Below are positions 1-64,000 of a DNA stretch of 64,000 nucleotides, piece after piece. The notes beneath the pieces were generated by a model. The model was not told where the DNA came from and did not search any database. It was given only the letters and a program-made list of their open reading frames with translations. Positions within the stretch are counted from its first letter, which is position 1; every line of letters begins with the position of its first letter. The DNA is from Candidatus Poseidoniales archaeon. GTDB taxonomy: Archaea; Thermoplasmatota; Poseidoniia; Poseidoniales; Poseidoniaceae. The stretch spans positions 251-64,250 of the forward strand of contig JAYQOB010000007.1 in NCBI GenBank assembly GCA_038144595.1, in the 5' to 3' direction. Both the position numbers and the translations under genes were made by a program.

Positions 1-1430
1 AGGCAAAGAAACCTATCTCGCTTACGGGAATCAATCGATGGTGTTTCACTGGTCATTTTTCTGTCCTTTAGTTTAGAACTGTATTTTCGTTCTTTGATGA
101 AGTTATTCAATATCTTCTCCATTTTCCGAATTCTTCCATCAGTACTGTTTGCAAGGGTGTGAACTAAGCCAACATTGTAGTAATGCTTAATCCCTTCAAC
201 ATCCGTAGTGACTACGATTCTTGCAGAGGATACGCTAGATTTTCTTCATGATTCTCCCTGCTCTGTCTTTCATCGCTTGAATTTGCTCGGGTTGATTTTT
301 CCCATGCATATCTGATAGCCAGTTCAATCTACCCGCCATGATGGCACATAGGTCGGTCTGCTAATTGTTGTTACCCCCTTTCAACACCCTTAGTGTGAAG
401 TGCCTGTTGGAACGGTACTCCTCTGACCCATTATTTCCCACGAAAGGGTATTGGGTGGGTCCAACCAGTCATGGTAAGTATTAAGCGGGAAATAGTTGAG
501 AGTACTCCTGTGGCGACACGAGTAGATCGAGCCTTCCCGGAAAGTTTCTGCATCTCAGGCGGAAGCTAAGATCGTTTCTTTTCCGGGATTCTCAACAAAT
601 ATGAAATTGGAGGCGGAACTATATCTGGAGACGATTTTTCAATAAGTCTTCGGAATTACTAGAAAGGCATCCTCGATTCGAAGAAAAAATTTCCAGAGGG
701 TGTACAGGCATACGTATTGCTTCCGCAGGATACGGCAGGAATTCGAGATGTTTTCATATCATTCGGAGAGGATGGTTCGTTGATAGATTTCTCCAAAGAG
801 AAGTGCATAAAGCAACGAAATTCGCCCCTCTTGAACAACAATTCAGTTTGGTTTGCCGAACCGCAATTCATGATGAATTGAGGCAAAGAAAATAAATTTC
901 TTTCGCAAATTCCGACACTCCCCTGTTTGCGAATTATCCGGGTGAGTTCATGACAATGAGTTCATCAGTTGTGGATCATAAACCACCAATCACATTTAGT
1001 GTCATTGTCAAGTTTTTCCTCCAGGACAATACTGATGTTATTTTGAGTGAAGAATTATTTCAGTCAGGAGAAATATCGGGGACAAGCACAGTTTTTGCCG
1101 ATGAATCACTTTCACAGCGATTTATGGCTTACCATAACAGCGTATGCGAACTTCGAGTCGTTCAAGCATCTGCTAATGCTAGTATCTCACATCTTGCCCG
1201 AATCACTAGAGGCGTAAATTCGATTTGAAGTTAGTTTGGTTTCTAGTTTCTCCCTCTCCAAGCCAATTTAGCACTGACTTCATGTACAAGGGGAACCCAT
1301 CGAACAGATTGATTGGTTTGAACGGTCTCCGAAATGCTACCATGTTTGAACCATCAACCAATCAATTCGGATGGGTTGGAAGGGGCTATCCGAAACCCCA
1401 TCCAACAGGAAGAAGTCGTTGGAAGGGCTT

Positions 1431-1886
1431 TCAGTGGGTCTGTTTGTTCGCTACCGTTGGTGCCGTATACGCATCGAAGGGGTTCCCTTGTGTACACGGT
1501 AATTCGTGCCTAGCGATTGACACAAACCAGTAAATACACAAATCTACAGTTCTTGGAAATTCATCACCGCTGCGTATGCCATCGCAACCACAAGGAAGGC
1601 AAGCATAAGGTAGCTCTATCGTTTGTCGGAAACTGTTCATCGTGCCCTCATGAGCAAAGCCCACAACCACCAATATTGGTCCTAATCCGCATAGTGTTCC
1701 GAGTAAGAAATTCTCCATCCAGTTAGGCAAATTCGGCCCAAATGTTTCAATCAGAAACACAATTGAAACAATCAAGGTACCTGCAAAAACGAAACGTTGA
1801 ACGGTTTTTTGTATATTCCACTCAAAACTCGACGAGGAACCAGTTCTTGGTATTTCATCTATTCCCGAAATATCAGTTTCAATCAC
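1431..1886 (-). CDS. hypothetical membrane protein
   Basis: 151-aa ORF with hydrophobic helices (FVFAGTLIVSIVFLIETF, LLGTLCGLGPILVVVGF). No family recognised. Lies in the AT-rich island. Confidence 0.3.
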   Translation of the reverse strand: MIETDISGIDEIPRTGSSSSFEWNIQKTVQRFVFAGTLIVSIVFLIETFGPNLPNWMENFLLGTLCGLGPILVVVGFAHEGTMNSFRQTIELPYACLPCGCDGIRSGDEFPRTVDLCIYWFVSIARHELPCTQGNPFDAYTAPTVANKQTH

Positions 1887-1927
1887 GACCGTTCGAAACC
1901 AGAAGGAGTAGTCTAGTGAAACGAATA

Positions 1928-2075
1928 AGTGAATGAGGTGTGTTCACAAGGGGTGTTGCATCAGACCCCTCGTACACAATAAGCATGTTCACAAGGGGTC
2001 GCAGTGGGCTCTATTCATGCCTACCCATTGAAACGCCCCCGTTTCAAAGGGCCCCCCTTGCGAAAGGGATAATAT
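1928..2075 (+). repeat. copy A of the short island repeat family (rearranged, partly inverted)
   Basis: gtgttcacaaggggtgttgcatcagaccc resembles 11300-11330, 7105-7135 and the reverse complement of 16030-16060. A second catgttcacaagggg follows. tcgcagtggg is the inverse of cccactgcga at about 7083. tacccattgaaacg...tttcaaaggg is shared with 7013-7045. The copy ends about 50 nt upstream of the dehydrogenase start. Confidence 0.55.
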
Positions 2076-2126
2076 CTCAAGCCGTTAGTAACTACATGTT
2101 AGGACATCTTTCTACGGAGGGATAAT

Positions 2127-2887
2127 TTGAAAATTTCAATCATTGGTTTAGGATCAGTTGGTAAAGCTGCAGAATTGGGTTTGGCCGAATTTCACGAAGT
2201 AAGTGGATATGATATAGACGGAAGAGGGAATTGGTAAGATGTTCTCTCATCCGAATTGACATTTGTATGCGTCAATACGGATGCCGCAGAAGATTCAACA
2301 TTGGATATGAGCAATGTAATTGCTGTATGTAGCAAGTTGTCAGAGGATGAATACTGTGGTTTGGTGGTGGTAAAAGCACCCTACATCCCACTATGGACAA
2401 GATGGAAAGCGAGCACCCTCGTCTTCGGCTTACATATATGCCCGAATTTCTAAGGGAAAAAGATGCAGTAGAATGGTTTGCTAATCCAGATCGAATTGTC
2501 ATCAGTGGTGAACAAGAAGATATGGAAATCGCGTTGAGTTGTTTCGATTGGGTTCCAGATTCTATCCCTCGACTTCGTATGAATCACCTTGAAACGGAAT
2601 TAGGGAAATTAGCCCACAATGCGTATATTGCCACAAAGGTCACATTCACTTGTGAAATTGAGCGTATAGCGAAAGAATTCGATGTGGACCCATATCCGGT
2701 TATGGAATCTGTTTGGACGGATTGAAGGGTTCGGAACTCAGCCCACCTAACTCCTGGATTGGGCGGTTTTGATGGGAAATGTGTACCGAAAGATACTGCT
2801 GCCCTGTCTTCAGTCGATAGTGGACCCAATTCAATCTTGAAAATACTGGAAAAGAGAGGAAAGAAGCAGTTGATCTCAGGAATTTGA
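2127..2887 (+). pseudogene. UDP-glucose/GDP-mannose 6-dehydrogenase family gene, broken by at least 3 frameshifts
   Basis: TTG start preceded by ggaggg. N-terminal Rossmann motif LKISIIGLGSVGK then a stop at about 2236. The homologous sequence continues in ORF 2256-2453, then ORF 2393-2725 (NAYIATKVTFTCEIERIAKEFDVD), then a third frame carrying GLGGFDGKCVPKD (the family GGxCxxKD motif) to a stop at about 2887. Confidence 0.6.
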
Positions 2888-2956
2888 ATCAAATGACGGA
2901 TGAGTGAGTGGTTATCTTGAAGATTATCGCCATTATTCCAACCCACAAAAGAAACA

Positions 2957-3610
2957 GTGATTTCAATAGAGCGTTTTGACTCAATTTCAAATCAAAGTCG
3001 TCCCGCTGATCGTATTCTTATTGTTCATGAAAAAGAAGACGATTATCCACACTTGCTCTCTGGAAATAATATACATGCCACAATAAACAAGCGAACAATG
3101 TCGTTGAGTGGAGCGATTAATCATGCGATTGATGAAATCATAATGAATCGGCATGATTGGAAAATCAAGCCTGATTCTACATGGTTAGCACTTCTGGATG
3201 ACGATGATTGGTGGGACGCCGAATATTTAGAAAAAATGCGTTTCGCTTGTCGTGATGAACAATGCCATCAGGTGGTGGCGGGATTAACCCGATATGACCT
3301 ATCAAATCCTGAAGGATTCAATTTACCCGTACCTGAAGAACTTCAATGTGATTCTTTTCTAATAAAAAATCCACATATTCAAGGTTCCAACCTATTTGTT
3401 AGAATGGACTCATTCCTTGCAGCTGGAGGGTTCGATGAATCGATCCTCTCATGTACTGACAGAGATTTTTGTATCCGTCTTTTTGAAAATAATAATCATC
3501 ATTGGAAACGACTTAATCAGCACCTTGTCCATCATGATGCTCGAAAATCAGGTCGTATTTCCGACCCTAATTCTAAGAGGAAAAACAGGGCATCCAACGG
3601 TTTGCGATGA
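2957..3610 (+). CDS. family 2 (GT-A) glycosyltransferase, possibly truncated or frameshifted at the 3' end
   Basis: 217-aa ORF with SLSGAINHAIDE and LALLDDDDWWDAEYLEKM (DxD region typical of GT2). ORF 3607-3810 overlaps the stop and may be a continuation. Confidence 0.6.
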   Translation: MISIERFDSISNQSRPADRILIVHEKEDDYPHLLSGNNIHATINKRTMSLSGAINHAIDEIIMNRHDWKIKPDSTWLALLDDDDWWDAEYLEKMRFACRDEQCHQVVAGLTRYDLSNPEGFNLPVPEELQCDSFLIKNPHIQGSNLFVRMDSFLAAGGFDESILSCTDRDFCIRLFENNNHHWKRLNQHLVHHDARKSGRISDPNSKRKNRASNGLR

Positions 3611-5033
3611 AACATCAATTTCGAATGGATGAAGAACAGTGGGGCGAATTCCTTCAGGTCACTCAAGAGAGATTCGGAATAGAATTGGACCAACTTGATT
3701 CACACATGGTAACAGGTTTGTCGAAAGAAAGAGGTACAGAGAATCAGCATTTCGAGGGAGAAATTGAGCATTATGATCTAACGATAGGTGTTACACATTT
3801 AGCGATTTAGGTTTTAGCCGAAAAAAATTCGTTGATTCACTCAAGAAAATCATCCCAAAAATGGCCTCATAGAACGAGATTAGTGGCTTGCCTTCACAAA
3901 ATCAACCCAAGCGAAATTGATAGTATATTTCAGAAAGCAAATCTGACCACACTTGAACTGATTATTTATGATGAAAATTCGGCCACAGAACTTGCAAATG
4001 TGGAGTGATTGGGGCCATGGTTTTTGAATGAAAAATATCGAACAGGAGTATCATGGGGTAGATGTGTCTTACATCGTCGAATATTAGATCAAATTGGAAA
4101 TGACAATCGTCCATTGGATTTGGATTTTGATGAAGATATGCAACTACATCTGTCAATTCAATTGTGACCCTAGCTGCAAAGGGTTTGACGCATTTTTGCA
4201 GACAGTCTGGTATATGGAGAAATTTGGAATTGATGTTGGGATTGGGCATGTGATTGGTGATCCTCCCATTCACCCATTATTCACATTGAGGACACAGATG
4301 TTGGACTTACATTATTCGAGGATGATGGAAAAATCAGGTTTTCTTCGAATAAATTGGGGTCTAGAAAATCTGAATGACATACATCATGACCTCTCAACAT
4401 CAAGGTTTGATCATCTTGAATTCCCGTGGGGTCTATTCAATGTGAAATCGAATAATAGCGATGCATTAAGATTAATCAAAAGTGGAAAATTCAGTTCTAG
4501 GCCAGTACATTCTGATTTGGCGCCAACGATTCGATGAAGATTTGCTGATTAGGGAGGCAATACAATCGTGTTAGACCCAACATCCCTATCCGAATGGTCC
4601 AATATGGCTCCATTGATTTCGAATATTCAGACGAGAAGGGGGGATTCGATTTGGGCTCTATACGCTCAAAGAATTAAAGGCAAAACAGTTGGAAAGGAAG
4701 AACGGAAAGTGGCTTGGGTACCTTTTGCAGTCCCGCAAGAGCGAAACAATTCCCAAATTTTGAAACATGATGTCGCCAATATTCGAGGTGACATCATTGG
4801 CAGCATGATTATGCGAAATTTATCTCAGACCTTCCCCCTCAACAACATGGAAATGAATCGCAGATTATGGGAGGGTGGGGGTTGGGAGAAAGAATTTTCA
4901 GAAAATGTAGTCATGGATTCAAAAATTGAGAATCTTGATTGATTTCGAGTCTTTATCGTGTTGCTGCATTGGAACACCATCTAGAACATGTATCCTCAGT
5001 GCTTGAAATCGCTAGGAATTTTTCCATTCAAAA

Positions 5034-5763
5034 ATGGCAAGAAATATTGAGGCTGAGATTGAAAAAATCTTCACTGAAATACCAGCGCATATGTCCCGAT
5101 TTAGATCTGCTCAACCAAAGATTCGTCCAAGATACAGAATCTCTGAAGCGGTTGTAAAACTTGAGAAATTAGGCTACACAGATTTTGAGATTCGTGGAGA
5201 TGGTTCCGAAGGAGTTGTATTCAAGAAAGAAGATTTAGCGATTAAAGTTCATCATGAGAATGTTCAATTTAACAATGACGCTCTCAATTTAATGGAAGAA
5301 CTCGCTGCTAAATCTGTGTCTTGTCTGCCGAATAATTTCAAGTTACAATATTCTGAGCCGACTATAATTTTCTTACGATTGGGTCGAGGGTGAACATCCA
5401 AATTTTGAAACAAATGTAGGTCCATGGTTAGATTTGCTTCGCGAATGCAAGGAAAACAAATTCGTTTATTGGGATTTGAAGCCGCAGAATCTAATCCTAA
5501 CACCTGATGAGAGATTGGTCATAATCGATATTGGTTGGGATTTGAAAATCTACAATGATGAGGATTGGGATAGTATGGTAAGAAAAGCATACTTGTGTTG
5601 GAAGCACTGGGACAAAATAAATCTCCGTGAACTTCTTACCCGATCATTGAGAGATACAGAACCTCATCAATTCCCTGAATTAGAAGGTATTGAAACCTTC
5701 AGAAGCGCAATAGAAATTCAAGATAAATCAGAATTCATGACCCGTGGTTCATCGAACTCTTGA
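5034..5763 (+). pseudogene. protein-kinase-like (Kdo/RIO/APH-type) domain, one frameshift near 5395
   Basis: ORF 5034-5393 has a glycine-loop-like GDGSEGVVFKK and AIKV. ORF 5434-5763 has YWDLKPQNLIL (catalytic-loop-like) and VIIDIGWD (DFG-like). The two pieces lie in different frames. Confidence 0.5.
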
Positions 5764-5769
5764 GTGAAA

Positions 5770-6276
5770 ATTATTCTGGTGAAGTTCTAGATTGGGGGGT
5801 GTGGAAGTGGGAGATTGACCAAACAAATAGCTGATTTAGGGTACACTATTGATGCTTATGATCCCAATGTTGAACTCAAAAGAAAGTCACATCACACCCC
5901 TAGTGAATTGGATAAACGGTCCTAATGATGTGAAAGAAGGGAAATACTCTCTTGCAATCTGCAATTTAGTTTTGTGTGATATCGAAAGTGATGAAGAGGC
6001 CTCGGAGGTCTTGAAAATTATCTCCGATTCTTTGGAACAGGAGGTCATGCAATTGGACTGTTTGTCATCCAGATAGTAGATAACCTGTACAACAACAATT
6101 CAAAGACCCCAATTGTCACTACAAATGACAAAATTACATACAACAAAACAGTGAGGTCAATAGGCAGGAATCGCGTTGAACACACCAGATCCCAGAGTTT
6201 CATCGAAAGATTGGCATCATTAGTTGGCCTTACACGAACCCGAGAATTTCATTCACCAGGAATAAATGTAAAATGA
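5770..6276 (+). pseudogene. class I SAM-dependent methyltransferase domain, at least 3 frameshifts, probably once fused to the upstream kinase-like domain
   Basis: Reading through a G6 run at 5794-5799 gives VLDWGCGSGRLTKQIADLGYTIDAYDPN (motif I). ORF 5849-6076 gives KYSLAICNLVLCDIESDEEASEVLKIISDSL. A third frame continues GGHAIGLFV to a stop at about 6276. Confidence 0.5.
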
Positions 6277-6355
6277 TTGCACCCCAATACATGAATACTT
6301 AGGATTAGAATTCACAAAAATTTGATTGTCTAAAGCCAATAACTAACACTGAACA

Positions 6356-6946
6356 ATGAATGGATTAGCCGGAGGGGAAGAATTGAAATTCGATTTCAAA
6401 TTGCAATCATTGGGGGACGATGATATTGACCAAGAAGCGCAAATTTTGGTCGAAGATATTTCTAGAATGCTCGTTGAAGATGGTTACAGAATAGTCCAGG
6501 GGGTTTGGGTCTTCTGCCATCCGCTGCATCGTGGAGCCAAATCTGCATCAAACTCTACGGAAGCAGATACAATCGCCATATTGCCAGGTTTTGACCCAAA
6601 ACCTGCATACAATCATGCAGATATTATCATTCCAACTGGATTAGATGTTAGTAGAAATGCAATTGTAGCAAATTCTGATGCTGTTATTGCAGTTGGTGGT
6701 GGTGCTGGAACCTTAAGTGAAATCGCATACGCATGGCAATTCAAAAGGCCAATACTGGCAACCCCTCTGTTGAGGGTTGGAGTTCAAAAGGTTGCAGGGC
6801 AAGTTGTGGATAATCGAAAGAGGTTAGATGACCCCGTGCTTGAAGATATTGTATTTCCCTGCAATAGCGTCGAAGAGATCCGTTCAAAATTACAAGATGT
6901 TCTTCCAAAGTTCACGAAAAGGCATCGTGGGATTCTGAATAATTAG
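6356..6946 (+). CDS. TIGR00725/LOG-like (SLOG-type Rossmann) protein
   Basis: 196-aa ORF with TIAILPG, IIIPTGLDVSRNAIVANSDAVIAVGGGAGTLSEIAYAWQFKRPIL. This matches the signature of the TIGR00725/lysine-decarboxylase-like family. The N-terminal glycine loop looks degenerate. Confidence 0.55.
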   Translation: MNGLAGGEELKFDFKLQSLGDDDIDQEAQILVEDISRMLVEDGYRIVQGVWVFCHPLHRGAKSASNSTEADTIAILPGFDPKPAYNHADIIIPTGLDVSRNAIVANSDAVIAVGGGAGTLSEIAYAWQFKRPILATPLLRVGVQKVAGQVVDNRKRLDDPVLEDIVFPCNSVEEIRSKLQDVLPKFTKRHRGILNN

Positions 6947-7066
6947 TCAGTTTTTGATATGATTGTACCAACTAATCGGTTCGTATGAGTTGAAAGGGGT
7001 TATCTGAATACCCATTGAAACGGATTTACAAATTTCAAAGGGCTTTCAGTCCGTCCTTCGGAACGC

Positions 7067-7590
7067 TAGCCTCGAACACGACCCACTGCGAACCCATGTA
7101 TTCGTTTACAATGTTCCCAGAAGTGTTATGTTGGAGCCATACCGTATAAATCAGGTCAAAAAGAATGAGTGAGCGGAAAAAATCATGAAAAATAAAAATC
7201 AGCAAGTTTGTGGCATTAATATGGGACCTAGACGACTCTACTGCAGATGGTCCCCAAAGTTGGGATGGTCGAAAAACAGCTGATTTTGCAAGTTAGCAAC
7301 GATGGTTTTGTGGACATGGGATGGTTCTGGTGGACAACACTCGTAAAAAAGGGAAATTCAAGCCTCAAATGACCAAGCAAGACAACATAATAGTGCGAAA
7401 TCCGATGAAATTAACTCGCCAATGATGCCAATCCAGAACCAACAGACGGTGAAAGAAGTGGTTTCCATCGAAACCGGTTCGATAAGTCCTGACGGCCACC
7501 ACCAGTGGGACGGGAGCAAATGGATTCCTGTCCGAACTCACAAAAACTCTTCAACGATGACGGAGTATGGATGTGGAGATGGTAAGAATG
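7067..7590 (+). repeat. left arm (IR-L) of an inverted repeat of about 0.5 kb
   Basis: 7067-7590 aligns by eye along its whole length with the reverse complement of 15585-16100. Shared strings include tagcctcgaacacg, ctgcgaacccatgtattcgtttacaatgttc, gtttgtggcattaatatgggacc, atgatgccaatccagaaccaacagacggtgaaagaagtggtttccatcgaaaccggttcgataagtcctgacggccaccaccagtgggacgggagcaaatggattcctgt and gatgacggagtatggatgtgga. There are scattered substitutions and indels. Confidence 0.85.
7221..7590 (+). pseudogene. degenerate copy of the W-x-W-D/N-G repeat protein gene (intact copy at 15582-15911)
   Basis: Same start context as the right-arm copy (attaatATGggacc) but with early stops and frame changes. Only ORF 7422-7643 retains MMPIQNQQTVKEVVSIETGSISPDGHHQWDGSKWIPV. 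Confidence 0.7.
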
Positions 7591-8244
7591 GATTCCAAAT
7601 CCAAATAGAGGTGGTTGACAAGAAGAACCTGCCACAGTCCTAATTCCACCAATGCAAGCAAACTCAAATTTTACAATATTCCGGGATGCAGCCAAAATGC
7701 CCAGATGTTTCTGGTTCAGCAAACAAAAAAATCGAGAAGCGGATTGTAGTTCACTTGTCATTGTTTTACCAATTCTTTTTGTCGCATTTACAATTATCAT
7801 GGCAGGTGTGCTTTACGTTTGGGCGTCGGATTTGCGAAGAACAAGATCAAACAGATTTGGAAGGAACATGGTATAATCATTAGATACAATGACTTTTACT
7901 CCAATGGTTCTGTTGATGGTCGACTGGATTAATCCTGAAATGGAGTTCGAAAGGAAATAATCTAACAAACAACTTTCATATTGATGGAAACAGGAAATTG
8001 AAATTATTTGGAAAATATGAAATCAAAAAAGATAATGATAATGATCGTATTCTTTTTTCGCTTATTATGATTTGAAAACGGTATCCAGACTAAAAGTTGC
8101 TGAAAACTCGTGCGTTGTATATGTTGACTCAGTAAAGGTTCTGAAGAAGATTACATGGAGAATAAGCGAGCAATTATTCCAGAATGGTGTGATTTTGCAG
8201 AGGAATAAAACCTCTCACTTCAACCGTTTGTAGTCTGAGTATTC

Positions 8245-11200
8245 GTGCGGGAATCCGCACACATTTTGAACCTAAATCGTGCTGGGATATACGCTATTTT
8301 TGGCTGTCAAATCAGGCTGTTTTTGAGCATCATTTCATCGGTGTTGTCAGCCATGAAGCGAGGTGATACAACCCCCTCAATGCTGGACTTGGCAGAGTTG
8401 CACCTTGACTTCTCTTCACGCTCTCAGCATACCCACCAATCGGTGTGTTCTTGATGTCATCAACAATGTCCTCTGTCCATCCATACGCCGCCCTTGCCGC
8501 CTTGTAGCCAATGTAAGCAACAGAACCAACACCCACCGCTATCGCCGCAGGTTGAACGGCGTTCTTGACGACTGTACCGCCAACATACCCTCTGAAGCAT
8601 CTCACGCTCTTTGTCCTGCAACTCAATGCGGTGAACAATCACCTGAGACGGTTTGGCCTTAGGCATGTCAAGCCACCAACTCTAGCGTTCTAATCAACCA
8701 TGAGAGGTAAGCGCATACCTCTGCGCTCTCTGCTGTGGCTAGTACGGCGTCAAGTCCGTCTTGACATCTGCCGCTAGTATGTTGGCAAATGTGCTGTTGC
8801 TGTACTTGATGTAAAGCGGGTTCTGCATCAATCGGATGTTGCCTGTCGAGGTGTGCCAATTGATCTCATAGCCCATTGAAACCACCTCAAGCAGAGGTGG
8901 TGTTCACCTTGAGACTGAACCCTTTGCCCACAGGCAAATTCAATCCATCCGCTTTCAGGTTGTACTCTAGGGACATAGCACCGTTGGCCACCACGGACAC
9001 CACCGAAGAGGGTAAGGACAGTACCGCCTGAGTTGTCAATGACCTCGATGCTGTCCACGGTTGCCCCGTCTTGTGCTGAGAACATGGACCGATTGAAGGG
9101 ACGAGTTGAACATAGAGTCGCCAATGGTCTGTTCATTGACGACGGTTTTCATCTCGGTCGCCACGCCATCAGGGACGGCCTTAGATTCAAACAACTCCAC
9201 GCCCTTAGTCGTCGCCACCCATGCGAGAACATTGGTCGTACCTGCACCAGCCACGGGCAAAGCATAGGCACGTCAGGATGTCGTTAGGGTTGATGGTGGT
9301 AAGGCATGATAGAAGACGAGGAAAGCAGGCTAGGCCGTCTTTGACACCAAAGCCGAACCGTTGAAACGTCAGCGTTGCGCTGTTCTGAATACGGTACGCC
9401 GCACAGCCGCCAGCGTACTGCAACTGAACACGGTTGATGGTCGTGCGTGGCATCAGAATGCCAATGTTGGGTGCTAAGCGAGTCGGTGAGGGTGTTTCCA
9501 TCCCATCACATCATCCGTGGCCGTCTTGGTGAAAATCTTCCCCATTGACGGGTTGCTAACGGTTGCTTGAACGAGTTGTTCCGTTTCACTCACTCCCTTG
9601 AAGGCCCGCATCTTCAACATGCGGTTGGCAGGTCTAATGACGGGCTTGGCAAGGACTTTCTTACCGACCTTGAAGGCGGCAGGAATCAGGATGATTTGAG
9701 CCGCCATTTTCACACCGTTGTTGAAGGTTGGCCTTGATTGAGTCGGGGATGTTGGCAAACGAGTGTTCACCATGCCGCTAGAACCGCCAGGAACATCAAG
9801 CGTTCAAACAAGTCGGGCAGGGTTATGCTCGTCGTGTACGGGGTTTGAACATTGGACTTAGCCCGTAGCCCTTCGTCAAGAAGGTCATGATGTCGGTTCC
9901 AAAGACCACGGCTGAAGGCGTTGGCGACTAGAATACTCTCAGCCGTGTTCGTGATGTTCAGGGCTCTGTTCCGTGGTCGTCGGCGTGTCGTTTGGCGGAG
10001 AACCTCCCATTCTTGCGGTTGCGTCGTGCTGGCATCAGCCTCAGGCATTCCCATACGCGCTAAAAGGGTGTTGAGTATGAGGTTCGGCAGAGACTCAGAC
10101 TGAGCCTGAGTCGGTGCTAGGTCAGGGATTGACGGGGCGAGGTTCTGCATCATGTCTAGGGCTTCGTCTAGCAGGTCTCTAACCTCGGTCATGGTGTGGT
10201 GTACGGCCCCCGTTTGAGCAGGAATAGAAGCCTCTAGGACTTGGCATTTTTTGACCAGCATAGCATGAGTAGCGATTGACAAAGCAAGGGCTAGCGTGAG
10301 GATTTCTTCAAGCATGAACGGCCCATCCTGATACGCGATAAAAGCATATTGAGTATGCAACGGGTACCTCATCCCGACCTGAAACCAGCCTAAAACCAGC
10401 CTTACGGCGTTGATTTTTGGCCCTGCTCGACGGCCCCACCACCAAAACGGCGTTTTTGGCCTGCGATTTTCGCACTTTTTCAGAGGAAAAATGTTCTAAA
10501 GTGCGTTCTTCAATTTTTTAAACGCCTTTTTCATCCGATGGAGACTCAATCGTCTTAAGTATTCAACAACAATCAGCGAGGCTCATGAGTAGCACAAGCG
10601 AAAGTCAAACAGAAGAGACGACGAGAAGAACAACGCCTTTTCATTTCTATGTGTGGGAGTGTGTCCCAAGTAGCGAAGTCCGTGGTTCAGGTGGTCAGGT
10701 CATCATCAACGACCAACGACCAAGAGCGAGAATTGAACCGTGTGGATGGGCGAACATCAGAAAGACACCACGCCCCATCAGCGAGACCAACTACACACAA
10801 GGCAAATGCGCCATGATGTGGTCGACGCCCTCAACTCAAGGCCGAGAACTTGTGTCAGAAACCCCGTCAATCATTGGCAGTACTTGAGGACAATAAGGCG
10901 AGGGCGACGATTCAGGGCAAAACATGGCAACGGATGGAACGGCGAGGGTGAGTTCTGTACCGTTCTCTCGTTCAAGAACAGGCGCACCTGATATTCAGGC
11001 TCGCCGTGAATGGGCCGAGAATCGTAGAGATCATTTGAACGCCGTTCTACTAGCGAGAGAAGCCGCAGAAGCAGAGCGTCTGAGTAAAGACTCAGACACG
11101 CTTGAGCATCCATCCGAATCTTTTGAGCAAGGAGTTGAGATTCTTGAGTAAGTATCATTCTGAGAAGGCTTGGGATGACAACCGAGACAACCACGACAGC

Positions 11201-11260
11201 AAGACGAAGAAAGCCTTTGATGCTCTATGGGCCAAACACCGTGGCTTGACCGCTACGGAG
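8245..11260 (-). other. GC-distinct segment with unidirectional, frameshift-riddled ORFs; possible virus/plasmid remnant
   Basis: Visibly higher GC than its flanks. Minus-strand ORFs 9767-10372, 9474-9773, 9205-9501, 9036-9260, 8828-9136, 8668-8859, 8460-8666 and 8330-8638 abut or overlap in changing frames, as if 3-4 genes were broken. No family is recognised and there is no integrase. Confidence 0.3.
9767..10372 (-). CDS. hypothetical protein (longest intact ORF of the GC-distinct segment)
   Basis: 201-aa ORF. It overlaps the next ORF (9474-9773) in ATGN fashion. No recognisable motifs. Confidence 0.35.
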   Translation of the reverse strand: MRYPLHTQYAFIAYQDGPFMLEEILTLALALSIATHAMLVKKCQVLEASIPAQTGAVHHTMTEVRDLLDEALDMMQNLAPSIPDLAPTQAQSESLPNLILNTLLARMGMPEADASTTQPQEWEVLRQTTRRRPRNRALNITNTAESILVANAFSRGLWNRHHDLLDEGLRAKSNVQTPYTTSITLPDLFERLMFLAVLAAW

Positions 11261-11267
11261 TTATCGG

Positions 11268-11330
11268 TTGCGAACCCATGTATTCGTTTACAATGTTCAC
11301 AAGGGTGTTATGGTCAAACCCTTTGATTGG
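11268..11330 (+). repeat. copy C of the short island repeat family
   Basis: ttgcgaacccatgtattcgtttacaatgttcacaagggtgttatggtcaaaccc is near-identical to 7085-7135 and to the reverse complement of 16030-16082. It lies about 70 nt upstream of the ABC permease start. Confidence 0.75.
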
Positions 11331-11400
11331 CTCCTTACCAATTCAAATGTGTGATTGTTACAAAAAATGACCTTTTGCACTGTATTGCACACAATACGTC

Positions 11401-12726
11401 ATGGTTTTGAAGTGCCTTTGCATTACTTCCCCGCTTATGGAGTCAATCATTCGAGGTGCTCGAAACGTAAAGAGAAAGCCTGGACGTAGCGTTGGCGTAG
11501 TTATCATCATTGGATTCTCACTCGCGATTTTCCTTACGTCAAGTATCGTTGCATCAAGCATTGAGGCACAAGCTGCAAATCTCGAAGATAGTCTCGGACG
11601 AACAATTGTCGTCACCGCCTCGGATGCGAGTTTCGATAGTTCCGCAACCATCAGTGAAGACATCCTCAACCTTACGAACAACATGAGCCAAGTTGAATCG
11701 GTTCAAACATTTGTCACAGAAGTTGACCGCTCCGGCATCAGTGCGATTCTTGCCCAAGGAGGCCCACCCAATCCAGAGGCCTTACGTGCAGCAGTCCGAT
11801 TCATCTCAGGTCAAAACCTGAGTGCAGAACTTGAAGGATTTGTTTCAGAGGAATTGGTCTTGGTCGATGGCAGGATGCTCAATGAGTCCGATTCTGGCTC
11901 ATACAACGTGCTTCTTGGCGTAGAGGCTGCTTTCTCGAGCGAAATCGGTGTTGGTGATTCTCTTGAACTCGAGGGAGTGTCGTTCAATGTCGTCGGCCTG
12001 ATCTCCGGCGAGGTTTTCCAAACGAATGCGACCATTTTGATGAGCATTGACATCGCTCAGGCCATAACCGAAACCACCGGTTTCGACAAGGTGGTAATCA
12101 CGATAGATTCAATTGAATTGGTCGATGATACGATGAATTTCCTGCGTTCTGAATACGGTGATGAGGTAACCGTTCAGACCGCATCGGACCAACAAGGTGA
12201 CGACATCGCTCAATCAATCGATACGATTGGTGGCAATGCAGATTTAGGCGCCATGGCTGCACTCTTTGCGTCGTTGCTCGTGGTTGGTTTCATCATGGTG
12301 ATCATCACCAAAGAAAGGGTAAATGAAATCGGCGTTCTCAAAGCCATTGGCTTGCCAAATTCGAAAATCGTTACTCAATTTTTGAGCGAATCAATTTTCA
12401 TGGCGTCTCTTGGATTTGTTGTTTGCATTCTCATCACGTTAGTTGCCGGTCCAATGATGCAGACTATGCTCATTGAATCAGGTTCAAATGATGTATCATC
12501 AACAGTAGAAGAATCAACGCCACAACAGTTTCAACCTGGCCAAATTCTCAATCCTACGCCAGAGTCCTCTTCTATGGATTCAATCACCTCCTTGGAGTTT
12601 TCTGTCGACGGAAAGAGTATTCTTACGAGTTTTGGATTAACGATTTTGATTGGAATAATTGGAGCGCTCTATCCCATATTGGGGGCATTGAGAATGCAAC
12701 CAGCGCAAGCATTGAGGTACGAATGA
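11401..12726 (+). CDS. ABC transporter permease, FtsX/MacB type
   Basis: 441 aa. N-terminal TM helix (VGVVIIIGFSLAIFLTSSIVA), a large extracytoplasmic domain of about 230 aa, then three C-terminal TM helices with KERVNEIGVLKAIGLPNSKIV (FtsX-family motif). Abuts the ATPase gene. Confidence 0.8.
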   Translation: MVLKCLCITSPLMESIIRGARNVKRKPGRSVGVVIIIGFSLAIFLTSSIVASSIEAQAANLEDSLGRTIVVTASDASFDSSATISEDILNLTNNMSQVESVQTFVTEVDRSGISAILAQGGPPNPEALRAAVRFISGQNLSAELEGFVSEELVLVDGRMLNESDSGSYNVLLGVEAAFSSEIGVGDSLELEGVSFNVVGLISGEVFQTNATILMSIDIAQAITETTGFDKVVITIDSIELVDDTMNFLRSEYGDEVTVQTASDQQGDDIAQSIDTIGGNADLGAMAALFASLLVVGFIMVIITKERVNEIGVLKAIGLPNSKIVTQFLSESIFMASLGFVVCILITLVAGPMMQTMLIESGSNDVSSTVEESTPQQFQPGQILNPTPESSSMDSITSLEFSVDGKSILTSFGLTILIGIIGALYPILGALRMQPAQALRYE

Positions 12727-12727
12727 G

Positions 12728-13615
12728 GTGAGAGTGATGAAGGATGAAGAGAACGAAGAAAAAATGACAGACTCACCTTCTAACGAAGAAGCATCCAACG
12801 AAATGCTTCCCCTTGACCAATTGAAGGAAACTGTAGTTGCTCAGTATGGAGATGATGCTCGATTAATTTTGGATTCAATTGATGAGGTTGAAGCCATACT
12901 TCTCCGCCGTCAAGCAAGGGCGAAAGGTGAATTTGATGATGCAAAGGCCATCATCCATCTGTCGGGATTATCGAAAAAGTATGAATCAGCAGGAATGACT
13001 CCCGTTGATGCTCTGAAGGAAGTCGATCTATCAGTCGTCCAAGGTGAGATGGTTGCAGTGATTGGACCATCTGGTTCGGGAAAATCAACACTCCTGCAAA
13101 TGATGGGTGCATTGGATGTTCCAACCACAGGTGGTGTGAGGATTAATTTCCAAGAATTGTCCGAGATGAACCCGAAGGAACTGACCCAATTTAGAAGCCA
13201 AACTGTGGGTTTCGTATTTCAAAAATTCAACCTCATCCCTAATTTGAGTGCATTGGAGAATGTTTCAATTGCGATGGAATCCACGAAAATGAACCGTCAA
13301 GAAAGGAGGTCGAGAGCTGCCGAACTTCTCAAAGAGGTTGGACTTGGCAAGCGGATGAGCCATCTCCCCGGACAACTTTCAGGTGGTGAACAGCAGCGAG
13401 TTTCCATTGCCAGAGCATTGGCGAATCACCCGAAGATCATCTATGCAGACGAACCCACAGGGTCGCTCGACTCAAAGACGAGTAGGACAATCATCCAACT
13501 GTTTGACAGAATCAGAAGAGACTTCAACACGACCATCATTATTGTCACACACAATCATACAATTGCAAAGCATTGTGATAGAACTGTGAAAATCAAAGAT
13601 GGGAGAATCAAGTAG
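12728..13615 (+). CDS. ABC transporter ATP-binding protein (MacB/LolD-like) with an acidic N-terminal extension of about 75 aa
   Basis: Walker A GPSGSGKSTLLQMMG, Q-loop, signature LSGGEQQRVSIARAL, Walker B IIYADEPTGSLD, H-loop VTHN. Confidence 0.9.
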   Translation: MRVMKDEENEEKMTDSPSNEEASNEMLPLDQLKETVVAQYGDDARLILDSIDEVEAILLRRQARAKGEFDDAKAIIHLSGLSKKYESAGMTPVDALKEVDLSVVQGEMVAVIGPSGSGKSTLLQMMGALDVPTTGGVRINFQELSEMNPKELTQFRSQTVGFVFQKFNLIPNLSALENVSIAMESTKMNRQERRSRAAELLKEVGLGKRMSHLPGQLSGGEQQRVSIARALANHPKIIYADEPTGSLDSKTSRTIIQLFDRIRRDFNTTIIIVTHNHTIAKHCDRTVKIKDGRIK

Positions 13616-13671
13616 ATTGGTGATATTCGTGGGAAGGGACGTGACAAAGACAGAGAAAAGAATGAGGAGCG

Positions 13672-14910
13672 TTGAATGACATGAACAGAGATTTTGTCTG
13701 GTTCGTTATCGTTATTATCCTAGGCGGCAATAACTTAGTTATGCTTAATTCAGAAGAGACAACAGACCCAAATCTGATTGATATTGAAGAATTAACTTGT
13801 TCACTTGGTGAGATAATGGTGAGCAATGTTTCACTAGGTGAAGGATACGAATGTACTGAGTTCGACCCGCACAGCATAACCCACGCACATCCTGCTCCGG
13901 GGTTGTCGGTGAGCAACGTTATTGACAACGGTTCCGCCATCGCTATTTTTGGTGATGTTGACCATCTTCACCCCAATGAAATTAGTGTCAGGTTGAATCT
14001 TGACGAGGACGTCACCATCTCCACACAACCCAACATGGACGGAGCCTGGTCGCTCACTGTGAATAGCAGTGCTGAACAGTTCTATCTCAACATCACGGCT
14101 AACCACGATTTGGAGGAAACAACCTCAAACACTACATTCATCGAAATCAATCGAACGGCTTCTGCAGAAGAGAACGGAGACACGGTTCAATCACAGAATT
14201 TCTCGATCCTGTCCGCATATCACGGTCTCGACGAACTCCCGTTTCTTGCGAACCTCCTGTGTGGGTTTAACGTGGCTGGCGATGACGGAATGCCGGTCGT
14301 GTTCTCGACGCAATTGCAGGCCGACAGCGTCGTCCCAGAATCCTTCTTGGTGATACGCTCCGACGGTGAGAGCGTGGTGCCTAACTGCGCCACTCTCCAT
14401 CCCGCCGATGAGCCTCTTGAGCAGCGCACCGTCCTGCTGACTGGCGACTTCGGCACATTCGGAGAAACGCCCATACGGGTTGAAATCACCGGCCCCCTGC
14501 TCACTGTTGACGGGGATTCCCTTCTCGGTTTGAGCACCGAAGACATCACCCCACTCGAAGACGGCCCCCAAGTCGTCCTCGCCGAACGCTTCGCACCCGA
14601 TACCAACGGCCTCGCTGGAGAGTGTCCCGACGGCACCGTTCAGGTTGTCCAGCTCACTTGGGAAGGAGGTGTAACAGGTCCCGACAATGCCGCCCTAGGT
14701 GAGGACCAACGCATGGGGACTCGTGTGCTGCTCGAGGATGGGTCCATGGTGAACCCTCTCGCACTCGTCGACGATGACCCCGACAACCACGTGCTGGTGT
14801 GCCTCGCCGAGGACAGCCCCGCACAGTGGGTTGTAGTCGATGCAGGCCTGTTTCACGACCCGGGTGACATTGCCAACCCGGCCACTCATGCCGAAGTCAT
14901 AGACGGGTAA
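13672..14910 (+). CDS. secreted or membrane-anchored hypothetical protein, compositionally chimeric
   Basis: 412-aa ORF with an N-terminal signal anchor (FVWFVIVIILGG). The first about 500 nt are AT-rich like the island. From about 14180 the DNA is GC-rich like the core genome, with the long spurious antisense ORFs typical of GC-rich coding DNA. Confidence 0.5.
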   Translation: MNDMNRDFVWFVIVIILGGNNLVMLNSEETTDPNLIDIEELTCSLGEIMVSNVSLGEGYECTEFDPHSITHAHPAPGLSVSNVIDNGSAIAIFGDVDHLHPNEISVRLNLDEDVTISTQPNMDGAWSLTVNSSAEQFYLNITANHDLEETTSNTTFIEINRTASAEENGDTVQSQNFSILSAYHGLDELPFLANLLCGFNVAGDDGMPVVFSTQLQADSVVPESFLVIRSDGESVVPNCATLHPADEPLEQRTVLLTGDFGTFGETPIRVEITGPLLTVDGDSLLGLSTEDITPLEDGPQVVLAERFAPDTNGLAGECPDGTVQVVQLTWEGGVTGPDNAALGEDQRMGTRVLLEDGSMVNPLALVDDDPDNHVLVCLAEDSPAQWVVVDAGLFHDPGDIANPATHAEVIDG

Positions 14911-15006
14911 AATCCCGGCTTCACAGAACGAGAGAACAGGTCTTTGTGACCTCTCAATACCTTCTCCACCACCGCACCCCAAAATGGAGTCATGTCAGTT
15001 ATGGTT

Positions 15007-15585
15007 TCAAATCAACTCATCTTTGTGTAAATTAACACGCTTGCCCATTCCATCCCTTACTCTCGTCAGGATCCCTTGTGATTCCAATTTCGACAACGAT
15101 CGGCTAATTTTTGAGTTCGTCATGCTCGATTCCTTTACGATGTTCGATTGCCAGCATTGACCATCATGTTGGAGTAGAAATTCAATGATGAACTGTTCTG
15201 TTGAATTGTATTGTGCAAGGTTTGGATTGAAATCGACATCTGTTTGTGATGGTTCCGAGTTTGATGAGAATGAGAGTTCCTGTTTTTTCCTTGATCTTAT
15301 GTTTGATGCGTTTACACCCGCTATGAATCCTACAAAGATCAGAGTTGATGAATAAACAATCAAAATGAATATTCCTTTCAAGGTCGCATCCGTGCTTATC
15401 GCTACGTAAATTGCTCGCCCTGTGAGGAGTATCACAATTAACATCGAAAGCACGACAACTGACTGCGAGGACGTATTGTCAGTTCTTGATTGAGGGTAAT
15501 CCATTACCATGTTGCTTCTTCCGAATCCTGCTACTAAAGAAACTTGGTATACGGTGTTTGTATATTCGCAAACCAGCGTATTCAT
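15007..15585 (-). CDS. membrane-tethered winged-helix (MarR/TrmB-like) putative transcription regulator
   Basis: 192 aa. Two N-terminal TM helices (VVVLSMLIVILLTG, IFILIVYSSTLIFVGFIAGV), then a C-terminal wHTH (FIIEFLLQHDGQCWQSNIVKESSMTNSKISRSLSKLESQGILTRVRDGMGKRV). Its start overlaps the stop of 15582-15911 by 4 nt. Confidence 0.55.
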   Translation of the reverse strand: MNTLVCEYTNTVYQVSLVAGFGRSNMVMDYPQSRTDNTSSQSVVVLSMLIVILLTGRAIYVAISTDATLKGIFILIVYSSTLIFVGFIAGVNASNIRSRKKQELSFSSNSEPSQTDVDFNPNLAQYNSTEQFIIEFLLQHDGQCWQSNIVKESSMTNSKISRSLSKLESQGILTRVRDGMGKRVNLHKDELI

Positions 15586-15911
15586 GGTTCCTTACCATTC
15601 CACATCCATACTCCGTCATCGCTGAGTTTTGTGAGTTCGACAGGAATCCATTTGCTCCCGTCCCACTGGTGGTGGCCGTCAGGACTTATCGAACCGGTTT
15701 CGATGGAAACCACTTCTTTCACCGTCTGTTGGTTCTGGATTGGCATCATTGGCGAGTTAATTTCATCAGATTTCGCACTATTATGTTGTCTTGGTTGGTC
15801 ATTTGAGGCTTGAATTTCTCCTTTTTTACGAGGCGTCCACTCTGAACCATCCCATGTCCACAAACCATCGTTGCTGACTTTGGCAAAATCGCTGTTTTTC
15901 GACCATCCCAA
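15582..15911 (-). CDS. small protein with three W-x-W-D/N-G-x-x-W mini-repeats
   Basis: 109 aa: SNDGLWTWDGSEWTP, SPDGHHQWDGSKWIPV, SDDGVWMWNGKEP. An alternative upstream ATG at 15949 lies in another frame. A duplicated pseudogene copy is at 7221-7590. Confidence 0.55.
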   Translation of the reverse strand: MGWSKNSDFAKVSNDGLWTWDGSEWTPRKKGEIQASNDQPRQHNSAKSDEINSPMMPIQNQQTVKEVVSIETGSISPDGHHQWDGSKWIPVELTKLSDDGVWMWNGKEP

Positions 15912-16100
15912 CTTTGGGGACCATCTGCAGTAGAGTCGTCAGGTCCCATATTAATGCCACAAACTTTGGTTGATTTTTATTTCTTCTGCGATTTTCTCCG
16001 CTCACTATTCTTTGACCGATTTATGCACAAGGGTTCCAACATAACACCCCTTGGAACATTGTAAACGAATACATGGGTTCGCAGTGCGTGTTCGAGGCTA
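15585..16100 (-). repeat. right arm (IR-R) of the inverted repeat of about 0.5 kb; its outer end carries copy D of the short repeat
   Basis: See IR-L. The reverse complement of 16030-16100 reads tagcctcgaacacgcactgcgaacccatgtattcgtttacaatgttccaaggggtgttatgttggaaccc. Confidence 0.85.
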
Positions 16101-16151
16101 CCCACATTGTCGTATAGGGATACTAGGGGGACCGATGAATACGCCACAATT

Positions 16152-17860
16152 TCAACATCTAAACTTACGTTGATATCTTGCTGCTAAGAGAAGGGCGAAA
16201 AGAAGCAACCATGATTCGAATCCTGGGACAGTTTCATCTAAATCCCCGCCTTCATCATCGACTTCCTCCCAAAATGATGGGTCATTTGGGTAAACATCTG
16301 AGTTATCTCCAACACCATCTCCATCAGAATCCAGACTTTCACTTGGATCTCCTGGGAAAGCATCGAAGTCGTCGGCGATGCCGTCTCCGTCAGTGTCCAA
16401 GTATGGGACAACGATTTCGTAACGAGTCTTCATCGGTGAGAATCTGTTGTAAATCATCATCATAAACGAAAGCTCTTGCGTTGACATTGTAAGCCATGGT
16501 GATGTTTCCTCGAATGGATTCAACGCTCAAACCGAGTGAGAAATTATTCTGAATCGACAAGCCATCCGAGCGGTTCCAGTGGTGAATTAAGTCGAAGATC
16601 GTATTTCTCCACAGAAGATGCCTCAAAAGATGAATTTTCAAACGCCACCTCAATGTAGGTTTCATCATGCGTTGAGGTTAGGATGGTCCCATTAATGAAA
16701 AAGAAATCAACCTCCATCACCTCTGCTTCCACCGGTATGTTTAGGGAAAACGTTGCTTCGTATTGGGCCTCAGGTTCTGCCCACTCACCCGTCAAAGGGT
16801 CGTAAGACCATACTCCTGCCCACTGACATATTCCATCTCCATCAAGGACAAACTCTCCACCAGCCTCAACGGCCGCTTCTGGGGCAACAAGACCTTGACA
16901 AGCCGCAAGAGTAATCTCAAACCAATGGATTGTAACCAGCGTTCGTTGGGCGAGTCACCTTCGTAGACTTTAATGAACACATACTGGTTTTCGGAAATGT
17001 TGGAATACATTTCCTCAACCGAGAGCGTGAGTGAAAATGAATCTCCATCGCTCAACGCATCGGATTTTGCCCACAAATTTTGCGTGTGAAGATTGTATTT
17101 TTCAACGGAAGAGGCAGAAAAATTTTCTTCAAAAAAGGCAACTTCCAACGTACACCTCTCCTGTTTCAGAACCTGAAAAAACCGAGCCGTTGACCATAAT
17201 TGCGTCGCTCGTTATGACGGTCCCATTCAGGGACAAATCGAACTGGAATTCTGGTTCCTCATCCCCAAACTCATGAGGTACAACAACAAAAATACGCCCG
17301 GAATTTCTCGCTGAACCTTCCAGCAGTGTCGTATGTGACCAACTCAATTCGGATTTGATTTTGTGTTGTTCCCGTTGAGTCCACCTTTCACGTTGGCGAA
17401 ACTCTTATGACCAAAATCCAGCAGATTCGTTGATGCTGCCATCATCACTCGAATAGGAATATGTATGTCCGTCGAGGTCAAACGTATCATCTCCGTAAGG
17501 GGCGTCAAAGAGCACCTTCCATTCATAGGAAGCAATGCCACTACTTGTTTCGTTGGCGTGGTCGGGGTCGAAAGAGCCACTGCCATCAAAATGGACAGTC
17601 GTCTGTCCGTCTTCTTCCAAGCATCACCTTGTGCGGTATACATTCCATTCCTCATCGGAAACATTTTTTGTCACTATTTGCACAACAAGACCTTCCTCCT
17701 CAGTGACAGTTGCATCCGTTATTGGACGGTGTTCGTCGTTTTCATCGTCGTGGGTGAAAGAGGCATGAATAGACTCGTCCAAAATCGAATGTGGCGCCAT
17801 TTCTGCGGCGGCCATTGAAAAAAAGAGAAAATGTTTACCACGAAAACAAGTCTTCTTCAT
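16152..17860 (-). pseudogene. large secreted surface protein (PKD domain, thrombospondin-type-3 Ca-binding repeats, PGF-CTERM sorting signal), at least 5 frame disruptions
   Basis: Signal peptide MKKTCFRGKHFLFFSMAAAEMA (ORF 17624-17932). PKD-like VHFDGSGSFDPD...IASYEW (ORF 17405-17620). Duplicated EVAFxENxSASSVEKY modules (ORFs 16792-17148 and 16544-16795). DTDGDGIADDFDAFPGDPSESLDSDGDGVGDNSDVYPNDP, then VPGFESWLLLFALLLAARYQRK at the C-terminus (ORF 16152-16523). Confidence 0.65.
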
Positions 17861-18158
17861 GGCAAATTTACTTGGCAGATGGTTATTAATTCCATCGCAA
17901 AAATTGTCTGAGGCTCCTACAATCAAATTCAACGCTCTTTATGGGAATCTCCTTACTCCTCTTGTTTATGTTCTTTTTATCCAGAAGGGTTCACCGTGTG
18001 CCATATGTATGGGTACTCCTCTTTGGTTGAACTATGTAAAGTATGGAGATCGGATGAAATGTGGATTTTCAATCGTACTTCTTATGCATTCGCCTTTGAA
18101 TTCAATACTTTGTACAGGACTGGCCAGGCGATGAGTTGGTATTGATGATTGGGAACGC

Positions 18159-19591
18159 TCATCCCATGTTGGAGAGCGGCCCTTTCATGAATTCACGAAG
18201 CAGCACCGTAGCGTAGCTGCCTGAACCCAGGGTGAATCGGAATCGAACACAAGCACCCTCTGGATGCCATCGGTCGCCCTCGCCTGGACCCTTCTCTGGA
18301 TGCCATCGGTCGCCCTCGCCTGGACCTTTCTCCCAGCGCTTGCCCAGCGTGCTGCCCTCGGCAATCGGGACGGTGTCCACGGAGAACTCCTTGAATTCGG
18401 CCACGAGGCCTCGGGCGTTCCCTTGCTGGACAAGCGTGGAATCGCTTCCACGTTCCACGTGACATCGGCCAGACCCTCGCTGTCAATCGTCGCTTGCTCA
18501 AGTTGACCGGGGTGGTGCTCGCAGGTGGAGATCTCGCTGCCCGGCAGCGGGCCGGTCGTCGCAAGACGGCCGAGGTCGCAGTTTCGTCCGATGCGGTTGA
18601 GGGTGCGCTCTTGCACCACGACACACGAATTGACGTCGAGTTGACTCTTCTCGTCGATGCGACCCACGATGTCGCCAACCACCGGGCGGGAGAGGGGCAG
18701 ACCCTCCTCGAGGCGGCGCTGAAGGGACTTGTTGAACACAATGGACTGCAGGGCGTGAACGGTCATCAGCTGGAGGTTGGTGGGTAGTTTTCGGAAACGC
18801 TCCAACGTGGTCGTCTGGGTTGGACAGCAGGTGCTCAATCATTCGACGTTCAAAGCCCATCCAGCGGGGAAGGGTTTCGAGGAGGCCTTCATCAAGTCCG
18901 TTCTCACGAATCTGCTTGCGAATGGCCTGCGCTTCCTCTTCCTCGTTGGGCCCCTCCATCGAGAGGTAGGTCATCACGGCCTGTTCCCAATCTTCGTTGA
19001 CCACGTGGCGTCCAACATGCGGGTGACCGGTCGGCCCGAGCCAAATCGCTGCGGTCCAATCCAGTTCGGGAATCGCTGTCCTCCAAGTGAGGCTTCCATG
19101 TCGTTCTGGATGCGTTCGACCTCAGCCATGGCCTCCTCATCGGTCATGGGCGTCCCGTCGGGGTGGCAGCATCCCCGAACCACGATGGTGAAACGGTTGC
19201 CACGGTGGTTGCCGAATCCGATCTTCTGGTGGGTGCGGCCGAGCACTTCGATTTCAACGTCGGGCAGTTCCACCTCGGCCACCTTGTTCATCGGGGCGTC
19301 GATGACGAAGAGTTGGGAGGTCACGGCCCGCTTGTCTTTGGTTCCGGCGAAGAAGACGCGGTTGCGGGGGATGCGGAGTTTGGCCGAGAGTTGGTTGCAG
19401 AACCGGTTGGTTTCCCAGTTCGTGAGGGTGATCTTGGCGACCGTGAAACGGCCACGGTTGTCATGATGAACGGGTGTGGCAATTTCTTCAACACGGAAGT
19501 CGGTCACGCGGGCTTTGATGATGCCACCGATGCCTTCGTGCGGTGTTGCATACCCCTGCAAGCCGATGGCTTGTGCGATGGGGTCGGACAT
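18159..19591 (-). pseudogene. truD: tRNA pseudouridine(13) synthase TruD/Pus7 type; frame broken 3 times as given (may be sequence error)
   Basis: The N-terminal piece (ORF 18974-19627) has FFAGTKDKRAVTSQ (catalytic Asp motif) and GPQRFG. It continues as VVNEDWEQAV (ORF 18498-19004), RKLPTNLQLMTVHALQSIVFN (ORF 18185-18838) and RFRFTLGSGSYATVLLREFMKG (ORF 18159-18458). Frame breaks lie near 19005, 18800 and 18440. The start is taken at MSDPIAQ. Confidence 0.8.
18258..18330. repeat. 36-bp in-frame tandem duplication (2 copies) inside truD
   Basis: ctggatgccatcggtcgccctcgcctggacc occurs twice, 36 nt apart. It encodes EKGPGEGDRWHP twice on the minus strand. Confidence 0.8.
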
Positions 19592-19607
19592 GGAAACGAC
19601 CTGGGCT

Positions 19608-19865
19608 TCAGAGCGTTGCGTCGTCAAACTCGGTGGCGACGCCGCCGATGATGTCGGTCAGCACCTTTTCCACGCCGGCTTTGGACGTGGTGCGAATGTA
19701 GAATTCTGGGTCGTCGAGTTCGGGGTGGCCGGGGAAGTAGTTGGCGTAATCAACGTCCTTGTGGTTGTTGAGTCGCTCGCGAAGCACTTGGAGAGCGGTG
19801 TGGCTTTCGCCGATGATACGAAGGCGGAGTTCGTTTTTCTCTTTCAAAAGGACGGTAACAGCCAT
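19608..19865 (-). CDS. rpoL: DNA-directed RNA polymerase subunit L (Rpo11)
   Basis: Internal Met of ORF 19608-20132: MAVTVLLKEKNELRLRIIGESHTALQVLRERLNNHKDVDYANYFPGHPELDDPEFYIRT matches the archaeal RpoL pattern (E-x-H-T, then HP...P). The 85-aa size is typical. Confidence 0.8.
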   Translation of the reverse strand: MAVTVLLKEKNELRLRIIGESHTALQVLRERLNNHKDVDYANYFPGHPELDDPEFYIRTTSKAGVEKVLTDIIGGVATEFDDATL

Positions 19866-19965
19866 GATAACCGACCTTGCGACCTGCCCCCTTGTTTTGA
19901 ACCTTCTTGTCCGACGGTGCCGTGGTTTACCTTGAAGCAGCCACTTCAGGACCACAGCACACCTG

Positions 19966-22575
19966 TTGGTTTTTATGCTCCATGGCCAACGCTGGCACAT
20001 GGATAAGGCGGACCTTGAGGAACGCCTTGCGAAAGCGGCGCCGGCGTTCAGTCGGGCGGCACCACTCATCGTCGGTGTCTTTTCCATCCTCACCTTGGTG
20101 CTCGCTGGCAACCTGTACGTTTCACCGCCCACGTTTCAGACCGATCTCAACGATTTCTCGCCCGAAACAGAGGCGTCGGAAGCTCACGACCGCATCCACG
20201 AGCATTTCCCCAACGAAATGCGACCGCTGTTCGTCCATGTGACCACGGACGACGGCTCCAACGTGCTGGGCCTCGACGCCATGAAGGCCATGCAGGACGA
20301 CCTCGCTCACTTCCAAGACGAGGCGGCCAAGCGAGAGAACATGGTCTCGGTCTGGACCACGGCACCCGGCATCCTCCAGTTGGCCGTCGACGAAGAGGGC
20401 GGTGGAGCCGCTCTGGCCACGTTTGAGGACTGGTCCGGCATCATCGACGCCCTGTTTGACGACAACGAAACCTGTGGCTTGACCGCCGACGACCAACTGC
20501 TTTCGGCTGCCACCTACGCCTCGTCCGCCCTGTTGCACAACGACCTCGACTACGAACCGGTGTGCGTCTACCTCGACGACGGCACGGGCACGGCAGCACC
20601 GACGGCGTCCTCGACGTTGTGGGTGCTGGAGATCGACCCCGACCTTGACGAAACCCCACGACGCATGCTCCAAGACCAACTTCGTGATGTGTTCTCCGAG
20701 CGTTCGTCCACCTCGACGTTGACCTACGAGGTCATCTCCAACGACCTGCTGGCCCACGACATTGACGAGGGTACCTTCGACAACCTCCTTTTGCTCGTGT
20801 TGTTGGCGTTCGCCGTGGTCGTGCTGATGCTGTCGGTGGCCTTCCGTTCCCTCTCGAGCGTGGCCTTTCCCCTGGTCGGCCTGACCAGTGCCCTTATCTG
20901 GACGTACGGCATTCTGAACATCTCCGGTGCTCGGTTCACGGCCCTCGAGGCCACCGTGGCGCCCCTCGTGTTGGGTCTCGGCATTGACTATGCCATTCAC
21001 TTGCAGCGCGCTCAGCGCTCCTTCCGAGACGAATACCCCACCGTTGCAGAGTCGTGGTTGCGTGCGTGTGGCCACCTCTCGATTCCGCGGTCCTTGGCCG
21101 TGGTCACCACGGTGGCGGCCTTCATGGCCAACGTCATTTCTCCGCTCCCTCCGCTGGCGGTGCTGGGCTACGCCTTGTCCTTGGGTGTGGTCTCGGCCTT
21201 CATCTCCTCGACCGTGTTCGTCGGTGCGCTCCACGTGGTCTTTTCCAAGAAAGCACCCGGTGAAGCCCGTCCTTCCCTCCGTTTCCCGGCGCTTTCAAAG
21301 CAGATCGTCCGGGTACAAAAGAAGCAACAAGTCGGTGTCATCCTGGTCACGGTGCTGATTTCGGGTCTCGCCGTCTACGGTGCTGCTTCCTTGGAGACGG
21401 ATTTTGACCTGGCTGACTTTGTCAGCGAGGACATGCCCATCATGGGTGTACGTGATGATTTGACCACCAGCTACGAAAGCGCTGGCTGGAAGGTGATTCA
21501 CCTCCTCATGGAGCCTGCCGAAGGGGAAGAAACCATCCCGGGGGACCTTGACCTCTTGAGCGAACTGAGGAACTTCCATTTTGACCTCAAATCCAACAAC
21601 GACGTGGTGGGCACCAACTTCCGGATTCCTTCGCCCACCTACGAAGGTCCCTATCCGTTGATCCGTGACGCCATTCTTCGCAACGCAAGTTTGGGTTCGG
21701 CTCACAATTTGGAGGTCTTCGCTGGGGAGGTCTATCCCATCGAGCGTTCAGAACCCATTGACTTGGGCGCCTTCTTCCTCTCACTGTCAGCCAACGAAAG
21801 CGTGGCCGACCCCTTGACGGGTGAGACATGGAGCGAGCGCATCGGTCAAACCGTTCACCTTGAGGGGGCGTCCATCGTCCACCTGCGTCATGAAATTCGA
21901 GTCGAAGCGTCAACCTCCGTTGAGTCCAGTCGTGTGGTTGACAATTTCATCGCCATTCTGGGTTCCACCGAGGACTCGGGGACGTTGAAATATCAACTCA
22001 AAGACCACGCTGTCCTCCATGTCACCGGTGATTTGGTCATGCTCGAGACGGTGCTGAACGGGTTGACGACCACCCAAATTGAAAGCACGGCGATTTCCCT
22101 CATCGTCTCGTTCCTCGTCCTGTTCCTGCTCACACGACGCATCATGCCGGCCATCATCGTGCTGTTCCCGGTGGGCATTGCCTCACTCTGGGTGGTGGGT
22201 TCCATGGCCCTCATCGGCCTGAAGTGGAACGTCCTGACGGTCATGGTCACGGCGCTCACCTTGGGCATTGGCATCGACTACTCCATCCACATGTGGCGAC
22301 GGTTCGAGGTTGAACTCAAGAAGCGAGGTGACCACTGGGGCGCCCTCGAAGAGGCGCTGGACACGACCGGTGTGGCCTTGATGCTGAGCGCCACCACCTC
22401 CATGGCAGGCTTCGCGGTGCTGCTGTTTTCGCCGATGCCAATCATTCAGGACTTCGGACTGATCACCGCCATCACGGTGTTGTTCTCGCTGGTCTTGGCG
22501 TTGATGGTGTTGCCCGTCCTGGTCGAACTATCGGCCCGTGGCCAAGAATCGCTGGCTGAGGATGCTACGGATTAA
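19966..22575 (+). CDS. RND-superfamily exporter (MMPL/SSD-type, COG1033-like)
   Basis: 869 aa. Two blocks of about 6 TM helices, each following a large soluble loop. Duplicated LGLGIDYAIHL / LTLGIGIDYSIHM motifs. The real start may be MDKADLEERL (aa 12). Confidence 0.8.
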   Translation: MVFMLHGQRWHMDKADLEERLAKAAPAFSRAAPLIVGVFSILTLVLAGNLYVSPPTFQTDLNDFSPETEASEAHDRIHEHFPNEMRPLFVHVTTDDGSNVLGLDAMKAMQDDLAHFQDEAAKRENMVSVWTTAPGILQLAVDEEGGGAALATFEDWSGIIDALFDDNETCGLTADDQLLSAATYASSALLHNDLDYEPVCVYLDDGTGTAAPTASSTLWVLEIDPDLDETPRRMLQDQLRDVFSERSSTSTLTYEVISNDLLAHDIDEGTFDNLLLLVLLAFAVVVLMLSVAFRSLSSVAFPLVGLTSALIWTYGILNISGARFTALEATVAPLVLGLGIDYAIHLQRAQRSFRDEYPTVAESWLRACGHLSIPRSLAVVTTVAAFMANVISPLPPLAVLGYALSLGVVSAFISSTVFVGALHVVFSKKAPGEARPSLRFPALSKQIVRVQKKQQVGVILVTVLISGLAVYGAASLETDFDLADFVSEDMPIMGVRDDLTTSYESAGWKVIHLLMEPAEGEETIPGDLDLLSELRNFHFDLKSNNDVVGTNFRIPSPTYEGPYPLIRDAILRNASLGSAHNLEVFAGEVYPIERSEPIDLGAFFLSLSANESVADPLTGETWSERIGQTVHLEGASIVHLRHEIRVEASTSVESSRVVDNFIAILGSTEDSGTLKYQLKDHAVLHVTGDLVMLETVLNGLTTTQIESTAISLIVSFLVLFLLTRRIMPAIIVLFPVGIASLWVVGSMALIGLKWNVLTVMVTALTLGIGIDYSIHMWRRFEVELKKRGDHWGALEEALDTTGVALMLSATTSMAGFAVLLFSPMPIIQDFGLITAITVLFSLVLALMVLPVLVELSARGQESLAEDATD

Positions 22576-23231
22576 ACGACATCGAGCGCCTTGACGATGT
22601 CGTCCATCACGAGCCCCTGTTCCCGTGCCACCAAAGCGTAGGCCATCCAGGGTGTGATGAGTTGGAACGCCCTGGTCTTGCGGTCCGCTCGACGGTGCAA
22701 TTCGTCGAGCTCCAAACCGCTTTGCCGAGCGATGAACCTCGCGACACGCTGGGTCAATCGAGCGCGAGGGTCGCCGGTCGAGGCTGGTCGGCTGGGCCGT
22801 GGGGCTGCCGCAGATGTGGTCGGTGCCGATGAAGTTGCTGCGGCTGCAGAAGACGCCTCACCGGTGCTACCGAGGAGGGGTGCAGTGTCGGTTTCATCTC
22901 CCTCGGTCATGGAGGAAGCCGCCACCGGGCGCAAGAGGCGGGCGGGGCGGGGAAACCATCCGAAGGGAACGTCGACCTTGCCGAGAGGAACTGCGAGGTG
23001 AAGTTCGGCGCCTCGCTCCTCGAGCCAACCGCTGGCCAACAGGGCGTTCACGACGTCTTCGGCTTCGTGCGGGGCCACCCACTCCATGTCGAACGAGAAC
23101 GTTCGCTCAACGTCGGGTCGGGGTAGCCCTTCCGCACCACGGAACACGATGGTGAGGGCTCGGCGAACATCGTCAATGTCCTCACTCATGGGATGCTGGA
23201 GGCGTGGAGCCTTCATGAAGGTAGGCATCAA
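22572..23231 (-). CDS. conserved archaeal hypothetical protein (DUF2240-like architecture)
   Basis: 219 aa. The N-terminal domain (FSFDMEWVAPHEAEDVVNALLASGWLEERGAELHLAV) and the C-terminal helical domain are separated by an Ala/Ser/Pro linker. Lies directly downstream of the Kelch giant gene. The family assignment is from memory only. Confidence 0.4.
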   Translation of the reverse strand: MMPTFMKAPRLQHPMSEDIDDVRRALTIVFRGAEGLPRPDVERTFSFDMEWVAPHEAEDVVNALLASGWLEERGAELHLAVPLGKVDVPFGWFPRPARLLRPVAASSMTEGDETDTAPLLGSTGEASSAAAATSSAPTTSAAAPRPSRPASTGDPRARLTQRVARFIARQSGLELDELHRRADRKTRAFQLITPWMAYALVAREQGLVMDDIVKALDVV

Positions 23232-26200
23232 GGTTCATCGCTGAGTTTGGTGAACGATTTATCGTCGTTGAGGCGCCAACGACCGCAGGTCGCTCCGACG
23301 TAGAAGGTCCCTTCTGCCGTGTATTCGTACTCGCCGCCTGCGGGCAGTTGTGAGTAGTCTGTCACTCGCTCCTCACCTTCCACGGCTTGAGCCGGCACGC
23401 CGAGGGCAGCCATGTGCTGGGCTGCCATCTCTTGGGGCGTTGGTGCTGGCGTCGCCGATGCTTCTTCCACGGCCTTCGGAGGACCACGTGGCGGTCCACG
23501 ACCGGGTGTTTTCACCGGGCTGGAGGCGATCTTTCCACCGGGTGGGCCTCGCTTCTTTGGCGGTTGAGCGGTTGAGGTGGGTGGTGAGGCGAGAGGGGTG
23601 TTGCCCGAATCACTCGAGACCAGTGCGGCTGCCACCTGCCCCGTCGCTTCCAGCGCTGCTGCCACGTGTTCTTCAATGCCGGCAGGAGTTCGACGGCGCA
23701 GCACCACGCTTGCACCAAGGAGGGCGAGCAAACCCACACCACCCAGCGTCATGGCGACGGCACCGAAGCCACCGGATGAACCGGTGACATTGGTGGACCA
23801 CACGTTGTTGGTCTCATCGATTTCCCACACCAAGCCTTCCTTGTCAACGGTGATTTCGAGGGTCCAGTCGCCTTCTGGTGCGGTAAACGAACGCTTGACG
23901 GATTTCGCTGTGTTGGCGTCCATGGAATAAAACACCGAACGTCCCACCATGGTGCGCTCATCGCCCTGAACAAGTTCGATGGTGGCGTTGAACGGCGTGG
24001 GCAGTTGTTCTCCACCGTTCACCACAAAGAAGGACAGGCGAATGTTCTCGCCGGCTTCTAAGTCACCGGTGAGTTCGACGTTTTCCAGTGCGAGGTCGGG
24101 CCCAATGTTGTTGAGCGGTGCCTCAAGCCACGGGTCAAGTTCTGAATTTCCGGTGGAGGACGCCAGGTCCCAGCCCGCATCATCTGCCCCTTCGGCCCAG
24201 CAATTGAGGTTGGCCTGCTGCGACAGTAGCGAAGGGTCGCCCAGGCCACTGAAATCGAACATGAAGCTGAACATGGTTTTCCCGTCAAAGACCGTGGTCG
24301 AGTTTCGAACGAGGCTGACGGGCTCCCAGGATTGTGCGAGAGAACGAATCTGGCAGGTGAGTTTGAGGTCGCTGGACCATGCTTGGCCTTCTGCGATGTA
24401 GACGCCGATTTCGACCTCCTCAAGTTTGTACCTCGAGATGCTGTCGTTGATGGCCGAAGGCACGAGTTCGGGTGCGTCAGAGTCCAGTTGGAACACGGGC
24501 ATCTCGTAGACGCTGAGGAGCTCGGTTTCAAGCGGGTCCCACAGCATCAAGGTCATGTCTTGGACCAAGCCGGATGCTTCGGGTGTGGGAATGGACGTGG
24601 AGAGCATGCCGTCCACGAGGGTCACGGTCTCGCCGCCTCGCCATGGTTCGCCCTGCAGCAAACCGTCCCAGCGAAGGCGAAGGTCACCGGAGTAGGGCGT
24701 GGCACTGGTCCGATGGGAGACGCTGGCGGTCAGGTTGATCCTGTCGCCACCCATCAAAACGGCACCTGCCACGATGGTTTGCTGAACCTCGCCGGTGGTG
24801 TCCCGGAGTTGATTGACATCAATGGCCATCTCGCGCTCCAACACCCACGCTTCGGTGAAGGATTCTCGGTGCGTTCCATCGTAGTCTCGAATGATCACGT
24901 CAAGTTCACCAGCGGCCAGGCCGCTCATCGTCAGGCTCCACTGAACGGTGGCCGTGAACGCCACGGTGAGGATGCCAGCCTCCTGCGTGACTTCGCAGCC
25001 GCTGGGCAGCAACAAAAGTCGTTCGTCCAGCGAAGCGCACGTGTCGTCCGCCGTGGTGTACTTGACACCCAATCGGTCGTCGTTGCCCACCTCAAGGCGG
25101 AGTTCGGTCAGATCACTCAGACCGTTGGCGTCGGTCACAGCGACGCGCCAGCCGACCGCTTGAGCCGGTTCAAACCGCATCATGGTGTCCGAGAGCAGGT
25201 TGGTGGTCGGTTCAAAGGCGACGAGTTCACCTTTGGTTGGTGTACGAGATTCCCAGCGCGCATGGCCTTCCTCGGCGGTCGTGGGGGGGACACTGAAGCC
25301 TGCCAGGTCGGTGCCTTCCAGCAGGACGCGCCCCCACTGGTGGTCGCCGTTGACGGTGTCGTTCACGGTGATGTTCACGGTCCACAGGTTCCCATTTTGG
25401 TGGGTGTAAAACAGCGATGGCTGGTATTCAACGCGCTGCGGCACCCCATCGGCCAACCCGCCGTTGGTGCCGTCGTCTCGAGCTTCCAGCCACGAATAGG
25501 CTGCCAATGTTTCGTTGGTGAATCCACCAACGTCGTGGAACTGGAACGAGACCGTCCTGTAGACCTGTTCGTTGGTGTAAGCGTCAAGCTCTGGGCTGAC
25601 ATCGAGGAGGGTCGGGCCCTCGCCGTTCAAGACAAATTCCAGCGGTGTGCTGTCCACCACGAGGTCCCAGTCCTCGCTGGTTCGAGCCTCAATCCAAAGA
25701 CGGAGTTCTCCGGACAAGGATTCGGGTGCATTGACCAGCGCATGTTCCACCTGGCCGGCAGGGAGGTCAAACCATGCCGAACTCTGGTTGGACCAGATGC
25801 GTTCCCCAAAGGCGTCCTCGTCAAAGGTGTGGAGGTCCATGTGAATTCGGCACTGAATCGTACCGCCGAGCAAACGAAGGCCGCTGTTGGTGAATCGGTG
25901 GTCGATGGTCAAGTTCAACGCCGTGTTCCCGGGCAAGACCTCGCCGGCTTCCACCGTGTCATCGCCTTGACTGGACACATCGGCCGTAACGTTCTGTAAC
26001 ACCACGTTCACCGAGCGGTCGATGCTCGTGACGTCGTCGTGGAGGTAGGATGCATTCCGCTCGGCGTGCGTGCTGGTCATGAACTTCAGGTAGTCGGTGG
26101 GCATGGTGCCGCCCAACGAAAAGGTCCAGTTCACCGTCTGCCCCTGATCGGTCATCGGTCCGAGCGTGGCACTCGCTTGTTGGTTGAACAGCAACGTGGA

Positions 26201-27952
26201 AGGGTCGTCAACGGTCAGTGAAGCGGTCGCCGTGTCCCACGTGAGGGTCAACCAGTCAGACCCCGAGTCGAAACTGCCGGACGCATCGGTGGGGTGAAGC
26301 GCCAGCACGTAGGTGCCGTCTTGGGTGGTGGCGTGATGCTGCGTGAGGATGTTCACGGGAGCCGAGGTTGGCTGCATGGTCGATGGAGGTGAGGTCTCAA
26401 ACGCCGCTGAATCAGCGCCGATGGAGACGTTGATCAGCGTTGGCGTCACCCACTCCATCAACCTCGTCGTGGCGTACTTCACGCGGTACTGGAGAAACGA
26501 GGCGTCTTCGGGGACATTCACCAACGATTGATTCCCCGGCTCGAGATAGGTGCTGACCGGGACGGTGGTCGGAAGCCACGCCGCCGATGCCATGTCCTGC
26601 ATGGTGTCGGCCGTGCGGTACTGCAAGCCAAGATCGGTGCCGGTGGGTTCGATGGCGGAAAACCGGAGCCAAAGGAGACTGGCGGCGCCTTCGGCAGACG
26701 GTCGAAGGTCGTAGATGGACGAGGTCAGAAGCCCGTCGTGGGACGTGGGGTTCACGTGGTATTCATTTTCAGCGAGGTACTGGATGCTCCACGTGCTGAA
26801 CCGCGAATTGCTCGTATCGCCCGAGGCGTAGACAAGCGTGTCGTTGGCGAGGGCGAGCGTGGAGTCGTAGAGACCAATGGGCAACGTGGCGTAGGTATTC
26901 CACGTGTTCGTGAACGGGTCGTAGCCGTAGGTTTTGTCGTTGGAAGAACCGCTCCATCCGGATGTTTCGTATCCGCCATGGATGATGATCTCGTCGTTGA
27001 AGACGGCGGCGGCGTAGGCGGAGAACTTGTGCGTGGCGTTGGGAAGCTGCGTCCATGAATCGGTGATAGGGTCGTAGGCTTCGGTCAGGTTGGTCTCCTG
27101 CTCAACGGTCGTGTTGGCCACCGGGTCAAAGAAGACGGCTACGCCGCCGTAGGCGATGAGTTTGCCACGGAAGGCGACGAGTTCAAAGGAGTGGCGCTGG
27201 TTGTTCATGTTCGCCATTTGGGTCCATGAATCGTTGACGGGGTCGTAGCGAAGCAGACGGTCCGTGGAGTCCGAACGGTCCTTGGCCGAGACACCACCGG
27301 CCACGTAAACAAGGCCGTTGAGGCTGGCCACACCAGCGAGTCCAACCGACTGATTCCCGGGCATGCTGGTGCCGTAGCTCCAGTTGCCATCGGTGGCGTC
27401 GTAGACCTGAACCAATCCGGTGGCTTCGACGGAGGGCGAGGAATAAGGGTGGTGGTCACCGATGGCGTAGATGGTGTCGCCGACGACGGTGCACTTGTGA
27501 TACTGCTGGGTTTCTTGAAGTTGCTCAACGGCGGGCGTCCAGGTTTTGTTCACCACATCAAAAATTTCCACGGTTTTGGTGTTCGCCTCATCGCCCGTTT
27601 GGGAGGGGTCGACGTCAATGCGACCACCAATGAGGAACACTTCTTCGGTGGCCGGCAAATACGCCGAGCAAGCGCCCGTTCGCATTTGTGTGAGCCCGAT
27701 GCCGGAGGTGGTCGTCCACGAAACGGGTGGGCGCTTGAGTTCGGTCAGGCCCGATGCAGCCGATTGCGTGAGGTTGGTGTGGCTGAACCCGTTGGAGGTG
27801 GCAAAGTTGTCCACCAATTCCTCGGTGTGCTGCACTGTTGTTGGGTTCTCTTCGGCGAGAGAGCGCTCATCAGGCACGAGGAGCGGCGACCACGATACTG
27901 CGACCATAACGAGGGTGACCAACACCGTCGTCCAACGCTGGTGATTGACCAT
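23228..27952 (-). CDS. giant surface protein: signal anchor, Kelch beta-propeller, many beta-sandwich domains, CARDB-like domain, TM anchor, Pro/basic cytoplasmic tail
   Basis: 1574-aa uninterrupted ORF. N-terminal hydrophobic segment WTTVLVTLVMVAVSW. Kelch-like blades (VFLIGGRID...VEIFDVVNKTWTP; VYVAGGVSAKD...LLRYDPVNDSWTQMANMNNQRHSFELVAFRGKLIAYGG; AYDPITDSWTQLP). CARDB-like GPDLALENVELTGDLEAGENIRLSFFVVNGG...IDETNNVW. TM helix AVAMTLGGVGLLALLGASVVL followed by RRR. The tail ends GEYEYTAEGTFYVGATCGRWRL. Confidence 0.8.
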   Translation of the reverse strand: MVNHQRWTTVLVTLVMVAVSWSPLLVPDERSLAEENPTTVQHTEELVDNFATSNGFSHTNLTQSAASGLTELKRPPVSWTTTSGIGLTQMRTGACSAYLPATEEVFLIGGRIDVDPSQTGDEANTKTVEIFDVVNKTWTPAVEQLQETQQYHKCTVVGDTIYAIGDHHPYSSPSVEATGLVQVYDATDGNWSYGTSMPGNQSVGLAGVASLNGLVYVAGGVSAKDRSDSTDRLLRYDPVNDSWTQMANMNNQRHSFELVAFRGKLIAYGGVAVFFDPVANTTVEQETNLTEAYDPITDSWTQLPNATHKFSAYAAAVFNDEIIIHGGYETSGWSGSSNDKTYGYDPFTNTWNTYATLPIGLYDSTLALANDTLVYASGDTSNSRFSTWSIQYLAENEYHVNPTSHDGLLTSSIYDLRPSAEGAASLLWLRFSAIEPTGTDLGLQYRTADTMQDMASAAWLPTTVPVSTYLEPGNQSLVNVPEDASFLQYRVKYATTRLMEWVTPTLINVSIGADSAAFETSPPSTMQPTSAPVNILTQHHATTQDGTYVLALHPTDASGSFDSGSDWLTLTWDTATASLTVDDPSTLLFNQQASATLGPMTDQGQTVNWTFSLGGTMPTDYLKFMTSTHAERNASYLHDDVTSIDRSVNVVLQNVTADVSSQGDDTVEAGEVLPGNTALNLTIDHRFTNSGLRLLGGTIQCRIHMDLHTFDEDAFGERIWSNQSSAWFDLPAGQVEHALVNAPESLSGELRLWIEARTSEDWDLVVDSTPLEFVLNGEGPTLLDVSPELDAYTNEQVYRTVSFQFHDVGGFTNETLAAYSWLEARDDGTNGGLADGVPQRVEYQPSLFYTHQNGNLWTVNITVNDTVNGDHQWGRVLLEGTDLAGFSVPPTTAEEGHARWESRTPTKGELVAFEPTTNLLSDTMMRFEPAQAVGWRVAVTDANGLSDLTELRLEVGNDDRLGVKYTTADDTCASLDERLLLLPSGCEVTQEAGILTVAFTATVQWSLTMSGLAAGELDVIIRDYDGTHRESFTEAWVLEREMAIDVNQLRDTTGEVQQTIVAGAVLMGGDRINLTASVSHRTSATPYSGDLRLRWDGLLQGEPWRGGETVTLVDGMLSTSIPTPEASGLVQDMTLMLWDPLETELLSVYEMPVFQLDSDAPELVPSAINDSISRYKLEEVEIGVYIAEGQAWSSDLKLTCQIRSLAQSWEPVSLVRNSTTVFDGKTMFSFMFDFSGLGDPSLLSQQANLNCWAEGADDAGWDLASSTGNSELDPWLEAPLNNIGPDLALENVELTGDLEAGENIRLSFFVVNGGEQLPTPFNATIELVQGDERTMVGRSVFYSMDANTAKSVKRSFTAPEGDWTLEITVDKEGLVWEIDETNNVWSTNVTGSSGGFGAVAMTLGGVGLLALLGASVVLRRRTPAGIEEHVAAALEATGQVAAALVSSDSGNTPLASPPTSTAQPPKKRGPPGGKIASSPVKTPGRGPPRGPPKAVEEASATPAPTPQEMAAQHMAALGVPAQAVEGEERVTDYSQLPAGGEYEYTAEGTFYVGATCGRWRLNDDKSFTKLSDEP

Positions 27953-28064
27953 GTCCTACGGACATGCCCGGAGTTTGAATACTCTTCCAGTGATTGATGA
28001 GCCCAAGCAAAGACCCAACAGGTACCAATGTTGGCAGGAAAAAACCAAACATCCCGTGTTATGA

Positions 28065-29306
28065 TTGGGGTCCATGCACCACCCTGCTCATGACATTCAA
28101 GTAACCCAAGAGCCCAACCTCCTGTTCGGGTTTCCCGTGCTGTTCTTCGGCACCTTGGCCGTCGCAGGGCTCGTGGCGTACGCGCTTCACCGCCGATGGG
28201 GTGAATTGCCAAAAGTGGGTCAGCCTCGCTACGACACCATCGTCCTCCTGCTGGGCCTGTGGTGTTTGGGTGGCTTGTTGACCGATGCCTTTGCCCACAT
28301 TTCGGGCGTGGTGGATGACACCTTTTTCACGCCGTGGCACGCCATTTGGTATTCGGGCGCCACCGCCTACGGTCTCTACATCACCTACGCCATCCTTCCC
28401 GAGGGCGGCGTGCGGGAACTCGTGCGACACCCGTTCAAGGTCCTGGGCGATGTTGAACCTCAACACAAGCCTGGAGTGTACGGCATCGTCATTTTCGGCA
28501 TTTCAGGGGTGGGTGACATGATTTGGCACGAAACCTTGGGCGTCGAAAGCAACACGGATATTCTCCTCTCACCCACCCACATCGGGTTGTTCATCGGCCT
28601 GATCATGTCGGTGACCGCACCGATTTGGTCGGCGTGGCCCGACGGGAAAAGTGGCACCTCTGGGTTGACCTCTCAATTGCTTCTCGTGTTTGGAGCAGGA
28701 GCGGCGTGGAGCGTGGTTCAACTGATTTTCCGCTACACCAACCTTTGGTTCAGGGATCTGTCGGAATTTTGCTACAGCGGTTCCACTGATTTTTGCCAGT
28801 ACGAACACTACAACCAAGGCCTCGAAGTTGGATTGCAGAGTTTCTGGCTTCAGGCCCTGCTTCTCTCCGGAGTCCTCATCCTGTTTCTGAGGCGCTGGAA
28901 ACCCGCTCGAGGCTCGATGTTCATCCTCTTCACGATTCAAGCGGTCAGCATGTGGGTCTATTCCGAATTCAGCTCAACCGTGTTCCAGATGAGCCTTCTC
29001 CTCGCTCTCGCCGCCGAACTCTTCCTCCCGGTGTTCAACCGTTGGGGCATGAAGGCGTACATCCCGTTGATGGCCGCTGCACAGGTGATCATTTTCATGG
29101 GCATGTGGTGGGTTGAGGCCCAACGAATCTCAAACGTCTCCTATTGGTTTGAAGGCAGTGAACTCCACGTCTTGCCCTTCGGGTGGACCATTCATGCGAC
29201 CTTTGGTACCGTGGTGCTCGCTGCTGCCATCGCCTGGTTTGCTGTCGTCGTCGCCGAAGGGCCATCCGTGCCCGATGTTGATCTGGCAGAGGTTGATGAA
29301 CGCTGA
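28065..29306 (+). CDS. polytopic membrane protein with conserved-looking intramembrane histidines, unknown family
   Basis: 413 aa, about 10 hydrophobic segments. His-containing motifs DAFAHISGV, FFTPWHAIWYSG, GDMIWHETLG, LLSPTHIGLF. Ends 80 nt upstream of the H-NOX gene on the same strand. Confidence 0.6.
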   Translation: MGSMHHPAHDIQVTQEPNLLFGFPVLFFGTLAVAGLVAYALHRRWGELPKVGQPRYDTIVLLLGLWCLGGLLTDAFAHISGVVDDTFFTPWHAIWYSGATAYGLYITYAILPEGGVRELVRHPFKVLGDVEPQHKPGVYGIVIFGISGVGDMIWHETLGVESNTDILLSPTHIGLFIGLIMSVTAPIWSAWPDGKSGTSGLTSQLLLVFGAGAAWSVVQLIFRYTNLWFRDLSEFCYSGSTDFCQYEHYNQGLEVGLQSFWLQALLLSGVLILFLRRWKPARGSMFILFTIQAVSMWVYSEFSSTVFQMSLLLALAAELFLPVFNRWGMKAYIPLMAAAQVIIFMGMWWVEAQRISNVSYWFEGSELHVLPFGWTIHATFGTVVLAAAIAWFAVVVAEGPSVPDVDLAEVDER

Positions 29307-29355
29307 GTCTTTGGGGCCGAGTTCAATCATCCCTGCTTGACAGCAAACCGGATGG

Positions 29356-29362
29356 ATAATAA
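29356..29362 (+). promoter_or_regulatory. possible TATA box for a leaderless H-NOX transcript
   Basis: ATAATAA, centred about 27 nt upstream of the ATG at 29386, in otherwise GC-rich spacer. Confidence 0.25.
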
Positions 29363-29385
29363 CCTCCCGTGCGGGCCCAACACCC

Positions 29386-29928
29386 ATGAAAGGCATCGTT
29401 TTTCGGGAATTTATCGACATGGTTGAGGCGAGTTTTGGGGATGAGATGGTGGACACCATCATCGAAGCCTGCGACCTCGAAAGCGGGGGCGCTTACACGG
29501 CCGTCGGTACCTACGACCACACTGAATTGGTGCAGATGGTGGTCGCCCTCTCCGGGGAGACAGGAGCCCCCGTTCCTGCCCTGGTTGAAGCGTTCGGAAC
29601 CTACCTTTTTGGTCGATTTCTCGAACTCTTCCCTGTGTTTTTCAATCACGACACGTCTTTTGAGTTTCTCAACTCCATCCACGATGTCGTTCACGTCGAG
29701 GTGCTGAAACTCTATCCCGACGCCGGGCTTCCTTCGTTTGTCACCGAGTTGTCGGAGGACAAGAAAACCCTCCACTTCGAATACCACTCCTCCCGCCATT
29801 TTGCCGATTTGGCGGTGGGGCTGATGAAAGGGGCCTTCGCCCATTGGAACGAAGATGTTGAGGTCGACATTGAGGACCGCTCATCGGACGAGAAGCAGGT
29901 GGTCATGTTCACTTTCACGCTGAATTGA
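29386..29928 (+). CDS. stand-alone H-NOX (heme nitric oxide/oxygen-binding, HNOB) domain protein
   Basis: 180 aa. The N-terminus MKGIVFREFIDMVEASFGDEMVD resembles MKGTIVGTWIKTLRDLYG of bacterial H-NOX. FLNSIHDVVHVEV places a His where the proximal heme ligand sits (DEVH in the Thermoanaerobacter H-NOX as I recall it). LPSF has a Pro at the heme-distortion position. EYHSSRHFADLAVGLMKG contains the Y-x-S-x-R heme-propionate motif. Confidence 0.85.
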   Translation: MKGIVFREFIDMVEASFGDEMVDTIIEACDLESGGAYTAVGTYDHTELVQMVVALSGETGAPVPALVEAFGTYLFGRFLELFPVFFNHDTSFEFLNSIHDVVHVEVLKLYPDAGLPSFVTELSEDKKTLHFEYHSSRHFADLAVGLMKGAFAHWNEDVEVDIEDRSSDEKQVVMFTFTLN

Positions 29929-29938
29929 GCGTGAAAGT

Positions 29939-30577
29939 GTGGACATCTTCGAACTCGCCAAGCAGGCCAAGGCCGCCAAGGCAGACGGCAACGCCGCAGC
30001 CTCAGATGATCCTTCCAAGGTCATTGCGCGGCTTGAACGTAAACTGGCACGCGAAAAAAGTGCTCGGTTGACGGCCGAGAAAACCATTGAGGAAAGCTCC
30101 CGGAACCTCTACCTCTCCAACCGAACCCTCGACGCCACCAACGAACAATTGGAAACCACCGTGCTTGAGTTGAACGAAACCATGGCTCGCCTCACGTCCG
30201 CTGAGGTCAAGCGGTTGGCCACCACCATCACACTCATCCTTGCAGCGATTCTGTTCTTTGTTTCAGAATTCGCCATTGAACCGGTGCTCGAGCGGAGCAT
30301 CGACAACAGGCTTCGACTCGCCCTTGCAAAAGTGAGTATCTTCTCGGTCTTGATTCCAATTGAGATTTTGGTTTCCCGCTACATTGAATCCAACCTTTCC
30401 GAGGCCGAGCACCTCAACGAGGACATGTACCGAAACCTCTTGGAAGCTGCCTACGATGACGGCATCATCACGGACATGGAGCGAACCTTGCTTGACAGCA
30501 GCTCCAAACAGCTCGGGCTCACGCCAGATGAGGCAAAACGACTCGAAGATGAAGTGGCTGCCGCTTACGCCGCCTGA
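29939..30577 (+). CDS. coiled-coil / 2-TM membrane protein with a TerB-like C-terminal motif; putative H-NOX partner
   Basis: 212 aa. GTG start 10 nt after the H-NOX stop. Heptad-rich N-terminus (ARLERKLAREKSARLTAEKTIEESSRNL...LETTVLELNETMARLTSAE). Two TM helices (LATTITLILAAILFFVSEF, VSIFSVLIPIEILV). C-terminal AAYDDGIITDMERTLLDSSSKQLGLTPDEAKRLEDEV. No kinase, GGDEF/EAL, HD-GYP or MCP motifs. Confidence 0.6.
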   Translation: MDIFELAKQAKAAKADGNAAASDDPSKVIARLERKLAREKSARLTAEKTIEESSRNLYLSNRTLDATNEQLETTVLELNETMARLTSAEVKRLATTITLILAAILFFVSEFAIEPVLERSIDNRLRLALAKVSIFSVLIPIEILVSRYIESNLSEAEHLNEDMYRNLLEAAYDDGIITDMERTLLDSSSKQLGLTPDEAKRLEDEVAAAYAA

Positions 30578-30628
30578 ACGCAGGGCGTTGAGCAAGTTCT
30601 TTTGTACTCGGTGAAGTGATTTTTCTAC

Positions 30629-31468
30629 ATGGCGGCTGACGATGGCATCGTTGCTCAACACGACGGGGCGTTGACCTCACCTCAACTGCTCGCTGTTGGT
30701 CTGCTCGCCGTCTTCCTTGTCGGGCTTGGTGCCGGCGCCGCCTTGTTCGCTCCAGGAGCAGGTCTTTTCGCCTCGGAAGGCGAAGACTTCACCGCCAGCG
30801 TTGACGCACCGACGGGGACGAATCAATACATCATGGTTGAAGTTGACGAAGGCGACAACGACGAGGAAGTCCTCATCGAACACATCCACCACGTGTTTTT
30901 CTTCACGGCCACCGACCGAGGCGGGCTGATCACTTGGGATTTCGGTGATGGTTCAACCGCCACCGGGGCGCTCACGAACCACAGTTTCGCCGAGCCCGGC
31001 TATTACACCGTGAGCGTCACCGAACTTCTTGAAGGTGCGATTCAGGAGGTCCAACTTATCGTCGAGGTAGACTTGGTTTCCCAAGCCGAGGTCGACAACA
31101 TGGAATGCGTCTGTGCCCCCACTGCGAAAGACACCGTCATCGTGCTCTCCGAGCATGAGGGGCTATCGTCCATTGGTGGTTTCGTGAAGGTGGAACATGA
31201 CGGCAGCAGCGAGTCGTGTTCACTGCGCAACCCACTCCAAGAGTGCCACGTCCGTGTCATGCTGCAGCGCTTGAGCGGAGGCGATGTGGTGGAAGAATCC
31301 GTGCTGTTTGACGACACCTTCCGAAGCAACGAGAAGGTGGTTGACTTTGTCTTTGATACCGTGGACCTGAAACCCGGTGAGCGCCTCCAACTCCGACTTG
31401 AAACCGACCAGTTGAGAGACTGGCACAAACCCACGGCGGAGTGGTCCACCGATGCACCGGTTGTTTGA
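30629..31468 (+). CDS. membrane-anchored PKD-domain protein
   Basis: 279 aa. TM anchor LLAVGLLAVFLVGLGAGAALF. PKD signature ITWDFGDGSTATGALTNHSFAEPGYYTVSV. Confidence 0.65.
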   Translation: MAADDGIVAQHDGALTSPQLLAVGLLAVFLVGLGAGAALFAPGAGLFASEGEDFTASVDAPTGTNQYIMVEVDEGDNDEEVLIEHIHHVFFFTATDRGGLITWDFGDGSTATGALTNHSFAEPGYYTVSVTELLEGAIQEVQLIVEVDLVSQAEVDNMECVCAPTAKDTVIVLSEHEGLSSIGGFVKVEHDGSSESCSLRNPLQECHVRVMLQRLSGGDVVEESVLFDDTFRSNEKVVDFVFDTVDLKPGERLQLRLETDQLRDWHKPTAEWSTDAPVV

Positions 31469-31548
31469 TGCCCCTCCCTCAAACGACCCGACGCTGGTCT
31501 CCAATTGAAAGGAGGCACCGTTATCATCCCGCAAAGGCTAGCCTCGCC

Positions 31549-33546
31549 ATGAACCGAACCGCTGCGGTGCTTCTTGCCCTCCTCATGGCGCTCATGCCGT
31601 TAGCCGGATGCATCAGCGACGGCGTTGATGGAAACGACGGCGCTGCCGGCGAAACAGGGGCGCAGGGCCTCCCGGGCCAAGACGGCGCCGACGGTCTCGA
31701 TGGCGTGGACGGGTTGAACGGAACCGATGGTGCGAACGGCGCCGACGGTGCTGATGGCGCAGACGGTAGCAACGGAACGGACGGTGTGGACGGCAAGACC
31801 ACCCTCATTCAGACCTTCATCGAGTACCCCGGCGAGTTTTGCGTCGATGGTGGCGTCGGACTCCATGTTGGCATCGATGACGACAGCGACGCCTACCTTT
31901 CCATCGACGAGATCGACGAAACCGTGTACGTGTGCAACGGTGCAGACGGCCAAGACGGCGCCGACGGAAGTTCGGGCAGTGGCGGCTCCAGCGGTGGCAC
32001 AGCGGGCATGATGCTCAGCGATTCCATCCGCCTCAGCAAATCCGACGGCTGTCCTGCAGGCGGTCGTCTCATGGCCTTCGGTTTGGACAACGGTGACAAC
32101 GGCGGAACGGCCGGGAACGGCGTGTTGGAATCCGGTGAAATTGACGACCAGACCACCTACTGCAGCGACCAGCGGGTCAGCTTCGTGGACGATGCACGAC
32201 CGGGGACGACGGGGAGCAAACCCGTGGCCTATCAGGGCATGCGCATCAGCATCGAGGACACCTTGTACTTCGCAGCGGACGACGGCGTCCACGGCTACGA
32301 ACTCTGGGCCTACAACACCACGACCGACGAAATGTGGATGGTGGCCGACATCCGTCAGGGGGCTCAGGGCAGTTTCCCCGGCTATTTGCTTGCCGTTCAG
32401 CACGGTACGCAATTGTTCTTTGGGGCTTACACCGACGACAACGGGACTGAATTATGGGCGCACGATCACACCACGGGCACCACCTGGATGGCCGCTAACC
32501 TTGGTCCGGACCAGCCCTCGCCAAGTGGAAGCAATCCCGGCGACGACATCGAAATCATGTACGGTGACATTCTGTACTTCTCCGCCTTTACCCCTCAATA
32601 CGCCACCGAACTTTGGGCCTACAACACCCTCACCCAAAACTCGTGGCTCGTCCAAGACATCCACATGGGCAGTTCGGCCAACCCCGGCTGGTACATGCAT
32701 TTCATCCACAAGGATGTGCTCTACTTCACCGCTCGAGACGTCGGTAACGTCCACGACCTTTGGGCTCACAACCAATCCAACGGCACCACCTGGAAGGTCG
32801 CAGCCTTTGGCACAGACCCCAACACGCACCCGGGGAATTACATGGACCATCTCATTGGCGACACGTTGTATTTTGACGCACTCACGCCGCTTGGGCGGGA
32901 ACTTATGGCGTACAACCTGCTCAACCATACCTCATGGTTGGTCGCTGATTTGGAACTGGGTCAAGTCGGCAGCAACCCCGGCGAACACATGTCGCTCGTG
33001 GTGGGCAACACCTTGCTCTTTGATACGGCCGACGACAGCCTGTGGGCCCATGACACGTCCAACGGCACCACGTGGCGCGTGATGCAGCACACCGGAACCA
33101 ACGCTGGTGAAGGCGCGCACGAGACCGTTGTCGGCACCATGGCGTTCTTCCAGGCGCAGGACAATGCTGGTGGAGCCGAACTTTGGGCGTACGACGCTGA
33201 AACCGGTCAGGCCTTCAGGGCCGTCGACATCGTTCCGGGCGCGGACGGCAGCAACCCCGGCCAGAACATGATGGTGGGTCTGAGCGGCGTGCTCTACTTT
33301 GACGCCTCCACGCACAGCACGGGGCGCGAGTTGTGGGCTCACGATCCGGCGGACGGCTCAACATGGGTGGTCGCTGACATCGCTTACGACGATACCAACT
33401 ACACGACACCCGACCCGTCCTCCAACCCTGCTCGCAGTTTCTGGGCCTTCCACAACGGCTGCTTGTTCTTTGACGCTTACGAGAGCGAGACGGGCCGAGA
33501 GATGTGGAAGATGTGCCTTGAACACACCATCACCTACGGTGTTTGA
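31549..33546 (+). CDS. lipoprotein with a collagen-like G-X-Y tract and ELWxxDG-type beta-propeller repeats
   Basis: Internal ATG of ORF 31441-33546. Signal plus lipobox-like MNRTAAVLLALLMALMPLAGC. About 19 uninterrupted G-X-Y triplets (GNDGAAGETGAQGLPGQDGADGLDGVDGLNGTDGANGADGADGADGSNGTDGVDGK). At least 8 repeats of the form G(T/R)ELWA(H/Y)(D/N)xxxGxxW...D(I/L)xxGxxGSxPG. Confidence 0.7.
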   Translation: MNRTAAVLLALLMALMPLAGCISDGVDGNDGAAGETGAQGLPGQDGADGLDGVDGLNGTDGANGADGADGADGSNGTDGVDGKTTLIQTFIEYPGEFCVDGGVGLHVGIDDDSDAYLSIDEIDETVYVCNGADGQDGADGSSGSGGSSGGTAGMMLSDSIRLSKSDGCPAGGRLMAFGLDNGDNGGTAGNGVLESGEIDDQTTYCSDQRVSFVDDARPGTTGSKPVAYQGMRISIEDTLYFAADDGVHGYELWAYNTTTDEMWMVADIRQGAQGSFPGYLLAVQHGTQLFFGAYTDDNGTELWAHDHTTGTTWMAANLGPDQPSPSGSNPGDDIEIMYGDILYFSAFTPQYATELWAYNTLTQNSWLVQDIHMGSSANPGWYMHFIHKDVLYFTARDVGNVHDLWAHNQSNGTTWKVAAFGTDPNTHPGNYMDHLIGDTLYFDALTPLGRELMAYNLLNHTSWLVADLELGQVGSNPGEHMSLVVGNTLLFDTADDSLWAHDTSNGTTWRVMQHTGTNAGEGAHETVVGTMAFFQAQDNAGGAELWAYDAETGQAFRAVDIVPGADGSNPGQNMMVGLSGVLYFDASTHSTGRELWAHDPADGSTWVVADIAYDDTNYTTPDPSSNPARSFWAFHNGCLFFDAYESETGREMWKMCLEHTITYGV

Positions 33547-33753
33547 CGCCGTTCTATAGAATAATGTCCACCTTCGGCGGCTCCCTCTTGGGTGATTGGT
33601 TGTGTCGGAACAACCTTGAAAATCACAAAGCCTTCCATCTCTTGCTTAAAGATTCAACAAACCGCTGTTTAATGGTTTGAGGATTAATCATGAGATTGTG
33701 AATGACAAAGTCAACACTGAAAAATGTAAATACCTCCCTGTCTTCAGGCAAAC

Positions 33754-34503
33754 ATGAACAAGTGGTTAATCGTTTTAATCTGCTCAATCGCAGGGTTCTT
33801 TCTGTTCGGCGGGATTGGTGCGTTCGCAGTTGTTTCCAAGAGTACACAGGGAGAGGTCTTCCGTTACGGGTGATGCCTCAGAGAGCATCACATTCGAAGG
33901 AGAGTGGGACAAATTCTACGATATTTACGCAGAGGACCAAGATATCGCGATTTTTTTTGAGACTTCACAAACTCACGACCCTGACTACACCTATCTTCTT
34001 CGTTGTGGGGTCGACACAGGGAGCACCATTGGAATAAGTGGGGATTGCGGAGACAGGCGGAGAGACTTGTATCTTGTTGGTGATTTTACCGTCGAGGCGT
34101 CAGGCGCGGGTGATGTCACATTTACGTTTGATGGAACGGGTGAGGTAATGATTGTGCAATCTGGTATTGCTAGTTCTTTCGGCTCGCTTGCTTTGATGTG
34201 TCTGGGTTGCTGCCTCTGCCCCGTGTTGATGATCCTCTCTGGAGTCAAATTGGGGAAAGGAAAACACAAAATGTTGTTGTCATCGGTGGTGATTCGTTTG
34301 GTTATCAACAAACATTACCTCAGCAAGCATTGCCTCAGCAAGCAGTCCAGTCGTACAGTTTCAGCACTGAAACAGTTGAGCAAAGCTATCCGCAATCCAC
34401 ACCAATACAGCAGAAGGATTTCTCTGCGTGGGATGCACCTACTACCTCTACCAACAACCCGTCTGCATACCAGCAAGCCACCCGAACAAACGGAGGCTAC
34501 TGA
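33754..34503 (+). pseudogene. membrane protein with a Gln-rich C-terminus, at least 2 frameshifts (low-GC islet)
   Basis: MNKWLIVLICSIAGFFLFGGIGAFAVV stops after 39 codons. The sequence continues in ORF 33815-34552 (second TM helix SLALMCLGCCLCPVLMIL), then ORF 34198-34503 (YQQTLPQQALPQQAVQSY...). Confidence 0.35.
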
Positions 34504-34782
34504 CTACAGAGCGCAAGGCTCAACCGGTGAGTGGATCAAGTTCATTGGCTAATGTCCAGTTTGGTTCATGTCAACATAGGCTCGCCAGTGCTGGAAAAGC
34601 CGTGATGGACCCGATTCGGCGGTGCGGAGTGCTCGTACCGGGAAACTATCTGCAAATACTATGGTAATTCAATGGAAATGGAAATGGAAATAGCTTCTCC
34701 TGCAAGCGATTAGTCACACAAAACAATCCATCATTGACTGCGTGGGAAGAAGATTAAAGCAACATGTGAACTTTCACAGCGC

Positions 34783-35525
34783 GTGGACGAAGAGGGACAG
34801 GTAGGTTCTGCATTTTGGGGCGTTGCCGAAGAAGACAAACCCGAACGACATAGCTTATCGAAAGAAGACCGGTATAAATCACAATCAAGGGAACTTTCCT
34901 ATGCGGATATTGAAAAGTTGGAGTATCAGGAAAATCAAAGGCAAGAGAAATTAAACAATGAATGGAAAGACAAAGTTCCCGATGATATGGTTATGATGCG
35001 GGACGAAATACGAAATGCAAGGTATGTGGTCCCCGGATGCACTGCCCTGTATCTCTTGATGACCATTTCAGACGGTGGATGCATCACCACTTCAATCCAA
35101 GAACAAATCTGGCCACTCGTCATCGTTTGCCGCTTCAATTCCTCGTTTCACGCCAACTTCGAGAGGTGCGCTGGTACGCTGAGGAGATGACGGCTGTGGT
35201 CTACCGCAAAGGCCTTTCTGGGCACCACTTCGTCGTTTCTGCAACCATTCTTGAACGAGGTGATGAACTGATACTCAATTCAGAAACGATATGGACAAAA
35301 GAGGGATATGACGATGACGGCCATCCTGTCAACAAAAAGGAGACCCATTACTGGATCGAGGCTCATCGTGGTGGACAGAGATTCGGCACCTTCGCTGACG
35401 ATTGGAATAACAAACGTCACCTTTTACGGACCATTGATTTCGCAGCAAAAAATCTCGCAGTGAATGCCACTTACGAATTCGTAAATTACAAGTCGTGTTT
35501 TTCAGGTGCTGGTACCGGGATTTGA
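34783..35525 (+). CDS. hypothetical protein(s); two overlapping frames (34783-35190, 35037-35525), possibly one frameshifted gene
   Basis: ORFs of 135 and 162 aa with no recognisable motifs. AT-rich. The 3' end overlaps the 3' end of tRNA-Glu on the opposite strand. Confidence 0.3.
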
Positions 35526-35579
35526 ACCCGGGTCGAAGGAATGAGAGTCCTTCATGATGGGCCACTACACTATACGAGC
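35507..35579 (-). tRNA. tRNA-Glu (anticodon CUC)
   Basis: Hand-folded from the reverse complement GCTCGTATAGTGTAGTGGCCCATCATGAAGGACTCTCATTCCTTCGACCCGGGTTCAAATCCCGGTACCAGCA. T-arm CCGGG/TTCAAAT/CCCGG. Anticodon loop CTCTCAT. Short D-stem typical of tRNA-Glu. Acceptor stem is 6 of 7 paired, with a C4-C69 mismatch. Confidence 0.8.
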
Positions 35580-35606
35580 GTGGTAGGCTGACGGACCGGC
35601 CTTTCC

Positions 35607-35612
35607 TATTTA
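35607..35612 (-). promoter_or_regulatory. possible TATA box of tRNA-Glu
   Basis: TAAATA on the minus strand, 28-33 nt upstream of the mature 5' end. This is the expected archaeal spacing. Confidence 0.3.
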
Positions 35613-35765
35613 GCCATCACGCCACGCCTCGGTGTGGGGCGATTCCGTTAGGTTTCGTTTCACTTTAAGTGAAAAAGAAAAGTGAAAAACGAGGCATGGC
35701 GTTGGATTGCTTCGTTTTCTTCAACTTGCACCCTCCTTCGTCGCTTCATATACCACCGCCAATGA

Positions 35766-36023
35766 ATGCGGTCCATGGAAGAACAAAACCTCTCCCAAAA
35801 CCTTCGCTTTGCAGACATGACGGCCACGTCATCCCGGTCCAACGTTCCCGCCTGGGCCAAGAACAGCCAGACCACCCTTGCCTACGGAACGGGCCGCCTT
35901 CCCACGCACGCTCGTCAAATCGGCTGGCAGCCCGTGGCCGGTGTGGGGGCAGCCCCTGTGCCATCCCACCTCTCCTCCAGCATGCAATCGCTGCGCCGCC
36001 GCATCGTTCGAGGTGAGGCCTGA
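35766..36023 (+). CDS. hypothetical protein
   Basis: 85-aa ORF whose stop overlaps the next start (TGATG). Composition is plausible but there are no motifs. A competing 199-aa minus-strand ORF looks like a GC-rich antisense artefact. Confidence 0.3.
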   Translation: MRSMEEQNLSQNLRFADMTATSSRSNVPAWAKNSQTTLAYGTGRLPTHARQIGWQPVAGVGAAPVPSHLSSSMQSLRRRIVRGEA

Positions 36024-36262
36024 TGAGCCGCACACAACGCCTTCGAGGCGAGATCCTCTCCTTCCTGACCGAAGTGGGCGAGGCCAACACCACGGCCATT
36101 CTCGACCACGTCAACCGTCGTTTCCGTTGGGGCGCCACGATGAACCAGCTCGGCAACGTGCTGGCCCGTGACCGTCGCTTCGTCAAGGTCGGCTTCGACG
36201 AAGGCACCGACATCGGCGGGTTTCGCATGCGGGTCTGTGTTTGGTCCATGGCGACCGCTTGA
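36023..36262 (+). CDS. small winged-helix-like DNA-binding protein
   Basis: 79 aa. GEILSFLTEVGEANTTAILDHVNRRFRWGATMNQLGNVLARDRRFVKVG has an HTH-plus-wing pattern. Confidence 0.4.
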   Translation: MSRTQRLRGEILSFLTEVGEANTTAILDHVNRRFRWGATMNQLGNVLARDRRFVKVGFDEGTDIGGFRMRVCVWSMATA

Positions 36263-36301
36263 GGCCAAGCAATCAAGAATCGGAAGTCCCACGCCTCAAC
36301 C

Positions 36302-37180
36302 ATGGCAGGGAGCCTCGGTGCGTACATCGCCTTGATGCGCCCCAAGAACCTCGTTCTTGCTGGAGCGACAGTGCCGCTCGGCGCTTATTTCGCCCTGATG
36401 GATGCTGGCGAGCCCTTTCCCGTCGTCGCCGTGGCACTTCACACCCTGGCCGTTGTCCTGTTCACGGGTGCTGGCAACGCCATGAACGACATCAAAGATG
36501 CTGAGATCGACAAGACCGCCCATCCCATGCGACCGCTTCCCTCGGGACAGCTATCGATTCAGCAGGCCAGTCGCTTCACCTCCTTGCTGTGGACCCTCAG
36601 CGTCGCCGGGCACATCGGCGGATTGCTGGCGGTTGAACCTGCGGTAAGCACGTACTTGCCTACCGTCCTCATCTACATCTTGGCCGTGGTGCTCATGGTC
36701 ACCTACGACCACGGTCCCGCCACCAAAAATCGAGGCCTGTCCGGCAACATCGTGATTTCGCTGCTGGTCGGTGCCGTCATCCTCTACGGTGCATCCGCCG
36801 TCGGCGGGTTTGTACAACCCGTGATTTGGTGGATCTTCGGCGTGGTTTTCCTGACCAACCTCGCCCGTGAGATGGTGAAGGACTGCATGGACATGGAAGC
36901 CGATGAGGGCAGTCGCCAAACCCTCCCCATGACCTACGGCAAAGAAAAGGTTCGAATGGCCGCCTACGTCGTCATCATGGGCGCCCTTGTGTGCCTCTAC
37001 GTCCCCTTCTGGAAAGGCCCGTTCCAGTTCGGACAAATCGCCTTGCAGATCCCTGCCATTCTGACCCTTATCACCCTCAACGGGCCGATGGTTCAGGGCA
37101 AGGACGCCCTCGTTGCAGGTCGCATCCGAGTCGCTATGCTGCTGGGCCTTGTGAGTTTCATCGTGGCCAGCGTGCTTTGA
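36302..37180 (+). CDS. UbiA-family prenyltransferase, most likely digeranylgeranylglyceryl phosphate (DGGGP) synthase
   Basis: 292 aa, about 8 TM helices. First Asp-rich motif GAGNAMNDIKDAEIDK. Second acidic region KDCMDMEADEG. Size and motifs fit the archaeal lipid ether-bond enzyme. Confidence 0.7.
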   Translation: MAGSLGAYIALMRPKNLVLAGATVPLGAYFALMDAGEPFPVVAVALHTLAVVLFTGAGNAMNDIKDAEIDKTAHPMRPLPSGQLSIQQASRFTSLLWTLSVAGHIGGLLAVEPAVSTYLPTVLIYILAVVLMVTYDHGPATKNRGLSGNIVISLLVGAVILYGASAVGGFVQPVIWWIFGVVFLTNLAREMVKDCMDMEADEGSRQTLPMTYGKEKVRMAAYVVIMGALVCLYVPFWKGPFQFGQIALQIPAILTLITLNGPMVQGKDALVAGRIRVAMLLGLVSFIVASVL

Positions 37181-37181
37181 T

Positions 37182-38150
37182 TCACTCGAGGCCCATGAAT
37201 TCGCCCATGGCCTCCCAGGCTCCGTGGTTGATCAGGTAGGTCATCAACGACATCTGCGCCCACATGCGGTTCTCGGCCTGGTCGAAGACAATGCTCTGTT
37301 CGTGGTCCATGACCCAGTCGGTCACTTCTTCGCCACGGTGGGCAGGTAGGCAGTGCATGAAGGACCAAGCGTCGTCCATGTGGGCGACCATGGCTTCGTT
37401 GACCTGGTAGCCATCAAAGGCGGCCATCTTGTCCTTGAGGTGTTCTTCGCCCATCGAGATGAACACGTCGGTGTAGACCACGTGCGCACCGGAGACGGCC
37501 TCCACCGGGTCGGTCGTGTGCATCACGCTGCTCCCGTTGGCCTCGGCGAGGGCCTTGGTTCGCTCAACGACGTCTTCGGCTGGCTCGTAGCCTTCGGGGC
37601 AGGCGTAGCGAACATCGATGCCGAGCATGGCACAAGCGAGCATGAGGTCGTGCAGGACGTTGTTTCCATCACCCACCCAAGCCACCGTCAGGTCTTCGGT
37701 GTCGTCGTGGTGCTCCATGACGGTCATGAGGTCAGCGGCCGCTTGACAGGGATGGTGCTTCGCAGAAAGGGCGTTGATGACGGGCACCTCAGCGTGTTCG
37801 GCCAGGGCGGTGACGTCTTTGTGGCCAAAACAGCGGTAGGTGATGCCACCCAAGAATCGGGAGAGCACCTGCGCCGTATCGCCAATGGTTTCTGAAGTGC
37901 CGAGCTGGATGTCGTTTTTCAGCAGCGTCAGCGCACTTCCACCAAGACGTTGGATGCCAACCTCAAAGGAAACTCGGGTCCGAGTTGAGGGCTTTTCGTA
38001 GATGGAACCGATGGCCAACGTGTCGAGGGGAAGGAAGTTGAGCGCCACTTCGTCGCCTTGTTTCCACAATCGCTTGAACTCAATGGCCCACTTGAGAATG
38101 CGTTCAAAATCGTCGTTCACATCGTCGATGGCGAGAAGGTGTTGCACCAT
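37182..38150 (-). CDS. argF: ornithine carbamoyltransferase
   Basis: 322 aa with EKPSTRTRVSFE, HPCQAAADL, VGDGNNVLHDL, TDVFISMGEE and HCLPAHRGEEV. The last two separate OTCase from ATCase. Confidence 0.85.
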   Translation of the reverse strand: MVQHLLAIDDVNDDFERILKWAIEFKRLWKQGDEVALNFLPLDTLAIGSIYEKPSTRTRVSFEVGIQRLGGSALTLLKNDIQLGTSETIGDTAQVLSRFLGGITYRCFGHKDVTALAEHAEVPVINALSAKHHPCQAAADLMTVMEHHDDTEDLTVAWVGDGNNVLHDLMLACAMLGIDVRYACPEGYEPAEDVVERTKALAEANGSSVMHTTDPVEAVSGAHVVYTDVFISMGEEHLKDKMAAFDGYQVNEAMVAHMDDAWSFMHCLPAHRGEEVTDWVMDHEQSIVFDQAENRMWAQMSLMTYLINHGAWEAMGEFMGLE

Positions 38151-38189
38151 GCCGTTTCCACCGCAAGGCGGCTTCTAAGCGTTGTGCGG

Positions 38190-39008
38190 TCAGTTCTTTT
38201 CGTGCTCGATGTCGGCAGCGAACCCGTCGCGAGCATCGCTCATGCCACCGAACAAGGCCTGTGCGAACGTCAGAATGTCAGCGAGACCTTCCTCGAGTTC
38301 GGAGGACAACGGGGTCAGCCCGGGGGCTTGGGAAAATTCCTGCATCATACGAAGTTGGTTGATGGCAAATTCCGTTCGCTGGCCACCGGCTTCGTCGTAG
38401 AGGGCGAGCTCGAGGATCTCAAGGCGCTCCGACCACTCCAAGATTTGCTCGAGGTCGTCAGGGTCGAGCAGGTCGGCCTTGGAGAGGAAGTTCTTGGTGG
38501 GCAGGCCGAGTCGGAATTCCACAATGGAGGACAACAGCATCTGCGAAACAAAACCCGATGGCGACCGAGAGAGCATGGGGTCGAACAGATAGATGATGGC
38601 GGATTGTTCTCGGCCCAGGGTTTCGATGAGGTGGTTGCTGGCTTCACGGAACGCAAAGAGTTCCACTTGACCGGGGGTATCGACGATCATCATTTCACCG
38701 GACAAGGTGTGGAGTTGGTCGGCCACTTCGCCTGCTTGGGCAGCCAAGAGATCAGCGGCGAGGATTTGAGCGCCGTTGGGGCCCAAATCGTACTCGTCCA
38801 TCACTTCGGTCAGCGAGATCAAATCCCGGACGTCAAATTCAGCGTCGTAGTGGACGCGTTCGGCTCCCGGGTCAAGGTTGACAGCGATGACTTCGGTCTC
38901 CAGAAAACGGGACCAGCGCTGAAACGAGGTGACCAATGACGATTTTCCGGCACCTGCGGTTCCAACCACAAACAGCACCGGGGGTGAACTGTTGTCCATA
39001 CCGACCAT
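38190..39008 (-). CDS. GPN-loop GTPase (PAB0955 family)
   Basis: 272 aa. P-loop VVGTAGAGKSSL, VNLDPGAE, the eponymous LGPNGA, DTPGQVELF. Confidence 0.85.
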   Translation of the reverse strand: MVGMDNSSPPVLFVVGTAGAGKSSLVTSFQRWSRFLETEVIAVNLDPGAERVHYDAEFDVRDLISLTEVMDEYDLGPNGAQILAADLLAAQAGEVADQLHTLSGEMMIVDTPGQVELFAFREASNHLIETLGREQSAIIYLFDPMLSRSPSGFVSQMLLSSIVEFRLGLPTKNFLSKADLLDPDDLEQILEWSERLEILELALYDEAGGQRTEFAINQLRMMQEFSQAPGLTPLSSELEEGLADILTFAQALFGGMSDARDGFAADIEHEKN

Positions 39009-39164
39009 GAAAACCCGTTCAACCGACCCTACATGAAACCTCCTTTTCCCGGCATGCGCTGTTGGATTTCACCCAAACCTGTCAAACGCACCCGTGGAGA
39101 ATGGTTATGTGCTCATCATGCATCCAGCAGTCCGTCGCACCGTAGCGACGCTGAGGAATTGACG

Positions 39165-42149
39165 ATGAGCGACGAGAAACCCCCATGCCACCCGGGATGC
39201 CACCCATGCCACCCATGCCACCCATGCCACCCGGCGAAGCACCACCTGCTCCACCCGGTATGCCCCCCATGCCGCCCATGCCGCCCGGCGCCGCACCTCC
39301 TGCTCCTCCCGAGATGCCGCCCATGCCGCCAATGCCTGACGCAGCGCCTCCTGCTCCTCCCGAGATGCCGCCCATGCCGCCGATGCCTGACGCCAGCACC
39401 TCCAGCTCCTCCTGAGATGCCGCCCATGCCTCCGATGCCTGATGCAGCGCCTCCAGCTCCTCCTGAGATGCCGCCCATGCCACCGATGCCTGACGCCGCA
39501 CCTCCCGCACCTCCCGAGATGCCACCCATGCCGGACGCTCCCGCTGCCGACCCGCTGATGGACCCGCTGGCTGCACCGCCTGCGCCGCCCGCACCTCCTG
39601 AGATGCCGCCCATGCCGCCCATGCCCGAGGCCCCTGCGGCTGACCCGCTGATGGACCCACTGGCTGCACCACCTGCACCACCAGCACCTCCCGAGATGCC
39701 ACCGATGCCCGAGGCGCCTGCAGCTGACCCGTTGATGGACCCGCTGGGTGCACCGCCTGCGCCGCCCATGCCGCCCATGCCCGAGGCCCCTGCGGCTGAC
39801 CCGCTGATGGACCCGCTGGCTGCACCGCCTGCGCCACCCATGCCTCCGATGCCCGAGGCACCTGCGGCAGACCCGCTGATGGACCCGCTGGCTGCACCGC
39901 CTGCACCCCCCATGCCGCCCATGCCCGAGGCACCAGCGGCAGACCCACTGATGGACCCGCTGGCTGCACCGCCTGCTCCGCCCATGCCGCCCATGCCCGA
40001 GGCACCAGCGGCTGACCCGCTGATGGACCCGCTCGCAGCACCGCCTGCGCCACCGGAGATGCCTCCGATGCCTGAGGCACCTGCTGCCGATCCACTCGCC
40101 GCCCTTTCGCTCGACCCACCTGCCGATGCTCCAGCCGACACCGTGGTCGCCGATTTGACCGGCGAACAAGCAGGCGCCACCATCCGCAGCCGAGCCGAGG
40201 TTGAAGCCGTGCCCGGCGACAAGCTCGAAGGGACGCTCCACGAGGTGGAGACCACGACGCTCAACGCCGATGGTAACATCATCAAGCAGAACGTGAAGGG
40301 TACGCTGACGGTCAACAACCCCTCGGCCGATGACCGAATCTACGACATCGACGTGCTTCTGGACAACATCGAATCCACCGACATCGGTGGCGAACACGTC
40401 TCCGTGGACGAACTCGAGCCCTCGAAGAACCACACCATGTCCTACAAGGTCAACGGCAAGCAGATGATGACGCTCCGTGAGCGCCTTGACACCAACCCCT
40501 CCCGCTCTCAAGAGCGCTCCATGTCGGTGGCCATCAGCGAAGACCCTGGTGCCATCGCCTTGGAATTGGAAGTAGAGAACCTTGCCACCGTGGACCTCCA
40601 CGATGTGGTCGTCACCCGCCCGCTCGCTTCGGAGATGAACTTCGAGATGGCCGGTGGCGCTGAACTTGACGACGGTACCATCATCTGGACCGTTGGTCGC
40701 TTGGCAGCCGGTGAGAAGCAAACCATCGCACTGGAAGGCACCATCGCCGTGTCTTCCACCAAGGCCATCAAGGCCGGAAAGGCCACCGCAACCTACCGTG
40801 CCGAAGCCACCGTGTCCAGCATGGCCTTCCGTGAACTCGATGCCTTCTGCCGTGGCTTCACCTACATGCGAGTTCGCGAAGACGAGCGCCCGGACAACTG
40901 GATCTGCCAGGCCATCTTCGAGAACCGCTCGTCCTTCGCCGTTGACTTGACCAAGCTTCAGGTCAGCATGAAGGGAAGCGACGACCTCTTGTTTGACATC
41001 CACGATGTTGACCAGGACGTTACGCCCAACGGCAAGTGGGAATCTGAAGAGCGCACCGTCATGGCGCAGTCCGAGCCTGATTTCACCTACCAGCTCTCCT
41101 ACACCGTGCTGCCCAAGGCCATGCAAACGGCCGAGGGTACCATGACCCTCGAGGAGAAGAAACTCGAGGTGCTGGAGGCCGATGTTGAGAAGACGTACTC
41201 CACGGGAAGCCTGCGTTCCTACCGGTCGCAGAAGGTTCAGTCCACCATGACCCTGGTCAACAAGGGTTCATCGACGATCAACCTCATGCGCATCACCGAC
41301 GACATCCCCGGTCTGTTCGAAGCACCCTCGCCAGAACAGATGACCATCAAGATTGACGGCAAGACCATCGACGACGACCAGTACAAGGCTGAGATTTCGG
41401 AAGGCATCACCATCGAGAAGGAGCACCGTTCCCCCGACGGCCAAGGCCACACCATGATGCTGACCGTCGGTACGCGAGGCCCCATCGGCTTGAAGCCCGG
41501 CAAGAAGATTGAGATCAGCTACCCGCTGACCGCTCCAGACCCCTCGCCAGGCAACGAGCGTGTCGACGCTCCCGCACGCATTGAGTTCAGTGCAGAGCGC
41601 TTCGGCCCCATTTGCACCCGAGAACCATCCGGAACCCCGAGCATCAAGGTTGTTCACAACCGCCGCAACTTCAGCGCCGGAAAGCAGGCCATCCCGCTGG
41701 GCGGAAAGGGTCGCTACGAAGTGCTCATTCTGTTCGAGAACAACGGCGACACCGCGCTCAGCGACCTCTACATCAACGACGTGCTTCCGCCCCAGTTCGA
41801 AATCAAAGACTGGGAGTTGAAGAACGCCAGCGGCAAGCGAGACGACGTTACCATGACCTCCGAAGACGGTGAAGGCGGCCTCCACATCGTGTGGCACGTG
41901 CCCAAGGTCGAGAAGGGTGAGCGCCTCGAAGTTTCCTTTGACATCAAAGGCTCGGGTGAAGTTGACGCTGAGGCGCTGAACCGCTTCCACGGCGTCCACT
42001 TCGGTGATGAAATCGAATCCGATGACCTCCCTGCTGTCGAAGAAGAGGTGCCCGCCGAGGCAGAGGCCGAGACCGAGGCTGCCGATGATGGGGCTGATAC
42101 CGAACCGCTGAAGAAGCAGAAGAGGCCGCTGATGAAGGCCCCAAGATGA
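39165..42149 (+). CDS. large protein with no signal peptide: proline/methionine-rich tandem repeats of about 330 aa, then beta-sandwich (DUF11/CARDB-like) repeat domains and an acidic tail
   Basis: ATG at 39165 (MSDEK). Repeats APPAPPEMPPMPPMPDA, then EAPAADPLMDPLAAPPAPPMPPMP. From about aa 370 the protein is globular (LTVNNPSADDRIYDIDVLLDN, LELEVENLATVDLHDVVVTRPL, RYEVLILFENNGDTALSDLYINDVLPPQF). No TM helix at either end. The first about 235 nt are read out of the repeat frame (see findings). Confidence 0.7.
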   Translation: MSDEKPPCHPGCHPCHPCHPCHPAKHHLLHPVCPPCRPCRPAPHLLLLPRCRPCRQCLTQRLLLLPRCRPCRRCLTPAPPAPPEMPPMPPMPDAAPPAPPEMPPMPPMPDAAPPAPPEMPPMPDAPAADPLMDPLAAPPAPPAPPEMPPMPPMPEAPAADPLMDPLAAPPAPPAPPEMPPMPEAPAADPLMDPLGAPPAPPMPPMPEAPAADPLMDPLAAPPAPPMPPMPEAPAADPLMDPLAAPPAPPMPPMPEAPAADPLMDPLAAPPAPPMPPMPEAPAADPLMDPLAAPPAPPEMPPMPEAPAADPLAALSLDPPADAPADTVVADLTGEQAGATIRSRAEVEAVPGDKLEGTLHEVETTTLNADGNIIKQNVKGTLTVNNPSADDRIYDIDVLLDNIESTDIGGEHVSVDELEPSKNHTMSYKVNGKQMMTLRERLDTNPSRSQERSMSVAISEDPGAIALELEVENLATVDLHDVVVTRPLASEMNFEMAGGAELDDGTIIWTVGRLAAGEKQTIALEGTIAVSSTKAIKAGKATATYRAEATVSSMAFRELDAFCRGFTYMRVREDERPDNWICQAIFENRSSFAVDLTKLQVSMKGSDDLLFDIHDVDQDVTPNGKWESEERTVMAQSEPDFTYQLSYTVLPKAMQTAEGTMTLEEKKLEVLEADVEKTYSTGSLRSYRSQKVQSTMTLVNKGSSTINLMRITDDIPGLFEAPSPEQMTIKIDGKTIDDDQYKAEISEGITIEKEHRSPDGQGHTMMLTVGTRGPIGLKPGKKIEISYPLTAPDPSPGNERVDAPARIEFSAERFGPICTREPSGTPSIKVVHNRRNFSAGKQAIPLGGKGRYEVLILFENNGDTALSDLYINDVLPPQFEIKDWELKNASGKRDDVTMTSEDGEGGLHIVWHVPKVEKGERLEVSFDIKGSGEVDAEALNRFHGVHFGDEIESDDLPAVEEEVPAEAEAETEAADDGADTEPLKKQKRPLMKAPR
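39185..40095 (+). repeat. coding tandem repeat array (units of about 51 nt, then about 72 nt)
   Basis: Repeated gatgccgcccatgccgccgatgcctgacgcagcgcctcc..., then gaggcacctgcggcagacccgctgatggacccgctggctgcaccgcctgc... units. All six frames are open across it. Confidence 0.85.
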
Positions 42150-42496
42150 AGTTCCGCGAGGACATGCTGCTCCGTGTCATGGAAGCAGCCGGCATTGATG
42201 TCGGGCATCGTGATGCTTTCGTGGCCTTCGCTGCTGATTACGACCACGACGACAACGGCTACCTCAAGAAGGCTGAACTCGAAGACGCTGCCAAGGCCTG
42301 GAACGAAGCCAACGGTGAGGGTGGAGAAGAAGCCAGCGAAGAGGCTGCCGAAGAATCAACTGAAGAGGCCCCTGCTGAAGACGCCCCTGCCGAAGAGGCT
42401 GAGGCTGTTGAAGAGAAGGCCTGCCCCATCTGCGGTACGATGAACGCTGCCGACAACGACAAGTGCATGGCGTGCGATTACGACTTCACCCAGTGA
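42146..42496 (+). CDS. EF-hand plus C-terminal zinc-ribbon protein
   Basis: 116 aa. Its start overlaps the upstream stop (ATGA). Canonical 12-residue EF loop DHDDNGYLKKAE, an acidic linker, then CPICG...CMACD. Confidence 0.65.
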   Translation: MKFREDMLLRVMEAAGIDVGHRDAFVAFAADYDHDDNGYLKKAELEDAAKAWNEANGEGGEEASEEAAEESTEEAPAEDAPAEEAEAVEEKACPICGTMNAADNDKCMACDYDFTQ

Positions 42497-42573
42497 GGCT
42501 GGATTGATTTCGCACCGCCTTGAGGTGGTGATGACGAATGGTTGAGCGAACGCCAGGCTGCTGGCCCAGCCAT

Positions 42574-43050
42574 TCACGCAGGCAGGACCCATTGCGGCCA
42601 TTCCTCATGCTCGGGTGAACGGCTGACGATGACAACAACAGGTCGCTTGAGCCCCATAAGCACGTCGTTGAGAGGGCGAACCGTGGACGGCGGGATGGCG
42701 CCGTCTCGAAGATCAACCGCAAGCCAGGCCTTCGGGTACTGCTCGGCCCAAGCGTTCAACTCGGCCTCGATGCCGCTGGGTGGGACGCCCTGGCGAACGC
42801 TGGCGATGAAACCCCAGCCATCCGGGCATTTTCGCTCGGCGTCCGTCCAAAAGAACACCTTTGGCAGGGCTGGAAGGCGGGCCATTTGTTCAATGGCTTC
42901 CATTTCGGTGGCGCAGACCGGTTGACCTGGCATGGGCATCGGTAATGGGTAGCGCCATGTCGGAGACACATCGAGTGGCTCTTTCTGGCGCATGTTCCAC
43001 CGTAGGTGCCAGTGGGTTTGAACTTCACGGATGCTCGTGCAGACCGGCAA
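42574..43050 (-). CDS. hypothetical protein
   Basis: 158-aa ORF with protein-like composition (PKVFFWTDAERKCPDGWGFIASVRQG...). The overlapping plus-strand ORF is Arg/Ser-rich and looks spurious. The start is uncertain, with several internal Met. Confidence 0.4.
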   Translation of the reverse strand: MPVCTSIREVQTHWHLRWNMRQKEPLDVSPTWRYPLPMPMPGQPVCATEMEAIEQMARLPALPKVFFWTDAERKCPDGWGFIASVRQGVPPSGIEAELNAWAEQYPKAWLAVDLRDGAIPPSTVRPLNDVLMGLKRPVVVIVSRSPEHEEWPQWVLPA

Positions 43051-43104
43051 ATCTCGCCGTTGCGTATGCTAACCTTCATGCCCTACCGTTGTCGCCTTCG
43101 GGTC

Positions 43105-44031
43105 ATGGCCAACGGTTCATCGCCTCCACCACCGCCTCCACCGGGCGGTTCCATGTTCGTGATGCTGATGTTCATGATCCTGATGACCGTGCTCATCATG
43201 ACCCCCTCCATTCGGACCTCGCTGGGAACCACGGCTGACCCGATCCTCTCGCCGCTGCTGCCGGAGGAGTCGTTTTTCGTCATCACGGTGATGATTCTCG
43301 GTGTTTTCTCCATGACGCTCAACACGGTGATTCGTAACTTCTTCGTCGACCCCATGGACCAGGCCCACATCGGCCACCGCCAAGGCCAAGTTCGGCAGAT
43401 GATGAACGAGGCACGGATGTCCCGCGACCCTATCCTGCAGGAGAAAGCCATGACGCTTCAGCAGCAAATGATGCCGGAGCAACTGGAGGTCCAAATGGGC
43501 GCCATGAAGCCCATGATGTTCACCATGATTTTCATCATCGGTATCTTTGCCTGGCTGACCACCAAGGTCGAGACCTTCCGCGTCGATTATGTCTCGCTTC
43601 CATGGGCGCCAGAGTGGAACCTCCTTGACGGCCGCTTCCTGTTTTTCCCAGCATGGATTTGCTGCTACATCTGCATGAGTGCAGCCTACGGCCGTGCACT
43701 CGACCGCCACATCAAGCTCGCTCGCTACAAGTCTCACCCGCTGGTCGTTGCTGGTGAAGTGCTCAAGGAACCGTTGCTTCATTTGGTGGCCACCAAACCC
43801 GCCGCCACTTCCAACCAAGCCAAGAAGCGACAGCAACGTTCCAAGCGCAGCCAACAACAACGCAAGCGCAACGCCTCCGCTTCCAAGCCCGCCTCCTCAG
43901 AATCATCGGGCGGTGGCGGATTGATGGCCGGAATCGCCCTTGAATGCCCCGAATGTCAGAGCGATGTCATCACGCACGACGGGCCGAGAACAAAACGGTG
44001 TAACGTCTGCTTCCACGAATGGGTGTTGTGA
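43105..44031 (+). CDS. DUF106/EMC3-type membrane protein (archaeal YidC/Oxa1-like) with a basic tail and C-terminal zinc ribbon
   Basis: Internal Met MANGSSPPPPPPP. Three TM helices with a coiled-coil insert (QVRQMMNEARMSRDPILQEKAMTLQQQMMPEQLEVQMGAMKPMMF). C-terminal CPECQ...CNVC. Its position before cmk matches the conserved archaeal gene order. Confidence 0.65.
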   Translation: MANGSSPPPPPPPGGSMFVMLMFMILMTVLIMTPSIRTSLGTTADPILSPLLPEESFFVITVMILGVFSMTLNTVIRNFFVDPMDQAHIGHRQGQVRQMMNEARMSRDPILQEKAMTLQQQMMPEQLEVQMGAMKPMMFTMIFIIGIFAWLTTKVETFRVDYVSLPWAPEWNLLDGRFLFFPAWICCYICMSAAYGRALDRHIKLARYKSHPLVVAGEVLKEPLLHLVATKPAATSNQAKKRQQRSKRSQQQRKRNASASKPASSESSGGGGLMAGIALECPECQSDVITHDGPRTKRCNVCFHEWVL

Positions 44032-44033
44032 GC

Positions 44034-44573
44034 ATGGTCAACGTGACCGTCTCCGGCCACCCGGGCAGCGGTACCAGCACGTTGGTTCGCGGTTTGATGG
44101 ACCGATTTGGTTGGACCAGCCTCAACGGTGGCGATGTGTTCCGTGAGGAAGCCAAGCGACGTGGCATGTCGTTGGGAGATTTTGGCGAATTGTGCAAGAA
44201 CGAGTTGGACGTCGACCGCTCGCTGGATGAACTGCTTCGCCAGCGTATGCAGGGTCCTGACGCAGCGCACATTGTGAAATCCCGTCTTGCCGGCTGGTGG
44301 GCTCACCGCCTCGAACTCCCTTGCCTCCGCATTTGGCTGGACGTCAGCGACGAGGAACGGGCTCGCCGAGTTTCAGAGCGTGAAGGGTTGGCCTTTGTGG
44401 ACGCCCTTGAAGCCAACCGTGCGAGGGCCGCTGTTGACGATGAGCGATTCATGTTGCTCTACGACTTGGTGCCCGAGGACCCTGAGCCCTACACCCATGT
44501 GCTGGACGCTACAACCCTCAATGCAACTCAAATACTGGACCATGTCGTCGTCTTGTTGGAGGAAGCAACATGA
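44034..44573 (+). CDS. cmk: archaeal-type cytidylate kinase
   Basis: MVNVTVSGHPGSGTSTLVRGL P-loop and a length of about 180 aa. Lies between the DUF106 gene and cbf5, as in many archaea. Confidence 0.75.
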   Translation: MVNVTVSGHPGSGTSTLVRGLMDRFGWTSLNGGDVFREEAKRRGMSLGDFGELCKNELDVDRSLDELLRQRMQGPDAAHIVKSRLAGWWAHRLELPCLRIWLDVSDEERARRVSEREGLAFVDALEANRARAAVDDERFMLLYDLVPEDPEPYTHVLDATTLNATQILDHVVVLLEEAT

Positions 44574-45538
44574 CCGTGCACGTTCTTGATGAATCGCCCA
44601 CCACGGATGCTGCTTTTGGGACAGCTCCCGATGACCGCACGCTGGAGCAACGCTTGGCTTCCGGCTTCATTCTGGTCGACAAGCCTGCGGGCCCGACCTC
44701 CCACCAATTGGCGGCTTGGGCCCGTGATTTGTTGGGCCTTGAGCGCCGTGGGCACGGCGGCACCCTCGACCCCTTTGCAACCGGTGTGCTCCCGCTCATG
44801 GCGGGTCGATGCATGAAAATCACCAACAAGATCCTGAAGCATCAAAAGACCTACATCGCGGTGTTCCGATTTCGCACCATGCCCGAACTCGAGGACCTCA
44901 AAGCCACCATGGCGACCATGACCGGTCGAATCTACAACGTCCCTCCCGAGGTATCTGCCGTCAAGGTGCAGGTGCGGACCCGTACCATTCACGCTTTTGA
45001 GCTGCTGGACACGGACGGCCAGGATGCCGTGGCTCGCATCACCTGTGAAGCGGGCACCTACATCCGAACGATGGCTCGGGACATGGGCCTCTTGCTCAAC
45101 ACCCCGGTGTCGCTCAAGGAATTGCGTCGTGAAACGTCCGGCATGTTTGATCTGGACCACTGCATTACGATGGACCAACTGGCGGACGCCGTATGGCTCT
45201 GGAAAGAATGTGGACAAACTGACGCCTTGATGGCCGTCATCCATCCCATTGAGAAACTGCTGGTGGACGTGCCGCGCTGCACCGTGAAGGACAGTGCGGT
45301 TGCAGCCCTTTCCTACGGCGCACCGCTGCTTCGACCCGGATTGGTTTCCATTCCGGCAGGGCTCAAGAAAGGGACAGAACTCCTTGTGACATCGCTCAAG
45401 GAGGAGGCCGTCGGTTTTGTCAAACTCAAGACCGATTCCGATGACATTCCATCCATGGAATCAGGTGAACTTGCACGGCCCAGCATGGTCTTGATGGACA
45501 CCGAGGTCTACCCTCGTCGCTGGACAACGTCGTCCTGA
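44570..45538 (+). CDS. cbf5: H/ACA RNP pseudouridine synthase Cbf5 (archaeal TruB) with a PUA domain
   Basis: 322 aa. FILVDKPAGPTSHQLAAW, GHGGTLDPFATGVLPL (catalytic Asp). C-terminal PUA-like VKDSAVAALSYGAPLLRPGLV. Overlaps the cmk stop by 4 nt. Confidence 0.9.
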   Translation: MTVHVLDESPTTDAAFGTAPDDRTLEQRLASGFILVDKPAGPTSHQLAAWARDLLGLERRGHGGTLDPFATGVLPLMAGRCMKITNKILKHQKTYIAVFRFRTMPELEDLKATMATMTGRIYNVPPEVSAVKVQVRTRTIHAFELLDTDGQDAVARITCEAGTYIRTMARDMGLLLNTPVSLKELRRETSGMFDLDHCITMDQLADAVWLWKECGQTDALMAVIHPIEKLLVDVPRCTVKDSAVAALSYGAPLLRPGLVSIPAGLKKGTELLVTSLKEEAVGFVKLKTDSDDIPSMESGELARPSMVLMDTEVYPRRWTTSS

Positions 45539-45762
45539 TGCTCACGCTTCGATGTATTCTTCGTAGATGTATTCGTCCGTTTCAATGCGGATTTTCAATT
45601 GAGACATGGTTCCCACTCCCGCTTTGTCAACCGAAGTTGAACGGCCCCCACGACCTCAAAGCAGGCCGCCCTTCCACGTTTTGGTTATGAAGTTTGAGGG
45701 GTTTTTTCGCGTTATCCGACACCGGAGTGGCGTTCACGTCAAGGGGTAAAACCTCAGTGAGC

Positions 45763-48156
45763 TCACTCAATTTTCTTGATTTTCGGTGGCATCATGAAGA
45801 TGATCAAACTCAGAAGGCCAAGAGCGATCACCACGATACCGATGGAGACGGCGCCGGCAGCAACACCGCCCTCTGCCCCATCGTTGGTGGCGTCTGCCCG
45901 TTCGTTGATGGCCACGAGTTCTTCCATCGCATTGTTGGTCTCGTCCCCTTCTGGAATTTCCAACCCTCGGTCCACCACGGCACTGAACCGCAGCACCCTT
46001 GCGTCCTCTGGTACTTGCCAGTCGCAGCGAACGGATTGCAGTTCGCCGGGCTGGATGATGGCAATCGTTTGTACGTCTTTGAGTTGCTGGTCAGTCTGGC
46101 AGCGAACGGACACCATGGTGGCGTCAGCCTGACCTTGGTTTCGCACCAGGACCCGCATCGTGATGAGGTCGCCTTGGGTCATGTCATCGGTTCCAAAATC
46201 GATGGATTCGACCATGAGGTCCGGCAGGGCCATCACTTCGAGGTCGATTTCACGCTCCGTGCAGGTGGTTTGGTCGCACACGGACAGGAGCACCGTGTGG
46301 AACCCGACCGTTGGAGGCGTGACCTTGACGACGTTGCTCGTGAGGTCCACGCTGGCCCACGAACGGTTGGTTGAGGCGGTCACGAGGCCGGGTGAATCGA
46401 TGTCGCTCCATGTCATGTTGATGACGGTCTCCAATTCGTGTTCGACGGGGATGATGGGTGGGAATTCAACGACCACGGGCGGGTCGTCAACCGGGGCAAC
46501 GTCAACGGTGAACGTTTGACTCCATGCGTTGCCTGCTGGGTCGGTGACCGTGATGCCAATGACCGATTGACCGCTGGCCTCTGGGAGCAATCGAAGACGG
46601 ACATCGCCTTCGGCCAAATCCACGGCGACCACCGAATCGTCGGTGTTGGTGAAGGTGACGCTGAGGTCTTCGTTGGTGGCTCGGTCGTCGCTGCATCGGC
46701 TAAGGAACGGGAGAATGATGCCACCGTTGTCCTCACTGAGGACCTGGTCGCCCACCCCCTCACAAGAAGGGTCCTCGTCGTATTGAATGGCGTAGCCTCC
46801 GGAGACGTCGACCTGGGTTAGCTCCAATGCGGTATGGCTGGCTGCGCCGTCGGAATCCCATGTGAACCACGCGCGAATGCTCACCGTCAGTGAGGTGCTG
46901 CCAGGTTGCAAGTAGCCGCCAATGGGCCATTCGTGAGTGAAGGTGCCCAAGGCCATGGGTTCGTTGGAGACGAGTTCGTCGTTGACGAAGACCAACCATC
47001 GTGAGTAGTCAGCATCAATGCCAGCGTTGCTACCAAACACACGTCCTGCAACCGAGAGCGAGGGGTCGTTCACGTCCACCCACACCGACGACAAACAAGC
47101 GTCGGTCACGGAGAACCGAAGCTGGTAGGCCTCACCTTGCGGCAGGAGGGTGTTGGGGGTCATGGCCGCGAACGCACCGAACGAGGTGCCGTCCGACGAG
47201 GTGTCCAATTCCACCGTGATGTTCTGGCTCTCACCTTCGCTCAAGGCGTGATGAACCCGACCCAAGACCTGTTCGGGAGGGTGTGCGAACGGTTCGCTTG
47301 TCCACTGTCCAGAGGTGCCCTCCACCGTTGGTTTCAACCCGCATGTGTCGAGAGCGAGGTTATCGGTGGTCCCCTCGGCAAGGTCCAGTCCCATCACGGG
47401 CATGTCGTGGCCAGAAAATTCGGACGAAGCGTAGGCGACCTCGCCGCCGTACCACGGCGTCCGAACGGTGATGTCGAGGCCCAGTGCGTCGACCACCAGG
47501 CGAGAGTCGTCAACACCGCCGGCTGAGACATAATCCAGCGTGAACACCATTTGGGCGATGTCGTTCCACGTCCAATCCATCAACCCCGTGATGTTGACGC
47601 GGTAAGCGGTGTTGTTGATGTAATCCACGTTGCCTTGGGTGTGAGCGAACGTCTTGAGCAGATCAAAGCCGTCGCCGTGTTCCACCGAGATTCGGACGGT
47701 GTCCTCGGAAAGGGCGTCAGGAATTTGGAACACACCCACCATGTGGAGTTCGTACATTTGGTAGTTGGAAAGACCCGTGATGTCAAAGTCTGTGAGTTCA
47801 ATCTCCGGACCGGTTGACCACGTGCTGGCGCCGTCTGGAGCGCCCGTTGAGTAATTCGAATCGGTTGGTGAGGTGGACGACCACACCGTCATCGTGTCGA
47901 GATTGAGGGGGCGAGTGTGGAGCATGGTCAAGCGTTGGTCGGCCACCATGGATTCGGTGTGACTTGCTGCTTCTTGGGTGAACGAGGTCTCAGCGCCGAC
48001 CGTCCAAGATGCAGCATCGGTGAAGCTCCCTTGAGGAAACAGATCGACCGTGCTGGTGCTGTGAACGCTGCGTGCGCCCGTGCTTGAGACCCAAGGGGAA
48101 ACCGTGAGCAAGAGCAACATCAGCATCAGGGTGAGGGCCTTGTTGGCGGGTCGCAT
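45763..48156 (-). CDS. large surface protein (signal peptide, beta-sandwich/cadherin-like domains, CARDB domain, C-terminal TM anchor)
   Basis: Internal Met MRPANKALTLMLMLLLLTVSPWVSSTGA. VDDPPVVVEFPP. CARDB-like PDLMVESIDFGTDDMTQGDLITMRVLVRNQGQ...EGDETNNAM. TM helix VSIGIVVIALGLLSLIIFMM with a short KIKKIE tail. Confidence 0.75.
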   Translation of the reverse strand: MRPANKALTLMLMLLLLTVSPWVSSTGARSVHSTSTVDLFPQGSFTDAASWTVGAETSFTQEAASHTESMVADQRLTMLHTRPLNLDTMTVWSSTSPTDSNYSTGAPDGASTWSTGPEIELTDFDITGLSNYQMYELHMVGVFQIPDALSEDTVRISVEHGDGFDLLKTFAHTQGNVDYINNTAYRVNITGLMDWTWNDIAQMVFTLDYVSAGGVDDSRLVVDALGLDITVRTPWYGGEVAYASSEFSGHDMPVMGLDLAEGTTDNLALDTCGLKPTVEGTSGQWTSEPFAHPPEQVLGRVHHALSEGESQNITVELDTSSDGTSFGAFAAMTPNTLLPQGEAYQLRFSVTDACLSSVWVDVNDPSLSVAGRVFGSNAGIDADYSRWLVFVNDELVSNEPMALGTFTHEWPIGGYLQPGSTSLTVSIRAWFTWDSDGAASHTALELTQVDVSGGYAIQYDEDPSCEGVGDQVLSEDNGGIILPFLSRCSDDRATNEDLSVTFTNTDDSVVAVDLAEGDVRLRLLPEASGQSVIGITVTDPAGNAWSQTFTVDVAPVDDPPVVVEFPPIIPVEHELETVINMTWSDIDSPGLVTASTNRSWASVDLTSNVVKVTPPTVGFHTVLLSVCDQTTCTEREIDLEVMALPDLMVESIDFGTDDMTQGDLITMRVLVRNQGQADATMVSVRCQTDQQLKDVQTIAIIQPGELQSVRCDWQVPEDARVLRFSAVVDRGLEIPEGDETNNAMEELVAINERADATNDGAEGGVAAGAVSIGIVVIALGLLSLIIFMMPPKIKKIE

Positions 48157-48280
48157 GAGCAAATGGAGGGCTTGGCACTTCTTGAAGCAAAGGGTTCCGT
48201 GCACCACAGCGGCGAATATCCGTTGGGTTGGATGGCGCATGATTGAAATACCAAGCGCATGAGGCGCTCTTACCTCTCAT

Positions 48281-48356
48281 GGCTGTGGTGGTGTAGGGGT
48301 TAGCACGGCAGATTGTGGTTCTGCCAGCCCGGGTTCAATTCCCGGCCACGGCCCCA
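48281..48356 (+). tRNA. tRNA-His (anticodon GUG) with encoded G-1 and CCA
   Basis: Hand-folded G-GCTGTGG...GCAGA TTGTGGT TCTGC...CCGGG TTCAATT CCCGG CCACGGC C CCA. The extra 5' G opposite discriminator C is the tRNA-His hallmark. Confidence 0.85.
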
Positions 48357-48416
48357 TTGAGCATAACGTAGGCGGAATGTTAGCTGTTGCTTGAAGCGGT
48401 GAGCAATGGGGCGGCG

Positions 48417-49018
48417 TCAAAGGTCATCATCGGTGATGTGATGCCCCATGCGTTCGCCCTTGGTGGCCAGGTAGTCTCGATTCTCTGACCCAACGCCCAC
48501 GATAAGTGGCGTACGAGCGGCGACGTTGATGCCGTAGGTGGTGAGTTGAGCCACCTTCTCGGGGTTGTTCGTGAGCAATTCCACGTCCACGACGCCCAGG
48601 TCTTCCAGCATGCGTGCTGCGATGGCGTAATTTCGCCCGTCAGCGGGCAGGCCCAACATCAGGTTTGCATCCAAGGTGTCCGCCCCGGCGTCCTGCAGGT
48701 GGTAGGCCTGGATTTTGGCGTGCAAGCCGATGCCGCGTCCTTCTTGACGCAGGTAGAGCAAGGCCCCCAACCTCGTTCAACGATGGCGTCCAAGGCGGCG
48801 TGGAGTTGGGGGCCACAGTCGCATCGGGTGCTGCCAAACACATCACCCGTCAAGCACTCCGAGTGGACGCGAATCAACACGGGATCGGGCCCGGTCATGT
48901 CGCCCAGCGTCAAGGCCACGTGGTCGAGGCCGGTCGTTTCCTCGTGGAACACTTCGATTTTGAAGTCCCCTCGTGAGGTTGGAAGCCACGCCATGCTGGG
49001 CACGTCGTCGTTGCTCAT
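48417..49018 (-). pseudogene. ribA: GTP cyclohydrolase II, single frameshift beside a C5/G5 homopolymer (likely sequence error)
   Basis: ORF 48659-49018 has [27 protein letters not shown] 48417-48770 has [20 protein letters not shown]...LLTNNP. The two frames meet beside the ccccc run at 48764-48768. Confidence 0.85.
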
Positions 49019-49269
49019 TGGGGCGCCACCTCGATCAGAAAACGAATCTCACCTTGGTGTTCGCCAACATGAAGCAAACGATGGGGTCCACGGCCGATGA
49101 GCATCGGCATGTCGTGCAGTGTTTCTGGGTCATCGGCCAGCACTTCCAGCACGGCCCCTTCGTCCAAGCCTTCGAGGGCTTCGCGTGTTTTGGCCACAGG
49201 GACCGGGCAGAGAAACCCGAGGACATCCAAACGGTGGGACGGTTGGAACCCCTCCGCCTCATGTGCCAT
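49015..49269 (-). CDS. TusA/SirA-like sulfur-carrier protein
   Basis: [42 protein letters not shown] has the CPxP active-site motif and typical length. Its stop overlaps the ribA start. Confidence 0.6.
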
Positions 49270-49380
49270 ATGAGGGGGACTCGCTCCCATGTTTTGAACA
49301 CGCGCCTACCACCTGCGAAGCGTTGCGTCGAGGGTCCCGCCTCGGGAGAACTTTTCAACAGCCACCCGAAATCCCCCTCC

Positions 49381-50436
49381 ATGGCGGCGACGACCACGGC
49401 ACGTCCCGACGGAGACATGTCGTGGAAAGAGGTGGGCGAACTGGGTCTGCGGTACGGCCGCATTCCTCTGGCGCTCATCATCGTTGAAGCGTTCTATTGG
49501 TTTCTTACCATGCCGTCGGACACGCTCGCGCTCATCCAGGTCACTGAGGCTTGGATTTGGAACGAGGTGACGAACCTCTTCTACGGCGAGGGTTCAGCCG
49601 TCATCAGCCACCACAACGGTTGGCTGACCCGCATTGACCTGCAGCATCCCAATTTCCCCGGCCCCTACGACAGTGTTGGCCTCTATGTCTCCGATGAGTG
49701 CGCCGGCGTCCACGAGATGATTTTCCTGTCCACGTTGGTGATGATGACCGACGGCGTACCCCAGCGAGACAAACTCAAGGCCGTGGCCGTCATGTGCGGT
49801 ATCGTCTATGTTCTCAACATCCTTCGGCTCGTGGTGTTCTATCCCATCGCTGTCGATGCATGCACGGAGACGCCCAACGTCCAAGCCTGTTTAACGCCCA
49901 TGTGGCAGTGGCACGAAGCCGTCTACACCTGGGGCTTCTTGGCGGTCTTGGTCGGCATGTGGTTGGTGTGGTTCATCCGATTTGGCGGTCCTGCTCGTAC
50001 GCTTGCCGCCACCAAAGACGATCCCTCACCGTGGCGCTTCCAGCGCCGTCGCATGTGGGAAACCAAGCACAAAGCGCTGCTCGGTGCTGCGCTTCTGTTG
50101 TTCGTGTTGGCCATGACCAACATTTCAACCAACCAAGAGGCCATCGACGCCCGTGATACGCTCGCGTTCTGTGAATTCGCCAGCCAACTCTCTTCCGAAT
50201 GCGGCGATGCCCAGCAGCGCTGGGACGATGCCATTGGTTATGCCTGGTCCTTGTCGGCGCTCGGGCTCGTCTTGGGCGTGGGTTCCATGGTGGTGGTTGA
50301 ACGACCGCTGGAAGACGGAACGTGGCCGGTGCATACGGTGGCCGAGGCTCCTGGGGAAACCGTTGACGAGACCACCCGTGTGAAGAGCCACCACATCAAG
50401 AAAAAGGGGTCGTGGAAGCGACGAGAAGAAGAGTGA
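49381..50436 (+). CDS. archaeosortase/exosortase-family transpeptidase
   Basis: Internal Met of ORF 48973-50436. Polytopic. Candidate catalytic triad in family-typical context: Cys in YVSDECAGVHEMIF, Arg in VLNILRLVVFYP, His in WQWHEAVY. The subfamily cannot be assigned by eye. Confidence 0.65.
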   Translation: MAATTTARPDGDMSWKEVGELGLRYGRIPLALIIVEAFYWFLTMPSDTLALIQVTEAWIWNEVTNLFYGEGSAVISHHNGWLTRIDLQHPNFPGPYDSVGLYVSDECAGVHEMIFLSTLVMMTDGVPQRDKLKAVAVMCGIVYVLNILRLVVFYPIAVDACTETPNVQACLTPMWQWHEAVYTWGFLAVLVGMWLVWFIRFGGPARTLAATKDDPSPWRFQRRRMWETKHKALLGAALLLFVLAMTNISTNQEAIDARDTLAFCEFASQLSSECGDAQQRWDDAIGYAWSLSALGLVLGVGSMVVVERPLEDGTWPVHTVAEAPGETVDETTRVKSHHIKKKGSWKRREEE

Positions 50437-51867
<1,431 letters not shown>

Positions 51868-51923
51868 CGTTCGCCTCAGGGTTGTTCATTGGCCGCCGAG
51901 ACGGGGCGACCTCCACAGGATTC

Positions 51924-52178
51924 TCAGAAGTTGTCGCGGTCGGCGATCTCTTTCTGAAGTTCGCCCATCCAGTACCGGCGAGCGTTCTCGCGGTTGAGTG
52001 GTCGGCGCATTTGTCGAACATGCTCAAGGATGTATTGGCGGAATTTGAGGGCCTTGGAGCGGTTCACACCTTTGGGTGTGACGCCGTCCCAGAGTCGGTC
52101 AAATTGGAGTGCTTTGTCGTCGAATGGCCTGTCGTCATCCATCTCATACACCTCTTCAGCGACTTGCCGACCGTCCAC
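51924..52178 (-). CDS. small basic hypothetical protein
   Basis: 84-aa ORF between the HEAT-repeat and helicase genes on the same strand. No motifs. Confidence 0.3.
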   Translation of the reverse strand: MDGRQVAEEVYEMDDDRPFDDKALQFDRLWDGVTPKGVNRSKALKFRQYILEHVRQMRRPLNRENARRYWMGELQKEIADRDNF

Positions 52179-52211
52179 CTGTTCTTAACGCTGTTGCACG
52201 GGCACGCCGCC

Positions 52212-53582
52212 TCAGAAGTAGGGTTCGTCTTCGTCCGCAGGGAAATCGTCGTCATCATCGTGGTAGCCCATGATTTCGTCTTGTGTAGGTCTTCGCTCCG
52301 CCGGCGTAGGCGTTGAAGCAGGGGGTCGTGGAGCGTCAGGCGTTGTGGAGGGGGGGTGGTGTTCGGGCAGATCCCGCGGGCTCGGTTCTGTCGATGCCAT
52401 GCCGACGCGCTTGCCTTGGGCCATGAGCACCTCTTTGTCGATGTCAGGCACGGCCAGCGCAGGCGAGAGGCCAGCGTTCTTCTCGGCCTCGGTGCCCTCC
52501 AACATCGCGTCGTAGCGGTACTGCATGAGCGTCTCAACGAGCTTCTTGTCCGTCTCGGTTTTCAGCAAGTCGTCCACCAGGGCCCGCAGTTCTTCCTCGC
52601 CCATGAGCTTGGGGAGCAGTTCAACGCACGCCCGGCGCACCCGAACATCCGATGAACGAGCGCCTGCTAGGATGAGGTCTCGAGCACGGCCGTGGCCACG
52701 GTTGAGTCGCTGAATGGTCTTGATGGCGGAGAGACGCACGTCGGCATCGACGTCCGCAATGGCACGCTCTGCAAACATGGTTCCCATGCGCACGTCCTGC
52801 TGAGCGAGGCGAGGAAGGGACTTCGCGACCGTCTTGCGAACCTGAGCGTCCTCATCGTTGAGCGCCCACGAGACGAGGTCCCACACCGCAGAGGTCTTGC
52901 GGGAGACGATGGCGCTGATCATCTTGGCTGCTCGGCGGCGCAGATGGACATCGGACTCGAGCAGGAGGGAGTCAACATGGTCAGCCACGACGTCCGGCCA
53001 TGTTTTGGTCAACGCCTCCAATCCACTCCAGGCGGCTTGGCTGCGTTCTTTTGATGAGGAGCGAAGTTCATTCTCGAGGGAGGAACGAACACCTGACGGG
53101 AAGGTAGGGGCAGCACGAGCAAGCGCAGCACTGGCCGCCTTGCGAACACCCCCGTGCTCGTCATCGAGGAGCACCGACAGCCAGTCAAACAACTCATCTG
53201 AACGACGAACGGCAAACTCGGGCAGCACATCAAGCGCAGCGATGCGCACCGCTGGTTCCTCATCTTCGAAGGCCTTGAGCAGCAGGGCGTGTGCGGGCCG
53301 AATCATGTGCTGCGGTACGTGGCTGAGGCCTCGGACGCCGTGTTGCCTGCTCATGGTGAGCGTGTCGTTTTTCCAACGAACATCTCGCTGGTCGAGTGTT
53401 CCTTCGGCGAGGGACATGATGTCGTCGGGGTGAAGCGCACACCACGGCCCCTGAACCGGTTCGTACGACGCATCGACTTTGGTGGACTGGCTCACCTGAA
53501 TCGGCTTGCCCGTCCTCGGGTCTCGTGCGATGTACTTCTTGGCCATAAGGGTCCCATGTGCGCGCAATCCTCCATCCATCAA
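52212..53582 (-). CDS. HEAT-repeat (PBS-lyase-like) protein with an acidic/proline tail
   Basis: Repeated xVRxxAAxxL units (VRIAALDVLPEF, GVRKAASAALARA, VHLRRRAAKMI, AQVRKTVAKSLPRL, ADVRLSAIKTIQRL, VRVRRACVELLPKL). The likely start is MAKKYIARD (aa 13). Confidence 0.6.
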   Translation of the reverse strand: MMDGGLRAHGTLMAKKYIARDPRTGKPIQVSQSTKVDASYEPVQGPWCALHPDDIMSLAEGTLDQRDVRWKNDTLTMSRQHGVRGLSHVPQHMIRPAHALLLKAFEDEEPAVRIAALDVLPEFAVRRSDELFDWLSVLLDDEHGGVRKAASAALARAAPTFPSGVRSSLENELRSSSKERSQAAWSGLEALTKTWPDVVADHVDSLLLESDVHLRRRAAKMISAIVSRKTSAVWDLVSWALNDEDAQVRKTVAKSLPRLAQQDVRMGTMFAERAIADVDADVRLSAIKTIQRLNRGHGRARDLILAGARSSDVRVRRACVELLPKLMGEEELRALVDDLLKTETDKKLVETLMQYRYDAMLEGTEAEKNAGLSPALAVPDIDKEVLMAQGKRVGMASTEPSPRDLPEHHPPSTTPDAPRPPASTPTPAERRPTQDEIMGYHDDDDDFPADEDEPYF

Positions 53583-53642
53583 GAAGGTATGCTGGTTGAG
53601 CCTAGAAAAACTCTCAGCGGATGTTGGCCTTCATGCCTTGGC

Positions 53643-56600
53643 CTACGGCTGGTAGGGATGCCACTCATCTTGCGAGCCCTCGGTGCGGTACCAGTGGCCG
53701 TTGTCCGTCGAATACCATTCATAGCCGTGCTCGTCAACGGAGGTGGCCACGGTGTCCGGCGATGGTCCTGCATGGAGGGCTGATGGTGCGGGTGCATCCT
53801 TGACCTCGCCATCGTCCTCAGGGAGTTGGACCACGGCTTTGGTTTCCTCAACATCGGCCACCGCCGCGGTCAGGTCAAGAGGTGAATCATCCTTTCTTCC
53901 CGCCATTCTATAGATGGTGAGGCCGCCGAGAACGACGGCGAGCAACACGCCGACAACGGCCGTCATGACGCCACTGGATTCTCCAGCAACCTCCACGTTG
54001 TCTTCGCCCTCCGTACTCGGTTCGGAAGGGGCACGTTCCACCGTGAAGGTGTTCGTTTCGAGGATCAACGATGCATCGAACGCATCCTCAACCACGAGCG
54101 ACCACACCACGGTTTGATCAATGTCCAAGGTCGTGGCAGGCAAGGTGATGTGGATGGTGCCGTTGGCTCCACTTGGCAACACCAACGGTGCGTCGACCAG
54201 CAAACCTGCTGGTGCGCCTCCATCGATGAGGAAGCGAACGCTCACGTCGGCCCTCCCAGCGTTCTCCACCGCACAGGACAAGAGGCGCTGATCTTCCGTT
54301 GATTGGCTCGTAGCCTGGGTGGTCGTGCACTGATGGGGCGTGTTCAGACGCAAAGTAGTCGCTGAAGTCAACTTGCAGACTGGTGGTCTTGCATGCATCG
54401 GTGGCGACGCCATCGCACACGGTCAGGGTTGAATTGAACACGGGCACAACAAACCCTTCCAATTCAACGCTCCTGTTCGAACGGTCCGTTCGTGAGGTTC
54501 TCGGTGTACGTCCATGCCCCACTCTCATGGCTGAGGGTCAGGGTTGAGGTGCCGCTTCTGGTGGTGACATCACCCGTCAAGGACAGCGTTGTCGTGCCGC
54601 TTTGGGTCATGGACAGGTTGGCCGTGATGAGGGGTACGAGAAGTTCCAACAGGCCGTCGTGTCCAGACGCATCCGTGGCCGTGTTGCCTGCGTCGTCTTG
54701 AATCCACCAGTGGAGGTCGTAGGTTCCAGGCGTCCATCCCTCGGTCGAGAACACAAGGGTGGCGTTGGTGGCCTGGGTGGACAGGATGGTTTTGTTGGCG
54801 ACCTCCATGCCGTCGTGGAGCACAGCGATGCTGCCCTGATAGGTCTCATCGGTCGCTCCCGTCCATGCCAAGCTGACGGTCAGCGTTTCATTCGGTTCAA
54901 GCAACGTTGGATAAGAGACCTCGGTGATCGTTGGCCCTTCGGTATCCACAAGATGGACGATGGCGTCGGGACCCGCTTGCCAACCGTTCTCCACGGAAGC
55001 CATTAGACCGTCCGTTTCTGACATGAGGACTTCAATCTCCCATTCGCCCATGTCAAAACGAGCCGGTTGCCATTGAGCCATGTACGTCATGTTGGTTTCA
55101 TCCCACGTCAAGGGGAGGCCAAGTGCTTGGCCGTTGCCGTTGGGTGTCAGTTGAGCCACCACGTCGAGGTTGGAGCGATGATGGCGCTCACCTACGCTCA
55201 ACGTGATGTCTGCATCGTCAACACCCCAGGTCGAGGTGGTGCCTGTCGTACTGATGACGGTCGGTCCCGTCAGTGCAAACGAAGCGATGTCGGGTTGTGC
55301 GGGGTAGACCTCAACCTGATAGGTCGGTCGGGGCAACAATTCGTTTCCAGCAGCGTCGATGAGGCGGAAGGTCATGTTGAGTTGGTGTTCCGCATTGACG
55401 TCAAGCCCCTCGGTGTTGAGGTAGATGTAATACCCGTTGCGCCCGTTATGATGGAACATGGTTTGTGCTCCGGTGAATCCGTCCGCCTCTTCCCAGTCCA
55501 AACCGAGGAACTCCACGGTCAAATCATCCTCGCCTGCGACGTCGAACAGCACGATGCTGAACGTCTCATTGACACGAAGGTCTGGGAGTTGGACGATGCC
55601 CTGTCGATGCTGAACACTGGAGAGTTGCAGGTGCATAGGTGTCCGTCCAAGCAAAAGATGGGGTCGTCAATCTCGAAGGTGAAGGCAGGGCTTCCAACCG
55701 GCTGCGTGATGCCTGTCAAGCTGAGTCGATGCAGGGTTGATTGCCCGAAACACGAACCTGCGGTGAAGGTGTAGAAGGTTCCACAATCTCCCAGAATGGC
55801 ATCGTTGACGGCCCCGGTCAGGTTGACCGGCACCGACAACGACCAAGGCAGACTCAGGTGGTCGTACCAAACGTTGGTCGGCTGTGAAAAGTCCACGGCG
55901 AGGTCGTACGTGCTCCACAGGAGCCCGTGGCCGTCCGTCCACGTGCTCGATGGCGATTGGGCGGTCAGGTTTGCACGGTCGAGGGAGAGCATAACCCTCT
56001 GCTGCGCGTTCAACGGTATCACTCCAAACCGAGGTTCCACCGAGGTCGATGCCGGTGAGAGTGGCAGCGGAGCCGGCCTGCACTTCGTCCCATTGCATCC
56101 AGACCGTCAGGTCGTCGCTGAACATGGCGCCAGATGGAACGTCAATGCTGAATTGGGCTTGGCTTGACGTTCCCGTGTTGTTGACGGTCGTCGTGCGACC
56201 CACCGTGAGGCCACCGAGTCCCGGAAGGGTGGCTTGACCGTCGTAGGTGAATGCTGTCGACGTGAGCGTGGTCCACGTGGAGGTTTCCAGGCTAACAGCC
56301 GAGAGACTCGGGCTGGTGCTGCCCGTGCGTGAAAAGTTGTAATCGATTTGCAACCACCGGTGAGCGGGGATCCACTCGCCCGAGAGGGAGAGCGGCGCCC
56401 ATGGACTCCATTCATCGAACGAAGCATCGCTGCCGTTCACGGTGTAGCGGTACGTGGCGGTCAGTGAACCCGTGGCTGGGATGGTCGTCGTGTGTTGCAG
56501 ATAAGCGGGTGAGATATCGCCCGATTGTGTGTGAATTGGATGGGTTGTGAAACTGCCGTTGTTGGCCGTCGTGTTGCCGGTTGAGATGTAGCCGCCCCAG

Positions 56601-57830
56601 GTTGAAGTGGCAATCGTTCCTGCCGCACCTGCTGACCCCGAGTTACCGTCCACGCCGGTGCCGTACTTGTAGCCCAATGAGCCACCGGAGCCGCCTGCTG
56701 CGCTGACCGTTCCACCGTTGGTATAGCCGCCGGTTTGCGTCTTGATGACGATGCGCCCTCCTGCGCCACCGCCGCCACCATCGCCGCCATCGTACATGCC
56801 GAAACCGGGTCCGTTTTGGGCCCCGTTGGCACCGTTTCCGCCGGTACCTCCGTTCGCTGAAAGAATACCCGTGCTGGACAGGGAGAGGCTGTTGGCCTGA
56901 ATGAACACGGAGCCGCCAGATCCACCACCTGCACCTGAACCTCCGGCCCCGGTCCCGCTGGAGGCTTGACTGCCCGAATCGCCGTTTCCACCGTTGGCCT
57001 GAATGGTGCCGTTCACAATGACCTGGTCGGCAAAGATGCGAAGGTAGCCGCCACCGCCGCCACCGTTGGCTGCGCTGTGATAACTGCTGGAGACGCCGCC
57101 GCCTTGGCTCCCCCGCGTTCGGAGCCGTTGCCGTATGCCGAGCCACCAGAACCGCCGCCGGTTCCACCGCCAGCACCGCCAACACCACCGTGGCCAGCAC
57201 CGCCGCCACCGTCGTTTCGGCCGTTGGTCGCTGTGGTCGTGCTGGTGCCAGCACCAAGGCCCCCGGTGGCGACATCGTTGGCCAACATGGAGGTGCCTTG
57301 TTCGACGCGGAGGGTGTTGACGTAGAGGGTCAGGTCGCCCGTGGCAACGATGCTGCCGCACGAAGCAATGCCGCACAGCAGTTCGAGGGTGTCAAAGGCA
57401 TGCGTGCCCGTCATGCTGGTCGTACTGAGCACGGTGGAGGAGTTCGAGCCCGCTTGAGGGGGCCGGCGCTGGAAGAGACCAACTGGACGTTGGTTCCATC
57501 GTTGACCGTTGCATTGAGGGTGCCGTTGAGCAAGCCGGAAGCCACGGTGTAGGTCGTGGTGGTCGAGGTTTGTGTCCCTTCAAGGCTCAAGTTGACGCTG
57601 CCCTGTGTCATGCTGTACCCGAAATGAACGGGGACGGTCGGGGTGATGGGTGAACCCACCGTGCCCGAAATGGTCGTCATGCTCGACGTGAAGGTGGTGT
57701 CGCTGATGGCACCGGTGCGGTGAACCTCGCCGGCAGAGGATAAGGGATGAGGTGCCGGTGCAACCGAGAGCAAAATGCTGAGCAGCATGAGCGAGCTAAG
57801 GCTCAGGGCGCGGTGCTTGATGCGGTTCAT
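53643..57830 (-). pseudogene. giant surface protein with a glycine-rich beta-helix-like region, TM anchor and aromatic cytoplasmic tail; at least 6 frame disruptions as given
   Basis: Colinear pieces: signal peptide MNRIKHRALSLSSLMLLSILLSVAPA (57411-57830); GGGGAGHGGVGGAGGGTGGGSGG (57013-57432); GGGGGYLRIFADQVIVNGTIQANGGNGDSG... (lower part of 55667-57376); 55519-56040; 54464-55654; 54118-54528; 53643-54413, which ends with TM helix VMTAVVGVLLAVVLGGLTIY and the tail HGYEWYSTDNGHWYRTEGSQDEWHPYQP. Confidence 0.6.
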
Positions 57831-57912
57831 GGCCTCTCGTCATGAGGACCCACTATCAACTCTCCTCAAGCCTGTCGGCCCTTTTCCCGTCATGCAAACG
57901 ATTTAGGGGGAT

Positions 57913-58335
57913 GTGGCAGTGGTTCGGTTCATGAGCGAAGAAGGATGGACGGTTGAAGCAGCCTTGGCAAAACTACGAGAGGCGTTGAGCGAGAAGGGCA
58001 TGTCGGTCGACGACATGTTTGCTGCCTTTGACGCCGACAGTGACGGCACCATCAACGGACCTGAACTCCACTTCGGCATCAAGGACATGTTGGGCGATGT
58101 GCTCTCACCCGCTCACATTTCGGACATCATCGTGGCACTGGACGCTAACGAGGATAACCGCATCGATCTCGGTGAACTCCGTTCCTCCCTCAGCGAAGAA
58201 GAGGGACGTTTCGAGGGGCGCTACGGTATTGTCGTTTCGATGGGTTTGCAATTTGAGTGCCAAGTGCAGGAACGGTATTCGTGTCGACAACGAGGCGGAC
58301 ATGGGGTTCGCCAGGTTGGTTGGCCAGCAATTTGA
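57913..58335 (+). CDS. EF-hand calcium-binding protein (two canonical loops)
   Basis: DADSDGTINGPE and DANEDNRIDLGE loops with flanking helices. The last about 40 codons look non-coding, so the true stop may be earlier or the frame may be shifted. Confidence 0.6.
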   Translation: MAVVRFMSEEGWTVEAALAKLREALSEKGMSVDDMFAAFDADSDGTINGPELHFGIKDMLGDVLSPAHISDIIVALDANEDNRIDLGELRSSLSEEEGRFEGRYGIVVSMGLQFECQVQERYSCRQRGGHGVRQVGWPAI

Positions 58336-58372
58336 GTGCCAAGACATCTGCCACTCGTAGAGGAACAGAACG

Positions 58373-58830
58373 ATGGCCTTTTTGATTCTTCTTGTTGCAA
58401 CCCTCTCCCTTTCCGGATGTCGAAATGGAAAAGGCGACAACGAGGACCTACGAGGACATCGTCTACGCTTCAGGTCTCGCCCACACGGCCACAAGTTCGG
58501 AAGCCGAGCCCGTTTCGTTGACTCGACGTGTACTGTCCCAACACGAATTCAACCGACCGACGGGTGCTGATGTTCATCCACGGTGGTGGTTTCAAGGGGG
58601 GCATTAAGCACAAACCCGAAATCGTGGAGATGGGGAAGTATTTCGCCTCCCGAGGCTGGGTGTACGTCTCCATCGATTACAGGACCGCCGAGGAATTGGG
58701 TGACCTTGACGGAAAATCTCAGCAAGAGATCGTTGAGATGCTCGCTCCACCGATGATGCGTTTACTGGAGCCGAAGAGTAAAGCCGTTGCGATGTACACG
58801 GGCGAGTTCAGCGGCGCTCCGATTTGCCAA
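58373..58830 (+). pseudogene. truncated, frameshifted alpha/beta-hydrolase (HGGG-motif esterase) with a lipoprotein signal
   Basis: MAFLILLVATLSLSGC (lipobox) in one frame, TYEDIVYASGL... in a second, and RRVLMFIHGGGFKGG...WVYVSIDYR in a third (ORF 58528-58926). The catalytic GxSxG region is absent before the acd gene begins. Confidence 0.5.
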
Positions 58831-58861
58831 AGGTCAAAAGCCACCGTGAGGACGCAGTGTC

Positions 58862-60166
58862 ATGGCCAACATGGACATCGCCAACCCGAGCGAAGAACAC
58901 CAAATGTTGCGAGAGATGGTTCGTGAATGGACCCAAGAGCACGTTGAGCCTCAAGAACCTTCGGTGCTTGGAATGCTGTGGTTGATGGAAAACTGTTTGA
59001 CCGTGATGAAGAAGTTCAACCTTTGATTCGAACTTGTTCCTGCGTCTGCAGCATGGGCGAACTCGGTCTTGCATGGGCATCACCCGAGCGAAGAACACCA
59101 AATGTTGCGAAGAATACGGAATGGACCCAAGAGCCGTTGAGGCTTGGATGACCGTCGCCTGCGCAGCATGGGCGAACCATCGTGCACGAGGAACTCTCGA
59201 TGCCTCTGACCCTGGAACTTTGACCCTGGCGCCTATCTTGCCCACTCCATGCTGTTTGTCAACAACCTTGCCTACAACGGCAACGAGGAGCAGAAGGCTC
59301 GCATTCTCCCCAAGGTATGCTCGGGGGAGTGGATCGGCGCCATGGCCATGTCGGAGCCCGATGCAGGCACCGACGTGCTTGGTTTGTCCACCTCTGCCGT
59401 GCAGCGAGACGACGGCTCGTGGGTCATCAACGGCCGAAAGATGTGGATCACCAACGGCTGCATCGACGAAGAAGCCACACCCGCCGACGTGGTCTGGGTC
59501 TACGCCCGAACCGGTGAAGACGAGCGAGGTCGCGTGCAGATGTCGACCTTCCTCGTTGAGGCCGGCATGCCCGGCTACAGCGTCGGACAGAAGATCTACG
59601 ACAAGACCGGGATGCGTGCTTCCAACACCGCCGAACTCGTCTTTGACGACTGCATCGTGCCTGCCGGCAACTTGGTCGGCGGCGTCGGTGAATCGCTCAT
59701 TCACATGATGGGCAACCTCGAACTGGAGCGCCTGACCCTCGCTGCCATGGCGCTGGGCATCGGTCGACGTGCGCTCGACGAGATGAACCGCTACGCCACC
59801 GACCGAACCGCTTTTGGCTCCCCCATTCGAGACTTTGGTCAAATCCAGCGCTACATCGGCGAGAGCTGGGCCAAGTACCGCGCCATGCGGGCCTACATCT
59901 ACGACACGGCCAACAACCTGACCATCGGCTCAGCCGGCCAGCGCCTTGATTCCGACGGTGTCAAACTCTTTGCCACCACGGCGGCCAAGGAAATCGCCGA
60001 TGCGGCCATGCAGGTCATGGGTGGCTACGGCTACGTCGGTGAGTATCACGTTGAGCGCCTTTGGCGAGACGCCAAGCTCCTCGAAATCGGCGGCGGAACG
60101 CTCGAGTCCCACCAGAAGAACATCACGCGAGACCTGTTCAAAGACGGGGACGCTGTCAACCGATGA
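58862..60166 (+). pseudogene. acyl-CoA dehydrogenase (isovaleryl/short-chain type), N-terminal third scrambled
   Basis: ORF 59249-60166 is a clean ACAD C-terminal two-thirds (GEWIGAMAMSEPDAGTDV, MWITNG, GGYGYVGEYHVERLWRDAKLLEIGGGT). The N-terminus MANMDIANPSEEHQMLREMVREW starts at 58862. The region 58980-59250 changes frame several times and contains internal direct repeats. Confidence 0.75.
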
Positions 60167-60697
60167 TTTCTGACTCATCAGTGATGAGCCTCGAGGTGAG
60201 CAACACCACGATGGTAATCCCCAATCCGAGGACATAGAACGTCGACATCGTTCCAATGTTGTCCGTTGAGAGCAGCAGAGAAGGAACGTGGAGATGATGC
60301 CCGTAAAGAGGCCGAATTGAATCAATGTGGATCGACTTGGCTTGAAAACGGGTGCGACTTTTCCAATTTGACTGACCAAGTAGACGACCCAGAGACTGGT
60401 CCCCAAGGCCCAAGAGAAGATTTCTGCTGGATAGGTCGAGAGGAATAAGACGTCGCTGGAGCTTAACGCTTGGTCAAGTCCGGTGAGGAGACCAACCCAC
60501 AGCACGGAAACAAAGAGCAATCGCAGAACAGCAGGCTGACTGACAGAGACCTTGCGCTGCTGCGATGCAATGTGCGCTTTATCCTCATGGGCCAGCGCAG
60601 CGTAGGTCTTCTCAAGTTGATCGACCCTGTTTGACAGTGCATGCATTTGGTCGACCAAGTCCACCAAGATGTCGTGCTCCTCAGCCATCAGTGCCAT
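60156..60697 (-). pseudogene. membrane protein with an N-terminal coiled coil, one frameshift near 60270
   Basis: ORF 59930-60697 is protein-like only down to about 60280 (TM helices LRLLFVSVLWVGLL, LWVVYLVSQI). ORF 60156-60413 then supplies a final TM helix and stop. The lower part of the long ORF is antisense to acd. Confidence 0.4.
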
Positions 60698-60700
60698 TCG

Positions 60701-61165
60701 TTATTCCTCGAATTCTGGAAGGGTGATCATCACCGGTGCTTCGGCAAGATGGCCGTGTTCTTTGAGTTCGGCTTTCGTATCTTCAATTAACTGGGTCAAC
60801 TTCTCTTCCTTTTTTTCCCGACGCTCTTCTTTTGCATCAGCAACGGCTTGTGTAGTCTTGGCCACTGCCTCCTTGCTCGCATCCGCTATCTTTCCAGCAG
60901 CACCTTTGCTCGCATCAGCGACCTTTCCCGCAACGCCCTTGCTGGTGTCTGCTACTTTTCCTGCGGCATTTTTGCTTGCTCCAGCAACCTTTCCAGCGAC
61001 ATCTTTGCTGGTACCGGCAACCTTGCCAGCCACATCCTTGCTTGTTTCAGCAACTTTTCCAGCAGCTTCTTTGGTTGCGCTTGCTGCTTGTTTTGACAGT
61101 TCAGCAATTCGGTTTCCAGTCTCAGCGAGACGGTCAGCCAGCGTGTTGGGGGTTTCATCCACCAT
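60701..61165 (-). CDS. LEA-group-3-like / apolipoprotein-like protein built from seven 11-residue repeats
   Basis: ATKEAAGKVAE TSKDVAGKVAG TSKDVAGKVAG ASKNAAGKVAD TSKGVAGKVAD ASKGAAGKIAD ASKEAVAKTTQ, followed by a charged helix (EERREKKEEKLTQLIEDTKAELKEH). Confidence 0.6.
   Translation of the reverse strand: MVDETPNTLADRLAETGNRIAELSKQAASATKEAAGKVAETSKDVAGKVAGTSKDVAGKVAGASKNAAGKVADTSKGVAGKVADASKGAAGKIADASKEAVAKTTQAVADAKEERREKKEEKLTQLIEDTKAELKEHGHLAEAPVMITLPEFEE
60848..61078. repeat. 33-bp coding tandem repeat, 7 copies
   Basis: DNA periodicity ...ctttcc(a/c)gc(a/g)(a/g)c(a/g)(c/t)c(c/t)ttgct(c/g)g... underlies the 11-mer protein repeats. Confidence 0.8.
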
Positions 61166-61210
61166 GCCTGCACCACGTGATGAGTTTGATGTGAAGTCTT
61201 CGGGGTAATG

Positions 61211-61420
61211 TCACTCTTCTTCAGGTGATTTGTCAGGATACTGAGGAATTGGTTTTTCATCAATGAAACTTATGTCTCCTGTCATAATTGAATAGATCAC
61301 CATCAGAGCCGTTGGCAAGGTAATGAATCCGAGAATTGGGAAAATAAACGTGAAACCGGTCATCAGTCCTATTGCCACTGCAAAAAGCGGGATTGGGATT
61401 ATGCGGTCCTCGTATTCCAA
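61211..61420 (-). CDS. small two-TM membrane protein
   Basis: 69 aa: IPIPLFAVAIGLMTGFTFIFPILGFITLPTALMVIYSI. Confidence 0.35.
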   Translation of the reverse strand: MEYEDRIIPIPLFAVAIGLMTGFTFIFPILGFITLPTALMVIYSIMTGDISFIDEKPIPQYPDKSPEEE

Positions 61421-61477
61421 CAGCGATAACTTGACCAGCCTTCGAGTTGGGTTTGAGACCGTTCCCCGATCTCGTTG

Positions 61478-61963
61478 CTATTTGTCGGCTTCGATTGGGT
61501 TGGGATCGGGAGCAGCTTGAACAACCACAACTTCTTGAGTTTTCTCAACTTTCATCGGTTCCATTGAACGCTTTGCCTCAATATCCATTTTTTGAGAGGC
61601 GATTTCAAGCCATTTTGTTCTCATGATCTCATATTCGTTCATTTGAACTTTGTAGAGACTCTCGGCTTTTGTCTTGGCGGTTAACTCAAGCCGAATAATT
61701 GCAAGCCAGAGGATGATGGTTCGGACGAGCATTCCTAGCATGAGCCGTTCATACTCTGCTTGTGATGGGATATCGAACCATTCTGAAGGTTTTCGAATCA
61801 GGATACCAAAGAGAACAAAAGTTGCAGTCAACGCTAGGGTCGTGATCATCAATTCGGTGGTGTCTATACCGATTCTGCGGCGCATCTTCGGAAGTTCAGG
61901 CGCACGGTCAAAGGTTTTGGGCATGAAATCACTTCTACCCGCGATGGATATAGTATTTTTCAA
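61478..61963 (-). CDS. hypothetical membrane protein
   Basis: 161 aa, two TM helices (ELMITTLALTATFVLFGILI, LVRTIILWLAIIRL) and a charged C-terminus. Its start overlaps the alkA stop by 4 nt. Confidence 0.4.
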   Translation of the reverse strand: MKNTISIAGRSDFMPKTFDRAPELPKMRRRIGIDTTELMITTLALTATFVLFGILIRKPSEWFDIPSQAEYERLMLGMLVRTIILWLAIIRLELTAKTKAESLYKVQMNEYEIMRTKWLEIASQKMDIEAKRSMEPMKVEKTQEVVVVQAAPDPNPIEADK

Positions 61964-62571
61964 TATTCCACGGGCACCGGGTCAAGGATGCGCCACAAAT
62001 ACCACGCGGCTGCCGTCCGGTACGGGCGCCAACGCTCTGCAATTTCTCCCACCGCCTCTTTGGTTTCAGCTTCCGGGACCAAGCGCTGTGTCCCTCGGAT
62101 GAGGCCAATGTCGCCCAGGCTGAAGACATCGGGGCGAAGGAAGTGGAACATCAGCAACATTTCCGCTGTCCAGGGACCGATGCCTCGAAACTTGACCAGG
62201 TGCTTCATGATGGCTTCGTCACTCATGTCGTCCCACGGTTGATGGAGCAACTCCTCCGCCTGTTCGGCCAGCCCGTGGATGTAGCTGGCTTTTGGTCGAG
62301 TGACACCGCACGCAGCAATGCTCGGTTGGTCGGTCTCCAGCACCGCCTCCGGGGTGACCTCGCCGAGGTGGTCCACGAGCCGCCCCCAAATGGCATCGGC
62401 CGCCAGGACGGAAATCTGTTGGCCGACGATGGAGCGAACCAGGGTTTGGAACAGGTCGTCTCGGCTGGTGATGCCGTCCGGGCCAAATTCTTCCACCACG
62501 GGCCCGAGAAGCGCATCCTCGGCCAGAAACTCGAGGGCGTCCTGCCACCAGTTTGGAATTCGGCCGCTCAT
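61960..62571 (-). CDS. alkA: HhH-GPD DNA glycosylase (3-methyladenine DNA glycosylase II, AlkA/Mag type)
   Basis: LVRSIVGQQISVLAADAIWGRL and the hairpin-helix FRGIGPWTAEMLLMFHFLRPDVFSLGDIGL, with the catalytic Asp. Confidence 0.75.
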   Translation of the reverse strand: MSGRIPNWWQDALEFLAEDALLGPVVEEFGPDGITSRDDLFQTLVRSIVGQQISVLAADAIWGRLVDHLGEVTPEAVLETDQPSIAACGVTRPKASYIHGLAEQAEELLHQPWDDMSDEAIMKHLVKFRGIGPWTAEMLLMFHFLRPDVFSLGDIGLIRGTQRLVPEAETKEAVGEIAERWRPYRTAAAWYLWRILDPVPVEY

Positions 62572-62621
62572 GGTGGTTGGTTTGGGGGTGAGGTTTTCAA
62601 CACGCGCTTCAAGCCTGCACC

Positions 62622-63086
62622 ATGCGAGATACCCTGATGGCCTACCTCGGTCTCAAAGACGTGCTGCGTCAAGGCTGGGTCAACGCCGGTGTGGAGGCGC
62701 CCGAATCCGTCGCCGCCCATTCGTGGGGCATGGCGGTGCTTGCCCTGAAACTCTGCCCGGAGGACTTGAACCTCGAACACGTGCTGAAACTCTGCTTGGT
62801 TCACGACCTCCCCGAGGTCATCGTCGGCGATCTGACGCCCGCTGACGACCGGTCGACCAAAGCAGCCGATGAACGGGCCGCCATGGAGGAACTTGCACCG
62901 GAGTGGGTTGGCCTGTTCAACGAATACGAACAGCAATCAACGCCGGAAGCGGTCTTCGTACGCTCGCTCGACAAGTTGGACATGGCGCTTCAAGCCAAGG
63001 TCTACATGAAACGGACCGACCTTGACCTCCATCAATTCATCGAGAGCGCCCGTAAGACGCTGGGTGACCACGACCTGCTCCGCTGA
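62622..63086 (+). CDS. HD-domain phosphohydrolase (YfbR-like 5'-deoxynucleotidase family)
   Basis: [15 protein letters not shown] ... [15 protein letters not shown] ... [11 protein letters not shown] (the H...HD...D metal site). Confidence 0.7.
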
Positions 63087-63136
63087 GAGCAAGGCCGACA
63101 AGAACAAAAAGCGGAACCGCTCCGACCGTCTTACAC

Positions 63137-63209
63137 AGCCCGATAGTGTAGGGGTCCATCATGGTGGGTTTTGGTCCCGCCGACCTCGGTTCGAATCCGA
63201 GTCGGGCTA
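63137..63209 (+). tRNA. tRNA-Gln (anticodon UUG), A1-U72 first pair
   Basis: Hand-folded AGCCCGA TA GTG..., anticodon stem-loop GTGGG TTTTGGT CCCGC, T-arm CTCGG TTCGAAT CCGAG, acceptor strand TCGGGCT, discriminator A. All stems pair. Confidence 0.85.
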
Positions 63210-63342
63210 CCTCTCCTCCACACGTCATTCGGCGCGTTCCAAACTTCACTGCCATCTCGTGGTGGTTCTCTCATCAACGTCGTCCAAACGAATACGCATC
63301 TTCATGAACGGCATGCCTGTGCATTTGAGCATAGGTGAGACG

Positions 63343-64000
63343 ATGATTCAGACCATTGGCGTGATTGGTGCAGGACAAATGGGTAACGGTATCGCACAGG
63401 TGGCCGCTTGTGCGGGCTACGATGTCGTGATGATTGACATCAAAGACGAATACGTCGAAAAGGGCCTCGGCACCATTCAGTTCTCGCTTGGAAAACTCGT
63501 GAGCAAGGAGCGCATGACGCAGGAGGACGCTGACGCAGCCCTCGGTCGCATCACGACGGGCACCGAACGAAGCCTCTGCGCAGATTGCGACCTTGTGGTG
63601 GAAGCCGTGCCCGAGATTCTTTCGCTCAAGCAGGAGATCTTCACCGAACTTGACAGCCTGTGCAAGCCGGAGACCATCCTGGCCTCGAACACCTCGTCCA
63701 TCTCCATCACCACCATCGCCGCTTCCACGCAGCGACCCGAGAAGGTCATCGGGATGCACTTCATGAACCCGGTTCCGATCATGAAACTCGTTGAAATCAT
63801 CAACGGCGCCGATACCAGCAAAGCGACGAACACCGCCGTGGTGGAAGCAGCCGAAAAGATGGGCAAGACCGCCCTTTCCTGCAACGATGCTCCCGGCTTT
63901 GTGTCGAACCGCATTCTCTGTCCGATGATCAACGAAGCCATCCTCACGCTCCAGGAAGGCGTCGCCGAGCCAGAGGCCATTGACGGCATCATGAAACTCG
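63343..64000 (+). CDS. 3-hydroxyacyl/3-hydroxybutyryl-CoA dehydrogenase (partial, runs off the window)
   Basis: [33 protein letters not shown] (NAD Rossmann fold), [37 protein letters not shown]. It is absent from the ORF track because no stop codon is reached. Confidence 0.85.

Follow-up and report, generated by a model that had tools for sequence, protein, structure and literature searches.

How does an H-NOX heme sensor encoded by a planktonic archaeon pass on its signal when the genes around it encode none of the usual signalling enzymes? The question is raised by a locus of the Poseidoniales (Marine Group II), which are among the most abundant planktonic archaea of the surface ocean, are uncultured, and have a sensory biology that is essentially unknown. 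In the window (the whole stretch of 64,000 nucleotides that was analyzed, contig JAYQOB010000007.1), two open reading frames (ORFs) lie where the earlier note had placed them: a stand-alone H-NOX (HNOB) heme sensor gene at 29386-29928 (+ strand, 180 amino acids, ATG start) and a partner gene at 29939-30577 (+ strand, 212 amino acids, GTG start), which begins 10 nt past the H-NOX stop. Also in line with that note, kinase, cyclase and MCP domains were all absent from 28065-33546 in a Pfam search. Putative expression signals were read directly off the DNA. A TATA-like 'gataataa' (29355-29362, +), centred approximately 27 nt 5' of the H-NOX ATG, suggests an archaeal promoter and a leaderless or near-leaderless transcript, although only at the level of a consensus match. 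An SD-like 'GTGA' (29931-29934, +) is found within the 10-nt intergenic gap, 5 to 8 nt 5' of the partner GTG, and this start codon is supported because the N-terminus MDIFELAK is conserved in homologues. Two T-tracts (30597-30603 and 30620-30624, spanning 30597-30624, +) that follow the partner stop and precede the next gene are a possible archaeal terminator, by inference only, in which case the pair would form a bicistronic unit. Pfam assigned no family to the 413-amino acid ORF upstream of the pair, the ORFs downstream encode a PKD protein and a collagen/DUF7151 protein, and a search of the whole window for further copies of the modules of the pair found none.

The assignment of the first protein to the H-NOX family, originally made from motifs alone, was borne out by Pfam HNOB (PF07700, E=1.7e-40, 139 bits, cut-off 25.5), with positions 1-162 of the 163 of the profile covered. 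Among solved structures, the protein matched 6ocv (E=5.5e-37) and also 6bde, 2kii/4u99 and 1u4h. Using a Tt H-NOX reference sequence validated against 1u4h, we found that the proposed hallmarks, namely the MKG N-terminus, the proximal His, the Pro and the YxSxR motif, all align with Tt H-NOX. His103 (codon 29692-29694, +), the predicted proximal heme ligand, is the second His of SIHDVVH and aligns with Tt H102 and with the equivalent His of the Shewanella proteins 6ocv and 2kii in an invariant column. Pro116 aligns with Tt P115, and the heme-propionate-binding motif Y133-H-S135-S-R137 (29782-29796, +) corresponds to Tt Y131/S133/R135; these columns, too, show no variation across the aligned Tt H-NOX and bacterial relatives. 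We found 1524 homologues, of which the nearest bacterial ones share 50-58% identity and are located in hnoX-HK (HisKA-HATPase_c-REC) operons. The H-NOX has already been named automatically by NCBI, where members of its 90% cluster are called 'heme NO-binding domain-containing protein [Poseidonia sp.]', and the partner is listed there as 'hypothetical protein'.

The partner matched no family in Pfam or NCBIfam. Helix prediction and hydropathy agreed with the long coiled coil and the two transmembrane (TM) helices described for it before, with hydrophobic peaks at residues 94-112 and 127-145. The AF2 model, of low global confidence (pTM 0.34), contains one unbroken helix from residue 25 to residue 120; it is elongated, and Foldseek against the PDB returned only soluble helical proteins (best E=1.5). 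The protein starts with the MDIFELAK motif (29939-29962, +), in which L6, A7 and K8 are invariant in the alignment, and which is present in 3 to 4 copies in long Poseidoniaceae-type partners (P0247, P0248, P0254 and the L020 protein encoded at 4981-6240). The JGI label 'RpfG family c-di-GMP phosphodiesterase' carried by a 212-amino acid homologue was rejected, as this homologue has no precomputed Pfam domain; Pfam found no REC or HD-GYP match in the window partner.

Residues 24-62 of the partner ('KVIARLERKLAREKSARLTAEKTIEESSRNLYLSN', 30008-30124, +) link it to bacterial H-NOX signalling. Sequence comparison shows the segment to be homologous to the outermost N-terminal residues of proteins encoded after bacterial H-NOX genes, both histidine kinases and GGDEF-EAL enzymes. 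BLASTP aligned the partner to a Methyloversatilis HnoK-type kinase with 42% identity over 77 amino acids, and an exhaustive profile search retrieved soluble histidine kinases that start with the segment (E=2e-10 to 5e-7). A sub-profile of residues 24-92 matched all 9 of the 9 proteins encoded downstream of bacterial H-NOX genes (11-44 bits), within their first 50 to 70 residues or so, and the best score among 900 shuffled controls was 8.7 bits. The 7 kinases scored 25-44 bits and the 2 GGDEF-EAL enzymes (L029 and L030) weakly, 11-16 bits. The site at which H-NOX docks on its bacterial partners is structurally unresolved (PMC8738867), and we call the segment the docking helix because it co-occurs exclusively with H-NOX neighbours. 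H-NOX probably docks on this short N-terminal helix, which partners of all three kinds (kinase, GGDEF-EAL and hairpin) have in common; this is inferred without binding data. The description of the partner as non-canonical in the earlier note thus holds in that it has a membrane hairpin in place of a catalytic domain and does not hold for its N-terminal helix, which is homologous to that of canonical H-NOX partners.

Behind the docking helix, a coiled-coil stalk (residues 63-95, 30125-30223, +) has Asn residues at the 'a' positions of its heptads (N68, and position 75 in most family members) and is shared with a bacterial coil-2TM family. It leads into TM1 (residues 96-120, 30224-30298, +), with the near-invariant residues L105, F106, S109, E110, E114, P115 and E118, and TM2 (residues 127-150, 30317-30388, +), with K131, I134, L138, P140 and E142. 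In a cross-domain alignment of 63 archaeal and bacterial sequences, P140 is conserved in 63/63, L105 in 62/63, and K131 and F106 in 61/63 each; position 110 is Glu in 60 and Asp in 3, and position 142 Glu in 46 and Asp in 14. Conservation in the family is highest within the membrane hairpin. The periodicity of conservation peaks at 3.5 residues from the coil into TM1, with E110 on an 'a' position. The 63 sequences share a signature in which a heptad stalk with 'a' Asn is followed by TL..A..LF..SE...EP..E, a spacer of 12 residues and K..I..LL.P.E; the window partner has it and scored 104 bits with the TM sub-profile.

In bacteria, the hairpin is C-terminal to REC (8/23), PAS (7/23), TPR (8/23) or SiaC (2/23) domains, and no Pfam or NCBIfam model covers it in these coil-2TM proteins. 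The coil-2TM hairpin is a conserved, unannotated module. In the Cytophagales, a small version is encoded directly downstream of SiaC in 4/4 genomes; at one locus (L042) genes for SpoIIE phosphatase, DUF6272 and SiaC precede, in that order, the coil-2TM gene, which takes the slot of the Pseudomonas SiaD cyclase. The stalk of the bacterial hairpin proteins contains a 'VSDRLQ' sequence that aligns with 'ISDRYQ' of SiaD, a match that is not significant alone (E=0.48). 'ISDRYQ' is the SiaC-binding motif of SiaD (PMC8457831). Searched with the bacterial family profile, PDB sequences gave only coiled-coil noise and this sub-threshold SiaD match, and neither Foldseek, profile comparison with the PDB nor Pfam/NCBIfam detected similarity of the hairpin to any channel or solved membrane protein. 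Kinship with CorA or MCU, weighed from the architecture, was rejected for want of evidence of homology. The resemblance to 2-TM cation channels (stalk helix, TM1, acidic loop, TM2) is architectural only.

At the C-terminus, residues 155-208 ('MYRNLLEAAYDDGIITDMERTLLDSSSKQLGLTPDEAKRLE', 30401-30562, +) form a single TerB-like repeat, as identified from the sub-profile and a sub-threshold DUF533 match. The TerB-like motif pointed out earlier is present, in what resembles one repeat: the 'AYDDGIITDMER' unit matched DUF533 only weakly (E=0.013, 15.5 bits, below the cut-off of 29.6) over approximately 50 residues, the length of one repeat, and the repeat sub-profile found 2 to 8 tandem copies in proteins with Pfam TerB. 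The repeat is specific to the archaeal versions, and the bacterial hairpin proteins lack one.

The reading we favour, with rather more confidence than doubt, is that the two genes are a self-contained NO-sensing module of Poseidoniales in which H-NOX, once it has bound NO, works through the docking helix to alter the state of the hairpin output; binding and output are inferred. The H-NOX is predicted to bind heme through His103 and the YxSxR motif, with a non-polar pocket that would exclude O2 and bind NO. It would dock on the cytoplasmic N-terminal helix of the partner (residues 24-62 or so), for which homology has been established and binding is inferred. The partner probably dimerises as a parallel coiled coil, and its stalk would be continuous with TM1, so that an NO-induced change in H-NOX may be passed along the stalk helix to the 2-TM hairpin. 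The hairpin would be the output, in keeping with the conserved in-membrane E110, K131, P140 and E142 and with its output position behind bacterial REC, PAS, TPR and SiaC, and on the cytoplasmic side the single TerB-like repeats of the two subunits may pair with each other. Our leading guess is that the hairpin forms a gated path for cations or protons, or else controls a partner in the membrane. With such a design, the cell could respond to a gas and need neither histidine kinases nor c-di-GMP, both scarce in the lineage of the Poseidoniales; in Thermoplasmata, two-component systems are nearly absent, with 3 histidine kinases and 4 response regulators in 11 genomes (PMC5847659). The proposal of the earlier note that H-NOX gates a membrane effector remains an inference, with no evidence of binding or of output activity. 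A broader version holds that the hairpin represents a new class of output, gated and ion-conducting or membrane-potential-modulating, directly switched by H-NOX in Poseidoniales, by SiaC in Cytophagales or by fused REC/PAS domains, that replaced histidine kinase and c-di-GMP outputs where these are scarce; we offer it as a tentative suggestion that may well be wrong. Such scarcity is documented for Thermoplasmata and is assumed for Bacteroidota. Against an ion path, a dimeric four-helix bundle is small for a pore.

The hairpin might also do no more than hold H-NOX at the membrane, as a passive tether or scaffold, with a third protein, or a metal on the TerB-like repeat, as the true output; a transcription factor kept at the membrane and freed on NO would be an example. 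The restriction of the repeat to archaeal partners fits such a role, as does the failure to find channel similarity for the hairpin, and candidates for a third protein can be named: a divergent HTH_10 regulator gene lies upstream of the pair in Poseidoniaceae loci, and a Pirin gene follows the partner in 8/25 loci. However, a conserved third gene had to be rejected, since Kelch, Pirin and HTH_10 are each confined to subclades, and neither HTH_10 nor Pirin adjoins the pair in the window. Moreover, the most conserved charged and Pro residues are inside the TM hairpin and are common to bacterial proteins without a TerB repeat, and the bacterial REC-PAS-coil-2TM proteins would be left without an output if the hairpin were a mere anchor. 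We consider a passive role unlikely, without being able to set it aside.

The same two proteins could, alternatively, report the redox state of the heme, CO or O2 instead of NO. Position 142 of the H-NOX, that of the O2-stabilising distal Tyr140 of Tt H-NOX, is Leu in the alignment (codon 29809-29811, +), and F9/L74/L142 stand in place of the whole Tt triad W9/N74/Y140, both here and in every close relative. The protein does not meet the test for an O2-binding, Tt-type distal hydrogen-bond network, and the absence of the Tyr/Asn/Trp network argues against stable O2 binding. From these three pocket residues only, the non-polar pocket is predicted to be of the NO-selective type; gas binding itself is inferred. 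Such a pocket also admits CO, and ferrous heme can become oxidised in the oxic surface water that the hosts inhabit. An in vitro response to oxidation is described for some bacterial H-NOX proteins (PMC12329717, PMC7108781). The oxidative response described for those of Vibrio and Caulobacter, however, uses a Cys-ligated zinc site, and the cluster of conserved Cys/His zinc ligands that marks the C-terminal subdomain of this Vc/Cc redox-sensing type is absent from the window H-NOX, the single Cys of which, C29, is not conserved among relatives. As the closest characterised relatives are NO sensors too, we doubt that another signal is the relevant one and regard NO sensing through the docking helix and the hairpin as the preferred reading.

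That the partner retains only a kinase-type N-terminal segment, without a catalytic domain, could mean that it is the functionless remnant of a transferred and decaying histidine kinase gene and that H-NOX signals via an unlinked protein. The conservation of the gene makes this very improbable: we found 184 partner homologues, and 56 positions are invariant among 21 sequences with identities down to 53%. The non-kinase part, in addition, belongs to an independently conserved bacterial family. The partner also passed the check on whether it stays next to H-NOX, which it adjoins in the same orientation in 23/23 archaeal genome loci, mostly with gaps of 1-26 nt. A reverse look-up from distant partner homologues found HNOB directly upstream in 3/3 cases, in unrelated contexts, and the NCBI protein accessions of H-NOX and partner are consecutive in several assemblies. 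When neighbouring genes were clustered, the only families common to at least 24 of the 25 loci were H-NOX and the partner; flanking genes are reshuffled among the archaeal loci, yet the pair remains strictly linked across Poseidoniales. Only one truncated copy of the partner (L012) occurs among the 25 loci. As to origin, the best explanation, on the basis of the sequence comparisons, is that the module derives from a bacterial hnoX-hnoK-type operon. The best-matching kinase (L032) adjoins the closest bacterial H-NOX (P0051), which fits co-transfer of both genes.

The host of the window was confirmed as archaeal, Poseidonia (Marine Group II). Archaeal marker genes lie on both sides of the pair: DUF2240 ('conserved in archaea'; 22572-23231, -) on one, and a GPN-loop ATPase (38190-39008, -), EMC3/DUF106 (43006-44031) and a Cbf5-type TruB with DKCLD and PUA domains (44570-45538) on the other. 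The window H-NOX is 97% identical to that of a Poseidonia sp. MAG, and the pair is also present on archaeal contigs of 1.53 and 2.07 Mb, beside archaeal DNA polymerase B. Bacterial contamination or a chimeric assembly in an archaeal bin, for which it can be said that H-NOX is overwhelmingly bacterial and that the window contains compositionally odd stretches (positions 1-18 kb, GC 0.39-0.50), is effectively refuted by these flanking markers, by the GC near the pair (0.56-0.58), which is close to the approximately 0.60 of most of the remaining window, by the recurrence of the pair in 22 independent archaeal MAGs, the two long contigs included, and by an identity of at most 58% between the archaeal H-NOX and the closest H-NOX from a bacterial kinase operon. 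None of the three refuting conditions set in the earlier note held.

Among known systems, we compared the pair with HnoX-HnoK of Shewanella oneidensis and Vibrio cholerae and with related hnoX-hybrid histidine kinase operons. The pair and these systems alike have a stand-alone H-NOX of the same subfamily (the 50-58% identity given above) with a non-polar pocket, a partner gene immediately 3' in the same orientation, and a partner that begins with a 'RLERRxxRERxARxxAExxxExxSRxLYxxN' helix. In contrast, HisKA, HATPase_c and REC are all missing from the archaeal partner by Pfam and NCBIfam, and there are no response regulator or HD-GYP/EAL genes near the archaeal pair; where HnoK feeds a phosphorelay to c-di-GMP enzymes, the archaeal helix leads into a membrane hairpin instead. 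In systems that combine H-NOX with GGDEF/EAL proteins (Shewanella woodyi SwDGC, Legionella Lpg1057, Dinoroseobacter Dgc1), the neighbour is regulated by direct protein-protein contact without a phosphorelay, and the GGDEF-EAL neighbours L029 and L030 also start with the shared N-terminal helix. Unlike these (HaCE) proteins, the archaeal partner has no cyclase or phosphodiesterase domain, no GGDEF/EAL enzyme is encoded in the region of the window, and the archaeal output is not a second messenger.

The SiaC-SiaD partner switch of Pseudomonas aeruginosa (PDB 7e6g) offers a parallel for the stalk. There the switch protein, small and soluble, attaches to a motif in the coiled-coil stalk of a dimer, and this stalk runs on to the output domain; bacterial relatives of the hairpin occupy the slot of SiaD downstream of SiaC, with an 'SDRxQ' stalk motif. 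The archaeal switch is, however, H-NOX and not SiaC, the output is a hairpin and not GGDEF, and the window has no Sia genes. In the Tt H-NOX-MCP protein (Caldanaerobacter/Thermoanaerobacter Tar4), H-NOX is likewise coupled by long helices to a membrane-associated signalling protein, but there it is fused to its partner, binds O2 via W9/N74/Y140 and signals via the MCP domain to CheA, whereas the archaeal H-NOX is a separate protein without the triad and without an MCP domain. Finally, the 'DGIITDMER...LG(I/L)' unit of the partner resembles one TerB-fold repeat of TerB/DUF533/DjlA-type proteins. It differs from them in being a single sub-threshold repeat, while a full TerB needs two copies, for example across a dimer, and ter genes are absent near the archaeal pair.

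In line with the earlier note, our literature search found no description of a bona fide archaeal H-NOX, and it found nothing linking H-NOX to Poseidoniales or Marine Group II. The H-NOX-hairpin system itself is an undescribed variant of H-NOX signalling, which points to a novel route from a gas signal to a membrane event. If true, this would take H-NOX pathways beyond bacteria and animals for the first time and give the first of them with a non-enzymatic membrane output; should the ion-output reading hold, this first archaeal H-NOX pathway would also be a rare case of direct conversion of a gas signal into ion flux in a prokaryote. Beyond archaea, the analysis exposes an unannotated output module that is used behind REC, PAS, TPR, SiaC and H-NOX inputs, and its bacterial members would be genetically testable if a host that carries one is tractable. 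In seawater, NO comes from nitrite photolysis, phytoplankton and nitrifiers, and the strictly conserved NO-sensor cassette suggests that Poseidoniales monitor nitric oxide.

The first ORF of the pair (29386-29928, + strand, ATG start) encodes a protein of 180 amino acids that family profiles assign unambiguously to H-NOX: Pfam HNOB matched it with 139 bits (E=1.7e-40), covering profile positions 1-162 of 163, and the solved H-NOX proteins 6ocv (best match, E=5.5e-37), 6bde, 2kii/4u99 and 1u4h were also retrieved. In an alignment that included the bacterial O2-binding reference Tt H-NOX (sequence identical to 1u4h), His103, Pro116, and Y133-x-S135-x-R137 aligned with Tt H102, P115, and Y131/S133/R135, and all of these columns are invariant, which bears out the H-NOX/HNOB fold proposed in the earlier note from the heme hallmarks. 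The second co-directional ORF described there is likewise present (29939-30577, + strand, GTG start, 212 amino acids), starting 10 nt after the H-NOX stop codon. In the window protein and in all its close relatives, F9/L74/L142 stand in for W9/N74/Y140, the triad with which Tt H-NOX stabilises O2. This makes the pocket non-polar, like that of NO-selective H-NOX proteins, and from sequence alone we predict that this H-NOX is NO-selective. Because its single Cys is not conserved, it lacks the Cys-ligated zinc redox site described for the Vibrio and Caulobacter H-NOX proteins. The protein is a new member of a known family and is already annotated automatically (NCBI, "heme NO-binding domain-containing protein [Poseidonia sp.]"); the partner, with consecutive accessions, is a "hypothetical protein".

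With one genome taken per species, H-NOX proteins of 63-97% identity to the query were found to be encoded at 23 archaeal loci in 22 MAGs labelled Poseidonia sp., Poseidoniales, Poseidoniaceae, Thermoplasmatota or "Methanobacteriota", some of them on 1.53-Mb contigs; an additional H-NOX/partner pair lies on a 2.07-Mb contig, adjoining DNA polymerase B. The partner is directly 3' and on the same strand in 23/23 loci, and the gap is 1-26 nt in most of them. When ORFs of 25 archaeal loci were clustered, the only common families were H-NOX (25/25) and the partner (24/25; in the remaining locus the contig ends within the partner gene). A reverse look-up from distant partner homologues (approximately 55% identity) found HNOB immediately 5' in 3/3 cases, with wholly unlike flanks (DNA polymerase B, molybdopterin oxidoreductase, and glutamate dehydrogenase). 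H-NOX and its partner are thus an obligate cassette. In the window DNA, a TATA-like "gataataa" approximately 27 nt 5' of the H-NOX ATG, a GTGA immediately 5' of the partner GTG, and T-tracts 3' of the partner stop codon are compatible with a bicistronic unit, although this is inference only.

All other neighbours are restricted to subclades. A giant protein of 1574 amino acids with Kelch repeats, CARDB and a C-terminal TM segment, encoded upstream of the H-NOX region (23228-27952, - strand), is syntenic with the pair in only 5 related loci. In 8/25 archaeal loci (L004 7229-8308, + strand, and 7 other Poseidonia), a co-directional Pirin (bicupin) gene comes after the partner; the window has none there. 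In Poseidoniaceae, a divergent HTH_10 (bacterio-opsin-activator-type) regulator gene lies immediately 5' of the pair (L020 3752-4549 and L036-L038 3288-3932, all - strand); none occupies this position in the window. On one Poseidoniales contig (L045 4645-8624, - strand), the pair directly adjoins a gene set for molybdopterin oxidoreductase, 4Fe-4S, and NrfD proteins, with a possible bearing on the metabolism of nitrogen or sulfur oxides. One MAG (JAYPOA01) carries the pair on 2 contigs (L012 and L014), with one partner copy (L012 6573-6965) shortened to 130 amino acids; this could reflect strain heterogeneity, duplication or a frameshift.

The host is archaeal, as judged from the recurrence in archaeal MAGs, the GC content near the pair (0.56-0.58, near the approximately 0.60 of most other parts of the window), and several archaeal or eukaryote-type genes in the window: a Cbf5/dyskerin-type pseudouridine synthase with DKCLD, TruB_N and PUA domains (44570-45538), a GPN-loop ATPase (38190-39008, - strand), an EMC3/DUF106 insertase homologue (43006-44031), and a DUF2240 protein, a family "conserved in archaea" (22572-23231, - strand). 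GC falls to 0.39-0.50 at 1-18000, 34000-36000 and 60000-62000, for which genomic islands, foreign DNA and an assembly join are possible explanations. The left 18 kb contains numerous short ORFs, few with family matches, among them a GT2 (2921-3607), an SLOG/LDcluster4 protein (6353-6943), a MacB/FtsX and ABC pair (11401-13615), and a DUF7343/MarR-like protein (15010-15591, - strand); the dip at 34-36 kb adjoins a tRNA-Glu (35505-35579).

The partner matched no curated family in Pfam or NCBIfam. It has 184 homologues, with 56 invariant positions among 21 sequences of identity down to 53%, and an exhaustive profile search gave 757 matches at E <= 1e-3. Hydropathy peaks at 94-112 and 127-145 mark 2 TM segments, and the AF2 model (pLDDT 75.5, pTM 0.34) comprises a continuous helix (25-120), a second helix (124-153) and three short C-terminal ones. 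Sub-profile classification divided the protein into modules of separate history. Residues 155-208 form one TerB-like repeat (the DUF533 match is below threshold), and its profile found 2-8 tandem copies in Pfam-TerB proteins. The conserved N-terminus MDIFELAK (29939-29962; L6, A7 and K8 invariant) has the appearance of a short linear motif whose function is unknown; 3-4 copies ("DI(F/A)xLAK", "SLxDLFGKA") sit in long low-complexity N-terminal extensions of Poseidoniaceae-type long partners (L020 4981-6240, P0247, P0248 and P0254).

The closest H-NOX proteins from bacteria (50-58% identity) are those of Methyloversatilis and gammaproteobacterial MAGs, encoded in classic operons with a hybrid kinase (HisKA, HATPase_c, REC) directly 3' and sometimes HD-GYP and GGDEF genes nearby. 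These kinases begin with "RLERRLxRERxARxxAExLLExKSRxLYxxN", the archaeal equivalent being RLERKLAREKSARLTAEKTIEESSRNLYLSN, and BLASTP aligned 77 residues of the partner with such a kinase at 42% identity (E=0.007). A sub-profile built only from archaeal residues 24-92 matched the extreme N-terminus of 9/9 proteins encoded 3' of bacterial H-NOX genes, 7 kinases (25-44 bits) and 2 GGDEF-EAL enzymes (11-16 bits), compared with 8.7 bits for the best of 900 composition-matched shuffles. Library-wide, soluble kinases opening with this segment were matched at E=2e-10 to 5e-7. The "non-canonical" label of the earlier note fits the partner only in part, as its N-terminal helix is homologous to that of canonical H-NOX partners. 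Since the helix accompanies H-NOX whatever the output domain, residues ~24-62 are likely an H-NOX docking element, a role without binding data; no structure of an H-NOX-partner complex exists (PMC8738867). The homologue P0127 (212 amino acids) is named "response regulator RpfG family c-di-GMP phosphodiesterase" by JGI yet has no recognised domain, and the name was probably transferred via this common helix. The best kinase N-terminus match (L032, 43.6 bits) comes from the same operon as the closest bacterial H-NOX (58% identity), and the pair therefore likely originated by transfer of a proteobacterial hnoX-hnoK operon whose kinase core was then replaced: the same helix precedes a kinase output in bacteria and a two-TM hairpin in the archaeal partner.

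The core formed by stalk and hairpin (residues ~63-150; "N..L...N..L..T...LT.A...R.A...TL..A..LF..SE...EP..E", 12 residues, then "K..I..LL.P.E") recurs in numerous bacterial proteins and is not covered by any Pfam or NCBIfam model. Across 63 archaeal and bacterial sequences the best-kept positions are intramembrane: P140 (63/63), L105 (62/63), K131 and F106 (61/63 each), E110 (Glu in 60 and Asp in 3), and E114, E118 and E142 (Glu/Asp in 58-60). From the coil into TM1, conservation has a periodicity of 3.5 residues (power 4.4 versus <=0.5 at periods 2-3, 5 and 7), with Asn at consecutive "a" positions of the stalk and E110 likewise on "a", which points to a putative parallel coiled coil whose register runs on into the membrane. 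Structure and sequence searches found no solved channel or membrane protein resembling the hairpin. In the set of 23 longer bacterial members, it lies C-terminal to REC (8), PAS (7), TPR (8) or SiaC (2) domains.

Small versions (approximately 170 amino acids) are Cytophagales hypothetical proteins, encoded directly 3' of SiaC in 4/4 genomes (L039, L040, L042 and L043; gene ~5001-5530) and followed by a Transglut_core2 gene in 3/4. With the order HAMP-SpoIIE phosphatase, DUF6272, SiaC, coil-2TM in L042, the locus resembles a SiaABC partner switch in which the membrane hairpin stands where the cyclase SiaD would be. The coiled-coil stalk of Pseudomonas SiaD carries two "ARISDxxQ" motifs to which SiaC binds, S82 and Q86 making contact with SiaC T68 (PMC8457831). 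The near-invariant Cytophagales "VSDRLQNKL" aligns with the SiaD motif in 7e6g (E=0.48), a likeness that is a motif-level hint only. The same exchange seems to have taken place twice: a putative partner-specific docking helix is kept, and the hairpin replaces the kinase or cyclase output. This repetition is the main reason why we read the hairpin as an output and not as an anchor, and we regard it as a broadly distributed, unannotated output module.

Altogether, these results establish a genuine H-NOX whose pocket is of the NO type, its obligate linkage to the partner, the homology of the partner's N-terminal helix to canonical H-NOX partners, and the occurrence of the conserved membrane hairpin in output positions. 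We propose that H-NOX would dock onto the N-terminal helix of the partner and that NO binding would alter the packing or register of the stalk; the change would travel along the continuous helix to the hairpin, which might then modify either an ion path or some membrane partner (neither binding nor activity data support these steps), and in a dimer the single TerB-like repeats of the two subunits may associate on the cytoplasmic face. The hairpin as an ion path is an idea only, based on carboxylates conserved within the membrane and on a likeness of architecture. An output that works autonomously would suit a lineage nearly devoid of two-component systems: across 11 genomes of Thermoplasmata, 3 HKs and 4 RRs are counted (PMC5847659). 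The H-NOX/partner system is a variant of H-NOX signalling with a previously undescribed output.
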